In this document: positions 1 through 54,272 of the stretch, in pieces
How positions within the stretch are numbered: the stretch's first letter is position 1
Layout of the letters: each line of letters opens with the position of its first letter
Assembly: GCA_046759465.1 (NCBI GenBank)
Contig: JBHICH010000006.1
Coordinates: 1 to 54,272 of the forward strand
Source of the DNA: Nitrososphaerales archaeon
GTDB taxonomy: Archaea; Thermoproteota; Nitrososphaeria; Nitrososphaerales; UBA213
Length of the DNA stretch: 54,272 nt
Reading direction: 5' to 3'
Notes under the pieces: generated by a model
Told to the model about the DNA's origin: nothing
Databases searched by the model: none
The model's input: only the letters and a program-made list of their open reading frames with translations
Translations under genes and position numbers: made by a program

Positions 1-999
1 AAGAAAGATTCTAAATCCCAAGCATCAAAGGGCAAGCAAAGTTCTGAAGACAAAGGTGATGGAAAAAACTCAGAGGGTCAACAGCAAAGCTCAGAAAAGC
101 AATCCAAATCCGATACGAGTAAAGGGAAAGTATCCAAGTCCCAATCGTCAAAGGGCAAGCAAAGTTCTGAAGACAAAGATAATGGAAAAGGTCAAGCAAA
201 GTCGTCAAATACGCAAGACAAGGGAAAGGCAAAAGATAATGGAAAACATTCACATAGTCATCAGCAAAGCTCACCAGAGCAGATTGTAGATGGTGAAGAA
301 CAGTGCTGTTGTTATTGGTTCATTGATGTAACTACTGACAGAGAGGCATACACTTTAGGCGATACAGTTACCCTATCTGGCAGAGTGTCCCCAATCAACG
401 TGAAAGAACAGGTTGTTATCCAAGTCTTCAATCCAAAGAACGAAGCATACAGATTTGCGCAGATATCAATTGACAATGATGGTTCCTTCTCATACAACTT
501 TCCAATTGGAGGCAGGCTTGCTATAGATGGAATATACTCTGTAAGGGTTACATACATAGGTGTACAGGAAACGATAACATTCAACGTAGAGTCCGCATAT
601 CTACTTGCATCAATAGAAAGGGCAACCTTATCGGCACTAGTAGTTCTGGACCAAACGGGAAGCGCAACAGAGACTGCTGGTATAGGAGAGCAGCTTACAA
701 TACAGTCGGAGGTAACTAATAATCAAAACATAATACAGTCATTTGCATACATAGTCCAGATCAAGGATTCGAATGATTTGACGGTAAAGATTTCATGGAT
801 GACTGGAGAGCTTGAACCAAACCAATCACTGCAGGTAGGAATATCATGGGTACCTGACTCGGCTGGAGACTTTACAGTAGAAGTGTTTGTGTGGGAGAGC
901 ATAGATACGCCTGTACCTTTATCACCAGTACACACGACAAGTTTGAATGTAACCGACTTTTTCGAAGGCGATGATAGAGTGGGTTTAGGGGATTTCTGA
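1..999 (+). CDS. 5'-truncated surface/secreted protein: K/S/Q/D/G-rich low-complexity region, CCC motif, then Ig-like thaumarchaeal surface domains
   Basis: Frame 1 is open from base 1 (KKDSKSQASKGKQSSEDK...EEQCCCYWFIDVTTDREAY...) into the listed 385..999 ORF. The C-terminal part (YIVQIKD...WVP...VFVWESIDTPVPLSP) is paralogous to 49096..49845. Confidence 0.8.
   Translation, partial: KKDSKSQASKGKQSSEDKGDGKNSEGQQQSSEKQSKSDTSKGKVSKSQSSKGKQSSEDKDNGKGQAKSSNTQDKGKAKDNGKHSHSHQQSSPEQIVDGEEQCCCYWFIDVTTDREAYTLGDTVTLSGRVSPINVKEQVVIQVFNPKNEAYRFAQISIDNDGSFSYNFPIGGRLAIDGIYSVRVTYIGVQETITFNVESAYLLASIERATLSALVVLDQTGSATETAGIGEQLTIQSEVTNNQNIIQSFAYIVQIKDSNDLTVKISWMTGELEPNQSLQVGISWVPDSAGDFTVEVFVWESIDTPVPLSPVHTTSLNVTDFFEGDDRVGLGDF
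13..189 (+). repeat. Imperfect 54-bp direct repeat (13-66 and 136-189), in frame, period 123 bp
   Basis: aaatcccaagcatcaaagggcaagcaaagttctgaagacaaaggtgatggaaaa vs aagtcccaatcgtcaaagggcaagcaaagttctgaagacaaagataatggaaaa. Confidence 0.9.
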
Positions 1000-1037
1000 G
1001 CTAGAAAAGTAAATGTAAAAAATTAGGTAGGGATTAT

Positions 1038-1057
1038 GAAGCCATCTCGATGGCTTC
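1038..1057. promoter_or_regulatory. Perfect 9-bp inverted repeat (hairpin or operator)
   Basis: GAAGCCATC-TC-GATGGCTTC in the intergenic space; function not determined. Confidence 0.4.
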
Positions 1058-1130
1058 TGCCATGATGTTATTACTAGTCTTTTGTTATGAATAATTACTT
1101 ATACTCGAAATAAACTATAGTTTGCTTGCC

Positions 1131-1460
1131 ATGGTTGACTGTCCTACATGCAAAAAACATGTAAATTATGTGTATCTTAGAATAGATGAGCCCAAATGTG
1201 AAGATGAACATCCGCTTGGCAGATGGGTTATGTGCAAGGGATCGAATGGCAGTCACATATTTTTGAGCAGAGATGCAAATGAGACATGTCCAGTATGTGG
1301 TGATAAAAATAAGAGCGATGCACCAAAAGGAGTCAAAGTAAAGTGTTTGAAGCAATATCCAGAAGAGCAGATATGTCCAACGCCGGAATACACATGGTTG
1401 GTGGACGGACCTCCATGCTATCTTAATCACATAGATATCATATTGGTAAAAAGTGGGTGA
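1131..1460 (+). CDS. Cys/His-rich protein, probably three zinc sites
   Basis: 9 Cys: CPTC..CEDEH; C..H..CPVC; C..C..CYLNH. ATG at 1131 preferred over TTG at 1122. Confidence 0.75.
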   Translation: MVDCPTCKKHVNYVYLRIDEPKCEDEHPLGRWVMCKGSNGSHIFLSRDANETCPVCGDKNKSDAPKGVKVKCLKQYPEEQICPTPEYTWLVDGPPCYLNHIDIILVKSG

Positions 1461-1461
1461 T

Positions 1462-1581
1462 ATGGTACTGCTGACATGTGTTAACTGCATGAAGAAGACA
1501 GAACATGAAGAAACAGAACCGAGTTTCTGGAAGTGTAAAGAGTGCGGGTTAGAGGCATGGAGAACTTCAGAAGAAGAATAA
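1462..1581 (+). CDS. 39-aa zinc-ribbon microprotein (not in ORF track)
   Basis: MVLLTCVNCMKKTEHEETEPSFWKCKECGLEAWRTSEEE*; ATG 1 nt after the upstream stop; GGTGA just upstream. Confidence 0.7.
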   Translation: MVLLTCVNCMKKTEHEETEPSFWKCKECGLEAWRTSEEE

Positions 1582-1618
1582 CTAGATTTTTATTCAGGAC
1601 AGAAGAGTTGTCATTTGC

Positions 1619-2002
1619 ATGAATGCTAAAGCAGTTGTGCTGACTATTGACATTGCAAATGAACAGGATATGATGACAATTATCATACAACCATCAAAGC
1701 GTGAATCTGAAAAAATTTCTGTCTGGTTAAAGGACTACAAGTTTGGGGATGTAAGTCTTGACGAAGTTATCAAGGTTGTTCTTCAGCAAGTTTCAACTGC
1801 ATTGAAGAATGCTGGTTACGAAGTAAAGAAGAGAATGCCTAAAATTGGGGATGGTGTTACATTCACAAAATCGGTAGCGGATGTTTTAGCTGGAGATAAG
1901 GGTACCATTGTTGCTATAGAATCAGACAGACCTTATCCATACATGGTAAGGGTCAAAAATACTGAAATATTTGCCAAGCTGGATGATTTCGACTTGCTCT
2001 AA
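1619..2002 (+). CDS. Hypothetical protein with C-terminal KOW/SH3-like beta barrel
   Basis: KIGDGV...GDKGTIVAI...YMVRV pattern. Confidence 0.6.
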   Translation: MNAKAVVLTIDIANEQDMMTIIIQPSKRESEKISVWLKDYKFGDVSLDEVIKVVLQQVSTALKNAGYEVKKRMPKIGDGVTFTKSVADVLAGDKGTIVAIESDRPYPYMVRVKNTEIFAKLDDFDLL

Positions 2003-2053
2003 AAATCATTGATCTCCACTAGGCTATTTCGTAAACTCGTTTAAGAATTTTAG

Positions 2054-2171
2054 TGCGGGAGGTGGGATTCGAACCCACGAACTCCTGAGAGACGAGGTTT
2101 CTTCGCCAAAGCATCTGAGCCTTGCGTCATACAATGATCTCGCGCCTTTGGCCATGCTTGGCAACCCCCGC
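2054..2171 (-). tRNA. tRNA-Leu(CAG) with two introns (approx. 2121-2138 at position 30/31; 2099-2113 at 37/38)
   Basis: Acceptor GCGGGGG/CTCCCGC-A, T arm GTGGG-TTCGAAT-CCCAC, long variable arm. Removing 18+15 nt restores CGAGG-CT-CAG-AA-CCTCG (85-nt mature). Confidence 0.85.
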
Positions 2172-2206
2172 AACGCTACATGCTTTAATCTTCTAGCATA
2201 ATAGCA

Positions 2207-2788
2207 TTATCCTGAATCAGAATCAAGAAAGTTTTGCAATTTATATTGCAAATATAAAATTACATTTACAGCTTCTGCAAGTTTCTTTATCCTGATGATC
2301 TTAGAATCACTAATGGATTTGTTCCATGGTTGATCGTAAAGGAGTGCATTCTTGCCTTTAGCGGCTATTCTAATAACGTTATGTGGTGAATCGTCTATGA
2401 AGATATCATATCCAAGATCTGCTTTATCTCTACCGTCAGGGACTGTAACGTAATCATCATACTTTATGTCGTTGTGCTCAAGCCATTGCGTCACATATTC
2501 GCTAGTAGCTTCTTCTCTAGCAGTAACAATGTCTACCTTGCCAACAGAACGTAGGGTTTCTACTGCATTTGCAATACCTTGCTCCATGGCTGGCACTTCT
2601 TTCCATCGTGACCAGCATTTTGATAGTTCTTGATAAAAACTGTATTTGTTCAAGCCGAGATCCTTCCAGAAGTCCCAGTGTACAATATCATTCTTGTTTA
2701 CTGATTTTTTATGTGTGCGATTATAATCATCAACCCATACAAGTATTATATCAGCTAAAACGCCATCGACATCTAAAGCTATCTTCAT
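2207..2788 (-). CDS. HAD-superfamily 5'(3')-deoxyribonucleotidase-like phosphatase (NT5C type)
   Basis: DVDGVLAD motif I, VTAR motif II, IFIDDSPHN motif IV. Confidence 0.85.
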   Translation of the reverse strand: MKIALDVDGVLADIILVWVDDYNRTHKKSVNKNDIVHWDFWKDLGLNKYSFYQELSKCWSRWKEVPAMEQGIANAVETLRSVGKVDIVTAREEATSEYVTQWLEHNDIKYDDYVTVPDGRDKADLGYDIFIDDSPHNVIRIAAKGKNALLYDQPWNKSISDSKIIRIKKLAEAVNVILYLQYKLQNFLDSDSG

Positions 2789-2822
2789 TGTCTATACCGT
2801 GCCATTGAACCTATTTAGAAAT

Positions 2823-3407
2823 TTACTCAACTTCTATTGACACACCAGATGGTTTCTTGCCCTTTCTCTTGAAAGTTATTTCCAGTATGCCGTTTTTGTA
2901 CGTCGATTTTGCACTGGCCGGATCAACTTCATCGGGCAACTCTGTCTCCTTCCGATACTTTCTCTCTGAAGTATCCGCCTGTATTACGACATTATTCTCG
3001 GTAGCGCTAACCTTGATGTCTTCCTTCTTAACACCCGGAAGCTCTACAATAACTTTGATCTCATCGGCGGAGCTCATTACATCAACTAACGGTTCCCTTT
3101 CATCCTTCAACGCAAATCTGCTCCCCGGTGCAAGCGAAGGCTTTACGTTGCCGAACTCCCTTATCACAGGCTCACCATCAGGACCTATAGTTACCGAATA
3201 TCCGTACACAAATGGGCCCCACTCCTTGCGCGTCGTGCCGTCTCCTAATTTCCGCTCTCTAACAAGCTCTTTAGGAACCTTTGCTTCAAACTCTTTCATG
3301 CTCTCTCCGAACATCTTCTCCATCTCCTTCATCATCTCCTCCATTTCGTAGTACCATGGACCTAGAAATGGTCGCATCCTCTTCCTAAACCAGTCATCCC
3401 AAGTCAT
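2823..3407 (-). CDS. hsp20: Small heat shock protein Hsp20
   Basis: alpha-crystallin domain (ELPGVKKEDI...YKNGILEI), archaeal GPFVYGYSVTIGPDG motif. Confidence 0.95.
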   Translation of the reverse strand: MTWDDWFRKRMRPFLGPWYYEMEEMMKEMEKMFGESMKEFEAKVPKELVRERKLGDGTTRKEWGPFVYGYSVTIGPDGEPVIREFGNVKPSLAPGSRFALKDEREPLVDVMSSADEIKVIVELPGVKKEDIKVSATENNVVIQADTSERKYRKETELPDEVDPASAKSTYKNGILEITFKRKGKKPSGVSIEVE

Positions 3408-3457
3408 ATGCGATCAGTTGTAAAACTGAAATAAAATTCTAACTTTTGCCCTTATAA

Positions 3458-4570
3458 CTAATCCAACTCCTTTTCCAGTTCCCTTAGCAGCGCTTTCTGT
3501 CTGTCATTTAACTTTGTAGGCACGTTGGCATTAATTCTAACTAGTTCGTCGCCTCTACCCCGTCCATTGTGTTTTGGAAGGCCCTTGCCCTTCACTGTTA
3601 ATATCGTATTTGGTTGTGTGCCTTGAGGAACCTTTATTGACGAGTAGCCCTCAATTGTCGGCACCTCTATTTCTGTGCCCAAAGCAAGATGCACAAAGTT
3701 AATTTTGAGGTCATAGATCAGATCGCTGTTTGAGCGCTGGAAGAGTTCATGAGGTTTGATATTGATACGGACATAAAGATCTCCGCTTGGACCTCCATCG
3801 ATGGCTTCGCCCTCGCCAGCAATTCTTATCACGCTTCCATCTTCTGCTCCAGCGGGTATGCTCACCCGTATCTTCTTTGGGATCCTGACCTGTCCTCGAC
3901 CCTGGCAAACGTTGCATGGTTTCTCTATTATACTTCCCCTGCCCTGGCATGTTCTGCAGGGTTCGATTGTAACGAATGTCCTGAACTTAGATTGCTCTAA
4001 TACACGCTTTACCTGTCCCTGACCGTTGCATATGCTACACACCCTTGGCTTCGTGCCAGGCATTGCTCGTGAACCGTTACAGTTATCACACCTGCCAATT
4101 TTTGAAACTTCTATCTCCTGCTGTTTACCATGCAAAACATCTTCAAGCGTTATAGTTGCATCATAACCTATATCCTCGCCCTTCCTTGTCCTTGCAAAAC
4201 CAAATCCCCCAAATGGTTCCCTGCCAAAGAATACATCAAATATGTTCCTGAACCCACCAGAACCAGCAAAATCGAATCCCAGATCCTTGAAGATCTCCTC
4301 AAAGTTGAACTCTGCTCCGCTGAATAGATCCTCTGCAGTGTATCTGCCAGTAATACCTTCACGCCCATACCTGTCATAGATCTGCCTCTTTTCATCATCA
4401 GACAATACGGCATACGCTTCGGAAATCTTCTTGAACTTTTCTTCAGCATCAGAAGATTTGTTTCTGTCAGGATGATACTTCAGTGCCAACTTTCTGTAAG
4501 CCTGCTTGATCTCATCCTTGCCAGAATTCTTCGATACTCCAAGAATATCGTAATAATCGTGGTTGTTCAT
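3458..4570 (-). CDS. dnaJ: Chaperone DnaJ
   Basis: J domain with HPD, G/F region, four CxxCxGxG-type repeats. Confidence 0.98.
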
Positions 4571-6399
4571 TGTTGTCCCTGCTTATCCTGCTCTGAGCTC
4601 TGCTCCTGTCCAGGCTGACCCGGGTGAGAAGTTGGCGAAGCTGCTGCTCTATAAACTTGGGCACTTACTTCGCCAAGAATGTTCTTCAGCTCATCTACCT
4701 TTGTTTTCATCAGTGCAGAATCCTTGCCTGCAAGAGCTTCCTTCAAAGAAGCTGCAGCTTTGTTTATTTTATCTGTCTGCTCGCTCGTTATCTTGTCCTT
4801 AAGATCCTGCTTGACCAATTTATCAGAAGCATAAATTAGATTGTCAGCTTCGTTTCTTAGTTCCGCTTCTTGCTTCTTCTTTCTGTCCTGCTCTGCAAAC
4901 TGCTCTGACTCTTTCTTCAGCTTCTCTATTTCTTCGTTCGAGAGTTTTGTTGTCGCTGTTATACTAATGCCCTGCTGCTTGCCAGTTGCAAGATCTTTTG
5001 CATTAACGTTCAATATGCCATTTGCGTCTATATCAAACATAACTTCGATCTGAGGTACTCCTCTAGGTGCAGGGGGTATGCCATCCAGGTTGAACATTCC
5101 GAGAGAAACGTTGTCCGCAGCCATCGGTCTCTCCCCCTGGACAATGTGTATCGTTACTGCTGTTTGATAGTCAGATGCCGTTGTGAAGATCTTGTTCTTC
5201 TTTGTTGGGATTGTTGTATTGCGCTCTATCAATGGTTCCCTCATACCGGCAAGAACCTCTACGCCAAGAGTTAATGGTGTAACATCTAGTAACACGATGT
5301 CCTTTGCGACTTCGCCAGAAATTACGGCGCCCTGAATAGCTGCGCCTATAGCAACTGCCTCCATTGGATCTACTCCTCTTTCCGGTTCCTTGCCCATCAG
5401 GTCATAGACGAACTGTCTTACCATTGGCATCCTTGTCGGTCCTCCGATCAGTATTATCTTGTCAATATCCTGTGGTCGCAACTTTGCATCCGATAATGCT
5501 TGCAACGTAGATGCCCTGCAACGCTCAACTATAGGCCTTACGAGCTCCTCGAGCTTTGCCCTTGTTAAAGTCATGGTAAGGTTCTTTGGGGTATTTGTTG
5601 CTTGGTCATACGCAATGAATGGGAGGTTGATCTCTGTAGTTACCAAGGAGGATAATTCGATCTTTGCCTTTTCCACAGCTTCCCTGATCCTGGTAATAGC
5701 AGTTTTGTCATTCCTAAGATTTATTGCCGCATCTTCCCTGAACCTGTCAAGAACATAATCAACAAGAGCGTTATCCATATCCGTACCTCCCAGCTGTGTA
5801 TCTCCAGAAGTGCTCTTGACTTCGAACACACCACCGCCCATCTCCATTATCGTAACATCGAGTGTGCCTCCTCCAAAGTCGAAGACCATTATCTTGAGCT
5901 CCTTCTCTGCCCTATCAAGTCCGTAAGCAAGTGAAGCTGCAGTTGGTTCATTTATTATCCTGACGACATCCAAACCAGCAATGGTACCCGCATCCTTGGT
6001 CGACTGTCTTTGATTGTCATTGAAGTATGCTGGCACGGTTATTACGGCCTTATCGATCCTTTCTCCTAGAAATGCCTCGGTATCCCTCTTTATCTTCTGC
6101 AAGAGGAATGCAGATATCTGCTGTGGTGTGTATTCCTTACCGAAGATGCTGTATTTTAAATCAGTTCCCATCTTGCGCTTCGCTGAAATTATTGTGCCTT
6201 CAGGATTTGTTACCATCTGCCTCCTTGCTGGTTCACCAACTATCAACTGACCATCTTTCGTAAAGGCCACAAATGACGGAAATGCCTTGCCAGCTGCGGT
6301 AGTGCCTTCCGCTGCCGGTACAACAGCTGGCTTTCCACCTATCATTACAGCTGCGGCTGAGTTGCTCGTACCAAGATCAATGCCTACTATTTTAGTCAT
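4567..6399 (-). CDS. dnaK: Chaperone DnaK (Hsp70)
   Basis: [33 protein letters not shown] motifs. Confidence 0.99.
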
Positions 6400-6404
6400 C
6401 CTCG

Positions 6405-6938
6405 TCAGCCTCCTTTAGTTTTAGCATCAGGTTTTTTTGAAACTTCGACTAAACTGGTTCTTATTACCCTGTTGCTCAACATATATCCCTTCCTAATCTC
6501 TGCTGTCACAGTGTTTTCTGGTAGCTCCATGCTATCAACAAATGATAGAGCCTCATGAAAGTTAGGATCAAAAGATTTGCCAACAGCATTTATTTCCACA
6601 ATACCTTCTTCATTTAGAATGCTATCGAGATTCTTTAAAACGCCTTCAAGACCACTGATTGTGCCTGGGTTATCGCTCATTTTTGCAATTTCAATCGCTC
6701 TCATGTAATCATCGCGGAGATCAAGTAACTTTATCAGAAACTTTTCTACTTCAAGCTTAACTCTAATTTCTGCTTCCTTGTCTAATCGCTTTCTATAATT
6801 ATCGTAATCTGCAAGCAGATACTTGTACTTTTTAATGTGCTCTTCTGCTCTTTCCTGTTCCTTCTTCAATTCTTCTTTTAATTTATTCAGCTCATCAAGT
6901 TTAGCGTTACCCTGATTGGTTTCCCGCAACCTAACCAC
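6405..6938 (-). CDS. grpE: Nucleotide exchange factor GrpE
   Basis: [24 protein letters not shown] motifs; directly upstream of dnaK. Confidence 0.95.
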
Positions 6939-7005
6939 TCCATGTGATTAAATCTAATATAATATAACCAGTTTTGCTATATGCTATAAGCTTATCCCCA
7001 AAAAA

Positions 7006-8145
7006 TTACGTAACTTCACATAAGGGATTTGCCTTTAGCACTATCATATCAGACTTTGGTCCGCTCTTGGTAATGGCCTCATAATCGTGCTTTGAGCATG
7101 CAATAGTAATCGTAGTCTTGTCGCTGTGGTAAAGATCGAATGTTTCGCCTTGATGCCTTTCTACATCGCCAATGTAGTCTTTTAACTTGGATTCGAGCGT
7201 TGAAAGTAGGTCAAGTTTGTCTCCCCGCATTTCATTATTATCAAGTGTCCATGCAATGGCAACTCTGGTTCGGCTTGCCTTCAGTTCGTTCTTCTTTAAC
7301 ACTTCCCTTATCTGATCTATCAGATGCTTGATGTAACCTTCCATGCCCTTTATGCTTCCGTTTACTAGATACATCAACGGACCTGCACCTTCCAAGGAAG
7401 ATGCTATTGCACGCAAATCAAACAATCCATTTGTAATATCGTCAACGTATAGTTCCCTGAATTCTTCCTGAGCAAGTTCGGCCTTTGCATTTGGTTTGTG
7501 AATATACTTGCACATCTCAAATATGCTGGAAATGGAAGAGTAGTGCGATAACACATGTATCGCATGAGTAAACTCTGCCGAGTCCAGATCAACAAACTGT
7601 AGTTTTCCTTCTTCTGGATCATGTAGAAATTTTGCCATTTTGCTATCTGACTTGGACTTGAAGGAACCTACTATGGGGTTCTTGAACTTCTCGGGGCCAA
7701 TAGGCATATAGTAATAGTTAAGATCGATTCCAACTGTAAGACCTGTTACATGTTCTACCAGGGCTATGTTGTCATTGTTGCCTCCCATTCCAGTAGAAAG
7801 ATTGTATACTATCGATGCTCCCTTCTTCAACGCTTTAATTGCATCCTTAAACTTGGTTGAAATATCGCTTTTTACTTCCTGCCCAGTCTTCCTTACCCGA
7901 GGTGCAAAGAATAGGTAGTTTGCATTTCTAACTGCAATATCTTCAGGCTCGAGACCCAGCAGTGGCTCATCCTCGATAAGCGTACTCACATTTGGGTATG
8001 TCCTTGCGATCTCAGGTCTTAATGTTATTGCCATTCTCTGTGACTCGTCTACTATTGAAACGCTAACATTCTTCACGGCAATTGTAGATGCGATTGCATA
8101 ACCCTCGGTGCTCATTCCATAAACAACTGCTCTCACATCAGTCAA
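7006..8145 (-). CDS. Degenerate UDP-sugar (UDP-glucose/ManNAc) dehydrogenase-like protein
   Basis: N-terminal Rossmann-like VVYGMSTEGYAIA and overall UDPG-DH-like layout, no catalytic GGxC. TTG at 8145 is the likely start. Confidence 0.55.
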   Translation of the reverse strand: MTDVRAVVYGMSTEGYAIASTIAVKNVSVSIVDESQRMAITLRPEIARTYPNVSTLIEDEPLLGLEPEDIAVRNANYLFFAPRVRKTGQEVKSDISTKFKDAIKALKKGASIVYNLSTGMGGNNDNIALVEHVTGLTVGIDLNYYYMPIGPEKFKNPIVGSFKSKSDSKMAKFLHDPEEGKLQFVDLDSAEFTHAIHVLSHYSSISSIFEMCKYIHKPNAKAELAQEEFRELYVDDITNGLFDLRAIASSLEGAGPLMYLVNGSIKGMEGYIKHLIDQIREVLKKNELKASRTRVAIAWTLDNNEMRGDKLDLLSTLESKLKDYIGDVERHQGETFDLYHSDKTTITIACSKHDYEAITKSGPKSDMIVLKANPLCEVT

Positions 8146-8320
8146 ATCTGATTTTATTAAAACATAGAGAAGAAAAAGCTTTTCCATACCTCTAATAATC
8201 AAGTTTTAAGAACAAAATCCATATGGTAACGCTAAATTCTATAAAACAAGTTCGTCCAAAGCTAGAATGTGTTATTGTGATCTTAAATTAATAAGTAGGA
8301 ATTTTGTGCATAACGCTTGT

Positions 8321-8433
8321 AGCCCGGTGGTGTAGAAATTGGATGAATTGCACAACGGTCAAGCAAGGTCACTCTGACCCTTGAATAGGGGCCTTTGGAG
8401 CCCTTGACGGCAGTTCGAATCTGCCCCGGGCTA
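8321..8433 (+). tRNA. tRNA-Gln(TTG) with two non-canonical introns (8336-8355 at 15/16; 8366-8385 at 24/25)
   Basis: Acceptor AGCCCGG/CCGGGCT-A, anticodon arm GGGGC-CT-TTG-GA-GCCCT, T arm GGCAG-TTCGAAT-CTGCC. Both 20-nt inserts form BHB motifs; 73-nt mature. Confidence 0.92.
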
Positions 8434-8637
8434 CACAACTCATATTAGGAGATCTAAAATTGTATCTGTGTAAGAGTTCTTATTGAAACTTACACTTTGA
8501 ACGTTGCGTACTTGCATTGGTTAAAATCTGGTCGTCGGGGATCAATAGTAAATATTACTTTGTAGATCCGATTTTGTGAATAAAGCTAAAAAATCTATTT
8601 TTTAAGTGCAAATATTGAATATATTATAACTCACTTC

Positions 8638-8859
8638 TTACACTTCTATCAATTGATCCTTGTGGTGCTTTATCATTTCTTTCACCTTCTGATTGGAAAT
8701 GAATAGGTCGGCTTCTGTCTGCCTGTAGATGCTAATATTGCACCGTAAACACGTCCAGACTTCATATAACCCTATAAGATATCCGTAGCTACCCTTGTTG
8801 GCTATCTTCGTCTTACCATCAGGGTACATCTGATGCCCTTTACCACAGATAATGCGCAT
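8638..8859 (-). CDS. Small zinc-ribbon protein
   Basis: CGKGH ... CLRC ligands; start uncertain. Confidence 0.55.
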   Translation of the reverse strand: MRIICGKGHQMYPDGKTKIANKGSYGYLIGLYEVWTCLRCNISIYRQTEADLFISNQKVKEMIKHHKDQLIEV

Positions 8860-9024
8860 GTAAACTAGCATGTCAATGAGCAATTTATAAGAGAAGATCT
8901 AGATTTTTGCACCTTTTCATGTATTTAGCTTTGCAAGCATGAAGTAGCGATAAAGAACATTACTGTAATTGCATAGAATTAATTTAGCAGAGTGCAAAAT
9001 TAATTAGTGCTAATGTTCTGACCA

Positions 9025-10437
9025 ATGGTGTTGGATATAAAGAAGATGATCGATGCCATCCTAAGGCAGCAACTGAACCTTACCAAGGATGAATTACTTC
9101 AGATGATCGAAGAAAAGAAACAGAGGGTGGGCGCAGGATACCTTACAGATCAAGGTGCATTGTTTTTGGTAGCTGCTGATCTGGGCATAACAATCGAAGA
9201 ACCGCCGAAACTTGAAATGAGTCTTAAGGACATATATGTTGGAGCAAAAGAGGTTAGCATAATTGCACGTGTGATGAATGTTTATCCCCTGCGAAGATAT
9301 CATAGAAAGGATGGTTCTGAACTGCTTCTAAGAACATTAACAGTTTATGACAACGATGCCAGAGTCAAAGTGAAACTCTGGGAAAATATGGCTAACCTAC
9401 CAGATAGCTTGGGGATAAAACCTGGAGATGCGATCAAGATATCGAAAGCATATGTGCGTGCAGGCATGGACGGCAAGGTAACGATCAACATTGGTGCAAG
9501 AAGTAGTATTGAACTGGTATCGGATAACGTCCCACACATACGAGAACTGGAAAACATAGCAATTGATGTTGGCGAAATCACCGGTTCCGAAGAAAATGCT
9601 GTTGTAACTGGCATTGTAAAAGGAAGCCCGCGAATTTCAAGTTTCGTTAACTTAAGGGGTGAACAAAGCAGGGTTATGCATATGCAGATCGCTGGTACAG
9701 ATGGTAGAACACTTCGAGTTGTTCTATGGAACGTTGATGAGCAGAGAGTTCCTAAAGTGATGAATCTTGGTTCTACTGTAAAATTAATTGGTTTAAAGAC
9801 AAAGAGGAACCAGAATGGTGATATCGAATTGCACGGTGACGAAGGTACTTTGCTTGTAGTTGATCAGCAGGAAGAAATCGAGGTTATACCTCTCCGCATT
9901 ATTGCTGTAAGTAAAAATACTGGAAAGAAACTAGATTCATTTGCACTTGCAATCGACAGAGCGAAGCGAATATTCACAATGGTGATAAATGATCAGTTTA
10001 TAGATCAATTAAAAACAAGTCAGATTATAGAGTGTGTTCCCAGCAGGCTTTATGGCTCAACGTTATTGCTGCAGGATGATGCTTATGTTAGAACTATGGA
10101 AGACGATCCAACATTTCCAACTTCTGATTCATTGGAATGCAAAATAAAAGATATTAGAACATCACAGGAACTTTACTTTCTAGAAACAATAACACTTACT
10201 GAATCCAAAGTGCAGGAATTTCAGATGAAAGATGGTTCTACAGCGAAGTATGCAGAAATAATGCTTGGCGATGATACTGGTGAAATAAGACTTGTGGGAT
10301 GGCGTGAGATGGCAGATGTTCTTGAAAATCTGAAGATTGGTCAGCGTCTAAAGGTATATGGCGTGATGGCATATACAGGAAGAGATGGCAACACGGAATT
10401 GAGATTGAAGCCATTTTCCGATATAATTGAACTTTAA
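9025..10437 (+). CDS. rpa: Replication protein A / multi-OB-fold ssDNA-binding protein
   Basis: N-terminal GYLTDQGALFLVA helix and repeated OB motifs (D...VKVKLW, LRVVLW, GDDTGEIRLVGW). Confidence 0.88.
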   Translation: MVLDIKKMIDAILRQQLNLTKDELLQMIEEKKQRVGAGYLTDQGALFLVAADLGITIEEPPKLEMSLKDIYVGAKEVSIIARVMNVYPLRRYHRKDGSELLLRTLTVYDNDARVKVKLWENMANLPDSLGIKPGDAIKISKAYVRAGMDGKVTINIGARSSIELVSDNVPHIRELENIAIDVGEITGSEENAVVTGIVKGSPRISSFVNLRGEQSRVMHMQIAGTDGRTLRVVLWNVDEQRVPKVMNLGSTVKLIGLKTKRNQNGDIELHGDEGTLLVVDQQEEIEVIPLRIIAVSKNTGKKLDSFALAIDRAKRIFTMVINDQFIDQLKTSQIIECVPSRLYGSTLLLQDDAYVRTMEDDPTFPTSDSLECKIKDIRTSQELYFLETITLTESKVQEFQMKDGSTAKYAEIMLGDDTGEIRLVGWREMADVLENLKIGQRLKVYGVMAYTGRDGNTELRLKPFSDIIEL

Positions 10438-13166
10438 TCACCCCAGAATCCACGAGTTGTAACGTACAGTCTTTCGGCGTCATATATCTGCTTGTATATT
10501 CCTTCTTCATCAACGTTGTCTCTCAAAACCCTTGCTGCGGTGTCAACGCCAACACCGTAACCAGATAAAACGATCAGAGCCTTCCTGCCGAAGTTGTGTA
10601 TCAGTGATGCTGTTTTCCACGCACGACTGAATTTGTATTCTTCATCTGCTGATAATTTTCTGCCTTTCAACTTCGTTCTAATTATATTTGCGAGCTCATA
10701 ATCGGATACATATGTAGCAGTTACTAGCTGTGATTTGCATCTTGTGCAATGCAGACTGTCTGGAGTGTCTTTGGTCTCCATAACTCGTTCCCACTTTCCA
10801 CATCTAATGCAAATTAGCTTATGCCTTGTCTTTTGCAGTCTTTCCTTTATCAGCTCAATGACACCTCTTTCTAGACTTAATGGAGTGGCAGAGAACCTCG
10901 TAGAATGTTCTAGTATAGGTTTTGCAAGATCAGAGAACTTTTCAACATCAAGCCATATTATTTTGATTGCATTGTCTCTTATCTGTGAAAGTATGGATGA
11001 TGTTAATGCAATATCGTATTTATCATGCATCAATTCACGAATTGCCTCCTTACTGATTGCTGTTTTATAATATCTGTCATAGATCAGTCTAGCGGCCTTT
11101 CTATCGTAAACAGCTTCCTTGTTTACCAAGCCGAAACGTTTTGAAACACACCATGTGCGCCAATTGATATTGTGTGTGTTAGTTAATGAGGCAACTATGA
11201 CAGATTCCAAGTCGTAGTTATCCTTGAGACAGTCCAAGATATGCTGTTTGCTTATTCTTGCATTTGATGAGAGAATTATCCGGTAGGCATCCGATCTCGC
11301 ATCAACTAAATATCCAAGCTTTGAAGACAGTATTGTTGATAACAATGACGTTAATGTGTTGTTAACCTTTGTACCAAAACATAAATGAATTACTAGATTG
11401 TTCCTTCCTCTGGCTGATTCAACCACAATTGTGCGGTCATCTGGTATGGTCTTCAGCTCATTGTAAGAATCCTGTACAAGTGTGCTGCTAGCTTTTGCCT
11501 TGCGATGCAACATCATCTTTCTTAACTTCCCAACCTCAGCTGCAGTCTCATAATCAACTGGGATCATTTCGCCAACCCAGTAAGGAATGTTCACACCTAT
11601 ATTTTGCATTGGTTCCACACTGACACGCAATCTTGAATCGTCTACTGCTAAAACTCTCCACTGCGAGCCCTTGAGCACAAACACATTTCCTTGTTCGCCG
11701 TAGTCACCAACGAACTGCTGATCTAAACTTCCAATTATCTTCTTGCTTATTGTGTCTACAACTTCGAACTTTAGAACGCCCGGAATTGTGGAAATATTTT
11801 CAAAGTAATACTTGTATACCTTGAGCCTCCTTTTGAATAAAGCTCGCTCTCTGTGATAGTTTACAATTCTGTTACTATCTAGTATGTCTAAACACGATTC
11901 AATATCCTGTAATGTTATCATTCTGAATGGATATGCCTTTGTGATCAATTTGTGCGCCTGCTCCAAACTAACACTGCCCAGCTGCAATGCCAAACCAGCT
12001 ATGTGATGTGCCAGAACGTCAAGTGAAGTCTCATGCATTTCTTGCTCCTCTATCGAGCTTCGCTTCATTCTACGTATTATTGCCATTGCCTCAAGTTCAT
12101 CATCAGGATTATTTGTTACCAGCAGTCCCTTTGCAGACTGTCTTATTTTGTGTCTGCTTCTTCCTATTCGCTGCATCAATTTAGAAACCTGCCTCGGCGA
12201 GCCATAATGTATTACCAGTTCTACTGAGCCAATATCAAGACCAAGCTCAAGCGAAGATGTGCAGACAACAATTCCTGCACCGCCACTTCTTAGCCTTGAT
12301 TCCGTTTCCTCTCTGACATCCTTTGATAGTGAACCGTGGTGCACATCAACCTTGATCCCACTCGAATCACTTTTCATTACAGCGGCTATGTACTCAGCTT
12401 CATCCCTTGTGTTTGTAAAGAGCAGAACTGAATCTTCTTTGTAATTGTCTCGAACATAATCAGCAACAAACTTCGCGACATTATTTAATGGACCTTTGAC
12501 AAATTTAACATCGATATCGTATTCCCTAACTGAATTGTCAACCAGAACGGCACACTTTCTATCTGTGCCAGCTACAAACTTTGCAGCTGCATCCAAATTG
12601 CCAATTGTTGCAGATAGACCAATTCTTATGATTTCATTTTTGGTTAGCTCCTGCGCTCTTTCAAGGCTTATCGATAGATGTGCTCCTCTTTCGTTGGAAA
12701 TCAACTCATGAACTTCGTCAATAATGATCCATTGAAGATTTTTCATAGCTTTTAGCATTCTTTCGTTTGTTAGAATAATTGCCATGGTCTCCGGAGTAGT
12801 TATCAGTATATCTGGTGGTTCGCTTGCGATCTTCCTTCTTGTTGCTTGAGGTGTATCTCCATGCCTAACGTCAACTCTTAGCCCTTCCAGTTCAGCATAT
12901 TGAATTATCCTTCGCAACATGTCTCTGTTCAGAGCTCTTAAAGGAGTGATGTAGATTGCTCGGATTCCATTTTGCTTTTGCTGAGAGGCTAGCGTGGTAA
13001 AAATTGGTAAGACCGCAGCTTCGGTTTTGCCAGAGCCCGTTGGTGCAACCAAGAGCGTATTTATCCTTCGAGATATTACAGGTAAAGCCTTTTCCTGAAT
13101 CGGAGTCAGTTCGTTGTATCCAGCCCTTTTGAACTTGTCGGTAATGGTAAGGTCAGCGTTCTGCAT
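10434..13166 (-). CDS. lhr: Lhr-like SF2 DEAD/H helicase
   Basis: APTGSGKT, PLRAL, DEVH, GLSAT, HHGSL, QRIGRS and C-terminal CxxC/CxxC. Start at 13166 or 13196. Confidence 0.93.
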   Translation of the reverse strand: MQNADLTITDKFKRAGYNELTPIQEKALPVISRRINTLLVAPTGSGKTEAAVLPIFTTLASQQKQNGIRAIYITPLRALNRDMLRRIIQYAELEGLRVDVRHGDTPQATRRKIASEPPDILITTPETMAIILTNERMLKAMKNLQWIIIDEVHELISNERGAHLSISLERAQELTKNEIIRIGLSATIGNLDAAAKFVAGTDRKCAVLVDNSVREYDIDVKFVKGPLNNVAKFVADYVRDNYKEDSVLLFTNTRDEAEYIAAVMKSDSSGIKVDVHHGSLSKDVREETESRLRSGGAGIVVCTSSLELGLDIGSVELVIHYGSPRQVSKLMQRIGRSRHKIRQSAKGLLVTNNPDDELEAMAIIRRMKRSSIEEQEMHETSLDVLAHHIAGLALQLGSVSLEQAHKLITKAYPFRMITLQDIESCLDILDSNRIVNYHRERALFKRRLKVYKYYFENISTIPGVLKFEVVDTISKKIIGSLDQQFVGDYGEQGNVFVLKGSQWRVLAVDDSRLRVSVEPMQNIGVNIPYWVGEMIPVDYETAAEVGKLRKMMLHRKAKASSTLVQDSYNELKTIPDDRTIVVESARGRNNLVIHLCFGTKVNNTLTSLLSTILSSKLGYLVDARSDAYRIILSSNARISKQHILDCLKDNYDLESVIVASLTNTHNINWRTWCVSKRFGLVNKEAVYDRKAARLIYDRYYKTAISKEAIRELMHDKYDIALTSSILSQIRDNAIKIIWLDVEKFSDLAKPILEHSTRFSATPLSLERGVIELIKERLQKTRHKLICIRCGKWERVMETKDTPDSLHCTRCKSQLVTATYVSDYELANIIRTKLKGRKLSADEEYKFSRAWKTASLIHNFGRKALIVLSGYGVGVDTAARVLRDNVDEEGIYKQIYDAERLYVTTRGFWGD

Positions 13167-13272
13167 GCTTTCTTTCCTTTGCTCGCTCCCGTTCATAGAG
13201 CATAACCACGAATAAGCCTATTACAAACAGAACTACTGTGATTATTGATAAAGAATCGGTAATACTTGCCAT
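13153..13272 (-). CDS. 39-aa single-pass membrane microprotein (not in ORF track)
   Basis: MASITDSLSIITVVLFVIGLFVVMLYERERAKERKHAER*; stop overlaps the lhr start region. Confidence 0.55.
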   Translation of the reverse strand: MASITDSLSIITVVLFVIGLFVVMLYERERAKERKHAER

Positions 13273-13364
13273 ACAGCTTGACCATAAAACCTCAGAAATA
13301 AATATCTTTATGAGTTAGAGTTAATATCATCATTTAAATAAAAAAATTAGAGAAGATTTAGTCT

Positions 13365-14123
13365 ATGGTCATAACAAAATACCGTCCATATATTAACGAT
13401 GTTCCAAGGCACGGGCTTGGGATTGTTTTCCTGATATTTGGCATAGACAAATTTCTCATTCATGAATTTTACGTATCTTGGTTTACAGCTACAGAAAGAG
13501 TAAGAATGATCCTTCCCTTGCAAGACATTAGTTCATCAATTTATTTGATAGGTATTATCGAACTTGTATTTGCAGCATTATTATTTGCTGGAGTGGGTAT
13601 ACGATGGACGTCGATTGCTGTCAGTGCTTGGATGATTGCTATATTGTCCACAGCGCGTTATCCATCAAGCTTTCCACAAGATATAGGGTTATTGGGTGTA
13701 TCGGTCATGCTGGTCTTAACGGGTGTGGCATGGAAGAATGCGTCTACGGAGAAATTTCTGGCTTACTTGCGGATCATGAGATATCCCATATCTGTTGTGC
13801 TTCTTATATGGGCAATAGATCACATTGTGAACTATTCCAGACATGTGGGATGGATCCAGTTAGCTAGTAGAATTGGACAGGGTTTGTCCGCAAACGATAT
13901 TTTATCTTTTATAGTGTTTTTGGCTATCATCGAAATTGTTCTTGCTGGTATGATTGCAGTAGGCAGATTATCAGTAACCAAATATTCACTTCTAGCTGCA
14001 ACAATATTCTTCATATTCGCCAAGGTGGCATTAGCTCCTCCGTTGAACAATCATCAAAGTATAGGGCTGGCATTTGCAACCGCCTGGCTTGCATATATTG
14101 CCTATCATGAGAGAAGAGTCTAG
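13365..14123 (+). CDS. DoxX-like membrane protein with internal duplication
   Basis: Two halves, each R-x-x-x-x-x-x-F/L-L-I-F/W-G/A-I-D ... I-I-E-L/I-V; ends with DIGL/SIGL motif. Confidence 0.7.
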   Translation: MVITKYRPYINDVPRHGLGIVFLIFGIDKFLIHEFYVSWFTATERVRMILPLQDISSSIYLIGIIELVFAALLFAGVGIRWTSIAVSAWMIAILSTARYPSSFPQDIGLLGVSVMLVLTGVAWKNASTEKFLAYLRIMRYPISVVLLIWAIDHIVNYSRHVGWIQLASRIGQGLSANDILSFIVFLAIIEIVLAGMIAVGRLSVTKYSLLAATIFFIFAKVALAPPLNNHQSIGLAFATAWLAYIAYHERRV

Positions 14124-14157
14124 GAAGATGATCGAATAAAAAAAGTAAAAACGGATT

Positions 14158-15108
14158 TTAGATTATAGACTTTGGTTTAGGTCGCAGTCTCATGGCAGCT
14201 ATTACAGCCCCAAATGCTACAACCATAGGCAATATGGCTGTTATTGGGAATTCGGGGACAACTTCCATGCTGAAATCATCTATCAGCGGAGATGAAAGTG
14301 GATTGAACTCGATTCCGACTATCTGTCCAGAGATAGCATAGTTTCCATTATCGGTGAAGATAGGTCCGCTAACCATATATGGACCAGTCATCGATTTTCC
14401 TGCATCTTCTTCCCCACCAGTTACTGTAACTGATCCAGATGAAGGAGTTATTACAAGTTCTAAGTTGCCGTCATGATCATGGAACTGTTTGCTCCAAACT
14501 TCCATACCATCTTTAGTGATCACAACTTTGTAGTCAAGGTGGTCAATCTTACCAGGTGAAATCGAAGCTCCCTCAAGCTCCTTTGCCTTTGCCATGAATG
14601 AAAGTGTTACTTCGTCGCCTGCCATACGATCAAATGGAGGTAATGGGTCTATCATTAGATCCAAGTTTGTACCAGGCATCACTCCTTCTGGAGGAGCGAT
14701 ATCTCCTGGAGCCATATCTCCTGGAACTACTATTATCTTACCAATCATCCATGGATGCAACATACAGAGATAAGGATACTCGCCGGCGGTATCGAATGTA
14801 TGCTCAAAATTTACACGAGGCTTGGTTAATCCAGACTCAAATACCGTACCCCAATTCTCAGGATCGTCAATATCACCACTCGTTACTGTATGTGTAGCAC
14901 TATCATCATTCAGCCAAATTACAGTTGTGCCAACAGTGATTGTTAATTCCTCTGGTACAAAGAATTCGGGATTGTTTGCATCAGATGCTCCAGCGACTTG
15001 CGTGACTGTAGCTGTTTCCTGTGCACTAGACCAATTGATAACTGCCAATGAAGGTGCCAGCAAAATGCCCAGCATTACTATTGCGTATAGATTCTTCATT
15101 GAGATCAA
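14158..15108 (-). CDS. Secreted type-1 copper (cupredoxin) protein with second HDH domain and PEF-CTERM anchor
   Basis: Signal peptide; ATHTVTSG ... YLCMLHPWM Cu ligands; C-terminal VPEFP + TM helix + basic tail. Confidence 0.9.
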   Translation of the reverse strand: MISMKNLYAIVMLGILLAPSLAVINWSSAQETATVTQVAGASDANNPEFFVPEELTITVGTTVIWLNDDSATHTVTSGDIDDPENWGTVFESGLTKPRVNFEHTFDTAGEYPYLCMLHPWMIGKIIVVPGDMAPGDIAPPEGVMPGTNLDLMIDPLPPFDRMAGDEVTLSFMAKAKELEGASISPGKIDHLDYKVVITKDGMEVWSKQFHDHDGNLELVITPSSGSVTVTGGEEDAGKSMTGPYMVSGPIFTDNGNYAISGQIVGIEFNPLSSPLIDDFSMEVVPEFPITAILPMVVAFGAVIAAMRLRPKPKSII

Positions 15109-15143
15109 TGAAAATAGTCCTACTCTTAAAAGTTTCTATGTAA

Positions 15144-15839
15144 TTACACATCCGTTATGCCTTTGCCGCTGATTTTGAAAATTTCTGAGCGAGGCTCAAG
15201 GGAAGGTTGCAGTAATTTTGCTTTGAATGCACTATTTTCTTTTGAGAGCTCAACTTTAACGTGTGAAAAACTTGATATCGATTTGTCCAAGTGCTCCCTT
15301 TGTTCACCGCCCGTGAACCTTACGGTATTCGTTACTACTATTGCCATATTGCAGTTCAAAGCATCAAGTGCGAGCTCGTGCATAAAACGCATAAATTTCA
15401 GATGTTTCTGAGCGGTCGACGATTCTTTGTAATCATATGAGAATAGCTCACCAATGCTATCAATTACGGTGAGTTTAAGGTTGGCTATAGATGGTATCCG
15501 CTTTATCACAGAAATTTGATCAGCAGTACTGTAAACCCTTGATACATAGATCTTGTCCAACAGTTTATTATCCAAGCCTTCATATTTTGCAATCTGCACA
15601 ATTCTTTCTGGCCTGAATGTGTTCATTGCATCTATAAACAGAACATTTGCATTTAATCCTCTCCTGTTTTTGGGTTTTGCACAATTTACACATAATTGAA
15701 AACAGAGCTGTGTTTTTCCGGAGGCACTTGCACCAAATATATCAGTTAGCATTCCAACTCTTATACCTCCTCCAAGTAGTTTATCCAAGGCACCTGAACT
15801 GGTGTTTATTACAGTCAATGCAAATAATACAAGAATCAT
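15144..15839 (-). CDS. RadA/RadB-like RecA-family ATPase paralogue (no N-terminal HhH domain)
   Basis: LDKLLGGG, GASASGKTQ Walker A, FRPERI, VIDS Walker B; true start may be a few codons downstream. Confidence 0.85.
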   Translation of the reverse strand: MILVLFALTVINTSSGALDKLLGGGIRVGMLTDIFGASASGKTQLCFQLCVNCAKPKNRRGLNANVLFIDAMNTFRPERIVQIAKYEGLDNKLLDKIYVSRVYSTADQISVIKRIPSIANLKLTVIDSIGELFSYDYKESSTAQKHLKFMRFMHELALDALNCNMAIVVTNTVRFTGGEQREHLDKSISSFSHVKVELSKENSAFKAKLLQPSLEPRSEIFKISGKGITDV

Positions 15840-15948
15840 ACTGATAAAGTCTCATTCTCTCGGATCAAACTCTGGATCATATTGCAGATAGATGGCAAAG
15901 GAAGATTTTTATCTTGGCATCATCCCACAAAATTGCAAAGTGAGGTAT

Positions 15949-16188
15949 TTGTCACAGCAAGCAAAGAGACCACTAACGACACTTCAACGCGCAGTTAACA
16001 GCAAAGTGTCGGTAAGATTGAAGAGCGAATATGAGTATAAAGGAAAGATGAGCAATGTTGATTCTTATATGAATTTGATCTTGATCGATGCTGAAGAATT
16101 TAATGGTGGTAGTCACCTTGCAAATTATGGCAAGGTAGTTATCAGGGGTAACAACGTATTGTTTATTAAATTAGAAAACGAGCTCTAA
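15949..16188 (+). CDS. Sm-like (Lsm/SmAP) protein
   Basis: Sm1 (D.YMNLIL.DAEE) and Sm2 (VVIRGNNV) motifs; TTG 15949 preceded by GAGGT. Confidence 0.93.
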   Translation: MSQQAKRPLTTLQRAVNSKVSVRLKSEYEYKGKMSNVDSYMNLILIDAEEFNGGSHLANYGKVVIRGNNVLFIKLENEL

Positions 16189-16229
16189 TGAGCCGTGAGA
16201 ATTGTTCCTAAAAATGGACATATTGGGCT

Positions 16230-17384
16230 ATGGCTAGAAAATTATTCACTTCAGAGTCTGTGACAGAAGGTCATCCAGACAAGGTCTGTGATCAGATTGC
16301 AGACACGTTGCTAGATGAATTCCTGAAGCTGGATCCAGATTCAAGAGTTGCATTAGAAACGCTTGCAACAACAGGAATGATTGTGGTCGTGGGTGAAGTT
16401 ACAAGCAATGGGCAGTTAGATCTTGAAAGTGTGATCAGAAGAACTATAAAAGAAATTGGTTACGATAATCCGAGCTACGGTTTTGACTGCAACACATGTC
16501 GAGTACTGGTTTCTTTGCATGAACAAAGTCCTGATATTTCTGTGGGTGTGATACCAACAGCGAACAAGGAGCAAGGGGCGGGTGACCAAGGCACAATGTT
16601 CGGTTACGCGACAAATGAAACTGTGGAACTGATGCCACTGCCCGTAAATTTGGCGCATAAGCTCACCATGCGATTAAGTGAAGTTAGAAAGAAGAAAGAG
16701 TTGGACTGGCTAAGACCAGACGGGAAGTCACAGGTTACTGTTGAATATGAAAATGGAAAACCGAGAAGGATTAAGGATGTAGTTCTATCAACGCAGCATG
16801 CAGCAGATGCAGATGCAGAAAAAATTAGAAAAGAGATGATGTCAAAAGTGATCGAGCCTATTTGTGGTAAGTGGGTTGACAAAGATACCACATACTACAT
16901 AAACCCAACGGGAAGGTTTGTGATCGGTGGACCTGCTGCTGACAGCGGATTGACTGGACGAAAGATAATTGCCGATACTTATGGAGGTGTTGGAAGTCAT
17001 GGTGGAGGCTCTTTCTCTGGGAAAGATCCGAGCAAGGTTGATAGATCTGCCTCTTACATGGTAAGGTATGTTGCAAAGAACATCGTAGCTTCTGGACTTG
17101 CCGATAAATGTGAAGTGCAGGTTACATACGCAATTGGGGTTGCCCAACCGCTATCCTTAATGATAAATACATTTGGAACGAGCAAGATTTCAGAAGATAG
17201 AATAGAAGATATTGTCATGAAGAATTTTGATCTCAGACCAGCCGAAATAATAAAACATCTTAGTTTGAAGAGGCCAATCTATAGAAAGACTGCAGTGTAT
17301 GGCCACTTTGGAAGAAACGACCCGGACTTTACCTGGGAGAAGACAGATAAGGCAGAAATGTTAAGACTTGCAGCTGGAATTTAA
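16230..17384 (+). CDS. metK: S-adenosylmethionine synthetase, bacterial/eukaryotic type
   Basis: [35 protein letters not shown]. Confidence 0.97.
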
Positions 17385-17385
17385 A

Positions 17386-18249
17386 CTATCTCGTAACATA
17401 TCTCAATACGTCATTTAATGGATATTTCAACCCATACTTTCTTCTGAAAAACTTGAGTAAATTTTCAATATCCCTTTTAAGTAGCAACTGAGCATTTGGG
17501 TGCTTTTTTCTAACACTTTGAGGCCAGTCTATTATCCATACATCCTTTCCATCGTAGAGCACATTGTATTCGCTCAAGTCAGCACTTATCATTCCTGCAT
17601 TATATGCCAGTCTTACATTGCTAAGGATAATTTCTAGTACTTTCTTAGGAAGATCGAGTGTATCGCATTGAATCAGCCTTGGTCCGTCTACTCGTTCCAT
17701 GACTATTGCATGCTTTGCTAATGCGTATGGCGCTGGAACCTTAACACCAGTTTTATGCAAAATCTTTAGTGCATTGAACTCCTTCTTTGCAGCATCTATG
17801 TTCACTAATAACCAGTGATGTAGTTTCATGTTGAAAGATCTTTTGCGCTTAACTTCTCTGAAACTTGTCCTTCCAATTCTGAAGAACTTGATTGCTGTAT
17901 ATTTATGGTCAGGAGTTAAAGTCTCGAAAACATCAGACTCTTTACCTACACCAATAGCTTTCCCCATTCCAATCACTATATCTTTATCAGCAAGGAACTT
18001 TAGGGCAAGTGCGTCAAGTCCAGCCATTACAAGAGAGAATCCTCTTCTGTTCCTGAATACAAGTTCCATCTGATTTAATTTGCCAACACTGAAATTTGCC
18101 TTATCAATATGCATCCTTGCTCTGCTGGCTATCTGTTCCGTGGTAAGTGATTCATGATCCTTTAGCGATGATGCTAGCGCTTTGAGCACATTGAACTCCT
18201 CTTGCTCGAGACTCTTTACAACCTTTGCAGCAACTTCAGCAGAGGACAT
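17386..18249 (-). CDS. rio2: RIO2-type atypical kinase
   Basis: N-terminal winged helix (GLDALAL), IGVGKESDV, DLSEYNV, IIDWPQ. Confidence 0.92.
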   Translation of the reverse strand: MSSAEVAAKVVKSLEQEEFNVLKALASSLKDHESLTTEQIASRARMHIDKANFSVGKLNQMELVFRNRRGFSLVMAGLDALALKFLADKDIVIGMGKAIGVGKESDVFETLTPDHKYTAIKFFRIGRTSFREVKRKRSFNMKLHHWLLVNIDAAKKEFNALKILHKTGVKVPAPYALAKHAIVMERVDGPRLIQCDTLDLPKKVLEIILSNVRLAYNAGMISADLSEYNVLYDGKDVWIIDWPQSVRKKHPNAQLLLKRDIENLLKFFRRKYGLKYPLNDVLRYVTR

Positions 18250-18326
18250 GTAATTGGTAAGTGCGTTACCTAAATTAAATTATGCTTAGCAAAATCTTTA
18301 AGCCGTTCGATTGGTAGTGAATTTAG

Positions 18327-19472
18327 ATGAGTGACGATCTGGAGAAATTGGCAGAGTCAGAGCAGGAGCTACCTCCAGAGATAGAGGAGAAGAGAAGGAA
18401 GGGTCAGTTGAGAACGGGATACACTACAGGTACATGTGCAACTGCCGCGACAAAGGCTGCAATGCTCGCAATGATAACAAGGAATCCTGTTAAAGAAATA
18501 ACTGTGATACTGCCAAAAGGTAATACAATGACACTGAAGATTGAAGGTTGTAAGTTTAATGACAGCAATGCAGAATGCATTGTTATAAAAGATGCTGGAG
18601 ACGATCCCGATGTTACCCACCGTGCGGAAATTGTTTCAACAGTGAGCTGGACAGATAATCCTGGAACGATCGAAGTCGATGGGGGCAAGGGAGTTGGAAG
18701 AGTGACAAAACCAGGAATAGGCTTGGACATAGGCAAACCTGCGATCAACCCAACACCTATGAAGATGATAAAGGATGTAGTGAGTGAAGTTGCAGGGGAG
18801 CAGCTCAGGAGCAAGGGAGTGAAAGTTATAATCTCAGTGCCAAAGGGCATGGAGCTTGCGAAACTTACCGATAATCCAAGATTGGGCATCTTGGGGGGGA
18901 TATCTATACTTGGTACAAGTGGAATAGTTATTCCATATTCTACTGGCTCATTCACTGCCAGCATAAGGCAGGGACTTGACGTTGCCAGAGCAATGGGGCA
19001 AGACACTGTAGTATTAACAACTGGAGGTAGAAGTGAGGACTTTGCAAGAGAGTCACTGAAGTTACCAGAACATTGCTTTGTCCAGATGGGAGATTTCGCT
19101 GCCTATTCAGTAAGGCAGAGTGCTATAAGGGGTATGAAGAAGGCTGTAATTGCAGGTTTCATTGCCAAGTTATCAAAGATGGCAATGGGTATGAAGCAGA
19201 CACATGTTAAAGGTTCACATGTTGATATGGATTTTCTTGCATCCGTTGCGAAGGAATGCGGTGCAACCGAGCAATTGATTAATGAAGTTAAAGGTGCAAA
19301 TACAGCAAGGCATGTTTCTGAGATAGTCAGCAGCTACAAACTTGAAGGCTACTTCGATAAACTATGCGAAAAAGTTCACAAAATGATGACAGAACATACG
19401 CAGGATAAGATACAAATCGAGTGTGTAATGTTCGATTTTGATGGCAAAGTGATAGGAAGATACCCACGGTAA
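18327..19472 (+). CDS. cbiD: Cobalt-precorrin-5B C1-methyltransferase
   Basis: LRTGYTTGTCATAA, KDAGDDPDVTH, NPRLGILGGISILGT. Confidence 0.96.
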   Translation: MSDDLEKLAESEQELPPEIEEKRRKGQLRTGYTTGTCATAATKAAMLAMITRNPVKEITVILPKGNTMTLKIEGCKFNDSNAECIVIKDAGDDPDVTHRAEIVSTVSWTDNPGTIEVDGGKGVGRVTKPGIGLDIGKPAINPTPMKMIKDVVSEVAGEQLRSKGVKVIISVPKGMELAKLTDNPRLGILGGISILGTSGIVIPYSTGSFTASIRQGLDVARAMGQDTVVLTTGGRSEDFARESLKLPEHCFVQMGDFAAYSVRQSAIRGMKKAVIAGFIAKLSKMAMGMKQTHVKGSHVDMDFLASVAKECGATEQLINEVKGANTARHVSEIVSSYKLEGYFDKLCEKVHKMMTEHTQDKIQIECVMFDFDGKVIGRYPR

Positions 19473-19519
19473 ATACCAGCGAAAAGGATATTTCTAGTTG
19501 TTTTGTGCATTGATCTTCG

Positions 19520-20596
19520 TTGAGCAAAGTAGCGTTGGTTGCTATAACAAAACATGGAATAGAGATTGCCAGAAAGATCAAGGCAAAGACGCCGGAATTT
19601 CACATTTATGTCCCACAGAAATTTAGCGATGGAAAAGATGATATAAACTGGTACAGCGACCCTAGTCCTTTAGCAATAGGTAAGCTATTCAAGTCTTACG
19701 ATGGATTAGTTTGCATATTCTCACTTGGTGCGGCATTGAGACTGGTTGCACCTCATCTGAAGGATAAGAAGACAGATCCTGCTGTTGTGGTTATAGATGA
19801 TAAAGCAAAGTTTGTAATAAGTGCGTTATCAGGACACCTTGGCGGTGCAAATGCATTGGCAAGGTTGATTGCATCAGTACTGAATGCTACACCTGTTATC
19901 ACCACCGCGTCTGACGTTAATGAAACTATTGCTGTGGATCTCTTGGGAAGAGAGTTTGGATGGCTTACTGATGACGATCATAATGTTACAAAGGTAAGCG
20001 CATGCATGGTGAATGAAGAGAAGATTGGAATTTATCAGGATTCTGGGGAACGCAATTGGTGGTTTGTGGATCGGCCGCTGCCAACAAATGTCCAGATCTT
20101 CAACAATCTTGATGAGTTGTCAGGCTCAGATTGTAAAGCATCTCTAATAATTACAAACAAGTTGCTTGACGAAAAGTTTGAAATGCTTTTACAAAAATCA
20201 GTTGTTTACAGACCAAAAAGTTTAGTTGTTGGCTTGGGATTGCACTGGGATACAAAGAAGGACGAAATTATACAAGGCATACAAACAACATTAAAAGATG
20301 CAGGTTTAAGTTTCAAAAGCGTAAAAAATATTGCGACGATAAACAGAGAGGCAGTAGTTACGGGTCTACAAGAATTTTCCAATGAATACAAAATTCCGGT
20401 TGAATATTTTGATAAAAATCAACTTTCAAAGATCGATGTGCCTAATCCCTCTGACACGGTAAGGAAGTTCGAGGGTACACCAAGTGTCTCAGAAGCATCT
20501 GCAATGTCAAGTGCCAAGAACAATACATTGCTCATTCAAAAACGCAAGTTCCCACCAAACCTAACGGTCGCTGTAAGCGAGGTAAAGGTGAGCTGA
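19520..20596 (+). CDS. cbiG: Cobalt-precorrin-5A hydrolase
   Basis: DKKTDPAVVVID, LSGHLGGAN, PVITTASD, SVSEASA. Confidence 0.93.
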   Translation: MSKVALVAITKHGIEIARKIKAKTPEFHIYVPQKFSDGKDDINWYSDPSPLAIGKLFKSYDGLVCIFSLGAALRLVAPHLKDKKTDPAVVVIDDKAKFVISALSGHLGGANALARLIASVLNATPVITTASDVNETIAVDLLGREFGWLTDDDHNVTKVSACMVNEEKIGIYQDSGERNWWFVDRPLPTNVQIFNNLDELSGSDCKASLIITNKLLDEKFEMLLQKSVVYRPKSLVVGLGLHWDTKKDEIIQGIQTTLKDAGLSFKSVKNIATINREAVVTGLQEFSNEYKIPVEYFDKNQLSKIDVPNPSDTVRKFEGTPSVSEASAMSSAKNNTLLIQKRKFPPNLTVAVSEVKVS

Positions 20597-21354
20597 TGAA
20601 AAAAGCATTACTACTTGTAGACAGAGGCAGTAAGGAGCAGGATGTGAAGGATGAATTATATGAGATTTGTAGCATTGCTAAGAAACGTGGAGGTTACTAT
20701 TTTTCCGATTATGCATTTCTTGAGGTTATACCTCCGTACATCGGTGAAGGTATCAACTCATGTGTAAAACACGGTGCAGAATTCCTAACCATAATGCCTT
20801 ACTTCCTTTATCCGGGTTTGAAGTTAAAGTTAGCAGTAGAGCGGATCGAAAAGATTTCCAGAGACCTGGGTCTCAAATTTGCTGTAACTGATTGTCTGAG
20901 CTATCATGATAAACTGATCGATGTTGTTAGAGATAGAATCAATGAAGTTAAACAGAAAGAGCAAATCAATCACTCTGACAACGAGTGTGACATATTGTTG
21001 ATTGGCCATGGAAGCAGTGATAAAGATGCAAGAAAGGCATTCTTGTATGTTGCCGATTCAATAAAATCAACGTATAGAAACGTTGGTTTCTGTTTTCTGG
21101 AGCTTGATAGTCCTAACATAGGAGAAGGAATCAGACAGTCCTTAGACAACAACCCAAAAGCGCTGATACTTGTGCCTTACTTTTTGCATCATGGTGCACA
21201 TATCAAGCGAGATGTAAAAGAAGAGGTTAGCAAAGCATTGAAAGAATGTAATTCAAGCAATTTGTACATAGCAAGACATCTAGGTGTAGAAGGTAAGATA
21301 GTTGATGTTGTGATCGAGCGAGCGAGAGAGGTGGAGCGAAAATTTGGCATCTGA
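20596..21354 (+). CDS. cbiX: Sirohydrochlorin cobaltochelatase, two-domain CbiX
   Basis: Duplicated RGS/HGS..FLE..P..PYFL domains with H-x2-x-D motif in the second. Confidence 0.88.
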   Translation: MKKALLLVDRGSKEQDVKDELYEICSIAKKRGGYYFSDYAFLEVIPPYIGEGINSCVKHGAEFLTIMPYFLYPGLKLKLAVERIEKISRDLGLKFAVTDCLSYHDKLIDVVRDRINEVKQKEQINHSDNECDILLIGHGSSDKDARKAFLYVADSIKSTYRNVGFCFLELDSPNIGEGIRQSLDNNPKALILVPYFLHHGAHIKRDVKEEVSKALKECNSSNLYIARHLGVEGKIVDVVIERAREVERKFGI

Positions 21355-21979
21355 AAAAGCTATTGACATAGAGAAAAGAAGTATGGAAATTATTGAGGAG
21401 GAAGTTGGAAAACACAATTACAATCAACTAGAGTGGATTATAGTTCGAAGAGTAATTCATGCGACGGCAGACTTCGACTTTGCAAAACAAAATTCAATAA
21501 TATTTCACAAAGATGCAATACATTCTGCATTGAACGCAATAGTAGATAAATGTGCCATAGTGGGAGATTCAGATATTGTGCTGGCTGGTTTGAACAAGAA
21601 GAATTTGAATGATTTTGCAATCAAGTGTAGTTGCTACATATCAGATGCACAAGTTGCAGATCATGCTAAGAAACTAAACAAGACAAGAGCAGAAATGTCA
21701 ATGCGCAAAGCTGCTAGTGAAATTAACAATGGAATAGTTGCCATTGGTAATGCACCAACCGCACTTTATGAGATTATTAAGATGGTTCAAGAGAGAGTTG
21801 TTAAACCTGCACTAATAATTGGAATTCCAGTCGGTTTTGTATCAGCAGTGGAATCTAAAGAAGAACTATCGACTATGGATGTTCCATACATAACCAACAA
21901 AGGCAGAAAGGGCGGCAGCACTGTTGCAGCATCCATAATCAATGCTTTGTTTGGAATCTACCGAGATAAAATGGGTTAA
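21344..21979 (+). CDS. cbiC: Precorrin-8X methylmutase
   Basis: RRVIHATADF, IGNAPTAL, PVGFV, GRKGGS. Confidence 0.95.
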   Translation: MASEKAIDIEKRSMEIIEEEVGKHNYNQLEWIIVRRVIHATADFDFAKQNSIIFHKDAIHSALNAIVDKCAIVGDSDIVLAGLNKKNLNDFAIKCSCYISDAQVADHAKKLNKTRAEMSMRKAASEINNGIVAIGNAPTALYEIIKMVQERVVKPALIIGIPVGFVSAVESKEELSTMDVPYITNKGRKGGSTVAASIINALFGIYRDKMG

Positions 21980-23337
21980 GCCTTACTGAATTCTTTGCAA
22001 GCGAGCAACAAGTTTTCGGCCAAACTTCTGCTTGCAAAATGCATATGCATGTATGATGCCAAGGTGTTATATTCTACAAAACCATCCTTGCTGCCATTCA
22101 CCCCCTTTCCCCTGCTCAATTGATAGGCAAACTTGGAATCTCTGGGAATGTTGTCTATTCTTGAGTAATGAAACTCATGACCTCTGATAGTCTTGCCAGC
22201 TTTTGCAAGTAAACATAAGCTTGTTACTTTCGCTTCGGTATAGTTGAGTGTCAGTTTTTTGTCCATTACTGTATCACCATCAAAGAGGTTTACCATGCTA
22301 TGCTTCTTACCATCGAATTGGGTTATGCTTCTCGTTAGATACATGAGACCTCCACACTCTGCATATATTGGCATACCATCACTTGCAACCTTTCTAATGG
22401 AATTTAACATGCTGGAATTTTGTTCAAGCTTATCAGCAAGAACCTCTGGAAAGCCGCCTCCAAGATAAAGACCGTCAGCATCTGGTATGGTTTTATCATT
22501 TACTGGGCTAAAGAACTGCAGATCAGCTCCTAGGGAACGTAAAATATCTAGATTGTCAGCATAGTAGAAGTTGAATGAGTCGTCTAACGCAACAGCTATG
22601 GTTGGGCCGACCTTCTTTGATATACTGCTAACTTTAATTTTCAATTTAGGAGCTTTTTTCGCAATTGTAACTGTCTTATCAATATCTATCTGATCCTTAA
22701 CATTCCTTGCTACTGCCATTACCTTGTCAATCATGTCTCTCCTCTCGGAGGTTGGTATAAGACCCAGATGTCTTTCCTGCAGTTCTATCTCCTTGTTTCT
22801 TTTTATTGCGCCAAGCACTGGAACTTTTACCTTCTGCTTTATTGCATCGATGCAGTACTTTGCATGTTTTTCCCCTGCAACATTGTTAAGTATGAATCCT
22901 GCAATACTTATGCTTGGATCGAACTTTAGAAATCCAAGTGCAACTGCGGCAATGGATCTTGCCGCTTTGCTAGCATCAATTACTAAAACAACGGGACTCT
23001 TAAGCAGTTTTGCTATGTGAGCTGTACTAGCAAAGTCGCTTCCACCAGACAGACCATCAAAAAGTCCCATTACGCCTTCAATAACTGCAAAGTCTGCATC
23101 TTTACTTGCTTCGTTAAAACTATTCATTAGACCTTTTTCGCCCATCAACCATGGATCTAGGTTTCTAGACTGTCTATCAGTTACAGTGGTATGATAACTT
23201 GGATCTATGTAATCAGGTCCGACTTTGAAACCCTGTACCTTGTATCCTTTCTCTTGCAACCCTTTCATGATGGCTATTGAGATGCTTGTCTTTCCCACGC
23301 TGCTGGCTGTACCAGCGATGATAAGTCTAGGTATCAA
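21976..23337 (-). CDS. cbiA: Cobyrinate a,c-diamide synthase
   Basis: SSVGKT, FKVGPDYIDP, EGVMGLFDG, ERHLGL, AECGG, GHEFHYS. Confidence 0.96.
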   Translation of the reverse strand: MIPRLIIAGTASSVGKTSISIAIMKGLQEKGYKVQGFKVGPDYIDPSYHTTVTDRQSRNLDPWLMGEKGLMNSFNEASKDADFAVIEGVMGLFDGLSGGSDFASTAHIAKLLKSPVVLVIDASKAARSIAAVALGFLKFDPSISIAGFILNNVAGEKHAKYCIDAIKQKVKVPVLGAIKRNKEIELQERHLGLIPTSERRDMIDKVMAVARNVKDQIDIDKTVTIAKKAPKLKIKVSSISKKVGPTIAVALDDSFNFYYADNLDILRSLGADLQFFSPVNDKTIPDADGLYLGGGFPEVLADKLEQNSSMLNSIRKVASDGMPIYAECGGLMYLTRSITQFDGKKHSMVNLFDGDTVMDKKLTLNYTEAKVTSLCLLAKAGKTIRGHEFHYSRIDNIPRDSKFAYQLSRGKGVNGSKDGFVEYNTLASYMHMHFASRSLAENLLLACKEFSKA

Positions 23338-23522
23338 TACGGCAATAATGTTACGGTTTTTATTTATAATTATACCCAGTATATGTTGACGCCTTTCTCT
23401 TTGGAGTCCTCTTGATAAGTGTTTTAACCTCTGCGACTCTATTCCACACGGTGCTCCAAGTACGTAGTGATCTACTACAGCGTCATCAGCTGTTATGGCT
23501 TACTCTCCGAGTTGAATAAACA

Positions 23523-24533
23523 TTAAAATAATTTTTTTAATATATTCCACCAAAAATTATCCTCAAACAACACGGGATTTTCACCATCTACATTTACTTT
23601 CTTAGAAGTACGTTTAATGAAATACAGAAATACTTTACCGCAAATTTTGTAAACTTGCGATTCCGGGCTTTTAGAAACCATAGTATCCACAATACAAGGG
23701 CTGACATTTTTTAACAAGAATTTTTTTATCATATCCCTAGAAAAGTATGAAAGTTCTTGATATCTTTCGTGCATGTCTTTTAATATGTATTCTCTTGAAT
23801 TTGATAAAGAATAATGAGCGTGTTCAAGTGATTCCTCAAAAGTTCTAAGATTTCTTTCTGTTTCTGAAATGCGTATCCTCCCAACTTTCATCGCATCTCT
23901 TAATGCGTCCAAATTGTTTTCCGATTCAATCTGATTCACACATCTTCCGACAGTGGATTTCAAATGAGAGTCGCTGCCGCCGACTTTTATTTTATTATGT
24001 TTCTCAGCAAATTCTTCTGCTTTCTGATTAGAATATTCGTCAGGATTGTTGGAATTGAATACTTCGACATGATCTAATAGAACTGCGTTTCCTCGAATAC
24101 CATTTCGAACAGCAAAGGGATGAACAGCTACGGCTATGCCGTTTTTTTCTTTTATTTCCTCTAACGTTTCTTCGATAGACTGGTATGGCTTTATATAACC
24201 ATCAATGAAAAGAGCCGTGACGTGCTTGTTGCCTTCAACAGTTACTTCTTCTCCTCTATAGATTTGTATGCCCTTAAATCTCTCATGGTTATTTTTGTAG
24301 CCTATCAAGTGTCGATATCCTTGGTCTGTGTTATGATCTGTAATTACTAAAGCTTTCAAATTCTTCTTAACCATCGCATAACAAATTTGTTCTGGAGTCG
24401 TTCCGCAATCATAAGGTATACTTTTAGAATTCTGGAAATTTGAGAATACACTATGAACATGAAGTTCTGCTCTTAGTTCATATTGTACTTCTTCATAATT
24501 TCTGCCGAGTTGACTATCACTCTTGGTTGTCAT
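23523..24533 (-). CDS. PHP-domain metal-dependent phosphoesterase
   Basis: ELHVHS, ITDHN, GEEV, AVHPF, GGSDSH motifs. Confidence 0.88.
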   Translation of the reverse strand: MTTKSDSQLGRNYEEVQYELRAELHVHSVFSNFQNSKSIPYDCGTTPEQICYAMVKKNLKALVITDHNTDQGYRHLIGYKNNHERFKGIQIYRGEEVTVEGNKHVTALFIDGYIKPYQSIEETLEEIKEKNGIAVAVHPFAVRNGIRGNAVLLDHVEVFNSNNPDEYSNQKAEEFAEKHNKIKVGGSDSHLKSTVGRCVNQIESENNLDALRDAMKVGRIRISETERNLRTFEESLEHAHYSLSNSREYILKDMHERYQELSYFSRDMIKKFLLKNVSPCIVDTMVSKSPESQVYKICGKVFLYFIKRTSKKVNVDGENPVLFEDNFWWNILKKLF

Positions 24534-24654
24534 GCTATCTAATTCTCATCTAGAACTCCAAAATTAATAGTTACTCTTCATGGTCCTGAACTTCGTTGAC
24601 GCGTGTTAAAGGAAAGTTACTTTCGTTATCTTTTTCCTGTGATAAGAAATAGTA

Positions 24655-24670
24655 TTGGCATAACCAATTC
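24655..24670 (+). repeat. Boundary motif copy 1, TTGGCATAACCAATTC
   Basis: 14/16 identical to the reverse complements of 28945-28960 and 30962-30977. Confidence 0.6.
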
Positions 24671-24732
24671 GAAAGTATCAGAATATCTGAATAAATTGAA
24701 GTCATGAGGTAAGAGCAGGTTCGACATTCTCA

Positions 24733-25125
24733 TCATCTCGCCTTCGGAGGTTTAAATCCATGCTTTCTTAATTCCTTGTAGACATCGCTCTGAGCCCAGC
24801 AGAAACCTATGTGATCGCAATCATCTGTCTTATCTTCCCTACACCACAACATACGCTCTCCTCCGTGAATCTCCACATCTATAGTACTTTTGCTGAAATT
24901 ATCATAAATCAGGAATGTAGGGCCAGAGGAGCCTATCCACTTGAAAGGCGCGTATCTTCTAATGTAATCCTTGTTATCAAGGACCCAGTCTAAAACCTCA
25001 TTGACATACGTGCCAAGAGTGGCGGATTTGGGATACTTGTCCCTCTCGGCATTGAAGCCTTGCTTAAGTTTCGATACAACATCAGGCCGTATAGAGACGT
25101 TCTTCCAACCTTTTTGTAAGGGCAT
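24733..25125 (-). CDS. Putative DNA-binding regulator: RHH-like N-terminus plus C-terminal C-x7-C-x-H Zn-type motif
   Basis: WKNVSIRPDVVSKLK (strand-helix) and WCREDKTDDCDHIGFC; divergent from the PolB2 cassette. Confidence 0.6.
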   Translation of the reverse strand: MPLQKGWKNVSIRPDVVSKLKQGFNAERDKYPKSATLGTYVNEVLDWVLDNKDYIRRYAPFKWIGSSGPTFLIYDNFSKSTIDVEIHGGERMLWCREDKTDDCDHIGFCWAQSDVYKELRKHGFKPPKAR

Positions 25126-25234
25126 ACCTTAGGATTACTAAGGTTATCTAATACTTATTGTTTATGGTATGAATAAGTATCCCTAAAAGTATCTAGGATC
25201 GTTTTAAATATTAGTATACCTTAGGTGACCTTAG
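25126..25234. promoter_or_regulatory. Divergent promoter with four ACCTTAG boxes and inverted AATAAGTAT elements
   Basis: ACCTTAG at 25126, 25218 and 25228, CTAAGGT at 25138; ATACTTATT 25151 / AATAAGTAT 25172; TTTAAATA at 25203. Confidence 0.65.
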
Positions 25235-25235
25235 T

Positions 25236-26000
25236 GTGATAATACTGCCATCGCGGCAAGAATCTCGTATAGATTCACTGAAACGTTACCCAATTAAATT
25301 CTACCACGCTTTTGCATTAATAGGATTAAATTCAGGTATTACGGAACTGGATAAACTGCTTGGTTTCATACCAAAAGGTAAAGTAGTATTTATCAAAGGT
25401 TCGCAATCACGCAAACACATACTCAAATCATTTTGTTTAAGAGCTATATCGCAATATCACAACTACTGCATATTCATTGATGGTGGTAACAGCTTCGATC
25501 CATACATATTATCAAAACTTGCTACTGTCAGCAAACAGAATCCTAAAGAAGTATTGAGTAGAGTGATAATCTCCAGAGCATTCACTTGCCATCAATTAGC
25601 ATCATTGATAGTAAAAGAAACAGGAAAGATTGTTGAGGCATATACAACGAATCTAGTAGTAGTTTCCGATATTCTGTATTTGTTCACAGATCCAGAGTCA
25701 GAGATCGATAAGTATGAAACTGAAATGATTCTTCCAAAGATGTTAAAGTGTCTTACTAATCTAGCAAAGCAAAAAGATAGTATTGTAATAATCACTTCGG
25801 ATAATAGCAGTGCTTGGTTAAGCAGGATGGTAGAATCTTTCTCAGATATTGCTTTAGTGGTGAATAATGATAATGGAATGATCAGTGTAAGCTTGAACAA
25901 GCATCCATTTCTTCCTCATGCTTCTACTACGTTTACCTTGGAGCTTCAACCAGAGAAGAAAATAGCGAAGCTTGAATCGTGGATGATGATAAATGGGTAG
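25236..26000 (+). CDS. RecA/Rad51-like protein with degenerate Walker A (PolB2-associated, ImuA-like)
   Basis: SGITELDKLLG, FIDGGNSFDPY, ISRAFTCHQL; P-loop reads KGSQSRKH. Confidence 0.8.
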   Translation: MIILPSRQESRIDSLKRYPIKFYHAFALIGLNSGITELDKLLGFIPKGKVVFIKGSQSRKHILKSFCLRAISQYHNYCIFIDGGNSFDPYILSKLATVSKQNPKEVLSRVIISRAFTCHQLASLIVKETGKIVEAYTTNLVVVSDILYLFTDPESEIDKYETEMILPKMLKCLTNLAKQKDSIVIITSDNSSAWLSRMVESFSDIALVVNNDNGMISVSLNKHPFLPHASTTFTLELQPEKKIAKLESWMMING

Positions 26001-26268
26001 AACAATTCCGTCGTTCAGAATGCTGATAAATATAGAAATGGCGAGATGGAAAGAATTCCGAAACCAGCTCTCAAGTGAAGATAAAACGATATTTGATGAA
26101 CTCATGAATAACAGCAAGCTTCACTCATCAGCATCCTCTTGTGCATTGAGAACGAATGTGTTTGAAGGTTTGTGTATGGCGATCCTACTAGACCATCAAA
26201 GACGACTAGAAGCTCTTGCTACAGAGTTGGAGCAATTGCATCTAGGTGCCAGCAATGAAAAGATTTGA
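25993..26268 (+). CDS. Small alpha-helical PolB2-associated protein (arCOG07300-like), copy 1
   Basis: MGRTIPSFR...W..FR..L...DK.IFDEL signature; overlaps neighbouring genes. Confidence 0.75.
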   Translation: MGRTIPSFRMLINIEMARWKEFRNQLSSEDKTIFDELMNNSKLHSSASSCALRTNVFEGLCMAILLDHQRRLEALATELEQLHLGASNEKI

Positions 26269-26494
26269 TGAAGAAATTCAGGGATGGCAAGGTTTTCTTA
26301 ATGCACTGCGAGCAGATGACAGAGTTGTCTTCCGAAGGATGCTAATTGATTTACAAAAATACGCAGAAGTAATAGGTCAGCAAGAAAATCCTACAGAAAC
26401 ACTAGTCGTTGCTATACTGTTGCAACAGTACAAAATCATAAAATGGCTTGAAACAGAGATGCAAAAACTGAAGCTCAAATTAAAGGAGAGTTAA
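26255..26494 (+). CDS. Small alpha-helical PolB2-associated protein, copy 2 (truncated paralogue)
   Basis: EIQGWQGFLNALRADDRVVF...AILLQQ aligns with copy 1; AGGTG upstream of ATG 26255. Confidence 0.7.
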   Translation: MKRFDEEIQGWQGFLNALRADDRVVFRRMLIDLQKYAEVIGQQENPTETLVVAILLQQYKIIKWLETEMQKLKLKLKES

Positions 26495-26496
26495 GA

Positions 26497-28761
26497 TTGG
26501 TTGAAGGCTGGATACTAGACCTCCATCCTAATCCGAAGCAAGGTGGAGAGATGATAGTATGGTTAAAGCAAAGAAACGGACAAGCAACAAGTCTGATCGA
26601 TAAATGGAGTCCATCGATCTATGTTTCTGCAGATAGCAAGGAAGATTTTGACAGTGTGCTAAGAAATCCAGAAGTTAGGTTGCTTATTTCTGATCATGGG
26701 TTTGAATATAAAATTGCTGAAATTACTGAGAAGGAACCAAAAAATGTTCTACGATTAACACCAAAGCATCCCAGAGATATGATTAAACTTGCAAAATCGA
26801 TTTTTAATTCCAGTCCATACGGAAGATACGAGATCTACAATGCTGACATAGACCCTGCACAGATCTACATGTATGAACATGACCTATTTCCATTAGCATA
26901 TGTCAAAGCAGATGTTTGTAATGATAGCATTCTATGGAAGATGCTGGATTCGATAGAAAGCACCGATTATGAGTTACCCTCCTTCACCAAGTTGCATCTT
27001 AGGGTAAAGCATAACAAGCGAAATTTGCTGGTAAGCATCATAGATCCCATACAATCCATTGAGATGGTATCAGACAATGGGAGGTTTGTAATCGATGGTA
27101 GTGAGGAGCGCATTTTGTTGAGCGCGGTTCAAGAAGTCCAGAGGCTTGATCCCGATATAGTATTCACGAATGACGGTGACGCGTTTCTTGTTCCAAGTTT
27201 GTTGGAGAGAGCTAGAGTGAAGGGTCTGTCTGAAAAGATGGCCTTTGGACGAGATGGTCAAGCACTAGCATTACCATGGCGAAGAGGCTCGATCTACTTT
27301 TCATATGGCAAGGTGATCTACAAACCAAGGCCAGCTAGATTCCTTGGCAGGATTCACATCGATACTGCGAACGCATTCGTTTATGCTGAATGCGGTCTAG
27401 AAGGAGTCATAGAAGTTGCTAGAACTTGTAGAGTTCCTTTAGATACTACAGCAAGAGCATCCATCGGAAGAATCATGACAAGTATAGAATTTTACTATGC
27501 ATACAGGGATGGCATCCTTATTCCCTGGAAGCCAACTCTAGCAGAACGTTTCAAGAATGGATGGGACTTGATGGTTGGAGATAGAGGAGGATTCATCTTC
27601 GAACCAAAGGTTGGAGTGCATGATAACGTAGGCGGGATCGATTTCTCCTCCCTCTATCCCACACTGATGTTTAAGAACAATATTAGTGCGGAAACAATTG
27701 GTTGTGATTGCTGTCCAGACTCCAGTATAAGAGTTCCAGAACTTGATTATAATATTTGTGAAAAGAGAGTTGGAATAATTTCAAAGGCTCTTGATTTACT
27801 GCTGCAGAAAAGAGCAAGATATAAAGAGCTTAAGAAATCTGTGCAAGATAAGGATACAAGGATAGTATATGATCGCAGACAAAATGCATTGAAGTGGGTT
27901 CTTGTCTCATGCTTTGGTTATCTTGGATTTAGGAATGCAAAGTTTGGGAGAATAGATGCCCATATGACAGTTTGTGCATTTGCTAGAAAGGCATTGTTTG
28001 ATGCTGTGAAGATTGCCGAGAATAATGCATATGAGATTATACATGGCATCGTTGATTCATTATGGTTAAAGAAGCGAAATGCGGAAGAGGAAGATTACAT
28101 CGAACTTTGTTCGCTAATCAAGGAAGCGACTGAATTACCCATATCATTCGAAGGGGTATACAAATGGATAGCATTTCTGCCATCGAAGATGTATGATGGA
28201 CTTCCTGTTATCAACAGATACTTTGGCGTATTCAAGAATGGAGAGATTAAGACACGTGGAATAGAAGCCAGAAAGCATGACACACCAGAATTTATCAGAA
28301 GATGCCAGCTGGAGATGTTAAAGATATTGGCTAAGTACCCTAATTCTGATCAGGTTAAGGAGCATCTTATGGAGGCTGTAAAGGTTCTTGCAAAGTATCT
28401 TAAGCTGCTTGAAGATAGACAAGTGTCTATTGAAGATCTCGTCATCAATAAACGCCTTAGCAAAAGTGCATCAGATTACAAGAAAGATATTCTTCAAGCA
28501 ATAGTTTCTAAACAGCTTGCTAACGATGGGAGAGAGCTTGTTGCTGGTCAAGTAATAAGTTACATAATAACTGACTTCTATAACAAGAATCCAGAGAAGA
28601 GGGCACTTCATATTGACTTGCTGAGGGACAACTCGGAATATGATGTAAGAAAATATTCAAAAATGCTAATTGATTCTGCTAACACAATTCTAACTCCGTT
28701 TGGCTTAGTAGATCCTCTGCAATCCAAACTTTACCCACACAAAAGCAGTTGGAGAAGATAA
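26497..28761 (+). CDS. polB2: Family B DNA polymerase, PolB2 (Dpo2-like) group
   Basis: Motif A IDFSSLYP, motif B QNALKWVLVSCFGYLG, motif C HGIVDSLW instead of YGDTDS, KTRGIEARK; eroded exonuclease motifs. Confidence 0.9.
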   Translation: MVEGWILDLHPNPKQGGEMIVWLKQRNGQATSLIDKWSPSIYVSADSKEDFDSVLRNPEVRLLISDHGFEYKIAEITEKEPKNVLRLTPKHPRDMIKLAKSIFNSSPYGRYEIYNADIDPAQIYMYEHDLFPLAYVKADVCNDSILWKMLDSIESTDYELPSFTKLHLRVKHNKRNLLVSIIDPIQSIEMVSDNGRFVIDGSEERILLSAVQEVQRLDPDIVFTNDGDAFLVPSLLERARVKGLSEKMAFGRDGQALALPWRRGSIYFSYGKVIYKPRPARFLGRIHIDTANAFVYAECGLEGVIEVARTCRVPLDTTARASIGRIMTSIEFYYAYRDGILIPWKPTLAERFKNGWDLMVGDRGGFIFEPKVGVHDNVGGIDFSSLYPTLMFKNNISAETIGCDCCPDSSIRVPELDYNICEKRVGIISKALDLLLQKRARYKELKKSVQDKDTRIVYDRRQNALKWVLVSCFGYLGFRNAKFGRIDAHMTVCAFARKALFDAVKIAENNAYEIIHGIVDSLWLKKRNAEEEDYIELCSLIKEATELPISFEGVYKWIAFLPSKMYDGLPVINRYFGVFKNGEIKTRGIEARKHDTPEFIRRCQLEMLKILAKYPNSDQVKEHLMEAVKVLAKYLKLLEDRQVSIEDLVINKRLSKSASDYKKDILQAIVSKQLANDGRELVAGQVISYIITDFYNKNPEKRALHIDLLRDNSEYDVRKYSKMLIDSANTILTPFGLVDPLQSKLYPHKSSWRR

Positions 28762-28944
28762 AAATTGGACATTTTGGACATTTTCGGATTTATCAGAGTT
28801 TTTAATTTCAATTAAATTAGCAATTTCAAGAGCAGAGAGACTATTTAAATGGCTTTAACGGAACATCTAACCTCACCCTGCCTTTGTGTGGCAAAACGAC
28901 ATCGACTTTTTATTTAAGACTGTCATGGATAGGTAAAGTTTTAC

Positions 28945-28960
28945 GAATTGGGTTTGCCAA
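28945..28960 (-). repeat. Boundary motif copy 2 (reverse complement TTGGCAAACCCAATTC); weaker + copy at 28888-28905
   Basis: Lies between the convergent 3' ends of polB2 and the methyltransferase. Confidence 0.5.
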
Positions 28961-29091
28961 ATCTTATTTAAACTTGTCTTTCGGGGGCTCTGTCAAGTCT
29001 TTAGCTGTAAAAATTCATCTGTAAAAAATTGCGTAGGGGTGATGCAGACACCCTAATGGCTTCTACCGTATGTTTTATTTAAATAACTTGT

Positions 29092-29904
29092 TTACTGCTT
29101 TTTCGCCCAGACCCTAAAGGTAAGTGCATAGAGAAGAGGAAAGTCCTGTCTTTTTGTATACTTCCGCAATTCCTTGCACATCTTCTGAAATTGAATTCTA
29201 GACATGATTCTATTTTTCAAAAGATTTTCTTTGAGTATCTCTGCCATTAGAATACTAATCTTGTTGACAGAAATGTCATTCATTGGAACACAAACAAAGT
29301 AAGCACCAACACTTGGATTCAATCCAACCTTTGCGAAAAATTTGTACAGATCCCTAGCTATGAACGGATCTGAACCTGCAAGTTGTGCAAGTTTGATATA
29401 TGATTGTGTCAGACGCTCTACATCTGGGTCATATGGATATGACAGCCAAGAGCCATGAACGAATTCCTCCGTCGCTACAATTCCACCTTTACGAGTTATC
29501 CTCAACATCTCTTTCAACGCTCTTTGAGGATCTGTTAGATGCTGAAACAAGAATCGTGAGAACACAAAATCGAAGGAGGAATCTTTAAACTTCGTATCAT
29601 AAACACCCGCAAGAACAAACTTTACATTATTGATACCTTTTCTAGCAACCCTTCTTTTACAGATTCTTATGCGCTCTTGGTTTACGTCTAAACCAATAAC
29701 TTCGCCGCTTTTGCCAACGAGATAACCAAGCAACAGACTAGTGGTACCTGTTCCACATCCGAGATCAAGGCATCGCATTCCTTTTTTAATACCAGCGAGC
29801 CTCAGTGTTTGCAAGGTTTCTTTTTCGAAAATTCTAGCCTGAATGTCTAATCTCTTGACTTCTTGATTAGTGCTTCCCAAGACGTAATTCATTTTGGCAG
29901 ACAT
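29092..29904 (-). CDS. Class I SAM-dependent methyltransferase
   Basis: CLDLGCGTG, GLD, SFDFVFSRFLFQHL, LR..RKGG. Confidence 0.92.
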   Translation of the reverse strand: MSAKMNYVLGSTNQEVKRLDIQARIFEKETLQTLRLAGIKKGMRCLDLGCGTGTTSLLLGYLVGKSGEVIGLDVNQERIRICKRRVARKGINNVKFVLAGVYDTKFKDSSFDFVFSRFLFQHLTDPQRALKEMLRITRKGGIVATEEFVHGSWLSYPYDPDVERLTQSYIKLAQLAGSDPFIARDLYKFFAKVGLNPSVGAYFVCVPMNDISVNKISILMAEILKENLLKNRIMSRIQFQKMCKELRKYTKRQDFPLLYALTFRVWAKKQ

Positions 29905-29977
29905 ATCACTGCTTATATTATGCGGATAATTAAATTAAATTTCGTTTTCTTTCTCACACTACACGTCATCTTTCGTC

Positions 29978-30511
29978 TTACAACTTTTTGGCAGATTCTA
30001 AATTAGACAGCAGTTCGTTAATGGAACTGCGTAATTCAGACAACTTCATATTTTGAAACTTAGATAGTTTATTCGCTTCCCTTTCAGCAAGATTCTGGTG
30101 AGTGTATATTGGTGCTGTATAAAACCTCAATATCTGTTCATTGATGGAATTTGACTCTCTAAGTAGAAGGTAAACATCAGCTATTTCAGTTTGTAATGTC
30201 TCTGACAACAGGCTAAAATTCCCTGAATTTACAGCACTGTCATGTGCTGGCGTCGATACTGTCAGGTAGCTACCTTTGAATTGTTGTGTTGAACTATCCC
30301 ATTTCATCTCAACAGGATTCGTAGGGTCATTTATTACTCTTTGCGCAACTTTTAACTCTTCTATTAATGAATCTATAGTGTGCTTCGTGGTATGTTTAAT
30401 TTCTTCTTCTTTCTTTCTTCTGTCCCACCACATAGCAGCTCCTAGGCCTAACGCCGCGCCTGCTATAGTTGCAACAAAATGGACAATAAAATCTTCAATT
30501 ATCGTTGACAT
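29978..30511 (-). CDS. Hypothetical protein with N-terminal TM anchor
   Basis: FVATIAGAALGLGAAMWW followed by RRKK; TTTATAAA about 25 nt upstream of ATG 30511. Confidence 0.65.
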   Translation of the reverse strand: MSTIIEDFIVHFVATIAGAALGLGAAMWWDRRKKEEEIKHTTKHTIDSLIEELKVAQRVINDPTNPVEMKWDSSTQQFKGSYLTVSTPAHDSAVNSGNFSLLSETLQTEIADVYLLLRESNSINEQILRFYTAPIYTHQNLAEREANKLSKFQNMKLSELRSSINELLSNLESAKKL

Positions 30512-30732
30512 AATACGGACAATCGATGGGTGTTTATAAATTTCTATACTGGGCTCCACGATACGCATCATTCAGCTACCTCTTCTTACGCATAATCACC
30601 CGTTCTGTACTACATGGACTGCACCAGAAATGACTGGGCTTACCCTTCCTAGCTAGCTCAGGCATGCTAGTCAGATTATCGAGAAAATATTGGCTCAGAT
30701 TCATTCACTTTTTTAGGCTTCAAAAAGTAACT

Positions 30733-30957
30733 TTAGGAAGTGTTCTTTTTCTTTAGGAACTCTTCCATTCGTTCATCTATTAATTCTGGCAGCTTATCTC
30801 GCAATAAATCATCTGCTATCTTACTAGCTTCCTCTCTAATCTTCCTATCAGTATATGTCTTGTACGTTCTCAGTTTTTCGACTTCATCACTAAGTGCTTG
30901 TATCTGCATATCCTTGCGTTCCTGCTCTTCCACATCTAGCAGCGTAAAGAATGTCAA
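30733..30957 (-). pseudogene. Coiled-coil fragment, possibly the C-terminal remnant of a larger (integrase-like) gene
   Basis: Charged heptad-like sequence; frame stays open upstream to about 31000 with no good start; at the island edge. Confidence 0.3.
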
Positions 30958-30961
30958 TGCA

Positions 30962-30977
30962 GAATATGTTATGCCAA
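30962..30977 (-). repeat. Boundary motif copy 3 (reverse complement TTGGCATAACATATTC)
   Basis: 14/16 identical to copy 1; at the right edge of the island. Confidence 0.6.
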
Positions 30978-31042
30978 AATATGAACCTCTAAAACCATAA
31001 CAAGTGCATACGGTTTATTTAAAACTGAAGCTAGTCTTATGT

Positions 31043-31579
31043 ATGAGCGGCGATTCTGGCTTGGTAATTGTTTATACTGGTAGGGGAAAGGGAAAGACAA
31101 CGGCAGCTCTTGGAATGGCTTTACGTGCAGTAGGACATGGCTTCAAGGTAGTAATGATCCAGTTCATCAAGGGTTCATGGTTTTATGGCGAATTAAATAG
31201 TTCCGCAAAATTGCAACCTGATTTCGAGTTAGTAGTTGCTGGAAAAGGATTCGTTGGTATAGTTGATGATAACAAACCAGTAGAGGATCATGTTAAAGCT
31301 GCACAAGAAGCATTGCAAGTAAGCAGGGAAAAACTTGCATCAGGAAAATACGATATAATTATTCTGGACGAAATAAACTACGCTGTAGATCTTAAGCTAA
31401 TTACTGTTGATGATGTTTTGGAATTGATTAAGATCAAACCAAAAAAAATGACACTTGTCTTGACTGGAAACTATGCAAAAGAGAAAGTAATTGAAGCTGC
31501 TGATCTTGTGACTGAAATGAAAGAGATCAAACATCCTTACAGTAAGGGAAAGAAGGCAAAGAAAGGAGTGGATTTCTAA
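31043..31579 (+). CDS. cobO: Cob(I)alamin adenosyltransferase (CobO/BtuR)
   Basis: YTGRGKGKTTAALG, QFIKG, ILDEINYA, ADLVTEM..IKHPY. Confidence 0.96.
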   Translation: MSGDSGLVIVYTGRGKGKTTAALGMALRAVGHGFKVVMIQFIKGSWFYGELNSSAKLQPDFELVVAGKGFVGIVDDNKPVEDHVKAAQEALQVSREKLASGKYDIIILDEINYAVDLKLITVDDVLELIKIKPKKMTLVLTGNYAKEKVIEAADLVTEMKEIKHPYSKGKKAKKGVDF

Positions 31580-31621
31580 TTAGCAAGGTTAAAGTATGCC
31601 ATTTGCACGCACATAGTAATT

Positions 31622-32425
31622 ATGACTACAGAAATGCAAGAGTTGCCAGAACGGGGAGACATTGTAATTGCAACAATCAAGGAGGTTATGTCTCATGGTG
31701 CCTATGTAACTCTTGATGAGTATGTTAATTTGACAGGGTTTTTACACATTTCCGAGATTGCAACCGGGTGGATAAGAAATATTGAACGTTATGTAAAGCC
31801 TAAACAGAAGGCTGTTCTCAAGGTAATCAGGGTAAACAAGACTAGAGTAGAGGTCGACCTCTCGTTAAAGCAGGTAACCGGAGAAGAGAAGAAGGAAAAA
31901 CTGATGCAGGTCAAGAAAGATGAAAAGGCAAAAGCGTTCATGGAACTCATCAAAGAAAAATACAAACTATCTGACGAACAGGTGAAAAAGCATACCGAAG
32001 TTTTAGAAGAAAGATTTCCTGTTCTTTACGATGTTTTCGAAACAGTCGCTAAGAAGGGCATTAAGGCAATTGAAGATATAGATCTTCCAAAAGAAATCAT
32101 TGCTGCGATAGAAGAGGCTAGCAGCAAGATAGCAGTTCCCAGTGTAGAAGTCAGAGGTATAATGGAGATAACTTGTAGAAAGCCAAATGGTATAGATGTG
32201 ATCAAAAAAACCTTGATGAATGTTGAAGAAAATAAAGATGGTTGGGGCATAAGCATCGCTTACATAGGTGCGCCAAAATATAGATTGATGTTAACTGCCG
32301 AAAATTTCAAGGTAGCAGAAAAAGCTTTGAACGCAGCTCTGCAGAAGATAGAGGAAGGTGTACAGAAGAATGGTGGTACCTTCAAATTTGTTAGAGAAGA
32401 ATCGAAGAAAGGCGTCAGATCTTGA
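31622..32425 (+). CDS. eif2a: Translation initiation factor aIF2 alpha
   Basis: LPERGDIV, S1 domain HISEIATGW, VDLSLK, YIGAPKYR. Confidence 0.97.
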   Translation: MTTEMQELPERGDIVIATIKEVMSHGAYVTLDEYVNLTGFLHISEIATGWIRNIERYVKPKQKAVLKVIRVNKTRVEVDLSLKQVTGEEKKEKLMQVKKDEKAKAFMELIKEKYKLSDEQVKKHTEVLEERFPVLYDVFETVAKKGIKAIEDIDLPKEIIAAIEEASSKIAVPSVEVRGIMEITCRKPNGIDVIKKTLMNVEENKDGWGISIAYIGAPKYRLMLTAENFKVAEKALNAALQKIEEGVQKNGGTFKFVREESKKGVRS

Positions 32426-32592
32426 AGCCCTTACTTAGAAAATGTACAGTTTGTAATCTGTACACATTGAAGAAGGCGTGCCCAAAGTGTGGTTCGCAAA
32501 CTTACAATCCTCACCCAGCAAAGTTTTCCCCTGATGATAAATATGCCAGATACAGAACAATTGATAGATACAAGGAAATGCCTAGCTCTTAA
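32422..32592 (+). CDS. nop10: H/ACA RNP protein Nop10 (not in ORF track)
   Basis: MKPLLRKCTVCNLYTLKKACPKCGSQTYNPHPAKFSPDDKYARYR; typical position after aIF2alpha. Confidence 0.95.
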   Translation: MKPLLRKCTVCNLYTLKKACPKCGSQTYNPHPAKFSPDDKYARYRTIDRYKEMPSS

Positions 32593-35308
32593 TCATGTAG
32601 GCTTTTTCGATTATCACATCTATTACTGGAATATTTCTTTCATCTCTTGGTAGCATCACTATATCATCCACTAAATCCATACCCTCAACGACCTTTCCAA
32701 AGATTGTATATTTGCCATCCAAATGTGGTGCATCCTTAACAACAATGAAGAACTGTGAACCAGCAAGGTTGGGATCCCCTGGATGGGCCATGGAAACAAT
32801 GCCTCTAGCATGTGTCATACTGCTTATCTCTGCTGGAATTGTGTATCCAGGTCCGCCTGTTCCCCATGTTGATCTAGGTTCTGTCTTTGTGTTTGGGTCT
32901 CCTCCCTGTATGACAAAGTTTGGTTCTATTCTATGGATCTTTATGCCGTTATAGAATCCAGAGTCTATAAGTCTCTTGAAGTTCTCGACTGTCTTTGGAG
33001 CTATATCTGGCAATAGCTCTATTATTATATTATCAGATGGAGATCCTCGAACGCTAATCTGAAGTGTTGCATATTCTTTTAGAGGGTCTAATCGCGTTAC
33101 GATCTCCCTTTCAGCTTTTTCTACTGGCTTGATCTGTTCTTCCAATACTTCATAAACTAGGGCAGCAAACATCAACCGTTCATCATCGTTCACGAAACTT
33201 GGTGACGCATGAAGTAATCTAAGCGGTTCACTGCCATCTGTTGAATATTTTATCTGCTTCACATACACTGGCACATACCCAGATCTATATTCTGGTTGCA
33301 GATCTGTTGGTCTTCCCTGCTCATCCAACTGAACATACGCAGCTGGTTCGAATGGGAACAACTTGCCAAGCAAGGTATCGTTCCAAAATAGTGGTGTTGG
33401 TGTGAATCCGTCATCCTCAAGATACTTATTCTCATCAACTCCTGCAATTCTCATGAACCAATGCTTTTTACTCTCATCACCGCCTCCACCGAGCACATAA
33501 AAAGTGGAACCATCTGGTAGTTGTGCTCTTTGACCAACTACATACACAAGAACGTAATCAGCATCTAGATCCTTGAGTATATTTAGCCCTGTCTGCTCAT
33601 CAGAAACAAGCACTTTAGCTATCTGCTCGATTCTAGTTGAGTTTATTGTGGCATTATCTGCCAAACTTATTCTATCTCCAAGTGTTGTTATCCAGTAACC
33701 GTAGTCCCACCAGGAAGCAATTATGGCGTCTGGCTCTGTGTTATTCTTGATCCAATCCATAGTTTCTGTCCAGTCATCTGTTGATACTCTAAATCCTGTA
33801 GCGCCATTAGCGATACTTGGAGGAATATCAGCACTGGATAACCAGCTTCCATCTGGAGGGTAGAACATTGGCAAGGCTAACATCGTAATCATAATCGCTG
33901 TGTATGCAATTCTAAAGTCCTTACCAAATGTTGGTTTAATCTTGACCTTCTTTTTTGGATGTGTAGGTGGTGCTGTCCTAGCATATATTGATGTTGTAAT
34001 TTCAAATAATGCTATTGCTGCAAGCGTAATTATTGCTATTGAAGAGTAGACCATCAGTCTTGAAACTGATGCGCTGACATAGATTGCTGTTATTCCAAGT
34101 ATAAGGGCAAATATCGTCATATCGTTTCTATTTCTAAAGCAAAGTCTTACACCATAGCCAGCAAGTAAAATGAGTATCGAGTAATTTATGAAATAATCAA
34201 CAATCGTGGGTGTGAAGTGTTCAGCAACAGACTCTATCAGTGGAATCTCACTCTTGCTGAAGGGGCTGATTACTGCTATGTATCTAAAGCTCGGAGGAAC
34301 ATATGATCCTGCTGCAACAAATGACACGCCACCGATAATAAATGCGCCTAACCAAGCAAGAGTATTTCTTAACTGATGCATTGAAGCGCTGTAACGCCGT
34401 ACCAAGTGCGCAACTATAAGGAAGATTGCGGGAGCTATCAATGCTAAGCCTGCCAGTGACACCGCAAATGTCTCTCCAGGCCTTGGAAATGATGATGCTA
34501 CTGCCACTGTTAAAATGGTAAATATTGTTACAGCGTACATTGCTGATTTTGTATCCTTTCTAAAGAATGGCAATGATATGAAGAATAATCCTAACAATAA
34601 AATGAAGTATTGAACTCCTCCCCATGCGGTCATGGCAAAGCCAAGTATCAGTCCTCCTGCCGCGGCTTTAGCTAGCCCAAACTGCACTTCTCTATCGTTT
34701 AATGCAGACAGAGTACCTGTAGTGAGAAATTTTCCATCGCTATGCTTTAGTGCACTCAGTAAAAGATAGATTGCAAGTAAAGCAAGAAAAAGGCCCAATG
34801 GCTCGGACTTGAACCACCCCAAATTACCTCTTTGTATTATTGCAGGAGAAACCGCAAAAAAAAGAGCCGCAAATAAGCCAGCTGTTGTATTTGATATCAC
34901 TCTAACAAAAGCGAACATTACAATTGCTGTAAATGAGCCAAAGACAACTGGGAACCATACTACAAAATCATAGAGTGGTGCTCCTGCACCAAATGCCTTG
35001 TAGAGGTACGCTGCGGAAAGATGCAATCCTGTTTGAGAAGTTTCCGCAACTGGTCTTCCTTCTGGGTACCATGACCTCGTATCATGCCATGCAAAGTATT
35101 CTGATACACCATTTTCAACTAAAAATTGTGTAGCCCTGTAGTCAAAATATGGATCAAATTCATTAAGATATAATCCATATTGCAATGGAAGAGAGCGCAT
35201 CATAAATCCTGTAGCAAATGCTAACGCCAATACTGCAATTACTAGCATATGTTTTCTCGTGAACTTGAAACCTAGAAAGTCTAGTTTTATCGGCTGATCT
35301 GGTTCCAT
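32582..35308 (-). CDS. aglB: Oligosaccharyltransferase AglB (STT3) fused to a C-terminal cyclophilin-type PPIase
   Basis: EFDPYF, SVAEH, WWDYG, DNAT; C-terminal PKTVENF..FY....HRI..NFVIQGGDP..SMA..GSQFFI..HLDGKYTIFGKV. Confidence 0.92.
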   Translation of the reverse strand: MEPDQPIKLDFLGFKFTRKHMLVIAVLALAFATGFMMRSLPLQYGLYLNEFDPYFDYRATQFLVENGVSEYFAWHDTRSWYPEGRPVAETSQTGLHLSAAYLYKAFGAGAPLYDFVVWFPVVFGSFTAIVMFAFVRVISNTTAGLFAALFFAVSPAIIQRGNLGWFKSEPLGLFLALLAIYLLLSALKHSDGKFLTTGTLSALNDREVQFGLAKAAAGGLILGFAMTAWGGVQYFILLLGLFFISLPFFRKDTKSAMYAVTIFTILTVAVASSFPRPGETFAVSLAGLALIAPAIFLIVAHLVRRYSASMHQLRNTLAWLGAFIIGGVSFVAAGSYVPPSFRYIAVISPFSKSEIPLIESVAEHFTPTIVDYFINYSILILLAGYGVRLCFRNRNDMTIFALILGITAIYVSASVSRLMVYSSIAIITLAAIALFEITTSIYARTAPPTHPKKKVKIKPTFGKDFRIAYTAIMITMLALPMFYPPDGSWLSSADIPPSIANGATGFRVSTDDWTETMDWIKNNTEPDAIIASWWDYGYWITTLGDRISLADNATINSTRIEQIAKVLVSDEQTGLNILKDLDADYVLVYVVGQRAQLPDGSTFYVLGGGGDESKKHWFMRIAGVDENKYLEDDGFTPTPLFWNDTLLGKLFPFEPAAYVQLDEQGRPTDLQPEYRSGYVPVYVKQIKYSTDGSEPLRLLHASPSFVNDDERLMFAALVYEVLEEQIKPVEKAEREIVTRLDPLKEYATLQISVRGSPSDNIIIELLPDIAPKTVENFKRLIDSGFYNGIKIHRIEPNFVIQGGDPNTKTEPRSTWGTGGPGYTIPAEISSMTHARGIVSMAHPGDPNLAGSQFFIVVKDAPHLDGKYTIFGKVVEGMDLVDDIVMLPRDERNIPVIDVIIEKAYMIKS

Positions 35309-35345
35309 AACTTGTGAAATCTTCCTAATCTATGGCTATTTTAAG

Positions 35346-36128
35346 TTATAGTTTCAAGAAGTTTGAAATTGTGTTGTTGAATTCGTTTGGCTCTTCCATC
35401 ATAACAAAATGTCCGCAATTATGCATTAACTTTAAGATTAATTTTGTATTGTCAGCAAGTATATTCATCATCTCCATAAAAACCAGATCTAGATCGCCCA
35501 CTATTCCAAACATAGGACATCGCAAATACTTTAGTTTTTCAGTTATATTTGGCATCGTTGTCAGCGCCTCTGATGTTTTGATGTAACCCCATACCGATGT
35601 CTCTCTGTAGAGTTGCTTAAAATGCTCCCACAAGCTTGGAACATTTGCAACTTTAGGTGGTATCTGATTGTTTGCCCTTCTGTACTCTGCCAGTACCTCC
35701 ATACCTTTAGTTTTTGCAATTTCACGCATCAGACTATAACTAGCAAGCTTGTCACTCGTCAATGCTTGGCTAGCACCAGCAACTATTATGAGTGAACTAA
35801 GCATCGCTTCATGCCTCAATGCCAACAGTGGTGCAATCATTCCACCAATCGAGTGCCCTATGACAGAGCACCTCTCAATACCAAGCTTCTTCAGCAACAA
35901 GTAAAGATCTTGTGCAAGATCTTCAAGGCTAAATCCTTCTTTTGGCTCAGAAGATTTACCATGACCCCTAAGATCATATGCTATTACCTTGTACTTTTTT
36001 GCAAAGTAAGAAATTTGATTGTACCAACTCTTTGTATTGCCAGCCAAGTGATGTATCAGCACAATTGGACTTCCGTTTCCGTAAACATTGTAATACGTAT
36101 CAAGTCCCGCTAGATTTACAATTGGCAT
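35346..36128 (-). CDS. Alpha/beta-fold hydrolase
   Basis: YDLRGHGKS, GHSIGG nucleophile elbow, GDLD, CGHF. Confidence 0.92.
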   Translation of the reverse strand: MPIVNLAGLDTYYNVYGNGSPIVLIHHLAGNTKSWYNQISYFAKKYKVIAYDLRGHGKSSEPKEGFSLEDLAQDLYLLLKKLGIERCSVIGHSIGGMIAPLLALRHEAMLSSLIIVAGASQALTSDKLASYSLMREIAKTKGMEVLAEYRRANNQIPPKVANVPSLWEHFKQLYRETSVWGYIKTSEALTTMPNITEKLKYLRCPMFGIVGDLDLVFMEMMNILADNTKLILKLMHNCGHFVMMEEPNEFNNTISNFLKL

Positions 36129-36194
36129 ACAGAAAGTAAGGTGGTTCAGACTAAAAATTTGTCGGAACTATCTTACAGTATTAGAAGATTTATG

Positions 36195-36245
36195 TTATCG
36201 TTTCCTTGTTGCCTTTTTGCTCTTCTTTGATTTCTTTTTCGCCAT
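36195..36245 (-). CDS. 16-aa Lys/Arg-rich peptide MAKKKSKKSKKATRKR (not in ORF track)
   Basis: GAGGT just upstream of ATG and CTTAAATA about 30 nt upstream; fills an otherwise empty intergenic gap. Confidence 0.5.
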   Translation of the reverse strand: MAKKKSKKSKKATRKR

Positions 36246-36302
36246 CTCTTAACCTCTGCAACAGACCGTATTTAAGGTTTGTTAATTGCAGAAAATATCT
36301 TT

Positions 36303-36959
36303 TTACTCTTTGGTTAAAATTTTGACATCGCAATCCTTAGCCATTTCCTTGAACTTTTTTGCATCTTTTTCGCTGCCAACAATTGCGCCATAATGCATTG
36401 GAACTGCTATCTTTGGTTTTATCATGTTAACCGCCTGAGCAGCTTCTTCTGCCGTCATAACATAGGTTCCGCTTACCGGCAACAAAGCTATTTCTGCTTT
36501 TATTGTGCTCATTTCAGGTATCGCGTCTGTGTCACCAGCGTGATAAATGCGCACGTTGTTAATAGTTACAATAAATCCAAGCTTGCTGTCTTCTTTTGGA
36601 TGAAACGGTTTTCCTGTTCCAGGGTTGATCTTGTTTGTGTTGTACGCAGGTACAGCCTCAATAGCAATACCCTGCACATTTACTTTATCTCCAGGTTTGA
36701 CTACTACTACATCCTTCACTTTTACCTTCTTTACCTCGCTTGAGCACTGTGAGGTTGTTACAACACTTGTATCGCTGCTCGCTACCTTCTTGATATCATC
36801 TAGGCTAAGATGGTCGAAGTGCTCGTGTGATATGAGTAGCACATCAGCTTTACCTTCAGCTTTTAACTGGTATGGATCTATATAGATAGTCTTTCCGTTG
36901 CCTATCCTGAACGAATCGTGCCCTAACCACCCTAACTTGACTCCACTGTATTCTAACAT
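36303..36959 (-). CDS. MBL-fold metallo-hydrolase
   Basis: WLGHDSF, SHEHFDH, YHAGDT, PMHYG. Confidence 0.92.
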   Translation of the reverse strand: MLEYSGVKLGWLGHDSFRIGNGKTIYIDPYQLKAEGKADVLLISHEHFDHLSLDDIKKVASSDTSVVTTSQCSSEVKKVKVKDVVVVKPGDKVNVQGIAIEAVPAYNTNKINPGTGKPFHPKEDSKLGFIVTINNVRIYHAGDTDAIPEMSTIKAEIALLPVSGTYVMTAEEAAQAVNMIKPKIAVPMHYGAIVGSEKDAKKFKEMAKDCDVKILTKE

Positions 36960-37015
36960 ATCATAACCTACAAAAAACTGAAAATTAAGCTTTTTGAGTG
37001 AGTTTTATATTGAGA

Positions 37016-37387
37016 TCAGACATAAATCAGTTTATCATTTGTGAGCGTGATAACAGTTATGCCATTACTTTTAAGCTTATTTCTTAAAGCATCGTCTATT
37101 GTAGCAACCAAACATTTCTGCTTTGACGCATAGTCAATTATTGCTTCATCGGCACTTGTGCCTTGAAACTGAATTGTTTTGAACTTATTTGCTAGTTCCA
37201 GAGCTTGTCTTGCTGCTTTGGATCGTTTAACCTCTGCAGTTCTTAATAATTCACCAAGTTCCTTGATTACCAAACTTGGAACAACAAAATCGATCTTACC
37301 AATTTCATTTTCCAATTCATCAAACTTTTTCAGAGGTTTGGTTGCAAGAACGATAAGAAAGCTTGTATCGCAGATAACTTCAACCAA
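37016..37387 (-). CDS. PIN-domain protein (Fcf1/Utp24-like)
   Basis: CDTSFL, VIKEL, ADEAI, VATID; directly downstream of aIF2gamma. Confidence 0.88.
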   Translation of the reverse strand: MVEVICDTSFLIVLATKPLKKFDELENEIGKIDFVVPSLVIKELGELLRTAEVKRSKAARQALELANKFKTIQFQGTSADEAIIDYASKQKCLVATIDDALRNKLKSNGITVITLTNDKLIYV

Positions 37388-38645
37388 CTACTACGCCAGC
37401 ACCTATCAATCGCCATCTATCTGCTATCCTTCTGCTAATGGCTATCCTGCTATTTTCTAAAACACAAACAGGTCTTCTGAATTGAATTTCGATCCTACTA
37501 TCTCTTACAGACTTTGAAGTTGCAGGTACAGCTGTTGTGCCTATGTTAACTCTTAATGACTCATTAACTTTGATAGGATCAACCTTTACCAGCTCTGGAG
37601 TACCAACGGCGGTTTCAAAAAGTTGAGTATCTATTGATACACCCTCACTTTCTTTTGGCAGAGTGTCTGGCTTGCCTATGAGCGAGCCTATCAAAGAATC
37701 ACTTCTGGTATCAGTTGGATCCAGTTTTGTGCCTATTGCAACCAGCCCTCCTGGCTTGACTGTTTCAACAATTCCAGCACCAGTACCAAGGCTTGCAATT
37801 TCTGTTACAACCGATTGATACTTTGCTTTTTTGTCATCATAAATTCCAGGTCTGATCTCTATTTCATCACCAGTTTTGAATTCTCCTTGAACAAGCGCAC
37901 CCCCCAGTACACCTCCTTTGATATCCTTGACAGATGTACCTGGTTTATTTACATCGAAGGAACGTAAAACATGCATCACCGGATTAAGACTAAGATCTCT
38001 TTTTGGTGTAGGGATATTTTCTTCTATTGCTTGAATGATTGCATCTATGTTCAACTTGTGCTGTGCAGAAACTGGTAATATCGGTGCTTTTTCTGCAATG
38101 CTACCCTTGATGAAATTCTTTATCTGCTTGTAATTTTCCATTGCGTCTTCATATGAGATGAGATCAGCTTTATTCTGAGTTATAATCAGATGCTTGATGC
38201 CCAAAATTTCTAGAGCCAAAAAATGTTCTCTAGTTTGCGGTTTCGGTACGGTTTCGTTAGCTGCAATTACCAGTACTGCACCATCCATCACGGCAGCACC
38301 AGAGAGCATGTTTGCCATTAGACTTTCGTGACCAGGTGAGTCAACGAAGCTAGCAACTCTTTGCAGTTCGCTTTTACCGCCACATTCAGGACATTTTGGT
38401 GATGTTGAATAGCAAATAGGTGGTTCGCATGATTGGCATTTGTAGAATGCAGCATCGGCGTAACCAACCCTGATCGTGATTCCTCTTTTCAATTCCTCAC
38501 TATGTGCGCTTGTCCAAACACCAGTGATAGCTTCTACCAGGGTTGTTTTACCATGATCCACATGACCAGCTGTACCAATATTAATGCAGGGCTGATATCC
38601 GTACTGGTCAATATACCAATCAGGTAAAGTTTCCTTCCAGTGCAA
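37380..38645 (-). CDS. eif2g: Translation initiation factor aIF2 gamma
   Basis: GHVDHGKTT, RGITI, DSPGHE, QNKAD, WRLIGAG. Confidence 0.98.
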   Translation of the reverse strand: MHWKETLPDWYIDQYGYQPCINIGTAGHVDHGKTTLVEAITGVWTSAHSEELKRGITIRVGYADAAFYKCQSCEPPICYSTSPKCPECGGKSELQRVASFVDSPGHESLMANMLSGAAVMDGAVLVIAANETVPKPQTREHFLALEILGIKHLIITQNKADLISYEDAMENYKQIKNFIKGSIAEKAPILPVSAQHKLNIDAIIQAIEENIPTPKRDLSLNPVMHVLRSFDVNKPGTSVKDIKGGVLGGALVQGEFKTGDEIEIRPGIYDDKKAKYQSVVTEIASLGTGAGIVETVKPGGLVAIGTKLDPTDTRSDSLIGSLIGKPDTLPKESEGVSIDTQLFETAVGTPELVKVDPIKVNESLRVNIGTTAVPATSKSVRDSRIEIQFRRPVCVLENSRIAISRRIADRWRLIGAGVVVG

Positions 38646-38736
38646 CTCACTATGCTAGAAAGTTAGGAGTATGTTAATCTTTGTTTTAATTTTGTATACA
38701 CTAACTTTATTAATTAACCGGAGATATATTGTGTGC

Positions 38737-39270
38737 ATGTACGCGGGGATCAAAAAGAAAACTTCTGTCATGTCTTTTCGGCTCGATCAAGATACTGTTG
38801 AAGCATTAAGGGAAGAGGCAGAAGAAGAGGAGGTAAGTCTTAATGTTTTAGCAAATCATGTGTTCAGAAGGTATGTGGAGTGGGAAAGATTTGCACAAAA
38901 GGCTGGTTTTATTCCAATAACAAAAGAGTTGCTGACTGCATTGTTAAATGAAGTTAATCAAGAAAAGATCGAGGAACTGGTTAAAAAGATTGGTAAGGAA
39001 GTTATTAAAGCGCAAATTCTCTATATGGAGAACAAGTATGATCTAGACTCTTTTATAAAATGGTCGGAAGCAAGAAATAGAATTTCAGGATTTGCACATA
39101 AACGTGTTCGTGATGGCGATAATCATGAATACATAATCCAGCATGATCTTAACTTTAATTGGTCTTTATACATGAAGACCATTTACGAAATGGTTCTTGA
39201 AGATGTTTACAAGAAAAAAGTAGAGTTTGAATTAACTCCATCGACTGTTGTATTTAGACTCGAGCACTAA
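38737..39270 (+). CDS. Thaumarchaeal-type protein with N-terminal RHH-like DNA-binding motif
   Basis: SVMSFRLD...L.EEAE..EVSLN.L; IQHDL..NWS C-terminal motif; ATG 38737 preferred. Confidence 0.65.
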   Translation: MYAGIKKKTSVMSFRLDQDTVEALREEAEEEEVSLNVLANHVFRRYVEWERFAQKAGFIPITKELLTALLNEVNQEKIEELVKKIGKEVIKAQILYMENKYDLDSFIKWSEARNRISGFAHKRVRDGDNHEYIIQHDLNFNWSLYMKTIYEMVLEDVYKKKVEFELTPSTVVFRLEH

Positions 39271-39274
39271 GAAT

Positions 39275-39640
39275 TTAGCTTGTAACATAAACTGATTCAA
39301 ACCGCTCCTCTTGTTTTGCTTTTTCTTCTTTTGCTTTTTCTTCTTTTGCTTTTTTATTAACAGCAATTGGTTTCGGCTTTGAATTTAATAATATATTTTC
39401 AAGATATGCAATCGTTATCAGTGCTACTACTGCACCTGCAAGAAGTACCCATTTATGCATAGCTAAACCAGAGCCTATGTTATTTGGCTGAGAACCATTG
39501 CCGCTCTGCGATATCGATGCAAGCGATTTAATTGAAACTGTTATGATCTTTACTGCACCCAGTATCGTGGCAACCGCCTCCAATCCGGTTGTGATAGCCG
39601 AGAGACGTGTGAACTTCTTCGTGTTTTCACCCCCTAACAC
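39275..39640 (-). CDS. Hypothetical membrane protein with AKEEK repeats
   Basis: Two hydrophobic segments; 15-bp tandem repeat 39314-39354. Confidence 0.5.
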   Translation of the reverse strand: MLGGENTKKFTRLSAITTGLEAVATILGAVKIITVSIKSLASISQSGNGSQPNNIGSGLAMHKWVLLAGAVVALITIAYLENILLNSKPKPIAVNKKAKEEKAKEEKAKQEERFESVYVTS

Positions 39641-39762
39641 TAGCGATATGATTTTGTATTTAGAGAGTACGTTTACGGTGCATTGGCAAGTAAACAGATC
39701 ATTGCATTGATCGTCTGTTCATTTGAAAAGTTTACAAAATAAGATAAACTGTTGCAAAAACA

Positions 39763-40104
39763 TTAGGAAGTCAGCACTACGTTAAGTTGGTAGATATCAT
39801 CGGTGATAAGATTGCCCCTGATAAGTTTCCTTCTTCTTTGTCCAAATTCTATTGCCTGCAAACCTACACCCTTTGATAGCAAAACATACTTCTTCACAGC
39901 GCCATGAACATCAGACCGCATTGGTATGCCCGATTTGTCACTACCACCTGTGATCCTGATCTTGCCCTTTAAGCCCAGAACTGTTGCATCGACAACATCT
40001 CCGATCTTAAGTCCCAGTAGTGGTTGGGCATGTTTATCCTTGAGTTCGTGAACTGTACTCTTTGCATTCTTTGGATCTGCAACTACTAACTTGAAGGCTG
40101 CCAA
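39763..40104 (-). CDS. rps6e: Ribosomal protein eS6
   Basis: FKLVVADP, ITGGSDKSGIPMR, RRRKLIRGN. Confidence 0.97.
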   Translation of the reverse strand: MAAFKLVVADPKNAKSTVHELKDKHAQPLLGLKIGDVVDATVLGLKGKIRITGGSDKSGIPMRSDVHGAVKKYVLLSKGVGLQAIEFGQRRRKLIRGNLITDDIYQLNVVLTS

Positions 40105-40195
40105 CTTTAATCATGCTCTTGAATACCATTAATTAATGTTCTGATAAAACGAAACTTATGTTAGGTTTATTAATGCAACCAAAAAATTTGATTTC

Positions 40196-40459
40196 GTGAG
40201 TAGAAAGGCTATTCTATTTATCGATAACAGTATCGATTGTGTGAAGGCCAGAAAGCTTTTGGTTAAATCTAAGATTGATTTTATTGAATACAATTTTAAG
40301 GAAATATTAGAGTCGGGATGCTGTGGAGAGGGCTTTACAACCAAGGCACCATCGATATTTGCTCCTGAAGGAATTTTTCGTGGAATTAATGAAATAAAGA
40401 GATATGTGAAGATGAGAAAGAGCAAGAAGCAGATTGAAAGTGAAAGTGCGTACTGGTAA
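40196..40459 (+). CDS. Small glutaredoxin-like protein
   Basis: DCVKARKLL (CxxA), APSIF, GCC motif. Confidence 0.6.
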   Translation: MSRKAILFIDNSIDCVKARKLLVKSKIDFIEYNFKEILESGCCGEGFTTKAPSIFAPEGIFRGINEIKRYVKMRKSKKQIESESAYW

Positions 40460-40461
40460 AA

Positions 40462-40641
40462 TTATTCGTTAAAACTGTTCTGTGAGTCGGTGTAGTTTGT
40501 AACTATGCTACCAACCCTATCCTTCATCTTCTCTATATAACCTTCGAAATTATCTTCGTAACCACAATGCTGACACTTCACTTTTGTCATTTCATCATTA
40601 ACCTCTGCCCTCTTTTCGCATTGTGGGCATTTGGCTTCCAT
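40462..40641 (-). CDS. 59-aa zinc-ribbon protein (not in ORF track)
   Basis: MEAKCPQCEKRAEVNDEMTKVKCQHCGYEDNFEGYIEKMK... Confidence 0.8.
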   Translation of the reverse strand: MEAKCPQCEKRAEVNDEMTKVKCQHCGYEDNFEGYIEKMKDRVGSIVTNYTDSQNSFNE

Positions 40642-40844
40642 TGGTCATTTTATATTCACTAACTATATAATACTTGGTAGCAGCCGAGCAATCTAATAAT
40701 CTTCCTGACGTATCATATTGGCATCTTTGGGAGTGACATGCTGCTTGTGCTTACGATATTTTTTAATTTTAATCAATAGAGCATTCCGATGTTCGCGTGC
40801 TAAATGCTATCATTCACTGGACATGCTCCTAGACTTTCCTACGC

Positions 40845-42152
40845 CTAGAAAATTCCCACGATTTGAGTTATTATAGTAGATATAATCAGGGCAGGAGCAG
40901 CAATCTTCACTACAGTTAGCATCCACGTTGGTATCTTGACTGGGCTGTTAAGATTTACCTGTTCCAATATCTTCTCCTTCTGCATAAACCATCCAACTAC
41001 AATTACAAAGATTGCAGCAGAGATTGCAATTCCAAATGTTCCGAACATGAAATCCATTAGGTCAAAGAATGGCATTGCAAATGCCTGTAGATTCAATGTG
41101 CTGTAACTCAATGCTGAAGGCAATCCGACTACTAGCAAAAGCATTACGATAATCAGTGCAGATTTGTGTCTGCTGAAACCTAAAGAATCCTCAAGTGAAG
41201 CTACGGGTACTTGGAACATCGATATCGATGAGGTAAGACCAGCTATGAGTAGAAGAAAGAAGAACAGAGCACCTACAATCATACCAAACTCCATATGCGA
41301 AAATATCGAGGGCATAGCTCTGAAAACCAGAGATGTTCCTTCTGCAGGATCCATACCAAATGCGAATACGATCGAGAATACCATCAATCCTGCCATAAAG
41401 GCGATTATTAAATCTGCAATAATTATTACGATCGAGGATGTTAGAAGTGATCGTTTTTCGCGAAGATAGCTTCCATATGTAAGCAGTATTCCAGTTCCTA
41501 TAGAGAGTGAAAAGAATGCTTGTCCAAATGCAGTAGACCAGACAGCAGGATCTGATAATTTAGAAAAATCAGGCATAAGATAGAAGTCGATACCTTTATC
41601 GGAACCAGGAAGGAGAACTCCTAAAACTGTTAGAGGTATCATTATTCCAATCAGCAGCAAAACACCGATCTTGTTCAGTCGCTCTATTCCCCTGGTTACT
41701 CCACTTCTTATTATGGCATAGTTGATTCCAAGGATGGCGAAAAAGGAAATAAGTGGATATAGTGAGTCAGCAAAAGTATCAAAGGCTAGCGGTAGGCCAA
41801 ATAGCATCAGCAAGAAGTAGGACAGAATCCAGCCAAGGATCACCAAGTAGTAACTGAGAATTGCGGATACTACACTTACTATTGCAACTCCTAACCATTT
41901 GAACTTCTTTCTGATGTTAATCAAACTCGTTATCACAGATGTCTGATAATGCCTACCAACAGCAAACTCCAAGATCATAAATGACAGACCAAAAGTGAAG
42001 ATGATTATCAAGTAAGGCACGAGAAATGCGCCGCCGCCGCTTGTCCCGACAATATATGGAAATCTCCAGATGTTTCCAATGCCTACTGCAGAACCGATGG
42101 CAGCAAAGATAAAACCAACATACGAGCCCCACTGCTCTCTGTTGCTTCTCAT
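40845..42152 (-). CDS. Sodium-dependent transporter, NSS/SNF family
   Basis: REQW, GSAVGIGNIWRFPY, GGGAF, QAFFSLSIG. Confidence 0.95.
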   Translation of the reverse strand: MRSNREQWGSYVGFIFAAIGSAVGIGNIWRFPYIVGTSGGGAFLVPYLIIIFTFGLSFMILEFAVGRHYQTSVITSLINIRKKFKWLGVAIVSVVSAILSYYLVILGWILSYFLLMLFGLPLAFDTFADSLYPLISFFAILGINYAIIRSGVTRGIERLNKIGVLLLIGIMIPLTVLGVLLPGSDKGIDFYLMPDFSKLSDPAVWSTAFGQAFFSLSIGTGILLTYGSYLREKRSLLTSSIVIIIADLIIAFMAGLMVFSIVFAFGMDPAEGTSLVFRAMPSIFSHMEFGMIVGALFFFLLLIAGLTSSISMFQVPVASLEDSLGFSRHKSALIIVMLLLVVGLPSALSYSTLNLQAFAMPFFDLMDFMFGTFGIAISAAIFVIVVGWFMQKEKILEQVNLNSPVKIPTWMLTVVKIAAPALIISTIITQIVGIF

Positions 42153-42216
42153 CCTCTATGAAAATACTAGACGATTTAAAAACAAGCGGTTTAAGCAAGC
42201 ACGAGTTGAGTTTAAT

Positions 42217-42600
42217 TCAAGTGCTTATTGATGGTGGTAACGGGGAGTCTCTTGACACTTCATAAGGGCGAAGATCCTTCAAATCCATATCACAGAAGAC
42301 GTTCTTTCCCACAACTTTGATATTCTTCTTTGGAATATCCCATCGTTCACCACCAGCATCAGCGAAGACTACTATAACATCATCTGCTTCTCTAACGACG
42401 TGTCCGATATAGACTCTGTCCCTCACCATCACACCCATATTGAAGAGTGTTCCTCCCCATGGTACACTTTCAGGTTTCTCTACCTCTTCGAATATTATCT
42501 TTGAACCCGCTGGTATAAATGAACGGGCAAGAATCAGATTACCATCCTTGTTAACAATGCGGATGTAACTCGATTTTTCTATTACCTTTTCTTGGTTCAT
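42217..42600 (-). CDS. Hypothetical protein, PRC-barrel-like C-terminal domain
   Basis: YIGHVV...RWDIPK...YEVSRDSPLP. Confidence 0.55.
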   Translation of the reverse strand: MNQEKVIEKSSYIRIVNKDGNLILARSFIPAGSKIIFEEVEKPESVPWGGTLFNMGVMVRDRVYIGHVVREADDVIVVFADAGGERWDIPKKNIKVVGKNVFCDMDLKDLRPYEVSRDSPLPPSIST

Positions 42601-42753
42601 ATGCCACCTTTATTCCGTTAGGTTTCTAATTAAATTATCGCCGATTACGGTAGTCCACGAAGCAATGAACATTCTATGAAGTAAAAGTGTTGTTCTATTG
42701 TTGCACCGTATGACATTTATTGAATCAATTCTACCAGTCTTATAAGCAGGAAA

Positions 42754-44157
42754 ATGAATCCAAAACTCGGTTTGCTAATTTTAACACTTGCAGCCACGAT
42801 CCTTTTAGTAGCATTAATTCAGATTCCAGTTCCGGCATATGGTCACGGACTGGCTAATGATATAGCCCCTGCCGCAACAATGGGTGATATAAAAGTAACA
42901 GTATTTGTCAAAATGACTCCAGCATTCCTAAAGGCTTCAATCCCTGAAGATGCCACCATACAGATCATATTTCAAAATGTTGAGACAGGACAACCCATAC
43001 CTCACGTAACATACTTCGTTAGAATAGATAAGGACGGAAAAGTCTTGATGGCTGACAGATTCCATGATCACGAAGGTGATTTAGAGATTAAGATTAGACC
43101 GAAGGAAGCTCAAGAAACCACGGTATTTGGAGAAAAAGAACCGATACTGGGCGGTTGGTTTAGCAGAGGAGGTCCTGTCCTTGCTGAAGGACCAATATTT
43201 CTAGACGGTGGAATGCACCACTTCTACGTCGAGATACTCTCCATAGTTAATGATAATACCATCTTAGATCAGCCAGTAAAGTTCGATGCGTATGTAACTG
43301 TTGGAGAGAGAACAACGTACACTGTAACTGATGGTGGAGGTCAGCAATATACGCTTGGCATAAGTACATACTTCGACAAGATAAAGGAGTTTGAATACGA
43401 TGATAAAAATAAGGTCATCGAATTTTCGATGCCTTTCACCTGGGATATGGGCTTTCTTGGTCAAGTGCCATTGGTGCACGAGGAGGTTGTGATTCCCAAG
43501 GCCTTCAGTGAACTGATGTCTGGTGGTTATAAGGCAACAGTTAACGGAATAGAAGTACCGCGAACAGCCATCATGATAGACGATGCAGATCCTGAAAAGC
43601 GTCTAGTGCACTACATGTTAACAAATGAAAAACTGATGAGGATAGCAGAGAAGGTGCACGAGCAAAGCGATGGAAGTCCTGCAGAAGTTGCAATATTCAC
43701 TCTGAGGCCGAGTGAGCCTGTATTCCCACTGCAGACATTCACCCCAAATGAAATCTACAAGGTGGAGCTATCATGGAGTCCCGCAACTATCGAGCCGGGG
43801 AAGCCAACGAAGTTCATATTCAACTTCAGAGATCCGAAAACTGATTCCACGATAAGGCAAGTGCCCTACACGTTCATGCTGATAAAGGATGGCGAAGAAA
43901 TTTACAAGTCTTCAAAAACGGCGGTAATTGGTGCAGAAGTAGAAGAATTTACATTCAATGAGCAACAAGCTGGCTCTGTCTCTCTCAGGATAGAAAAAAT
44001 CAATAATACGGATGAGTTCGTGCAGTTTGAACTTTTTGTCATTCCCGAATTTCCAATTAGCATGCTTGCAATTTTGGCTGCTGGGGTATTTGTAATAGCT
44101 ATTCTTATTACGAAAAGGGCATCGGGTCAAGTTCTAAGAGTTGCTTGCTCAAAGTAA
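42754..44157 (+). CDS. Secreted PEF-CTERM surface protein with HDH domain
   Basis: Signal peptide ending AYG|HG, FHDHEG motif, C-terminal IPEFP + TM + KR. Confidence 0.85.
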   Translation: MNPKLGLLILTLAATILLVALIQIPVPAYGHGLANDIAPAATMGDIKVTVFVKMTPAFLKASIPEDATIQIIFQNVETGQPIPHVTYFVRIDKDGKVLMADRFHDHEGDLEIKIRPKEAQETTVFGEKEPILGGWFSRGGPVLAEGPIFLDGGMHHFYVEILSIVNDNTILDQPVKFDAYVTVGERTTYTVTDGGGQQYTLGISTYFDKIKEFEYDDKNKVIEFSMPFTWDMGFLGQVPLVHEEVVIPKAFSELMSGGYKATVNGIEVPRTAIMIDDADPEKRLVHYMLTNEKLMRIAEKVHEQSDGSPAEVAIFTLRPSEPVFPLQTFTPNEIYKVELSWSPATIEPGKPTKFIFNFRDPKTDSTIRQVPYTFMLIKDGEEIYKSSKTAVIGAEVEEFTFNEQQAGSVSLRIEKINNTDEFVQFELFVIPEFPISMLAILAAGVFVIAILITKRASGQVLRVACSK

Positions 44158-44161
44158 AAAC

Positions 44162-45094
44162 TTATTTTGCAAGAATGTAGTCTTCTTGCCGTATCATATT
44201 TGTCTCTTTTGTCTTCCTGAGAACCTTATCGATCAACTTGACAAACCAGTGCTGCTTGAAATCTATTTTGGTTGGTATTGATAGTTCAACCTTCTTTACT
44301 CCATCGATATTCTTTACGGTCTTAAACATCTCATCCATAGAATATACGTTATCGCTGTATAAAATTATGACAATCATACTTTTTTGATACAACGGTGGCG
44401 GTGGGAGCAGAAAATGATCTCCTAATTGTCTGTATATCTTATCGACAACATCATTGTACTTTTTTTCATCTATATCAAGCATGAGCGAAAATTGTATAAA
44501 ACCTCGCATCGCTGCAGGATTGTAGATCATTGAAAAACGTGCTATATCCATCTTGGTAAGGAAGTCCAGCCTTCTCTTCACAGTCCGGGAAGATATCCTG
44601 ATCACCTTTGCTATGTCATTGGAGTATGCCCTGGGGTACTTTATCAGATGCCTAAGTAGCATCAAATCCGTACGCAGTAACTTTTTTGCTGGTACACCTC
44701 TTATAGAAAATATGTTTGTTATAATGGCTGGCCTGACCAAAGTTTTTACAAGTTCCATCTTTTGGTCCAATTCACCTCTTACTGCAATGCCAAGAATAGT
44801 GATACCACCAACACAGTTTATGATCATGAAGATATCTCCTATGAGCTTCATTTTATCCAAGATCATCTGATCTTCTTCTTTTCCCTGACTGATAATGACA
44901 TAGATCAAGTCGTAGCCAAATGCCTCTAACTTTATTTGTGCAATGAATCGAGCTATTACACCATCGTCGATCATCTCCATTACACGATTTTTTACTGTGT
45001 TACCGCTCAACCCCAGTTCACCACCAATGGTCTGATATGATGCTCTGCCATTTGCTAGCAATATGCGCATTATGTTGAGATTCGTTATATCCAA
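44162..45094 (-). CDS. Tandem Lrp/AsnC-family transcriptional regulator
   Basis: Two wHTH units (NGRASY..IG..LGLSGNTVKNRV; PRA...IA..IRISSRTVKRRL). Confidence 0.88.
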   Translation of the reverse strand: MDITNLNIMRILLANGRASYQTIGGELGLSGNTVKNRVMEMIDDGVIARFIAQIKLEAFGYDLIYVIISQGKEEDQMILDKMKLIGDIFMIINCVGGITILGIAVRGELDQKMELVKTLVRPAIITNIFSIRGVPAKKLLRTDLMLLRHLIKYPRAYSNDIAKVIRISSRTVKRRLDFLTKMDIARFSMIYNPAAMRGFIQFSLMLDIDEKKYNDVVDKIYRQLGDHFLLPPPPLYQKSMIVIILYSDNVYSMDEMFKTVKNIDGVKKVELSIPTKIDFKQHWFVKLIDKVLRKTKETNMIRQEDYILAK

Positions 45095-45130
45095 CTATGA
45101 CCGTTCTCCTAACAATTACTTCTATAAGTA

Positions 45131-45173
45131 GACACACTAATATTCCTTGTGTCAGCAAAACGCAGTAGCGTTT
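45131..45173. promoter_or_regulatory. Two inverted repeats in the divergent lrp/ABC promoter
   Basis: GACACA-n11-TGTGTC (45131-45153) and AAACGC-AGTA-GCGTTT (45158-45173), just upstream of TTATAAAA. Confidence 0.4.
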
Positions 45174-45213
45174 GCACTACTTATAAAAACCGAAAATTCC
45201 CACTAATCACGTT

Positions 45214-45942
45214 ATGTCGCTTGTAGCCCATACAACACAGGATAGACCCGTAGACAATGTAGTACTGCAGACTGTGAACCTGACAAAGGTTTTCAATTCT
45301 AGCGTTGTTAAGGTCATTGCGCTCAAGGATGTTAACATCTCTATAAGAAAAGGTGAATTTGTTTCGATAGTTGGTCCTTCTGGCAGTGGGAAATCTACAT
45401 TGCTAAATTTGCTTGGAGCACTCGACAGACCTTCGAAAGGACACGTATTCATAGATGGCGTAGATATATTTTCTCTTAGCGATGGTGATGTCGCAAGGAT
45501 CAGAAACAAGAAGATAGGCTTTGTATTTCAATCATATAATTTAATCAACAGAACCACTGTTCTTAGAAACATCGAGATACCTTCTATAATAACAGGAATG
45601 GCAAAGCAGAAGCGAATCAGCAGGGCAAGGAAGATACTAAAGTTGTTAGGAATAGAAGATAAGGCCGATTTCAAACCGAGTACATTAAGTGGTGGCGAGC
45701 AGCAGAGGGTGGCCATAGCGCGTTCATTAATGAACAACCCATCGGTAATACTTGCCGATGAGCCCACTGGCAACCTTGATACTAAGACCGGCCAGGAAGT
45801 TTTTGATCTCTTGAAGGTACTTTCACACAAATACAACAGAACCATAGTGATGGTAACGCATAACAAAGAGCTCTCAGATGCAACCAATAGATCGATCTAC
45901 ATTAGAGATGGGATGATTGAAAAGGAGGAAATAAATAATTGA
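45214..45942 (+). CDS. ABC transporter ATP-binding subunit (LolD/MacB type)
   Basis: [35 protein letters not shown]. Confidence 0.96.
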
Positions 45943-47801
45943 AGATTTCGAGTGTAATACTTGCTGTAATTCTATTTGGGTCAGTTATAACCCCTACTAT
46001 GGTATTTGCGCACTATCCACACATTGAAGATGAATGCGCTCAAACAGAAGAGCTGGGAAGCAGGGAAAAATGTCTCTTGGATAAAAGGGAGTCTGGCAAG
46101 GAGGTGAAGTTTGTGGACATCTTCTTCAGTGAACATCTCAACAATGTTGGAGGGAACGCAGATAACACGATACCTACCAAGATGGAAGTCGAACCAGGAG
46201 ATGGTACAACTATACTTGTCGCTGTCTTGGCTAATTCCGGCCCATATGAGTTAACCGGTTTGAAGGGATGGCTGAGTCTGCCTGTAGGATTCGAAGCTGC
46301 GGGTAGAGCTGCGGGTGAGCCAGCCTTTGACTCGTACGATCTTGGCATACCACCTGGTGCTGTATTCGTATTTGAATTTCCAGTTGACGTAAAAGAGAAT
46401 ACACGTGTTGGAATGTACAAAGCAATTCTGCACATAGAATACTACAAGGCCAGAGATATCGGTCAGAATTTCAGGAATTTTGAAGTAGAATTTCTTTTAC
46501 CGGGTAAGAGCGTGCTTGATGCAAGACCAGTTAACTCCGTATTGCTACCAAGCAGTAATAACAATCCACTGATAGAAATTGTAAATGATGGAAGTGCAGC
46601 TGCGTCGGGTCTAATAGCGAGTGTTGGGCCATCAGGTGAAGCTGCAGCTGTTATTGAAACAGAATCACAAGCATCACAGGTCAATCAGCTAGTCAACATT
46701 GGAAAAAAGGTCTTCAATGTAGGTGTAATAGAGCCCCATAGCAAAGTAGTAATCGATCCAATCCTATATGTCAACCCAGCACTCGGCGATACGAGGCAAG
46801 TCTTAGTAGTAGATATCAGGTATTTTGATGCTTACGGGCAGGTAAGAACGGTAGGGCTTCCAGTCAATTTTCTAGTTGCGGGAACGGCGACGGAAAGCAT
46901 AGACTTCAACGTAACTACTGACAAGCATGTAATTCATACCATAACAAATACATCATTTACAGTTACACTGCACAATACTGGAGTAGAAACCGCAAGATCT
47001 GTTGAAGTTACTGTTAATACTCCCTTGACAGCAACCGTAGCACTGGAGCAGCAGGTACCCGAAGCCTCCCAATCGCCTATCAGCATTATAGGAGGAGATG
47101 GGTACATGAGAATCAGCGAGATCAAACCAGATCAAAGTGCTGATGTAGAAGTAACATTATTCGCCTCTGAAGAAGCTGTCAACACAGCATTCCAGCTGCC
47201 GGTTACGATATCATATCTAGATACGTCTGGAGGAATGAAGCATATCCAGAGGCAGGTCAGTGTGTATGTGCAAGGAACGATCGGTTTGCGTGTATATGAT
47301 CTTGGCACAACGTACATTGGTAATGAACCGAATCTATCTGGTTACATTTTGAATGAAGGTACAAACCTGGCACTCTTCACTACAGTTGAGCTGCTTGATG
47401 GACAAGATTCCATAAAACCGGCTGCTGGTTCGCAGTATCTAGGTGATTTAACAGCCAACTCTCCTCTACCATTTAACATTCCTATCAGGTTTAAACCAGG
47501 AATAAGTGCTGGAAATTATCCCGTAACTTTAATGATATCCTTCAAGGACGATCTTAGGGTTCCCTTTGAAGTTAAAATTGATGGAGAAATATCCTATGAA
47601 CCGATAGTAGAGGTAAAGAGAGACAGTTATCCAAGTTACGCAATGATTGCTACAGCTGCGGTTATTGCAGGTGTTTTAGGCATTGGGGTCTATTCTTTAC
47701 GAAAGAAAAAGATAAAGCTACCAATATGGGCGAAAAAGAAGAAAGATGATTCAAGTAAAGATGATGATGATATTGATTTTCTGAGCGAAAACAAACAGTA
47801 A
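45939..47801 (+). CDS. S-layer-domain (COG1361-like) secreted protein with C-terminal TM anchor
   Basis: Signal peptide, repeated Ig-like N-x-G / Y-x-D motifs, YLGDL..NS..PF, TM + KKK. Confidence 0.8.
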   Translation: MKISSVILAVILFGSVITPTMVFAHYPHIEDECAQTEELGSREKCLLDKRESGKEVKFVDIFFSEHLNNVGGNADNTIPTKMEVEPGDGTTILVAVLANSGPYELTGLKGWLSLPVGFEAAGRAAGEPAFDSYDLGIPPGAVFVFEFPVDVKENTRVGMYKAILHIEYYKARDIGQNFRNFEVEFLLPGKSVLDARPVNSVLLPSSNNNPLIEIVNDGSAAASGLIASVGPSGEAAAVIETESQASQVNQLVNIGKKVFNVGVIEPHSKVVIDPILYVNPALGDTRQVLVVDIRYFDAYGQVRTVGLPVNFLVAGTATESIDFNVTTDKHVIHTITNTSFTVTLHNTGVETARSVEVTVNTPLTATVALEQQVPEASQSPISIIGGDGYMRISEIKPDQSADVEVTLFASEEAVNTAFQLPVTISYLDTSGGMKHIQRQVSVYVQGTIGLRVYDLGTTYIGNEPNLSGYILNEGTNLALFTTVELLDGQDSIKPAAGSQYLGDLTANSPLPFNIPIRFKPGISAGNYPVTLMISFKDDLRVPFEVKIDGEISYEPIVEVKRDSYPSYAMIATAAVIAGVLGIGVYSLRKKKIKLPIWAKKKKDDSSKDDDDIDFLSENKQ

Positions 47802-49067
47802 GTGTTTGTAATGGATTTTCGAGAGATAGCTGAACTTGCCTTCAATGCCCTGAAGGAGCGCAGGACTAGATCAATACTGACTATAGTTATGGTGGTTGTT
47901 GGTAGCAGCTTGATGATATCGATGAGTGGTCTAGGTGGTGGGTTTGCTACCTTTACGGAAGAACAGTTCAGCAGCCTTGCTCCTAATGTCTTATTTGTTT
48001 CCAGCGCACAGCCGCTGGAACGAAGTAGGGGTGGCTTTGGCATTGGAGGTGGGGGTCCTCCGGCAGCACCGAAAGTGATTCTTACTTCTGTCGTTGCTAA
48101 CAATATCAAGAACCTGCCCAGTGTTGCAGATGCAATACCCAATTATCAGGGAGAGCTCACATTCGAAGGCAAGGGCAAATCTACATCAATCAGGGTCTTC
48201 GCCTTTGATCCTCAGAAGATATTTACGATCGTGCCGAATGCGGAGTTTGATGAAGGTTCTGTAATTACAAGTAACGATCAATCAGCACTACTGCTGGCAG
48301 AAATGGTTGCACGGCCACCAGCAGAAACGTATGCATTTGCAGTTCTGGGTCAGGCAGTGCAGGCAAAATACAGTTTTGTTGATGAAAGCGGTGTGCAGAA
48401 GGTTAATTCAAGAAGTTTTGTGGTGAGATCCGTAATGCACCAAACAGGAAATCCTACCGTGGACAATGCCGCAATAATCACCACTGATGCAGCAAATTCG
48501 TTGATGAATAAGGGAAGCAGGTTTGATGGCATAGTTGTAGTAGCTAAAAGCCCCGATTTGGTGAAACAGGCGGAATCTGAAATAAGAACACTATACGGTA
48601 ACGATATAGGTATAACTTCTGCACAGGCTATACTGAAGACGATCCAGGAGTTTACAAGTGGGATAACGACCTTTATGCTGAGCATAGCTGTAGTTGCATT
48701 GCTTGTTGGCGCGGTTGGAATAATTACTACACTTTACACATCGGTGATGGAAAGAACTAGGGAAATAGGCACAATGAAAGCCATTGGTGCACAGAACAGG
48801 GACATCCTTTCACTATTTTTGAGCGAAGCTGTGATGATAGGCGTTATAGGCGCAGCTGTGGGCATTATGGTTGGTATCGTTGGTGGTTTTGTTCTAACAA
48901 CTGTTATGATGTCTGGTGAGGGTGCTCCCGCAATAACACCAGTATTTTTCCCGAAGGATCTGGCAATGATATTTTTCCTTTCTGTCGGACTCAGCATACT
49001 TGCGGGTTTCTACCCTGCATTGAAAGCGTCCAGACTACCGCCTATAGTTGCTTTGAGGCGTGAGTAA
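47802..49067 (+). CDS. ABC transporter permease (MacB/FtsX type)
   Basis: RSILT, SVMERTREIGTMKAIGA, YPALKASRLPPIVALRRE. Confidence 0.95.
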   Translation: MFVMDFREIAELAFNALKERRTRSILTIVMVVVGSSLMISMSGLGGGFATFTEEQFSSLAPNVLFVSSAQPLERSRGGFGIGGGGPPAAPKVILTSVVANNIKNLPSVADAIPNYQGELTFEGKGKSTSIRVFAFDPQKIFTIVPNAEFDEGSVITSNDQSALLLAEMVARPPAETYAFAVLGQAVQAKYSFVDESGVQKVNSRSFVVRSVMHQTGNPTVDNAAIITTDAANSLMNKGSRFDGIVVVAKSPDLVKQAESEIRTLYGNDIGITSAQAILKTIQEFTSGITTFMLSIAVVALLVGAVGIITTLYTSVMERTREIGTMKAIGAQNRDILSLFLSEAVMIGVIGAAVGIMVGIVGGFVLTTVMMSGEGAPAITPVFFPKDLAMIFFLSVGLSILAGFYPALKASRLPPIVALRRE

Positions 49068-49095
49068 AAGAATTTGTAACGATTTTAGAACAGTG

Positions 49096-49845
49096 TTAGC
49101 TTGTAACTGTTAGGCTAATAGTTTGTGAAGGAGATAGTGGAGTTGGACTCTCAATATCATCCCACGTGAATGTCTCGATATTGTATCTGCCTTCAAATTC
49201 AGGCATCCAGGTTAAGGAAAATCTGGCAATTTCTTTTGCACTCACGGTTCTGGTTAGCCATTCGAGGGAGACAGTTATGCCAAGATCATCCTTGATCTGA
49301 ACAAGATAGAAGATGCGTTGATCTCTTTCCCCTTTATTCTTTACTTCCGATCTTATCATAACTTCATCGCCAACTTTTATATCTCTACTAGGTGATGGAG
49401 TAACAAGTTCTGGTTTTGAAATAGTTATCGAATATATTGTTGTCTTTTCGCCGGCGAGAACATTGATATCCACTCTGGCAGCCCAGATGGCATAACCTAT
49501 CTTGATACTCCATTTGCCTGTAGGAAATATTTTATCGTAAAGTGGAATCGTAAAAGAAGCTGCAAATTCATTGTCAGTTGTGGGTCTGATCCTTAATTTT
49601 GTAAAAGTCCTTCCGTTAGCATCCTTTACAATTATGTTGACCTCATTACCATTTTCAATTGCAGGAACATGTCCCTTGATCTTGACTACTTCTCCGGTGA
49701 AATAATCGGTTTTATCTGTGGTGACATCTATAGGTGATCTTGGTCTCTCACCTTCCATATCGGCTGTAGAGGCGTAGCTGTATAACCCAAGATTTGAGAA
49801 GAGTAGAATAATACAAATGGTTGGCACAGTAAATTTCATCATCAA
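49096..49845 (-). CDS. Secreted Ig-like surface protein, paralogue of 1..999
   Basis: IDVTTDKTDY..GEVV.I.G and YLVQIKD...W.P..EG.Y.IETFTW....PTPLSP. Confidence 0.8.
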   Translation of the reverse strand: MMMKFTVPTICIILLFSNLGLYSYASTADMEGERPRSPIDVTTDKTDYFTGEVVKIKGHVPAIENGNEVNIIVKDANGRTFTKLRIRPTTDNEFAASFTIPLYDKIFPTGKWSIKIGYAIWAARVDINVLAGEKTTIYSITISKPELVTPSPSRDIKVGDEVMIRSEVKNKGERDQRIFYLVQIKDDLGITVSLEWLTRTVSAKEIARFSLTWMPEFEGRYNIETFTWDDIESPTPLSPSQTISLTVTS

Positions 49846-49940
49846 TCATTAATCGTCAAGCTGTAATAAGTATGAACGACAAGGATTGACATTATATGGA
49901 TGACTGGGGTAGCTTGTATCTGGGACCATAAGCTCCAAAT

Positions 49941-50384
49941 ATGATAATAGTTAATTCTATCATGATGGAAGAATCAACAGATGAGATAAAAAAACATCTG
50001 CAGGAACTTGAAGGCTGGGAGCTGAAGGAAGGGAAGATCGTAAAGAACTATGGTTTCAAATCCTTCATGCACGGAGTGAAGTTTGTTAATGATGTAGCCA
50101 GAATAGCTGTAGAACAAAACCATCAGCCTGTTATCACAATAGTGTGGAAGACAGTAGAGATATCATCGATATCCTTCGATGTTGGAGAGATTACTGATAG
50201 AGATTTTGAACTTGCGAAAGCTGTAGATGAACTTTACAGTAAAAAGTTTGAGGAGAAAATTTCAATTGATGATGATTTTACAGATGATGAGCATCGAATG
50301 ATGATGGAGGAAGAAGAAAAGGACAAGGCGAGGAAGCGCACAAGAGGACCATATAGAAAGTCTTCCAAGGTTCCAGGATCTTAG
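49941..50384 (+). CDS. Pterin-4a-carbinolamine dehydratase-like protein with acidic/basic C-terminal extension
   Basis: L.GW...Y.FKSF..GV.FV...A...NHQP...GEITDRDF.LA..VD; tail KARKRTRGPYRKS; start may be 49962. Confidence 0.75.
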   Translation: MIIVNSIMMEESTDEIKKHLQELEGWELKEGKIVKNYGFKSFMHGVKFVNDVARIAVEQNHQPVITIVWKTVEISSISFDVGEITDRDFELAKAVDELYSKKFEEKISIDDDFTDDEHRMMMEEEEKDKARKRTRGPYRKSSKVPGS

Positions 50385-50566
50385 TTTATTACTTTAGATC
50401 CTTCCAATATTGAAATCTTCATCTAATGCTTAATGTAGGGAGTTTTGGATATTTTATATCCACGTTTTATACCATTGGTTTAATTGCAATTGCTTATCTT
50501 TGGGTTAGAAGGGTTCGTAGAACTAATATCTAGAACCGCTTTTTTCTGCCAACCTGCTAATTTCCT

Positions 50567-50704
50567 TCATTGTCCTCTCACTACATAATCACATTTTGGA
50601 TATCTTTTGCAGTATAGGAAGTATTCGCCAGTCTCCATAATCTTACGTAGTGATACTGTGGGATGGCCACATATCGGACAAATCTTCTTTCTAAGTTCCA
50701 TCAT
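50567..50704 (-). CDS. 45-aa stand-alone topoisomerase-type C4 zinc finger (micro-ORF H)
   Basis: MMELRKKICPICGHPTVSLRKIMETGEYFLYCKRYPKCDYVVRGQ*; TAATG overlap with the upstream ORF. Confidence 0.75.
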   Translation of the reverse strand: MMELRKKICPICGHPTVSLRKIMETGEYFLYCKRYPKCDYVVRGQ

Positions 50705-50937
50705 TACTTTATCCCCTCGCTAAGTTTCTCAAGCTTTAGTATGAGATTGATTCCTTGTAGAAGTTCCTTCCTATCCCTGGTGCTGAAGATGTTAAGGACT
50801 TTTTCGCCTACTATCTTTTCAACCGTTGCGCTTAGATCTCTAACTATACGAGTGGATGGCCAGAAGGATAGTGTGTAGCCATACTTCTCTAGCTGCTTCC
50901 TCAAACTCTTTACGATTTCTGGATATATTGGTTTCAT
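50704..50937 (-). CDS. 77-aa basic helical hypothetical protein (micro-ORF G)
   Basis: MKPIYPEIVKSLRKQLEKYGY...; GGAGTG upstream of ATG 50937 (track start GTG 50949). Confidence 0.65.
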   Translation of the reverse strand: MKPIYPEIVKSLRKQLEKYGYTLSFWPSTRIVRDLSATVEKIVGEKVLNIFSTRDRKELLQGINLILKLEKLSEGIK

Positions 50938-50942
50938 CTTAA

Positions 50943-51044
50943 TTACCACACTCCGTATACTTTTCCTAAGATCAGTATTGTGATTACGAGTGCTGTATAT
51001 GTGCCTGTTATCTTTGTCAGCTCGAGCTTCATTTTAGTTTCCAT
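50943..51044 (-). CDS. 33-aa single-TM microprotein (micro-ORF F)
   Basis: METKMKLELTKITGTYTALVITILILGKVYGVW*; GTGAGG upstream. Confidence 0.6.
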   Translation of the reverse strand: METKMKLELTKITGTYTALVITILILGKVYGVW

Positions 51045-51156
51045 TTTCCTCACACACACATTTGATCCCCATTTTTCGCATTAGCTTTCTCGCACAGCTC
51101 TTGCAGACTTCCAAACCTGCGGGAATTTGTTTTTGACAGTGAATACATTTTAACAT
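51034..51156 (-). CDS. 40-aa zinc-finger microprotein (micro-ORF E)
   Basis: MLKCIHCQKQIPAGLEVCKSCARKLMRKMGIKCVCEENGN*; GGAGGAG upstream. Confidence 0.75.
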   Translation of the reverse strand: MLKCIHCQKQIPAGLEVCKSCARKLMRKMGIKCVCEENGN

Positions 51157-51157
51157 T

Positions 51158-51292
51158 TTATTGACTCCTCCATTTGAGATTCTCTCCCATCTTCTCTAGA
51201 GTTCCACAGCGCATGCAAAGCCTTTCTTTACCTTCCTTAGTATGCCAACTATTCTGACCGCATACCATACAGTTATCTAACTTGTATTTCAT
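51158..51292 (-). CDS. 44-aa zinc-finger microprotein (micro-ORF D)
   Basis: MKYKLDNCMVCGQNSWHTKEGKERLCMRCGTLEKMGENLKWRSQ*; GGAGGAG upstream, TAG-ATG junction. Confidence 0.75.
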   Translation of the reverse strand: MKYKLDNCMVCGQNSWHTKEGKERLCMRCGTLEKMGENLKWRSQ

Positions 51293-51400
51293 CTAGTTCA
51301 CTCCTCCATTTCTAGGACAAAACTTGTTGTTACAATAGACATAGCTACCTTGGTATATGGCTGATTTATGACGGCAGATATCGCATTTCTTCAATTTCAT
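51293..51400 (-). CDS. 35-aa zinc-finger microprotein (micro-ORF C)
   Basis: MKLKKCDICRHKSAIYQGSYVYCNNKFCPRNGGVN*; GGGGGT upstream, TAA-ATG junction. Confidence 0.72.
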   Translation of the reverse strand: MKLKKCDICRHKSAIYQGSYVYCNNKFCPRNGGVN

Positions 51401-51565
51401 TTATACTACCCCCGCTACTTCCATCGGCTTCATCACTTCTCCGTTACCTCCCCTATGGCATTTACACGTACAATTACCGTGACTTCGTCTGTAGTATGTG
51501 CATTGCTGGCAGTATCTATTATGACCGTCGATTTGTCTTGGCGTCATATATGGTTCGCCTCTCAT
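51401..51565 (-). CDS. 54-aa Cys/His-rich microprotein (micro-ORF B)
   Basis: MRGEPYMTPRQIDGHNRYCQQCTYYRRSHGNCTCKCHRGGNGEVMKPMEVAGVV*; TAATG overlap, GGGAG upstream. Confidence 0.72.
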   Translation of the reverse strand: MRGEPYMTPRQIDGHNRYCQQCTYYRRSHGNCTCKCHRGGNGEVMKPMEVAGVV

Positions 51566-51693
51566 TATGCGTCAACTCCCAATACAAAACAGTGCATACA
51601 CTGTTTGTCAATATCTAACATTTCCATATGACATTTAGCGCAGATTCTATCTTTCGATATGCCTAATCTTTTTAATATATTCCACATTGTCAT
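51565..51693 (-). CDS. 42-aa zinc-finger microprotein (micro-ORF A)
   Basis: MTMWNILKRLGISKDRICAKCHMEMLDIDKQCMHCFVLGVDA*; GAGGAGTGA upstream. Confidence 0.75.
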   Translation of the reverse strand: MTMWNILKRLGISKDRICAKCHMEMLDIDKQCMHCFVLGVDA

Positions 51694-51730
51694 TCTTCTA
51701 TCACTCCTCAAGTATACATACGCAAACATG

Positions 51731-51760
51731 CCTTATATAGGTTCATATAGTATCCTATAG
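51731..51760 (-). promoter_or_regulatory. Promoter of the micro-ORF operon: three CTATA boxes at 10-bp period, the last forming a TATA box
   Basis: Minus strand reads CTATAGGATA CTATATGAAC CTATATAAGG. Confidence 0.55.
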
Positions 51761-51823
51761 TAATAATCAATTCCTACTATTATCCAGTTTGGGTTTGGTT
51801 TGATCTTAATCCAGCCAATTAGT

Positions 51824-52918
51824 TTATGATCTAGGTGTTACATCTCCTTTTGCCATCAAATTACCAACACTATCTAGTGCTGTCCATTCATAAGATGAAG
51901 TTCGATTATCAACTATCATTATCATTATCAATGATTTGCCAGGTTTGATTGGTTTATCTTCTGTCTGAACGATTACTGTGCTTTGGTCTATTCTGTCCCT
52001 GTCCCACCCTCTAGCCTTTACAAACCTGATCTTTCCATCATCCATCTTCATCTGGATGCCGAATATCCCTTCATCTCCATTATTCTTGACAGCAACCAAC
52101 GATACTTTCTTCTTATGCTTCATGGCTACCGAAATATCAGCCTCTTTCTGCTCTTCTAATTGAACTTCAGGTTTGGAGAGATCACTTTCCTTATCAAGTT
52201 TCAAATGCACCTTACCCCACTCAATTGGAGATGGCAAGACCTCTTTTACAATTAATTTGAACTGTTTGCCTCCAGCATTTGTGGGCCATTCGATAAATTT
52301 GTTGTTAAAAGCATCATTAACATAAATATAGAATCCCATCATCTCATCAAGGCCATAAGTGGCTATTGGAATTCTAAACTCATAATTCACATGGTTGTTA
52401 GTACTGTCATATGGATCGTTCATATGTGAATATGCGATGGCAGCATCGAACTTGTTGTCATACGGATCCCACGTTTCAGCCTCTTGCAAAACAGTCCATC
52501 CCATGCCATTACCCTGCAGGATACCATCTATGAAGCCACTTCTTGTGACCCTGTAGAAACAGTAATCATCTGCTAGAGGAGCCTTACCTCCATTACTTTT
52601 TGTATCAAAACAAGCTACTGCGAAATCGCCACTTTTTTCAAGACCTTGGTCTGAAATGAAGTCGAACAAGATATATACAAATACTCCATCATGTTTGGTC
52701 CTAAGGTATGCTGTCAATTCTTTGTCCTTAATCTTCGTCTCGCTAGCATCTATCCATTCTGTCTTACTACTCCACCGACCATCGATTTCCAGTAGCTTTT
52801 CACCTTTTGGTATGATGGATTGAGGTTCTTGCTCAAGCTGCATTGATGGTTTTTCAACAGTTAGCATTAAGAACATAACAACAAAAAAGATTGAAGGTAT
52901 GTACCTGTTACGTAGCAT
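51824..52918 (-). CDS. Secreted protein with DOMON/CBM9-like domain
   Basis: N-terminal hydrophobic segment; EIDGRW....EW.DA, ACFDT..NGG, NYEFRIP. Confidence 0.65.
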   Translation of the reverse strand: MLRNRYIPSIFFVVMFLMLTVEKPSMQLEQEPQSIIPKGEKLLEIDGRWSSKTEWIDASETKIKDKELTAYLRTKHDGVFVYILFDFISDQGLEKSGDFAVACFDTKSNGGKAPLADDYCFYRVTRSGFIDGILQGNGMGWTVLQEAETWDPYDNKFDAAIAYSHMNDPYDSTNNHVNYEFRIPIATYGLDEMMGFYIYVNDAFNNKFIEWPTNAGGKQFKLIVKEVLPSPIEWGKVHLKLDKESDLSKPEVQLEEQKEADISVAMKHKKKVSLVAVKNNGDEGIFGIQMKMDDGKIRFVKARGWDRDRIDQSTVIVQTEDKPIKPGKSLIMIMIVDNRTSSYEWTALDSVGNLMAKGDVTPRS

Positions 52919-52959
52919 TGTCTATTGCACTATGTTCGAGTTATATTTAAGAATGATTT

Positions 52960-53088
52960 TTATTTTGAAACTAAACGTAAGCAGCAACACTTGTTATATT
53001 TACAGCTAGAGCATCTGTCACTCAAACCCTTCTTTGTCATTGAGCACTCATCGGGATCACAGCCACACTCAGCACATTTGAATCTCAT
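52960..53088 (-). CDS. 42-aa 9-Cys metallothionein-like protein (not in ORF track)
   Basis: MRFKCAECGCDPDECSMTKKGLSDRCSSCKYNKCCCLRLVSK*. Confidence 0.7.
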   Translation of the reverse strand: MRFKCAECGCDPDECSMTKKGLSDRCSSCKYNKCCCLRLVSK

Positions 53089-53177
53089 ACTAATTCATTC
53101 AGTGTATCTATGGTTTATTGCGAAATATTAAACTACGTCCAGATATAACCAAGAGCGTGACTCAAAGACATAAAAGA

Positions 53178-54272
53178 TTGGCTACAAAGAGCCCTTCCAC
53201 TATCATCCAGAGCTATTTTGCATTATTATTGCTCCTGGCGTTAGTTGCTGCTCTGCCTTTTCTCTCCTTAGGGGTCTCACATGCAGCTCACACGACTGGA
53301 TATGAAGTTTGGCTTCTAGACCAATCCGACACAAGTGCTGAAGGTGGAGGCACTCTCTACATTTACAGTGGGGCAAGTTTCACTGGAAAAGGTTACAGGG
53401 GAACTCCAGAAGTTATCGACTTCGCGGATAGTGCAACAGGGATTGGTGATGGCATAGGAAAGAGAGCTCATATGATCTTCTTTAATACTGAACAGAGTCA
53501 CGCGATAATTTCCAATGGTTCTACCGGACATATTTACATCGTGGATGCAGACGAAAGGGAAATAGTTTCAAATATTCGTATGGGAAAAGATGGTGATGAA
53601 AAGAGGGGAGCTCATGCAGCAATGCCAGCACCGGACAGCTCAATGATCATCGTTACAAACCACAAGAAGCTAGAGAGGATATCTACCAACTATGCCAACA
53701 ACGAGTACGTCTATGATCCCACTGATGTTCTTAATCTGGCAGCCATCGAGGATGAAACACATCCTGATAACTGGATAGTTTGTCCTATATTCACGCCGGA
53801 CAGCATGTTTGTCTTTGCAACACTTCGTGGTGGGGGACTATATGTGATAGATGTAAAGTCAACCCCGATGGAGATAGTTGCGTCATTTGGCAATGATCAG
53901 ATCGCACAAAATGGTTGTGGCGGGGTCACCAACGTAGAAGGAAGCAAGATGTACATAAACTCAGGAGGAGGAACTGGTAAGCATCCGCTCGGTTCAGATG
54001 TCTATTCTTTTGAACTCTCTGGACTGTCATCAGATCCACCGACGGTTTCTGAGCCAGACCATATTCTATCTCGCGAAGGATTCGTCGATTCTCACGGAAT
54101 GCTGCTTACGAAGAACGATAGATATCTTTGGACAACCGACAGAGCGGCGAATTTGATCGAGGTCATAGAAGTTGAAACGAATGAAGTTGTTAACCAGATC
54201 GATTTGACGAATGGGGAGTCAGACCTTGATCCTGCACCAGACCTGATATTTTCGTCTCCACATAGAACTGTG
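53178..54272 (+). CDS. 3'-truncated secreted beta-propeller (YncE/YVTN-like) protein
   Basis: Open from TTG 53178 to the window end; signal peptide; blade repeats (RAHMIFF, GAHAAMPAPDS, FTPDS..VFAT, DSHGM...RYLWTTDR..N.IEVI). Confidence 0.8.
   Translation, partial: MATKSPSTIIQSYFALLLLLALVAALPFLSLGVSHAAHTTGYEVWLLDQSDTSAEGGGTLYIYSGASFTGKGYRGTPEVIDFADSATGIGDGIGKRAHMIFFNTEQSHAIISNGSTGHIYIVDADEREIVSNIRMGKDGDEKRGAHAAMPAPDSSMIIVTNHKKLERISTNYANNEYVYDPTDVLNLAAIEDETHPDNWIVCPIFTPDSMFVFATLRGGGLYVIDVKSTPMEIVASFGNDQIAQNGCGGVTNVEGSKMYINSGGGTGKHPLGSDVYSFELSGLSSDPPTVSEPDHILSREGFVDSHGMLLTKNDRYLWTTDRAANLIEVIEVETNEVVNQIDLTNGESDLDPAPDLIFSSPHRTV

Follow-up and report, generated by a model that had tools for sequence, protein, structure and literature searches.

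A divergent ribbon-helix-helix-like regulator with paired candidate operators beside a PolB2 mutasome operon in a Nitrososphaerales archaeon

The window, by which we mean the whole 54,272-nt stretch of Nitrososphaerales DNA that was analyzed, carries a tightly packed gene cassette on the plus strand and, divergent from it on the minus strand, a gene for a 130-aa regulator that we call REG (24733..25125). The first gene of the cassette (25236..26000) encodes a RadA/Rad51-like protein, of which only residues 76-189 match Pfam Rad51 (E 3.7e-10). Its Walker A position reads KGSQSRKH and lacks GKT/S, in line with an inactivated ATPase site; the name iRadA is taken from PMC11791011. It is followed by genes for two PPB2-like small helical proteins, copy a (91 aa, 25993..26268) and copy b (82 aa, 26246..26494), which were assigned by operon position and conservation and are paralogues of one another. 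The remaining gene (26497..28761) encodes a 754-aa PolB2-type family B DNA polymerase (Pfam DNA_pol_B, E 7.6e-37), in which motif C reads GIVDS and aligns with GDTDS of 5mdn_A, the sequence present in solved PolBs; a replaced first Asp of the DxD motif has been described as typical of PolB2 (PMC11791011). The cassette genes, all on one strand, overlap or sit no more than 2 nt apart, the small-protein gene is duplicated here, and an identical gene order was found in 17 loci of relatives. By sequence and gene order, we identify the cassette with the iRadA-PPB2-PolB2 mutasome operon described in PMC11791011.

In order to characterize REG, we searched it against Pfam (E <= 0.1) and NCBIfam, and neither returned a family. 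Pfam searches of 60 family members gave sub-threshold matches only, to RHH_5 in one (E 0.026) and to VAPB_antitox in three (best E 0.057), and in a protein atlas RHH_1 was assigned to 14% of the members of a cluster resembling the REG family. The AF2 model (pLDDT 87.0) has an extended segment at residues 5-13 followed by helices at 14-26 and 37-58, and divides the protein into an N-domain (about residues 3-59) and a C-domain (about residues 60-130). A Foldseek search of the PDB with the whole model retrieved nothing at E <= 0.001. When the model was compared with 48,161 chains using VIA-align, most of the best-scoring matches were ribbon-helix-helix (RHH) proteins aligned over model residues 3-59, at Z-scores of 3.9-6.2 that are modest and lie in a range that may reflect a common arrangement. 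These included TraM (3on0_A; Z 6.2, rmsd 2.4, 53 residues aligned), NikR (1q5v_A; Z 5.5, rmsd 1.7, 45 residues aligned), the RHH domain of PutA (2rbf_A, Z 5.0), omega (2bnw_A, Z 4.2), and Arc (1arq, Z 3.9). A homodimer model of REG scored 0.47 (individual runs 0.47, 0.44, and 0.48) against 0.00 for the best control, and so passed a mark that 20 of 30 one-chain pairs of solved structure attain, as does 1 of 23 proteins whose structures were solved as single chains. At least 60% of the contacts agreed between the runs, with a partner pLDDT of at least 73, and the interface was confined to residues 3-55, with residues 7-12 pairing with residues 9-12 of the other copy; this pass may itself reflect likeness to solved RHH dimers. 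Together, the models support an RHH N-domain that dimerizes through an antiparallel ribbon, in keeping with the RHH-like N-terminus proposed in a first-pass annotation of this DNA.

The same annotation had pointed to a C-x7-C-x-H motif, which is present in the C-domain as C95, C103, and H105 and is invariant in 60/60 aligned family members. D75 is at least 90% conserved and is invariant in all 23 members of one alignment; C109 is not conserved in the family. The C-domain model (pLDDT 86.6) comprises four strands and two helices. Submitted alone to VIA-align, it gave a best Z of 4.0 (Aha1, rmsd 5.2), with no family standing out, and Foldseek found nothing in the PDB at E <= 0.001; neither search detected a peptidase, a sensor, or a known ligand-binding fold. 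We also considered a SWIM zinc finger, the motif of which is C-x-C-xn-C-x-H, and rejected it: the invariant residues comprise only C-x7-C-x-H, without CxC, and of the 51 Pfam families touched by the 60 members, the 25 listed do not include SWIM. Our literature searches turned up no account of a regulator like this, and we regard REG as a small, apparently undescribed, putative DNA-binding regulator belonging to a family that matches neither Pfam nor NCBIfam.

The intergenic spacer between REG and the cassette (25126-25235) is 110 bp long. Four exact copies of ACCTTAG had been reported in it, and we confirmed all of their positions: 25126-25132 (plus strand), 25138-25144 (minus strand), 25218-25224 (plus strand), and 25228-25234 (plus strand). 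A fifth copy lies at 52701, and the group of four in the spacer is the sole such cluster in the window. The total across the window is at chance level (5 observed, 5.48 +/- 2.04 expected), but the clustering is not: among the 7-mers of the window only ACCTTAG has at least four non-overlapping copies in a 110-bp span, and any 7-mer clustered that densely arose in 3 of 100 dinucleotide-preserving shuffles. The first two copies form a candidate operator, O1 (25126..25144, ACCTTAG-GATTA-CTAAGGT), which abuts the REG start codon (25123-25125, minus strand) and is conserved in the two orthologous loci described below. The other two form a candidate operator, O2 (25218..25234, plus strand, ACCTTAG-GTG-ACCTTAG), which lies, as had been noted, between TTTAAATA (25203-25210) and the GTG at 25236. 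These had been described as an inverted and a direct pair, respectively; both pairs exist, but the distinction between them dissolves once they are set in the frame of a shorter core. In that frame, O1 consists of CCTTAGG (25127-25133) and aCTAAGG (25137-25143) with centers 10 bp apart, and O2 of CCTTAGG (25219-25225) and CCTTAGt (25229-25235) with a 10-bp period. The two candidate operators thus share one architecture, that of paired palindromic CCTWAGG cores about one helical turn apart, located between a putative TATA box and a start codon.

Two further elements flank the variable middle of the spacer (25160..25195). On the side of REG, an AT-rich, TATA-like stretch (25144..25159; ATAAGTATTAGATAA in the minus-strand reading) lies about -19 to -34 from the ATG and is the putative REG promoter. 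On the side of the cassette, a GGATC-N-T-N-TTAAATATTAG block (25197..25214, plus strand) is invariant in the three orthologous spacers available; its position suggests that it is the cassette TATA box, and it probably also includes the BRE of the cassette promoter. We infer the iRadA start (GTG 25236) and both transcription starts. A search for related loci found no relative among genome contigs and one among metagenome contigs (L061, REG 70% identical). This contig carries two copies of CCTAAGG ahead of the REG ATG and two of CCTTAGG past the cassette TATA box, at an 11-bp period. In another genome of the order (G001, REG 83-84% identical), the TATA-like stretch is identical and all four boxes are kept exactly despite a 21-nt deletion in the middle of the spacer. 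The boxes are therefore conserved in both orthologous loci while the mid-spacer has diverged. Partial boxes said to continue the phasing are weak and find no support as separate sites. The copy at 25148 is kept in G001 and absent from the metagenome orthologue, and the one at 25208 is invariant in 3/3 loci, yet it overlaps the conserved TATA region and hence is indistinguishable from it.

To explore how widely the operator occurs, we searched the 1,578,077-bp assembly with the two-box pattern CCTWAGGNNNNCTWAG. Both exact matches fell within the spacer. Allowing up to one mismatch gave 12 matches assembly-wide, 5 of them in the spacer, compared with 28 for a reversed control pattern. Outside the spacer, one-mismatch matches thus numbered 7, below the count for the control, and the search identified no further regulon members in this genome. 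The exact box pair is found at no other site in the assembly, which rules it out as a general promoter element, and REG may be called dedicated in this organism.

Paralogues in the REG family likewise have short boxes of their own, in pairs that lie between the ATG and a TATA-like element, and the box differs where the ribbon differs: WKNVSIR occurs with CCTWAGG, FKSITVS with TACSKTA-N3-TACGGTA, YMSLTVA with TTCCGTA-TGC-TACGGAA, and FSVITIT with CTGTAA pairs. This joint change bears on a rival reading in which REG is an RHH protein unrelated to the boxes, for example an antitoxin or one of partition type, and the boxes are recognized by a different factor or serve as core promoter or initiator elements. 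RHH antitoxins (ParD, TacA, MazE) are indeed frequent among the fold matches. However, boxes and paralogue ribbon change together, the paired boxes are confined to this spacer, the genome has a single family member, and a toxin-like partner gene is absent, the next gene, 200 nt away, encoding a PHP-domain protein that is not kept in G001. We consider this rival reading very improbable.

We propose instead that REG is an autoregulated local repressor of the iRadA-PPB2-PPB2-PolB2 operon that acts via the paired boxes, a reading that the arrangement of the sequence makes likely. Each symmetric RHH dimer would read one 7-bp palindromic CCTWAGG box, with a pair of REG dimers lying next to each other on boxes spaced by one helical turn. 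Occupancy of O1, between the TATA-like element and the ATG of REG, would block the REG promoter, and occupancy of O2, between the TATA box and the iRadA GTG, would block the cassette promoter. Since the operators lie between TATA and start in both units, occupancy would block RNA polymerase recruitment at both. The translesion/mutasome operon would then stay off until REG leaves the DNA, released by a signal that is possibly sensed via the C-domain. REG binding to the boxes, the repressive effect, and signal-driven release are steps that we infer.

Archaeal regulators can change role according to site position, and O2 begins 8 bp past the TATA box, a placement that could also suit an activator or dual regulator, with REG repressing itself at O1 and recruiting the transcription machinery at O2. 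We find this very improbable, given that both operators are downstream of the TATA element and reach the start codon, with identical architecture at O1 and O2. A site downstream of TATA is the classical arrangement for blocking RNA polymerase recruitment, as seen with MDR1, LrpA, and Phr.

The likely repressor role of REG is in line with that of well-known RHH proteins. Omega, Arc, CopG, and MetJ bind as dimers of dimers to repeated short boxes, which in the case of omega are 7-bp heptads in direct or inverted orientation. Like these proteins, including omega of pSM19035, REG has a strand-helix-helix N-terminus and a (predicted) ribbon dimer, with 7-bp boxes that come in pairs, in either orientation, at a spacing of about one helical turn, and an operator at its own gene, implying autoregulation. 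Unlike them, REG has no Pfam RHH match, resides in an archaeon with TATA/TFB promoters, and carries a 70-residue C-domain with the invariant Cys-Cys-His residues and no detected solved fold. NikR likewise joins an RHH domain to a domain with conserved Cys/His residues, which in NikR is an ACT-like, metal-binding regulatory domain that forms tetramers, and the REG N-domain also matches NikR chains 2bj1_A and 2ca9_A (Z 4.1-4.2). However, the match is limited to residues 3-55, the C-domains do not touch in the predicted REG dimer, and the C-domain search had no NikR chain among its best 50 matches. RHH repressors that are small in size are also represented in archaea by aCcr1-3, for which we know of no C-terminal Cys/His domain. 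These act as repressors in Sulfolobales (PMC13199686) and differ from REG in being regulators of the cell cycle.

We next considered the REG family as a whole. It is present in 211/300 genomes of the order and the cassette in 93/300, and a family member stands beside the cassette in 7/99 loci, in three arrangements and from several paralogue lineages; the other 92 have no member in the stretch searched. Linkage to polB2 operons elsewhere, proposed as a check on the regulator's role, does recur: excluding the present locus, 6/98 cassette loci have a member no more than 3.5 kb upstream of iRadA. It is divergent in three (G001, G045, and G213), directly precedes iRadA in one (G084), and in two (G034 and G217) heads a REG-radA-iRadA-PPB2-PolB2 string. 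A family tree requires at least four placements of PolB2-linked members, with 42 of 500 label shuffles equally clustered, and rules out a single orthologous clade of all such members. Regulation of PolB2 is therefore not an intrinsic property of the family. The description of REG as a dedicated regulator thus holds for this genome, where the operator is unique to the spacer, and not for the family, given how far it outnumbers the cassette and how few loci link the two.

The core paralogue offers a view of what the family may do elsewhere. Within one family of archaea (f12), its operator type, TACSKTA-N3-TACGGTA, occurs in its own promoter in 16/19 genomes, and in 22/30 radA promoters at least two TACSKTAW boxes lie within 70 nt before the start. 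This operator type, common to the core paralogue and radA promoters, supports a link to DNA repair. The same type also precedes TrpE/PabB-like and small winged-helix-like genes, named by reading their sequences. In the genome of the present locus, radA starts at base 6 of a contig (C55), so that the assembly lacks its upstream region. Nor is the TACSKTA-type operator a general feature of PolB2 cassettes: it was found at only 5/98 loci, compared with 0 for the reversed control, and one of these is the G001 ACCTTAG pair in another frame.

The context of REG invites comparison with LexA, and lexA-imuA-imuB-dnaE2 is one of the SOS mutagenesis cassettes of bacteria. As with LexA, the regulator lies beside, or heads, an operon for a RecA/RadA-like protein and an error-prone polymerase, with operators at both promoters. 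Unlike LexA, REG has no S24 peptidase or winged-helix domain (Pfam, NCBIfam) and no evident self-cleavage mechanism. REG might be the local arm of an SOS-like damage switch, in which damage, an oxidant or metal at the Cys-Cys-His(-Asp) site, or contact with a RadA filament releases it; this extends the repressor reading by a specific signal, and we hold it as a tentative possibility. According to PMC11791011 and PMC4104785, Sulfolobales PolB2 operons are damage-induced and bacterial ones adjoin lexA. The invariance of the Cys/His residues and D75 and the operator type at the core paralogue and radA promoters are consistent with such a switch, as are the strings in G034 and G217, which join the family member to a canonical radA and PolB2 genes, the REG stop overlapping or touching the radA start. 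On the other hand, the Cys/His site could be purely structural, the C-domain showed no peptidase, sensor, or known ligand-binding fold, and the f12 operator type also precedes the non-repair genes mentioned above. In Sulfolobales, as cited in PMC11791011, an Orc1-2/TFB3-dependent damage response controls an operon of this kind, in which genes for an inactive RadA and one small protein accompany dpo2/PolB2. Orc1-2 is an AAA+ activator of the Orc1/Cdc6 type, unlike the RHH protein REG, and no orc1/cdc6 gene is adjacent here.

A broader and more speculative idea, which we put forward with considerable doubt, is that the RHH and Cys-Cys-His family is the missing SOS-like repressor system of ammonia-oxidizing and related Nitrososphaerales. 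In this scheme, TACSKTA-N3-TACGGTA operators would place radA and the gene of the core paralogue under the control of that paralogue, and in some genomes a DnaQ-like exonuclease and the PolB2 mutasome as well; diverged paralogues, as here, would be committed to the PolB2 operon only; and after damage the repressor would come off the DNA through the Cys/His domain or contact with a RadA filament.

In archaea, the PolB2 mutasome corresponds to the SOS mutagenesis polymerases of bacteria, and to our knowledge the way in which it is silenced is known only for Sulfolobales, through Orc1-2. The locus described here would add a simple control module, read from sequence, that consists of one small regulator, two operators alike, and two promoters. 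Moreover, the REG family, with its wide distribution in the order and a core operator at radA promoters, may offer a concrete way into the question of how Nitrososphaerales respond to DNA damage.

The 110-bp spacer (25126-25235) between the divergent regulator gene, REG (130 aa, 24733-25125, minus strand), and the PolB2 cassette contains four exact ACCTTAG boxes, at 25126 (+), 25138 (-), 25218 (+) and 25228 (+), and both the boxes and the divergent geometry are present exactly as the first-pass annotation described them. The REG reading frame starts directly beside the first box, the second pair ends one base ahead of the cassette GTG at 25236, and TTTAAATA lies at 25203-25210. A fifth and last exact copy occurs at 52701, and the total of 5 in the 54-kb window is at chance level (5.48 ± 2.04 expected). 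No 7-mer of the window apart from ACCTTAG reaches four non-overlapping copies within any 110-bp span, and any such clustered 7-mer appeared in only 3 of 100 dinucleotide-preserving shuffles; the clustering is not due to chance. The boxes had been described as one inverted and one direct pair. Both pairs are there, but framed on the conserved core, the 7-bp palindrome CCTWAGG, they read CCTTAGG-ATT-aCTAAGG in O1 (the candidate operator at the REG ATG, 25126-25144) and CCTTAGG-TGA-CCTTAGt in O2 (the candidate operator before the cassette GTG, 25218-25234), each consisting of two boxes 10 bp apart centre to centre. As judged from sequence, O1 and O2 share one architecture and are not two distinct kinds. 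The 1,578,077-bp assembly holds two exact matches to CCTWAGGNNNNCTWAG, which are O1 and O2 themselves. When one mismatch was allowed, 12 matches were found genome-wide, 5 of them inside the spacer, versus 28 for a reversed control pattern; because the count lies below the control, no further regulon members were seen in this genome, and the pattern search of the whole assembly showed no additional exact operator copies beyond the spacer.

Comparison with two related loci delimited the conserved parts of the spacer. G001, a genome of the same family whose regulator is 83-84% identical to REG, keeps all four boxes exact despite a 21-nt loss and an altered linker between the O1 boxes. The metagenome contig L061, with a regulator 70% identical to REG, carries two copies of CCTAAGG right ahead of the regulator ATG and two of CCTTAGG right behind the cassette TATA box, both at an 11-bp period. 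The three-way alignment was invariant at the start codon and box 1, at CTWAGG of box 2, at boxes 3 and 4 and at a GGATC-N-T-N-TTAAATATTAG block, and variable in mid-spacer. Two partial boxes proposed to continue the phasing did not hold up as sites: L061 has lost the first, at 25148, and the second, at 25208, falls within the conserved TATA block.

At E ≤ 0.1 no Pfam family matched REG, and NCBIfam gave no meaningful match. An exhaustive search returned 105 cluster representatives at E ≤ 0.001 (27 of them ≤ 1e-10); in the protein atlas, the clusters of REG are mostly from Nitrososphaerota and carry the label 'hypothetical protein'. When an AlphaFold model of REG (pLDDT 87.0, 60-row alignment) was compared with 48,161 solved chains, ribbon-helix-helix (RHH) proteins made up most of the best-scoring rows, over residues 3-59, including TraM (Z 6.2, rmsd 2.4, 53 aligned), NikR (Z 5.5, rmsd 1.7, 45 aligned), PutA (Z 5.0), omega (Z 4.2) and Arc (Z 3.9), all modest values by the tool's own warning; Foldseek with the same model gave nothing at E ≤ 0.001. 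The two-copy model passed with a score of 0.47 against 0.00 for the best control, a mark that 20 of 30 proteins solved as one-chain pairs attained, as did 1 of 23 solved as single chains, with contact agreement between runs of at least 60% and partner pLDDT of at least 73. Its predicted interface comprises residues 3-55 only, with residues 7-12 pairing with 9-12 of the partner as an RHH ribbon. This pass is a likeness and not proof, because RHH dimers are already among the solved structures. The predicted fold (Z 3.9-6.2) and ribbon homodimer nonetheless support the RHH-like N-terminus noticed at first pass.

The C-domain (~60-130) was confidently modeled (pLDDT 86.6) as four strands and two helices, and had no convincing relative among solved structures (best Z 4.0) and no Foldseek match. 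The C-x7-C-x-H motif reported earlier is present here as C95, C103 and H105, invariant in 60/60 members of the REG family; D75 is at least 90% conserved in that set and invariant in a second (n=23), and C109 is not conserved. For this Cys-Cys-His(-Asp) cluster, structural zinc binding and metal or redox sensing are alternative conceivable roles. By the features tested REG is neither a LexA nor a SWIM protein, the latter reading failing because the SWIM motif requires a CxC pair, which is absent from REG, and it is probably not a NikR.

Both O1 and O2 lie between a putative TATA box and a start codon. In leaderless-type archaeal promoters RNA polymerase is recruited between these two elements, so that REG bound at this position would repress itself and the mutasome operon, as the cassette is also called here. 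We propose that one REG dimer would bind each CCTWAGG box and that two dimers would fill each operator, with occupancy of O1 and O2 producing both effects. REG would then work much as omega, Arc, CopG and MetJ do, which are RHH repressors with repeated heptad operators. Taken with the operator layout, we think it probable that REG is a local repressor of itself and the mutasome operon.

The cassette (25236-28761, plus strand) encodes, in this order, a Rad51/RadA-like protein with KGSQSRKH at the Walker A position, two small paralogous proteins (~85-90 aa; 30% identity, E 3e-10) and a family B polymerase with GIVDS as motif C, which aligned with GDTDS of 5mdn_A. It is the iRadA-PPB2-PolB2 operon described in the text of Makarova et al. 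2014 (PMC4104785) and Timinskas et al. 2025 (PMC11791011). The main text of the latter presents the operon as damage-induced and orc1/cdc6, lexA, SRAP and DUF72 as enriched neighbors, and contains no RHH regulator. DUF72-like genes (GTSGW... N-termini, by eye) flank the cassettes in L032, L039, L082 and L084, in agreement with that enrichment (PMC11791011). Full-text searches of the literature and the text of the two PolB2 papers yielded no description of the REG family or its operators. The iRadA of the window has 254 aa and no Cys-pair extension; those of G034, G084 and G217 (L082 3207-4223, L084 482-1489, L146 3192-4169) have ~325-338 aa and a zinc-ribbon-like N-terminal extension with two Cys pairs. 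A second RadA-family paralogue (15318-15812, minus strand; TIGR02236 E 3.5e-37, below cut-off, 235-aa frame) lies ~10 kb from the cassette.

A single-protein query found the REG family in 30/60 relatives, and a profile found it in 211/300 genomes of the order, a tally that takes in three unpublished genomes, with 74/74 in family f12 and 11/11 in f8. Since iRadA (E ≤ 1e-12) occurs in 93 of the 300 genomes and in just 1 of the 74 from f12, the REG family is not PolB2-specific. From those 93 genomes we fetched 98 iRadA loci, 85 with at least 1,000 nt upstream, and a family member stood in the upstream stretch of 6 (7/99 counting the window). The arrangement is divergent in the source genome (G000), G001, G045 and G213; in G034 and G217, from two different families, REG comes first in a REG-radA-iRadA-PPB2-PolB2 string, with its stop codon abutting or running into the radA start; and in G084 iRadA follows REG directly. 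On a 48-row tree, members beside PolB2 cassettes had at least 4 separate placements (6 by parsimony), and 42 of 500 label shuffles were equally clustered. These placements and the count of 7/99 indicate that the association recurs across paralogue lineages, yet in a minority of cassettes; linkage counts are given without a test statistic because the genomes are kin. The first-pass annotation had named linkage to polB2 operons elsewhere as a check, and that linkage recurs in six other loci. Two lineages couple REG tightly to radA, which hints that REG may be linked to RadA. Located 200 nt downstream of REG, a 336-aa PHP-domain protein (23523-24533, minus strand; PHP_C E 1.2e-12; CehA/McbA-type metallohydrolase E 1.2e-15) weakly resembles TrlF/Ppl-type ATPases at their N-terminus; G001 has a different gene here, so this linkage is not conserved.

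As a rule, a REG paralogue has a pair of short boxes between its own ATG and a TATA-like element, and box sequence varies with that of the ribbon, the N-terminal strand of the RHH domain. The core paralogue (N-terminus MPK[SA]GFKSITVSE) is single-copy in f12, where 16 of the 19 genomes examined have TACYKTA-N3-TACGGTA ~30 nt ahead of its start; TACSGTA is a 7-bp palindrome, as is CCTWAGG. This paired element of the core paralogue also lies between the TATA box and ATG of canonical radA, where G018 matches the pattern exactly and G032 departs from it by one mismatch, and at least two boxes occur within 70 nt before radA in 22/30 f12 genomes. The f12 radA promoters (L190 of G018, L204 of G032, L216-L245) share a strongly conserved CTTATAAAGTACTnGTACCGTACCwTACGGT-ATG block, a TATA box followed by a palindromic operator running into the start codon. 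In G002, G003 and G004 (family f1), where no regulator is adjacent, TACSGTA-N3-TACCTTA overlaps the TATA box of the PolB2 cassette promoter. The 21-nt element of the G002 PolB2 promoter, TACCGTAATATACCTTAAATA, has two copies genome-wide, the second (L075, G002:C9, ~1380-1530, minus strand) ahead of a DnaQ-like 3'-5' exonuclease gene whose frame, with an FDIETTGLDP... motif by eye, is broken by a stop codon. TACSKTA-type operators stand at 5/98 iRadA loci (reversed control, 0). In f12 they also precede a TrpE/PabB-like gene and a 114-115-aa winged-helix-like gene, each in two genera and named by reading sequence only (L205 in G018, L189 and L211 in G032, L185 in G042), so the gene set is not purely DNA repair. 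From the shared motif, we infer that the core paralogue binds TACSKTA-type sites.

At the closest non-linked paralogue (L008, G003:C20:34393-34764; 41% identical), ATTAGGT-AAC-ATTAGGT stands ahead of the ATG, with ACCTTAGGT ~55 nt further upstream; these boxes are related to those of the window though the PolB2 cassette of G003 is 570 kb distant. A degenerate second iRadA copy with in-frame stops (L191, G003:C17:17212-17230) retains a TACSKTA-type pair ~70 nt upstream. Canonical radA of the source genome (C55:6-878) begins at model position 23 at a contig edge; its promoter is outside the assembly, as an upstream regulator like that of G034 and G217 would be, and the genome has one REG family member.

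In genomic logic, REG resembles the lexA found beside bacterial PolB2 or imuA-imuB-dnaE2 cassettes. That REG is the local arm of an SOS-like damage switch releasing the mutasome operon seems to us less likely than not; this SOS-like role is directly testable.

Follow-up and report, generated by a model that had tools for sequence, protein, structure and literature searches.

A PolB2 mutasome operon with two PPB2 genes in a lineage-specific insertion of a Nitrososphaerales archaeon

To our knowledge, no multi-subunit family-B translesion polymerase other than the PolB2 mutasome has been proposed for prokaryotes, and the composition of this complex is based on modelling alone. In bacteria, the ImuA-ImuB-DnaE2 system consists of a family-C polymerase, a dead family-Y accessory subunit and a RecA-like protein without activity. 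The archaeal PolB2 (Dpo2) operon has the order iRadA-PPB2(arCOG07300)-PolB2, with tightly coupled genes (PMC4104785, PMC11791011). According to the sections of these two reports that deal with the operon, PolB2 has lost its exonuclease site and carries Ile at the first Asp position of motif C, iRadA has neither ATPase motifs nor the N-terminal domain, and a clamp-binding-like motif is present on iRadA and not on PolB2. The small subunit, a helical protein of roughly 90 aa, has a conserved N-terminal MGRT arm, which is found on one copy only when two PPB2 genes are present. A parallel to the UmuD'2C-RecA complex of E. coli Pol V has also been drawn (PMC11791011): in both systems the polymerase binds a RecA/Rad51-family protein via an oligomerisation-like motif, and the N-terminal arm of the small subunit points toward the active site.

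We analyzed a candidate operon of this kind in a Nitrososphaerales archaeon (the window, that is, the whole stretch of DNA analysed, comprises 54,272 nt). The open reading frame list contains four co-oriented ORFs on the + strand at 25236-28761, encoding 254, 91, 82 and 754 aa. The features of the locus are as follows.

25236..26000, + strand: iRadA, a RadA/Rad51-core paralogue that lacks the N-terminal domain and has inactive Walker A and B motifs
25993..26268, + strand: PPB2a, a small helical subunit of the arCOG07300 kind with an N-terminal MGRT arm
26246..26494, + strand: PPB2b, a PPB2a paralogue without the arm
26497..28761, + strand: PolB2, a family-B polymerase whose exonuclease site is lost and whose motif C reads HGIVDS
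25965..25985, + strand: PCNA-interaction-like C-terminal motif of iRadA (AKLESWM, followed by MING and the stop codon)
25126..25235, unstranded: divergent promoter region with ACCTTAG repeats and a TATA-like box
24733..25125, - strand: p130, a candidate ribbon-helix-helix regulator with a C-terminal Cys/Cys/His domain, divergent from the operon
23338..31003, unstranded: cbiA-cobA insertion of 7.67 kb, containing a PHP-domain gene, p130, the four-gene cassette, a methyltransferase gene and two small genes

The iRadA and PPB2a ORFs overlap by 8 nt, PPB2a and PPB2b by 23 nt if PPB2b starts at GTG and by 14 nt if it starts at the ATG three codons downstream, and PPB2b and PolB2 are separated by 2 nt. 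The preliminary description of this DNA had seen four overlapping or abutting genes and read them as a mutasome-like cassette; both the layout and the gene identities proved right, and the gene set and order are those of the published iRadA-PPB2-PolB2 operon. Its statement that PolB2 genes are linked with arCOG07300 and RadA-like genes likewise matches the association reported in PMC4104785. The tight coupling and the sequence features of the published operon given above recur here as well, and nothing in the locus differs in kind from the system as those sections present it. The locus is very probably a member of this operon type in its duplicated-PPB2 form, located in a lineage-specific 7.7-kb insertion and representing flexible-genome content that is not self-mobile. 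Its particulars are a Nitrososphaeria host without PolD, an insertion site flanked by cobalamin genes, and, as divergent neighbour, a ribbon-helix-helix-like gene instead of the Orc1/Cdc6 or LexA genes whose enrichment near such operons has been reported.

The earlier comparison with imuA-imuB-dnaE2 holds insofar as both are analogous damage-tolerance cassettes combining an inactive RecA-like protein, an accessory subunit and an error-prone polymerase. It does not extend to the components: a family-B polymerase and a predicted small helical trimer stand here against the family-C polymerase and dead family-Y subunit there. Neither a family-C DnaE2 nor a family-Y-like ImuB was found at the locus with Pfam and NCBIfam, and no family-Y model matches the small proteins; the two cassettes resemble each other by analogy and not by homology. 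Similarly, the family-Y polymerase, UmuD' dimer and active RecA of Pol V are not encoded in this cassette.

The genomic context was compared with that of seven other genomes of the family. The cbiA and cobA genes adjoin in five of them, with a spacing of 19-235 bp in G003, G004, G005, G006 and G007 compared with 7,666 bp in the window. An inversion interrupts the junction in G002, and cbiA was not found in G001. Other genes of the island are absent or located elsewhere in the relatives searched. The preliminary description had placed the cassette on an island and considered it transferable; the insertion relative to kin is supported, the mobility is not. An actively transferable unit that moves between genomes and loci and was recently acquired here would agree with the empty cbiA|cobA junction in these five relatives, with four other contexts of the cassette in G001 to G004 (a different place in each genus, the only flank common with the window being p130 in G001), with its patchy occurrence (15 of 40 genomes of the order, including the window genome, G000, and 4 of the 7 other family genomes), and with the frequent PolB2 transfers among TACK archaea inferred in section 3.1 of PMC11791011. 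However, this reading appears rather improbable. No integrase, transposase, recombinase or phage-like gene was detected among the island proteins scanned with Pfam (eight proteins), NCBIfam (eight), PADLOC (nine) and PHROGs (eight). The repeats found were all short (14-29 nt, 76-94% match), with no direct or terminal inverted pair bracketing 23338-31003, and the G+C content of the island does not shift from that of the rest of the window. ARAGORN predicted no tRNA gene in the window, and the single Rfam tRNA match (8362-8433) lies far from the junction. Contigs from three DNA runs of one study, two of these runs perhaps being those from which this DNA comes, span the whole stretch, and no contig skips the island or joins across it. 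None of the runs recorded as RNA was listed as containing the stretch. Moreover, PolB2 sequences of the family form one clade (support 100), and their identities to the window protein (67-72%) track those of eIF2-gamma, cbiA and cobA (69-84%); the tree is consistent with inheritance within the family. In another Nitrososphaerota clade, the cassette occupies a fixed site beside tRNA-Leu(CAG) in five of the seven loci scanned for tRNAs (two of them with short flanks).

Several other ideas about the island were also pursued. A defence or phage origin was considered, and PADLOC and PHROGs gave nothing telling; the PADLOC 'homing endonuclease' match of PolB2 comprises polymerase residues only. The PHP-domain neighbour is unlinked to the cassette in relatives, and the idea that it acts as a proofreader in trans was dropped for this reason. 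In addition, a 91-nt stretch with a repeat at 30577-30665 folds no better than shuffled sequences on either strand, and no Rfam family scored above chance there.

The divergent promoter region between p130 and the operon contains four of the five ACCTTAG sites of the window. An inverted repeat, ACCTTAG-N5-CTAAGGT, adjoins the p130 start; the region also contains the TATA-like box TTTAAATATT, and the direct repeat ACCTTAGGTGACCTTAG lies immediately before the iRadA start. G001 retains the four sites and the TATA-like box despite a 22-base deletion between them, and p130 (83% identity) is located beside the cassette in that genome too. The AF2 model of p130 has a mean pLDDT of 91.9, and residues from about 3 to 58 match ribbon-helix-helix domains with modest Z scores of 4-5.8 (below 6); a Foldseek search of the fold against the PDB gave no match at E ≤ 0.001. 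Residues C95, C103 and H105 do not vary across 50 sequences. p130 may be a ribbon-helix-helix regulator of the operon. Genes of the p130 family were found near just four distinct loci among those scanned. A bolder proposal is that the four genes make up a damage-tolerance cassette complete in itself, which has changed place or been exchanged among Nitrososphaeria time and again with no recombinase of its own, and which has here gained p130 as a dedicated ribbon-helix-helix/zinc regulator acting on ACCTTAG operators. We regard it as quite improbable; if true, it would provide the first candidate DNA-damage-response switch in ammonia-oxidising archaea, and a fixed 1:2 PPB2a:PPB2b trimer would be an adaptation guaranteeing exactly one arm per polymerase.

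The iRadA protein matches the Pfam Rad51 family (3.7e-10), and its 254 residues align to the core of RAD51 alone. In the alignment to solved RAD51, GKT of Walker A is replaced by GSQ and the Walker B Asp by Ser, which bears out the RecA fold with a broken P-loop described earlier. All 10 aligned iRadA sequences have lost GKT and share a 2-residue deletion at the same place, while the RadB-like protein of the same window (15144-15839) keeps GASASGKT. The C-terminal AKLESWM of iRadA resembles the C-terminal tails of FEN1 (RTLEQWFN), PolB1 (SKLEDFFFDN) and PolY (DTLSKFMDKKT) of the same genome, and its [IL]-E-x-W-[LMV] core is conserved in all five iRadA sequences of the family. By this resemblance the tail appears to be a PCNA-interaction-like motif, through which iRadA may bind PCNA.

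The two small proteins were assigned to the arCOG07300 kind by motif, size, position and likeness to the single-copy PPB2 of the same operon type. They are paralogous, as had been proposed: BLASTP aligned them with 30% identity over 70 aa (E 3e-10), and a profile-profile comparison with hhalign gave a probability of 98.6% (E 9.6e-16, 78 columns), with the alignment running from PPB2a residue 12 on. PPB2a begins with MGRTIPSFR, in which M1-G2-R3-T4 and P6-S7-F8-R9 are invariant in 19 of 19 aligned PPB2a sequences; the MGRT arm is present in none of 20 aligned PPB2b sequences. The tandem paralogues had been singled out as notable, but PPB2 duplications with the arm on one copy only were already in print (PMC11791011, section 3.3.1). 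Among 92 scanned loci, the order iRadA-PPB2a-PPB2b-PolB2 was observed in 22 (20 distinct sequences); the two-PPB2 form thus counted comprises 20 distinct Nitrososphaerota-type loci and no Bathyarchaeia-labelled one, and a single PPB2 occurs in 47 loci, mostly of Bathyarchaeia. In the PolB2 tree labelled by PPB2 form, the 'single' label included L122 (no partner gene), L013 (PPB2b-like only) and L045, L069 and L096 (iRadA only); L023 and L024, which repeat the L004 and L007 sequences, were left out, and rows with matches shorter than 600 residues were dropped.

A heterodimer of the two small subunits had also been suggested. The published models favour a PPB2 trimer over a dimer, and the best full-complex models contain exactly one arm-bearing PPB2 copy (PMC11791011). 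Our model of a trimer of one PPB2a and two PPB2b chains agrees with these: it reached an ipSAE of 0.78 (0.77-0.78 in three runs) as against 0.00 for the best of three controls, although the 1:2 composition is not told from 2:1 or from homotrimers. Of the solved complexes, 116 of 157 attained the ipSAE mark, as did 2 of 215 mismatched pairs; these counts are only a rough guide for the trimer because it was modelled with alignments of our own and as a three-chain job. The trimer runs share at least 95% of contacts with partner pLDDT of 75-76; the PPB2 fold, seen within the complex model, has pLDDT of 75-84, and residues 1-18 of PPB2a lie outside the trimer interface. A 1:2 PPB2a:PPB2b trimer is supported by this modelling. 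Alternatively, PPB2b might act apart from a trimer with PPB2a, as a homotrimer of its own or as a competitor of PPB2a, for example a regulator of complex assembly. Homo- and heterotrimers do model with similar confidence (PMC11791011, section 3.3.1), but such a role is distinctly unlikely in view of the gap between the 1:2 model and its controls, the single arm-bearing copy in the best full complexes, and the gene pair itself, which is always adjacent, overlapping and in the order a then b in the 20 distinct loci.

The best NCBIfam model for PolB2 is PRK05761.1-2 (1.3e-117), at a score below the equivalog cut-off (394 versus 516 bits). Comparison with the solved PolB chain 5mdn_A revealed the changes of ExoI DxE to RxK and of YGDTDS to HGIVDS. 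In the 12 aligned PolB2 sequences, which share 41-72% identity, D382 of motif A, K466 of motif B and the second motif C Asp, D520, are invariant, and the first motif C Asp is replaced by Ile in all; the earlier account of a polymerase with HGIVDS, an eroded exonuclease and both essential Asp residues was thus accurate. D362-R363, about 155 residues before motif C, are also invariant in the 12 sequences and, judging by spacing, may correspond to the published 253-DK-254 of the Sulfolobus protein, which precedes 401-IID-403 and belongs to a D(K/R) loop motif contacting the PPB2 arm (PMC11791011). The older view of the PolB2 group, namely a catalytically dead protein in a complex with structural or regulatory function at stalled forks or origins, could appeal to the Ile in motif C, the missing exonuclease site and the inactivation proposed in PMC4104785, but is highly unlikely, since Dpo2 of Sulfolobus islandicus, in which a substitution of this kind (IID) is present, is reported to be active and to be required for damage-induced mutagenesis (PMC8764526, PMC7390963, PMC11791011) and the motif A, B and second motif C residues remain invariant at such divergence.

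Taking the locus as a PolB2 mutasome operon, literature and modelling together suggest how its products might act. PolB2 would be an active polymerase without proofreading that extends primer ends opposite lesions or mismatches. The preceding insertion step would probably be performed by the Y-family polymerase of the genome, which encodes PolB1 as well. PolB2 would bind iRadA via a RadA-oligomerisation-like motif, and the trimer of one PPB2a and two PPB2b would dock on PolB2-iRadA so that the single MGRT arm of PPB2a enters the cleft between them, giving a putative PolB2 : iRadA : PPB2-trimer heteropentamer. Recruitment by PCNA might occur through the C-terminal motif of iRadA. At the weakest step of this scheme, expression of the operon may be controlled by p130 through the ACCTTAG repeats.

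The find is real but largely ordinary; it extends a described system by a further lineage and genomic context and leaves the picture of it unchanged. The four genes with their motifs, the paralogy of the small proteins, the MGRT arm on one copy and the conservation of the four-gene unit across the order are established for this locus. The contribution of this analysis is the locus count of the two-PPB2 form, the 1:2 trimer model, the iRadA tail motif and the p130/ACCTTAG repeats. Overall, the gene identities, the mutasome and the insertion of the preliminary description are retained, and the mobility and the novelty of the tandem small subunits are not. What a single gene does in other lineages is fixed in two genes in the Nitrososphaeria form, which therefore offers a natural test of the idea of one arm per trimer. 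The iRadA tail that matches the clamp-binding tails of its own genome and the operator-like repeats beside a small DNA-binding-like gene are two further leads that can be tested cheaply.

A tie between PolB2 and the loss of PolD was also considered. PolD was not found in any of the eight family genomes, and three PolD-less genomes of f8 gave no PolB2 match. PolB2 occurs both in genomes with PolD matches (such as G012, G015, G021, G023, G025 and G030) and in PolD-less ones, and no link was apparent. As for the host itself, its closest named relative is a Candidatus Nitrosomirales MAG.

The cassette consists of four forward-strand genes that overlap or abut one another, as the preliminary description had stated: iRadA (an ATPase-dead RadA paralogue), two small helical subunits, PPB2a with and PPB2b without an N-terminal MGRT arm, and PolB2. 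The iRadA and PPB2a genes share 8 nt and the PPB2a and PPB2b genes 23 nt; PPB2b and PolB2 are separated by 2 nt. A further gene, p130, diverges from them.

Genes of the cassette and its divergent neighbour
24733-25125, - strand: p130, divergent from the cassette, 110 bp away
25236-26000, + strand: iRadA, ORF, 254 aa
25993-26268, + strand: PPB2a, ORF, 91 aa
26246-26494, + strand: PPB2b, ORF, 82 aa
26497-28761, + strand: PolB2, ORF, 754 aa

What that description reported seeing was borne out in full. Its RecA-fold protein with a broken P-loop is iRadA, whose Pfam Rad51 match (3.7e-10) is limited to the ATPase core; aligned with solved RAD51, its Walker A has GSQ versus GKT and its Walker B Asp is replaced by Ser. 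When 10 iRadA sequences were aligned with the RadB-like protein encoded elsewhere in the window (15144-15839), which has GASASGKT, none of the 10 retained GKT and all had a common two-residue deletion at that position. Judged by sequence similarity, PPB2a and PPB2b are paralogues, as had been proposed (BLASTP, 30% identity, E 3e-10; hhalign, 98.6% probability, E 9.6e-16). PolB2 matches Pfam DNA_pol_B (7.6e-37) and NCBIfam PRK05761.1-2 (1.3e-117, under the equivalog cut-off). The eroded exonuclease, the HGIVDS motif and both essential Asp residues claimed for it were also recovered: compared with solved archaeal PolB, ExoI DxE has become RxK and motif C YGDTDS has become HGIVDS, while motif A (DFSSLYP) is retained. 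In all 12 aligned PolB2 sequences D382, K466 and D520 are invariant, and Ile replaces the first motif C Asp.

This cassette is the published PolB2 operon in its known duplicated-PPB2 variant. The association of PolB2 with arCOG07300 and an inactivated RadA was first noted by Makarova and co-workers (PMC4104785), and an in-depth analysis by Timinskas, Timinskas and Venclovas (PMC11791011) introduced the names iRadA and PPB2 together with a modelled PolB2:iRadA:PPB2-trimer pentamer. The latter source reports that PPB2 is duplicated in some operons, in all of which only one copy carries the N-terminal MGRT, and that in its best modelled complexes just one member of the trimer bears the arm. Here, PPB2a begins with MGRTIPSFR and PPB2b lacks MGRT; all 19 aligned PPB2a sequences have identical arm residues, which none of the 20 PPB2b sequences carries. 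The tandem paralogues are real, but this feature, singled out earlier as notable, is already described in PMC11791011. What this study adds is the lineage pattern of the duplication, model support for a mixed trimer, a host-matching clamp-binding-like tail, a candidate local regulator accompanied by conserved operator-like repeats, and a documented insertion site.

We scanned 92 PolB2 loci (one in the window, 11 in relatives and 80 in public genomes) with PPB2a, PPB2b and iRadA profiles. The full order iRadA-PPB2a-PPB2b-PolB2 was found at 22 loci (20 distinct, L023 and L024 being repeats of L004 and L007), a single arm-bearing PPB2 at 47, iRadA only at three, a PPB2b-like gene only at one, and no partner inside the available flanks at 19. 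Titled two-PPB2 loci are labelled Nitrososphaerota, Thaumarchaeota, Nitrosomirales, Nitrosopumilales, Thermoproteota or 'uncultured archaeon', and none of these two-PPB2 loci bears a Bathyarchaeia label. A FastTree phylogeny of 85 PolB2 rows groups 56 of them, the Bathyarchaeia-type sequences, in a single clade (support 99); the remaining 29 fall outside and include every one of the 20 two-PPB2 rows. With an unsure root on the long PolB1 branch and some labelling flaws, the PPB2-number label needs three changes on this tree, two of them forced by well-supported branches. The pattern is consistent with one old PPB2 duplication on the Nitrososphaerota branch and some later losses.

Two other groups of loci deserve mention. 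A Nitrososphaeraceae-type PolB2 clade (L078, L080, L089, L090, L093, L098, L100 and L122) has no iRadA or PPB2 gene in flanks of up to ~3.5 kb on each side; any partners of these 'orphan' PolB2 genes would lie elsewhere. In L080, a 303-aa gene, maybe of the DUF72 kind by eye from its first residues, lies immediately downstream of PolB2. Three single-PPB2 operons (L088, L096 and L040) are placed deep within the Bathyarchaeia clade; the titles of their contigs name bacterial MAGs in two cases and Nitrososphaerota in the third. The L088 PolB2 differs very little from Bathyarchaeia sequences. Possible explanations are mis-binning and recent transfer.

Sulfolobus islandicus Dpo2 is reported to be damage-induced and without proofreading, to extend mismatched or lesion-opposed primer ends, and to be required for targeted mutagenesis (PMC8764526, PMC7390963, PMC11791011). 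By analogy, PolB2 here probably has the same activity and role. The same genome contains PolB1 and a Y-family polymerase, so an inserter-extender pairing as in Sulfolobus is plausible. No PolD match was found in this genome (95.6% complete), in agreement with what PMC10811736 reports for Nitrosomirales. None of the eight family genomes yielded the PolD large subunit (PF03833), against 21 with it among the 40 genomes of the order; in G030, a match to the N-terminal domain of that subunit (G030:C3:4652-8052) and the PolB2 gene are ~400 bp apart and share a strand.

Modelled as one PPB2a and two PPB2b chains, the trimer scored 0.78 (0.77-0.78 over three runs; best of three controls, 0.00). Of 157 solved complexes 116 reach the score mark, as do 2 of 215 mismatched pairs; these counts apply only roughly to a three-chain job with custom alignments. 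At least 95% of contacts agree between runs, and partner pLDDT is 75-76. The modelling supports a mixed PPB2a-PPB2b trimer, of 1:2 or another ratio. PPB2a residues 1-18 lie outside the modelled interface, so the arm is left free, as the published model (PMC11791011) requires. The iRadA C-terminus, AKLESWMMING, resembles tails from the same genome (FEN1 RTLEQWFN, PolB1 SKLEDFFFDN, PolY DTLSKFMDKKT), and its [IL]-E-x-W-[LMV] core is retained in five of five family iRadA sequences; no such motif was found in the PolB2 tail. A clamp-binding-like motif on iRadA rather than PolB2 fits PMC11791011, which locates the clamp motif more often on iRadA.

The island location was confirmed by comparison with relatives. 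Divergent cbiA and cobA are 7,666 bp apart in the window versus 19-235 bp in five other family genomes (G003-G007), where the surrounding cbiG-cbiX-cbiC-cbiA|cobA-eIF2alpha-STT3 block is otherwise collinear. Between the two genes the window has a PHP-domain gene, p130, the cassette, a methyltransferase gene and two small genes. In G002 (L020, G002:C28:1-18500), the block from a 470-aa gene to cbiA (window ~9025-23337) is inverted, which breaks the junction and leaves cbiA and cobA 13 kb apart without an insertion; cbiA was not found in G001. A search of five family genomes (G001-G004 and G006) showed the other insertion genes to be absent or elsewhere. In G001-G004 the cassette occupies four other contexts, at edges of blocks collinear with other contigs of our genome. 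With the junction closed in five relatives and the cassette in four other contexts, the locus is therefore flexible-genome content. The PHP-domain phosphoesterase gene (23523-24533; PHP_C 1.2e-12) has its only close homologue among five family genomes in G004 (83% identity, split over two other contigs). Just upstream of a 197-aa gene, a ~60-80-nt repeat (30577-30665) has four other copies in the genome (C42, C70, C23 and C1; 90-98% identity), three copies adjoining genes with signal-peptide-like product starts. Its predicted folding is no better than that of shuffled sequences, Rfam gives no match, and in one metagenome run the bin that contains it is ~three times as deep as its neighbours.

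The simpler reading of this locus is inheritance within the family, with relocation and loss. The five PolB2 sequences of the family group in one clade (support 100), and well-supported pairs agree between single-gene trees (G015 with G030 in both); these trees disagree on the place of G021, one compositionally odd long branch. The cassette may also have been exchanged among close kin. For the transferable module proposed earlier, the search gave no evidence of a mobile element: no recombinase among the insertion genes, no bracketing repeats, no G+C shift at the insertion and no island-less variant in contigs of three DNA runs were detected. Nor does sequence comparison point to recent transfer, family PolB2 identity to the window (67-72%) being in line with that of eIF2-gamma (77-84%), cbiA (69-79%) and cobA (74-78%). 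Another Nitrososphaerota clade has a fixed place for the cassette, directly after tRNA-Leu(CAG) (L018, L033, L036, L048, L067 and L070) and often before tRNA-Thr(GGT) (four loci).

The p130 protein belongs to no Pfam or NCBIfam family and has 105 representatives of ~130 aa in a large library, with C95, C103 and H105 invariant across 50 aligned sequences. Its predicted structure (mean pLDDT 91.9) gave no Foldseek match; in a full scan of PDB representatives with residues ~3-58, ribbon-helix-helix domains dominate the list (Z 4-5.8), including TraM, NikR, ParD, MazE, PutA, omega and SvtR, a consistent set with modest scores. It looks like an undescribed small ribbon-helix-helix-like family of Nitrososphaeria with an invariant Cys...Cys-x-His, multicopy in kin (four matches in G001, six in G003). 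Four of the window's five ACCTTAG sites fall within the p130-iRadA intergenic region: an inverted pair adjoins the p130 start, and a direct pair sits between the TATA-like TTTAAATATT and the iRadA start. Among the relatives, p130 adjoins the cassette in G001 alone (83% identity); there the TATA-like box and each of the four sites are retained, although 22 intervening bases are missing. G002-G004 have neither p130 nor ACCTTAG sites at the cassette. Near the scanned loci, p130-family genes occur at only four distinct ones. That p130 regulates the cassette is a tentative lead, which we rate as somewhat less likely than not.

Elsewhere in the window, an Rfam tRNA match at 8362-8433 (29.9 bits; gathering score 29), with no ARAGORN prediction, could represent an archaeal tRNA that is atypical or contains an intron. 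In a 908-aa protein (32582-35308), an STT3 oligosaccharyltransferase domain is fused with a cyclophilin-type prolyl isomerase domain at the C-terminus (Pfam 3.2e-35 and 1.3e-46, respectively), a fusion retained in G003 and G005.

Follow-up and report, generated by a model that had tools for sequence, protein, structure and literature searches.

What does a stretch of archaeal chromosome encode when it appears almost empty in a conventional gene track, and yields on closer reading an unbroken series of very small open reading frames with paired cysteines? This question is raised by positions 50567-51693 of a 54,272-nucleotide stretch of DNA (the window) from a Nitrososphaerales archaeon whose 1.58-Mb genome has amoA and whose source is a hydrothermal-vent metagenome. 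A sequence-only reading had proposed that the segment is a hidden operon of eight coupled microproteins, either a proviral early, host-takeover or anti-defence region or a domesticated array of zinc microproteins. Here we describe the organization of this array, its conservation, its predicted promoter and its genomic setting, and weigh what its products may do.

Results

Organization of the array

All eight proposed ORFs, of 42, 54, 35, 44, 40, 33, 77 and 45 aa, were recovered and tile the minus strand of 50567-51693. From o1 to o8 they are closely coupled, with junctions of -1 (TAATG), 0, 0, +1, -11, +5 and -1 (TAATG) nt; the fifth, between o5 and o6, becomes +1 when o6 is given a 29-aa start. 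Six of the ORFs carry at least two Cys pairs each with differing spacings, as had been described, and contain 4, 5, 4, 4, 6 and 4 Cys, or 27 in total. Two further claims hold in part. The reading had singled out o7 as the one basic product, and while o7 is indeed basic (pI 9.8) it is not alone in this, as pI is at least 9.0 in seven of the eight products. An SD motif had also been assigned to every start; an exact motif of at least 5 nt precedes three of the eight starts and one of at least 4 nt precedes seven, with none at o3, against a background among sampled ATGs of 11% and 44%, respectively. SD support for the array starts is modest.

The expectation that such tiling would rarely arise by chance was borne out by 2000 dinucleotide shuffles of the array, in which ATG-started ORFs of at least 30 aa span on average 22% of the strand (maximum 71%) as compared to 99.5% in the real sequence. 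The real sequence has six ORFs with at least two Cys pairs while no shuffle has more than one, and the opposite strand of the array has an ORF coverage of 43% and no such ORF. Throughout the genome, 82 of the 1868 small ORFs located outside of long ORFs have at least two Cys pairs, and these form just three clusters: the window array, a paralogous array on contig C5 of the same genome, and one overlapping pair. These results support the view that chance does not account for 50567-51693, and that its microprotein genes, which carry six different Cys4-type motifs, form a true and tightly coupled unit. The description of the unit as hidden is also supported, since of the eight ORFs with the given starts only o7 occurs in a 15-billion-protein collection, by an exact look-up that would miss a differently called start.

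A paralogous array on contig C5

The array on contig C5 is collinear with that in the window and includes three ORF pairs that are 43-60% identical. The o2/c5 pair shares 60% identity (pN 0.27, pS 0.69, omega ~0.17), the o4/c6 pair 43% with all four Cys invariant (pN 0.35, synonymous sites saturated), and the o5/c7 pair 49% with four invariant Cys (omega ~0.12). Over the three pairs, all 13 core Cys and three His are invariant at pS values of 0.69-1.1 and pN values of 0.27-0.35. Conservation extends to non-ligand residues, such as YYRRSH and GNG..PME.AG in o2, W-H and RLCM in o4, and MRxMGI in o5. The first C5 gene, c1, encodes a CxxC...CxxC peptide like o1, and c8 encodes a 29-aa hydrophobic peptide (GRAVY 1.68) whose position matches that of o6; neither similarity is significant at the sequence level. 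The two copies thus share a cassette core comprised of the promoter, a Zn peptide, o2, o4, o5 and a membrane peptide. To this core the window copy adds o3, o7 and o8, while the C5 copy adds a basic peptide, a C2H2-like finger (C-x4-C-x12-H-x4-H) and c4, a paralogue of ribosomal protein eS30.

The c4 product is a very divergent eS30, with a Pfam PF04758 score of 31.1 bits (29.5 in a six-frame genome search) that lies above the 27-bit gathering cut-off, and an NCBIfam S30e match (E 1.5e-10, 40.7 bits) that lies under the 75-bit equivalog cut-off. It is 36-45% identical to 11 canonical eS30 proteins, as compared to 51-80% for the canonical copy of this genome against the same 11; the N-terminal 21 residues are conserved and the C-terminal half is rewritten. 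A second eS30 match occurs in just three of 400 genomes of the class, one of these being a contig-end fragment (in G301) that we rejected. Genome G369 has two eS30 genes, both of which are ordinary copies. A candidate third locus on contig C4 was also rejected, as it consists of part of a 300-aa protein and an unrelated 66-aa zinc protein.

Coding capacity and natural variation

Because the paralogues keep their protein sequence and Cys despite saturated synonymous sites, the eight ORFs look like real genes, and both arrays are under purifying selection. Natural variation follows the same pattern. In environmental contigs, 12 of the 15 listed variant places in o7 are synonymous and 11 of the 15 fall at the third codon position, and the three listed indels among environmental variants all preserve the frame, with a 3-nt insertion in o7 adding one codon before the stop. 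In an environmental contig that is ~90% identical, o3 has a -1/+1 indel pair 3 nt apart after which the frame is regained. Divergent relatives in the sequencing run X1 show ~82% identity across o8-o6. The sequence-only reading had held that homologous DNA with broken frames and lost Cys would count against the genes; in the homologous DNA available, namely the C5 paralogous array and divergent environmental contigs, both frames and Cys are kept.

Promoter and leader

The segment upstream of o1 (51692-51761, minus strand) is a predicted promoter and leader, 72 nt of which match the start of the C5 array at 83% identity, which contrasts with the saturated synonymous sites of the coding pairs. 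It contains three (A/C)CTATA boxes at a 10-nt phase, the third being the predicted TATA box ACCTATATAAG (51732-51742). Downstream of this box is a conserved block, ATGTTTGYGTATGTA, followed by the SD-bearing leader CTTGAGGAGTGAT at 51700-51712. The TATA and operator roles of these elements are predicted from their sequence. A 43-nt promoter core occurs in the 1.58-Mb genome at the starts of the two arrays only, when up to 10 mismatches are allowed. The leader RNA has no predicted structure (-1.85 kcal/mol) and no covariation. No RNA run is listed as containing this stretch, a blank that says nothing about its expression.

The array is probably one transcription unit with a single promoter upstream of o1, since its junctions range from -11 to +5 nt and the only shared promoter element is upstream of o1; the element compared is the one common to the C5 array, as distinct from internal archaeal promoters. 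Given that both copies retain a near-identical promoter with operator-like repeats, a single regulator probably turns on the two copies together.

Individual products

The eight genes are described in their order on the minus strand. The first, o1 (51565-51693, 42 aa), encodes a zinc-ribbon-like CxxC...CxxC peptide with a match to Pfam Zn_Ribbon_1 (E 0.004) that is under the cut-off. Its likely start is the first ATG after the SD, as an upstream in-frame ATG at 51729 is too near to the TATA box to be used. The second, o2 (51401-51565, 54 aa), has eight His/Cys residues that are invariant relative to c5 (H15, C19, C22, H29, C32, C34, C36 and H37), which would be enough for two metal sites; it has no family match and no PDB sequence match. 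No counterpart of o3 (51293-51400, 35 aa, CxxC...Cx4C) is present in the C5 array. The o4 product (51158-51292, 44 aa) is a CxxCG...CxxCG zinc ribbon with motifs CMVCG and CMRCG, and its W-H is conserved in the C5 paralogue c6. Its best ribosomal match, to L37e, is not significant (E 0.1-0.14). In a PADLOC search of 19 proteins, the only matches to defence systems were two weak ones of o4 to Cas10 zinc-ribbon models (E 0.003-0.005). In o5 (51034-51156, 40 aa) a CxxC...CxxC motif is followed by a basic, helix-like tail containing MRxMGI, and two further Cys are not conserved.

The hydrophobic o6 (50943-51044, 33 aa, or 29 aa from the ATG at 51032; GRAVY 0.72) is a putative single-pass membrane peptide. 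The longest product, o7 (50704-50937, 77 aa), has no Cys, is predicted to be helical, and is the sole array ORF present in public protein sets. A HMMER search with o7 against 1.84 billion representatives gave one real relative, P0002, of 69 aa (51% identity, E 3e-9), which is encoded on a 974-nt contig; matches to two long proteins were spurious, with P0003 being repetitive. A word-based search of 5.8 billion proteins returned o7 itself only and nothing for o2. Without an alignment, AF2 models o7 as three helices at a pLDDT of 57.8, which is too low for a fold search. The ESM Atlas model (pTM 0.64) has mostly viral hypothetical proteins as its nearest structural clusters, at weak TM scores of 0.57-0.63.

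The final gene, o8 (50567-50704, 45 aa, CPxCG...Cx5C, with a CPICG motif), matches Pfam PF01396 (Zn_ribbon_Top1) with an E of 2.7e-5 and 24.3 bits, under the 32-bit gathering cut-off. This likeness covers profile positions 2-34 of 39 and the CPxCG...YPxC pattern, and is best described as a resemblance and not as curated membership. The o8 product is a stand-alone 45-aa peptide without an enzyme domain. Its matches to NCBIfam topoisomerase I models have E values of 0.003-0.005, and a match to Thermus uL24 is not significant (E 0.022). Beyond these individual matches, the window-array peptides have no significant counterpart in PHROGs, NCBIfam, PADLOC or, by sequence, the PDB, and for seven of the eight products no function-bearing homology was found.

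Genomic setting and distribution

Both arrays sit between housekeeping genes. The window array is located next to a pterin-4a-carbinolamine dehydratase gene and an upstream 364-aa gene. The neighbors of the two arrays include, besides this pterin dehydratase, genes for an ABC transporter, IleRS, TrmB and a Snf7-like protein (weak match), with AAA-ATPase genes beside TrmB, eIF2 subunits and S6e. The window array is bracketed by an 18-nt imperfect direct repeat on the plus strand that is identical at 14 of 18 positions, the left copy (50372-50389) overlapping the pterin-4a-carbinolamine dehydratase stop codon and the right copy (51810-51827) overlapping the stop codon of the 364-aa gene. The repeats share an exact 9-mer, TTAGTTTAT, which occurs at only those two places in the 54-kb window. 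As a mark of insertion the repeat is suggestive only, with a chance of such bracketing of ~0.02 by rough estimate. The C5 array has just a 12-nt flanking repeat of a different sequence. In G006, a member of a different genus, IleRS and TrmB are neighbors separated by ~900 nt, and no array lies between them. The flanks of the window array show too little synteny in other genomes of the family for a true empty-site comparison there.

Seven other genomes of the family and ~399 other genomes of the class gave no member of the o2 and o7 families; for the o4 and o5 families, the seven family genomes were likewise negative. Among three weak class-level matches for o2, two were inspected and rejected and the third has an internal stop (E 0.005); internal stops likewise led to rejection of a match for o7 in G241 and a match for o4 in G004. 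Scans with the o2 and o7 alignments, at two short peptide patterns per scan, gave nothing in viral, genome or metagenome contigs. Pattern-based scans with the o4 and o5 alignments gave nothing in viral contigs, as did a degenerate pattern for the TRDRKELL block. A tblastn search of o7, o2 and c4 against 50,697 phage records was also negative. As microproteins are seldom annotated, such blanks in protein databases carry little weight. The cassette appears to be lineage-restricted, with the 69-aa o7 relative P0002 as the one exception in these searches.

Among the scanned ORFs of at least 90-100 aa, there is no integrase, recombinase or transposase at 29-54 kb of the window or in the 18 kb around the C5 copy, and Pfam searches gave no capsid, terminase, portal or conjugation/replication gene in that part of the window or around the C5 copy. 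The earlier remark that no capsid or integrase gene is adjacent therefore stands for 29-54 kb of the window.

Discussion

On balance, we favor the view that the array is an operon, restricted to its lineage and inserted twice under common regulation, that encodes basic zinc-ribbon microproteins which probably bind nucleic acids. It would be a single-promoter chromosomal operon of eight microprotein genes in an ammonia-oxidizing archaeon, encoding five different Cys4 or His-Cys zinc ribbons, one topoisomerase-type ribbon, one membrane peptide and a 77-aa helical basic protein. The same small cassette would exist in a second, diverged copy, and each copy would have its own added genes. Nucleic-acid binding is proposed because seven of the eight products have pI values of at least 9.0, o8 resembles the DNA-binding topoisomerase ribbon and an eS30 paralogue is part of the C5 copy. 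This role is thus suggested by charge, zinc-ribbon precedent and one sub-threshold domain match. The peptides would most likely act as basic adaptors, stabilized by zinc, which through binding to DNA, RNA or ribosomes tune host information processing under one particular condition. The cassette may have entered the chromosome on two occasions from a gene pool that is limited to the lineage and perhaps mobile, without being a provirus. The second possibility offered by the sequence-only reading, that of a domesticated array of zinc microproteins, fits the data, a second copy, a shared promoter and an eS30 paralogue having since been found.

The closest parallels are partial. Haloferax volcanii C(P)XCG proteins are described as being of at most 70 aa with two Cys pairs and, in most cases, one bound zinc, and their deletion affects stress adaptation, biofilm formation and swarming (PMC6562870, PMC10716476, PMC11241148); several predicted Haloferax zinc fingers are reported to bind no zinc (PMC11241148). 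The Cys-bearing ORFs described here, all of 35-54 aa, are within this length, and o4 with its two CxxCG motifs and o8 with CPxCG are alike in motif. However, only one of the six qualifies under the strict C(P)XCG motif, with o1, o2, o3 and o5 having CxxC pairs that lack the G. Most motifs here are without P or G, no sequence relation to the Haloferax proteins was found, and the host is an ammonia oxidizer and not a haloarchaeon. Furthermore, six different zinc peptides are here predicted to be translationally coupled in one duplicated operon, whereas the words "operon", "adjacent" and "cluster" are absent from the main text of PMC11241148.

A different parallel concerns gene content. Zur-regulated operons of bacteria encode alternative, Cys-free replacements of known ribosomal proteins. 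The C5 cassette is similar in that a dedicated operator is predicted to drive joint transcription of a ribosomal-protein paralogue and small proteins with Cys motifs, but its partners are Cys-rich ORFans and eS30 alone is recognizably ribosomal.

Of the other explanations, it is doubtful, though conceivable, that an integrated virus or plasmid left the array behind as a remnant or carried it as cargo, for instance as an early, host-takeover or anti-defence block. The genes are ORFans of very narrow distribution, their two diverged copies lie at unrelated loci where each looks like an insertion, and the nearest structural clusters of the o7 model are mostly, if weakly, viral. Small zinc-finger genes are described as common in archaeal viruses, an example being the C2H2-type AFV1p06 among very small zinc- and DNA-binding proteins (PMC3541406), to which the C-x4-C-x12-H-x4-H peptide of the C5 cassette bears likeness. 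Viruses may also carry ribosomal-protein genes (PMC6375957), as the C5 copy does with its eS30 paralogue. Yet a search for integrase, capsid, terminase, replication and transposase genes was negative up to 20 kb from the window array and up to 8 kb from the C5 copy, and no defence gene is present at 29-54 kb of the window or in ~8 kb on either side of the C5 array. PHROGs matched none of 17 peptides, PADLOC gave only the weak o4 matches, and no relatives were found in the scans of IMG/VR (viral contigs) or in the phage records. With a G+C content of 39.5% versus 41.0% for the genome, the composition of the array is like that of the host. The proviral suggestion of the sequence-only reading consequently fares poorly. 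In contrast to what is expected of a decaying remnant or of the archaeal-virus fingers, both copies are chromosomal and, together with the promoter, are under long-term purifying selection, without viral context or viral-family homology. Integrated elements described in Thaumarchaeota, including cryptic ones, are defined by an integrase, range from 2.6 to 98 kb and sometimes have very short flanking repeats (PMC6563490). The array resembles these as a lineage-specific block of uncharacterized genes inserted in the chromosome, but the unit is 1.2-1.4 kb and has no integrase, below the 2.6 kb of the smallest element in that source.

We consider it improbable that the array is instead a metal-buffering or detoxification operon, in which the Cys-rich peptides would mainly take up zinc, copper or cadmium much as metallothioneins do, their expression being induced, in a vent habitat rich in metals, through a metal-sensing repressor that binds the shared operator. 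The peptides are dense in Cys, including extra CxC Cys in o5, and eight His/Cys residues of o2 are conserved; the sequencing runs with this stretch are labelled hydrothermal vent metagenome, and the conserved block between the TATA box and start codon resembles a repressor site. Nevertheless, conservation of non-ligand residues in o2, o4 and o5 points to specific partners and not to bulk metal binding, two products lack Cys, the C5 copy adds an eS30 paralogue, and no metal transporter or ArsR/SmtB-type regulator is adjacent.

It is equally unlikely that the array is a translation-remodelling module, with zinc-ribbon peptides as ribosome-binding factors or alternative ribosomal subunits that, when co-expressed with the C5 eS30 paralogue, would give rise to condition-specific ribosomes. 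Small, basic zinc ribbons are frequent among archaeal ribosomal proteins, and the second eS30 of the C5 cassette is both above its Pfam cut-off and rare in the class. This link hangs on one gene of the C5 copy, however, as the window array has no ribosomal-protein homologue and its best ribosomal matches (o4 to L37e, o8 to Thermus uL24) are not significant. A related and similarly long-shot idea is that one dedicated operator governs both cassettes as a small regulon, which would deliver zinc ribbons and a rewritten eS30 to the ribosome or RNA polymerase. If true, this regulon would be a condition-specific, microprotein-based remodelling of translation or transcription in an ammonia oxidizer; we know of no multi-microprotein specialized-ribosome module described in archaea.

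Finally, that the ORFs are chance frames in a non-coding or RNA-coding spacer is hardly credible even though seven of the eight are absent from public protein sets, as shuffling rejects chance tiling, natural variants are biased to third positions, neither array matches an Rfam family, and the conservation of protein between paralogues at saturated synonymous sites effectively refutes this reading.

The favored view, that of a co-regulated operon of zinc-ribbon microproteins, bears on a class of genes which in archaea have mainly been described one at a time, dispersed and with pleiotropic phenotypes, and which gene callers overlook in most cases. Should the genes of the array prove to be no more than lineage-specific accessory dark matter, the locus would be a well-documented but ordinary example. 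Here, eight coupled microprotein genes are backed by comparative evidence and not by motif counting, a promoter/operator of ~70 nt common to just two loci gives a handle on regulation, and the divergent eS30 copy is a possible link to the ribosome. The array consequently offers a test case both for coding capacity that is hidden by standard annotation, as are seven of the eight genes here, and for the role that multi-gene sets of zinc microproteins may have in ammonia-oxidizing archaea.

A tiled array of coupled small genes

The minus strand of the window at 50567-51693 consists of eight consecutive ORFs of 42, 54, 35, 44, 40, 33, 77 and 45 aa (o1 to o8 in order), as the sequence-only reading had described. 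ATG-initiated ORFs (30 aa or longer) account for 99.5% of this strand, as compared with a mean of 22% and a maximum of 71% among 2000 dinucleotide-preserving shuffles. Junctions of -1 (TAATG), 0, 0, +1, -11, +5 and -1 nt bear out the reported coupling, and an alternative o6 start (ATG at 51032, 29 aa) would convert the -11 junction to +1. At least two Cys pairs are present in six of the eight ORFs versus a maximum of one such ORF in any shuffle, so the view that this tiling is unlikely to occur by chance is upheld. Since these six ORFs exhibit no significant similarity when compared with one another, their description as six distinct zinc fingers is fair. The Cys peptides would adopt zinc-stabilised folds. 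A single membrane-like peptide was correctly recognized (o6 is hydrophobic), but a single basic peptide was not, as pI is at least 9.0 in seven of the eight products; o7 is without Cys. Likewise, the claim of an SD motif at every start is only partly upheld, with matches of at least 4 nt at seven of eight starts (background 44%) and exact matches of at least 5 nt at three of eight (background 11%).

Throughout the genome two Cys pairs are found in 82 of 1868 small ORFs located outside long ORFs, and such ORFs cluster only at the window array, at a paralogous array on contig C5 and at one overlapping pair. The latter (C5 7061-7374, minus strand) comprises very Cys-rich ORFs of 67 and 50 aa, with a near-repeat of one Cys-rich stretch at approximately C5 8633-8677.

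A paralogous array and protein-level constraint

The host genome is a binned assembly of 1.58 Mb in 87 contigs (95.5% complete, estimated contamination 3%) in which amoA is present; the window corresponds to its contig C6. Its paralogous array is collinear with that of the window and lies on the minus strand of C5 (7696-8918 of stretch L004; 7696-8975 with its promoter), directly upstream of IleRS. Homologues of o2, o4 and o5 (c5, c6 and c7) occur in the same order at 60, 43 and 49% identity, and a CxxC...CxxC peptide in first place and a 29-aa hydrophobic peptide in last place also match the window layout. The G+C content of the two arrays is 39.5% and 40.4% versus 41.0% for the genome. A 49-aa ORF without a family match (L004 9005-9154, plus strand) diverges from the C5-array promoter. 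Additionally, a 108-nt relatively GC-rich spacer (L004 7903-8010) containing a short inverted repeat, GGAACG...CGTTCC, separates the o4 and o5 homologues; the equivalent place in the window array is a 1-nt junction.

In the three paralogue pairs, none of the 13 core Cys and three His residues varies; for these pairs pS is saturated at 0.69-1.1 and pN is 0.27-0.35, with omega of approximately 0.17 for o2/c5 and 0.12 for o5/c7. On sequence grounds, these comparisons show the window-array ORFs to be genes under protein-level constraint. This stretch also occurs in three DNA runs that come from a single study and carry the label "hydrothermal vent metagenome"; two of these runs may be its source. 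Environmental variants, all of them short contigs from one study, include contigs from run X1 that span o8-o7-o6 at approximately 82-83% identity. Among the 15 variant places listed for o7 in a comparison across a 1.7-kb stretch, which has 78 further rows beyond those listed, 11 fall at third codon positions and, taken singly, 12 are synonymous. All listed indels keep frame: a +3-nt insertion lengthens o7 by one codon ahead of its stop, and an o3 variant carries a -1/+1 indel pair 3 nt apart. As the paralogues keep their Cys residues and the listed indels keep frame, the coding claim survives comparison with homologous DNA, in which frame disruption without Cys conservation was not found. We consider these ORFs very likely to be real expressed genes of one operon, with all eight carried on what would be one transcript.

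Three extra ORFs separate the first peptide of the C5 array from its o2 homologue, namely a 34-aa basic peptide, a 51-aa C2H2-like peptide (C-x4-C-x12-H-x4-H) and a 69-aa divergent eS30 paralogue. The latter scores 31.1 bits against Pfam Ribosomal_S30 (above the 27-bit cut-off) and E 1.5e-10 against NCBIfam S30e (below that model's equivalog cut-off); the canonical eS30 is encoded on contig C51. In the paralogue the N-terminal HGSLTKAGKV.SQTPK block is retained but the C-terminal half is rewritten; identity is 36-45% to 11 canonical eS30 sequences, which are themselves 51-80% identical to the canonical copy of the host. Two eS30 matches occur in just 3 of 400 class genomes, namely the host genome, one with a contig-end fragment and one with two ordinary copies. 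The 400 genomes tallied include five flagged as unpublished (G139, G235, G286, G330 and G368), on which no positive claim depends. A role of the array in specialised ribosomes, which this paralogue might bring to mind, is nonetheless very improbable.

A promoter common to both arrays

The strongest nucleotide similarity between the arrays is upstream of the genes and not within any of them. This 72-nt promoter/leader (window 51761-51692 versus L004 8975-8904) is 83% identical, and in the alignment it contains three (A/C)CTATA boxes with exactly 10-nt spacing. The third, ACCTATATAAG, is a putative TATA box, after which come a conserved block, ATGTTTGYGTATGTA, and a leader, CTTGAGGAGTGAT, that runs into the start codon. 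The 43-nt promoter core is found at these two loci only in the genome with 10 mismatches allowed, and RNA fold prediction of the 72-nt region gave nothing notable. Since the promoter is kept although the neighbouring genes are saturated at synonymous sites, we infer selection on a regulatory DNA element, with the alignment showing a candidate promoter that is common to both arrays and selectively maintained. Both cassettes may be co-regulated by a dedicated DNA-binding factor. An in-frame ATG at 51729 is too near the TATA box (4 nt past it), and thus the o1 start giving 42 aa, which the sequence-only reading had selected, is the plausible one.

Chromosomal setting and origin

Both arrays are shown by their neighbours to sit among ordinary chromosomal genes. 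In the window these encode pterin-4a-carbinolamine dehydratase, CARDB-like surface proteins, a MacB-type ABC transporter, an AsnC-type regulator, S6e, eIF2 alpha and gamma and an STT3 fusion. Around the C5 array are genes for IleRS, a TrmB-family regulator, two Snf7-like ORFs (weak, below cut-off), an AAA ATPase, succinyl-CoA-ligase-like genes and a carbamoyl-phosphate synthase subunit. The STT3 fusion is unusual, with a 908-aa ORF (32582-35308, minus strand) joining an N-terminal STT3 oligosaccharyltransferase to a C-terminal cyclophilin-type peptidyl-prolyl isomerase. Upstream of the window array, a 364-aa protein (51824-52918, minus strand) without a Pfam family has a C-terminal domain of ~110 aa that recurs 14 times in this genome and 3-10 times in each of seven family genomes; it resembles a multi-copy domain specific to the lineage and probably exposed at the surface.

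In the relative G006, IleRS and the TrmB gene are neighbours about 900 nt apart and no array intervenes, as compared with a spacing of 2.5 kb in the host, which suggests insertion of the C5 array. An imperfect 18-nt direct repeat (50372-50389 and 51810-51827) brackets the window array and likewise suggests insertion, as a lead; its exact 9-mer is confined to these two places within the 54-kb window, and the chance of such bracketing is roughly estimated at ~0.02 among 12 repeat families reported. The C5 array is flanked by a 12-nt repeat only, of unlike sequence. Empty-site and absence arguments are coarse because the family relatives are different genera. The interval bracketed by the 18-nt repeat also includes a hydrophobic 35-aa ORF (50426-50533, plus strand), located in the gap that separates the array's 3' end from the pterin dehydratase gene. 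An origin of the cassette in a mobile, or at least transposing, gene pool is in our view about as likely as not.

Archaeal-virus small zinc fingers such as AFV1p06 are described as binding DNA (PMC3541406), and virus-borne ribosomal proteins are known, the eS30 example cited being a retroviral fau capture (PMC6375957). Scans of the array neighbourhoods and peptides gave no integrase, transposase, capsid, terminase or defence-model match, which confirms that no capsid or integrase gene is adjacent and leaves the proposed proviral, takeover or anti-defence region without support; thaumarchaeal integrated elements are described as integrase-defined and at least 2.6 kb (PMC6563490). We consider it unlikely that the cassette is cargo from a virus or plasmid with a role in conflict.

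Distribution and proposed action

The range of the array is shown to be very narrow. No o2-family member turned up in seven other genomes of the family, each of another genus, in 399 other class genomes, or in IMG/VR, the GTDB one-genome-per-species set and JGI metagenome contigs; three weak class-level matches were rejected, two as spurious on inspection and the third for an internal stop. Neither the o4 nor the o5 family was found in the seven family genomes or IMG/VR. For o7, one relative among 1.84 billion representatives was obtained (P0002, a 69-aa singleton from a 974-nt contig; 51% identical, E 3e-9), with none further in viral, genome and metagenome contigs, class genomes and phage records. 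Protein-database blanks mean little since a 15-billion-protein collection contains o7 alone of the eight ORFs with these starts.

It seems that stand-alone zinc microproteins lacking annotation are frequent in the family. For example, a conserved 57-59-aa Cys-rich ORF (MRCGCRCMYCK...) is located directly downstream of the pterin dehydratase orthologue in G004 (L022 1924-2097) and G002 (L023 1294-1473), and another zinc-ribbon ORF of 48-54 aa is common to G004 and G003. In the host genome, a TATA-like box precedes a short ORF starting MNCYICG (contig C4 ~49664-49800, plus strand), which appears to be another stand-alone zinc-ribbon candidate.

The basic charge of the peptides, the o8 zinc ribbon (a sub-threshold topoisomerase-type match, 24.3 versus 32 bits) and the eS30 paralogue of the sister cassette suggest that the peptides may act as binders of nucleic acids or of nucleoprotein machines. 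We tentatively propose, from this indirect sequence evidence, that the products could be DNA-, RNA- or ribosome-binding modulators. A metal-sink role is as improbable as one in specialised ribosomes. The nearest described class is that of the one-domain zinc-finger micro-proteins of Haloferax volcanii, with 43-49 proteins below 70 aa reported to carry two C(P)XCG motifs (PMC10716476, PMC11241148, PMC6562870). The words "operon", "adjacent" and "cluster" are absent from the main text of PMC11241148, and within limited coverage of the literature on small archaeal zinc proteins no title or abstract presents an operon of multiple zinc-ribbon microproteins. Zinc-finger microproteins are an already-known kind; the new features are these zinc-ribbon microprotein families, their unusual arrangement as coupled genes in a duplicated operon, and the distinctive promoter that is common to both arrays.
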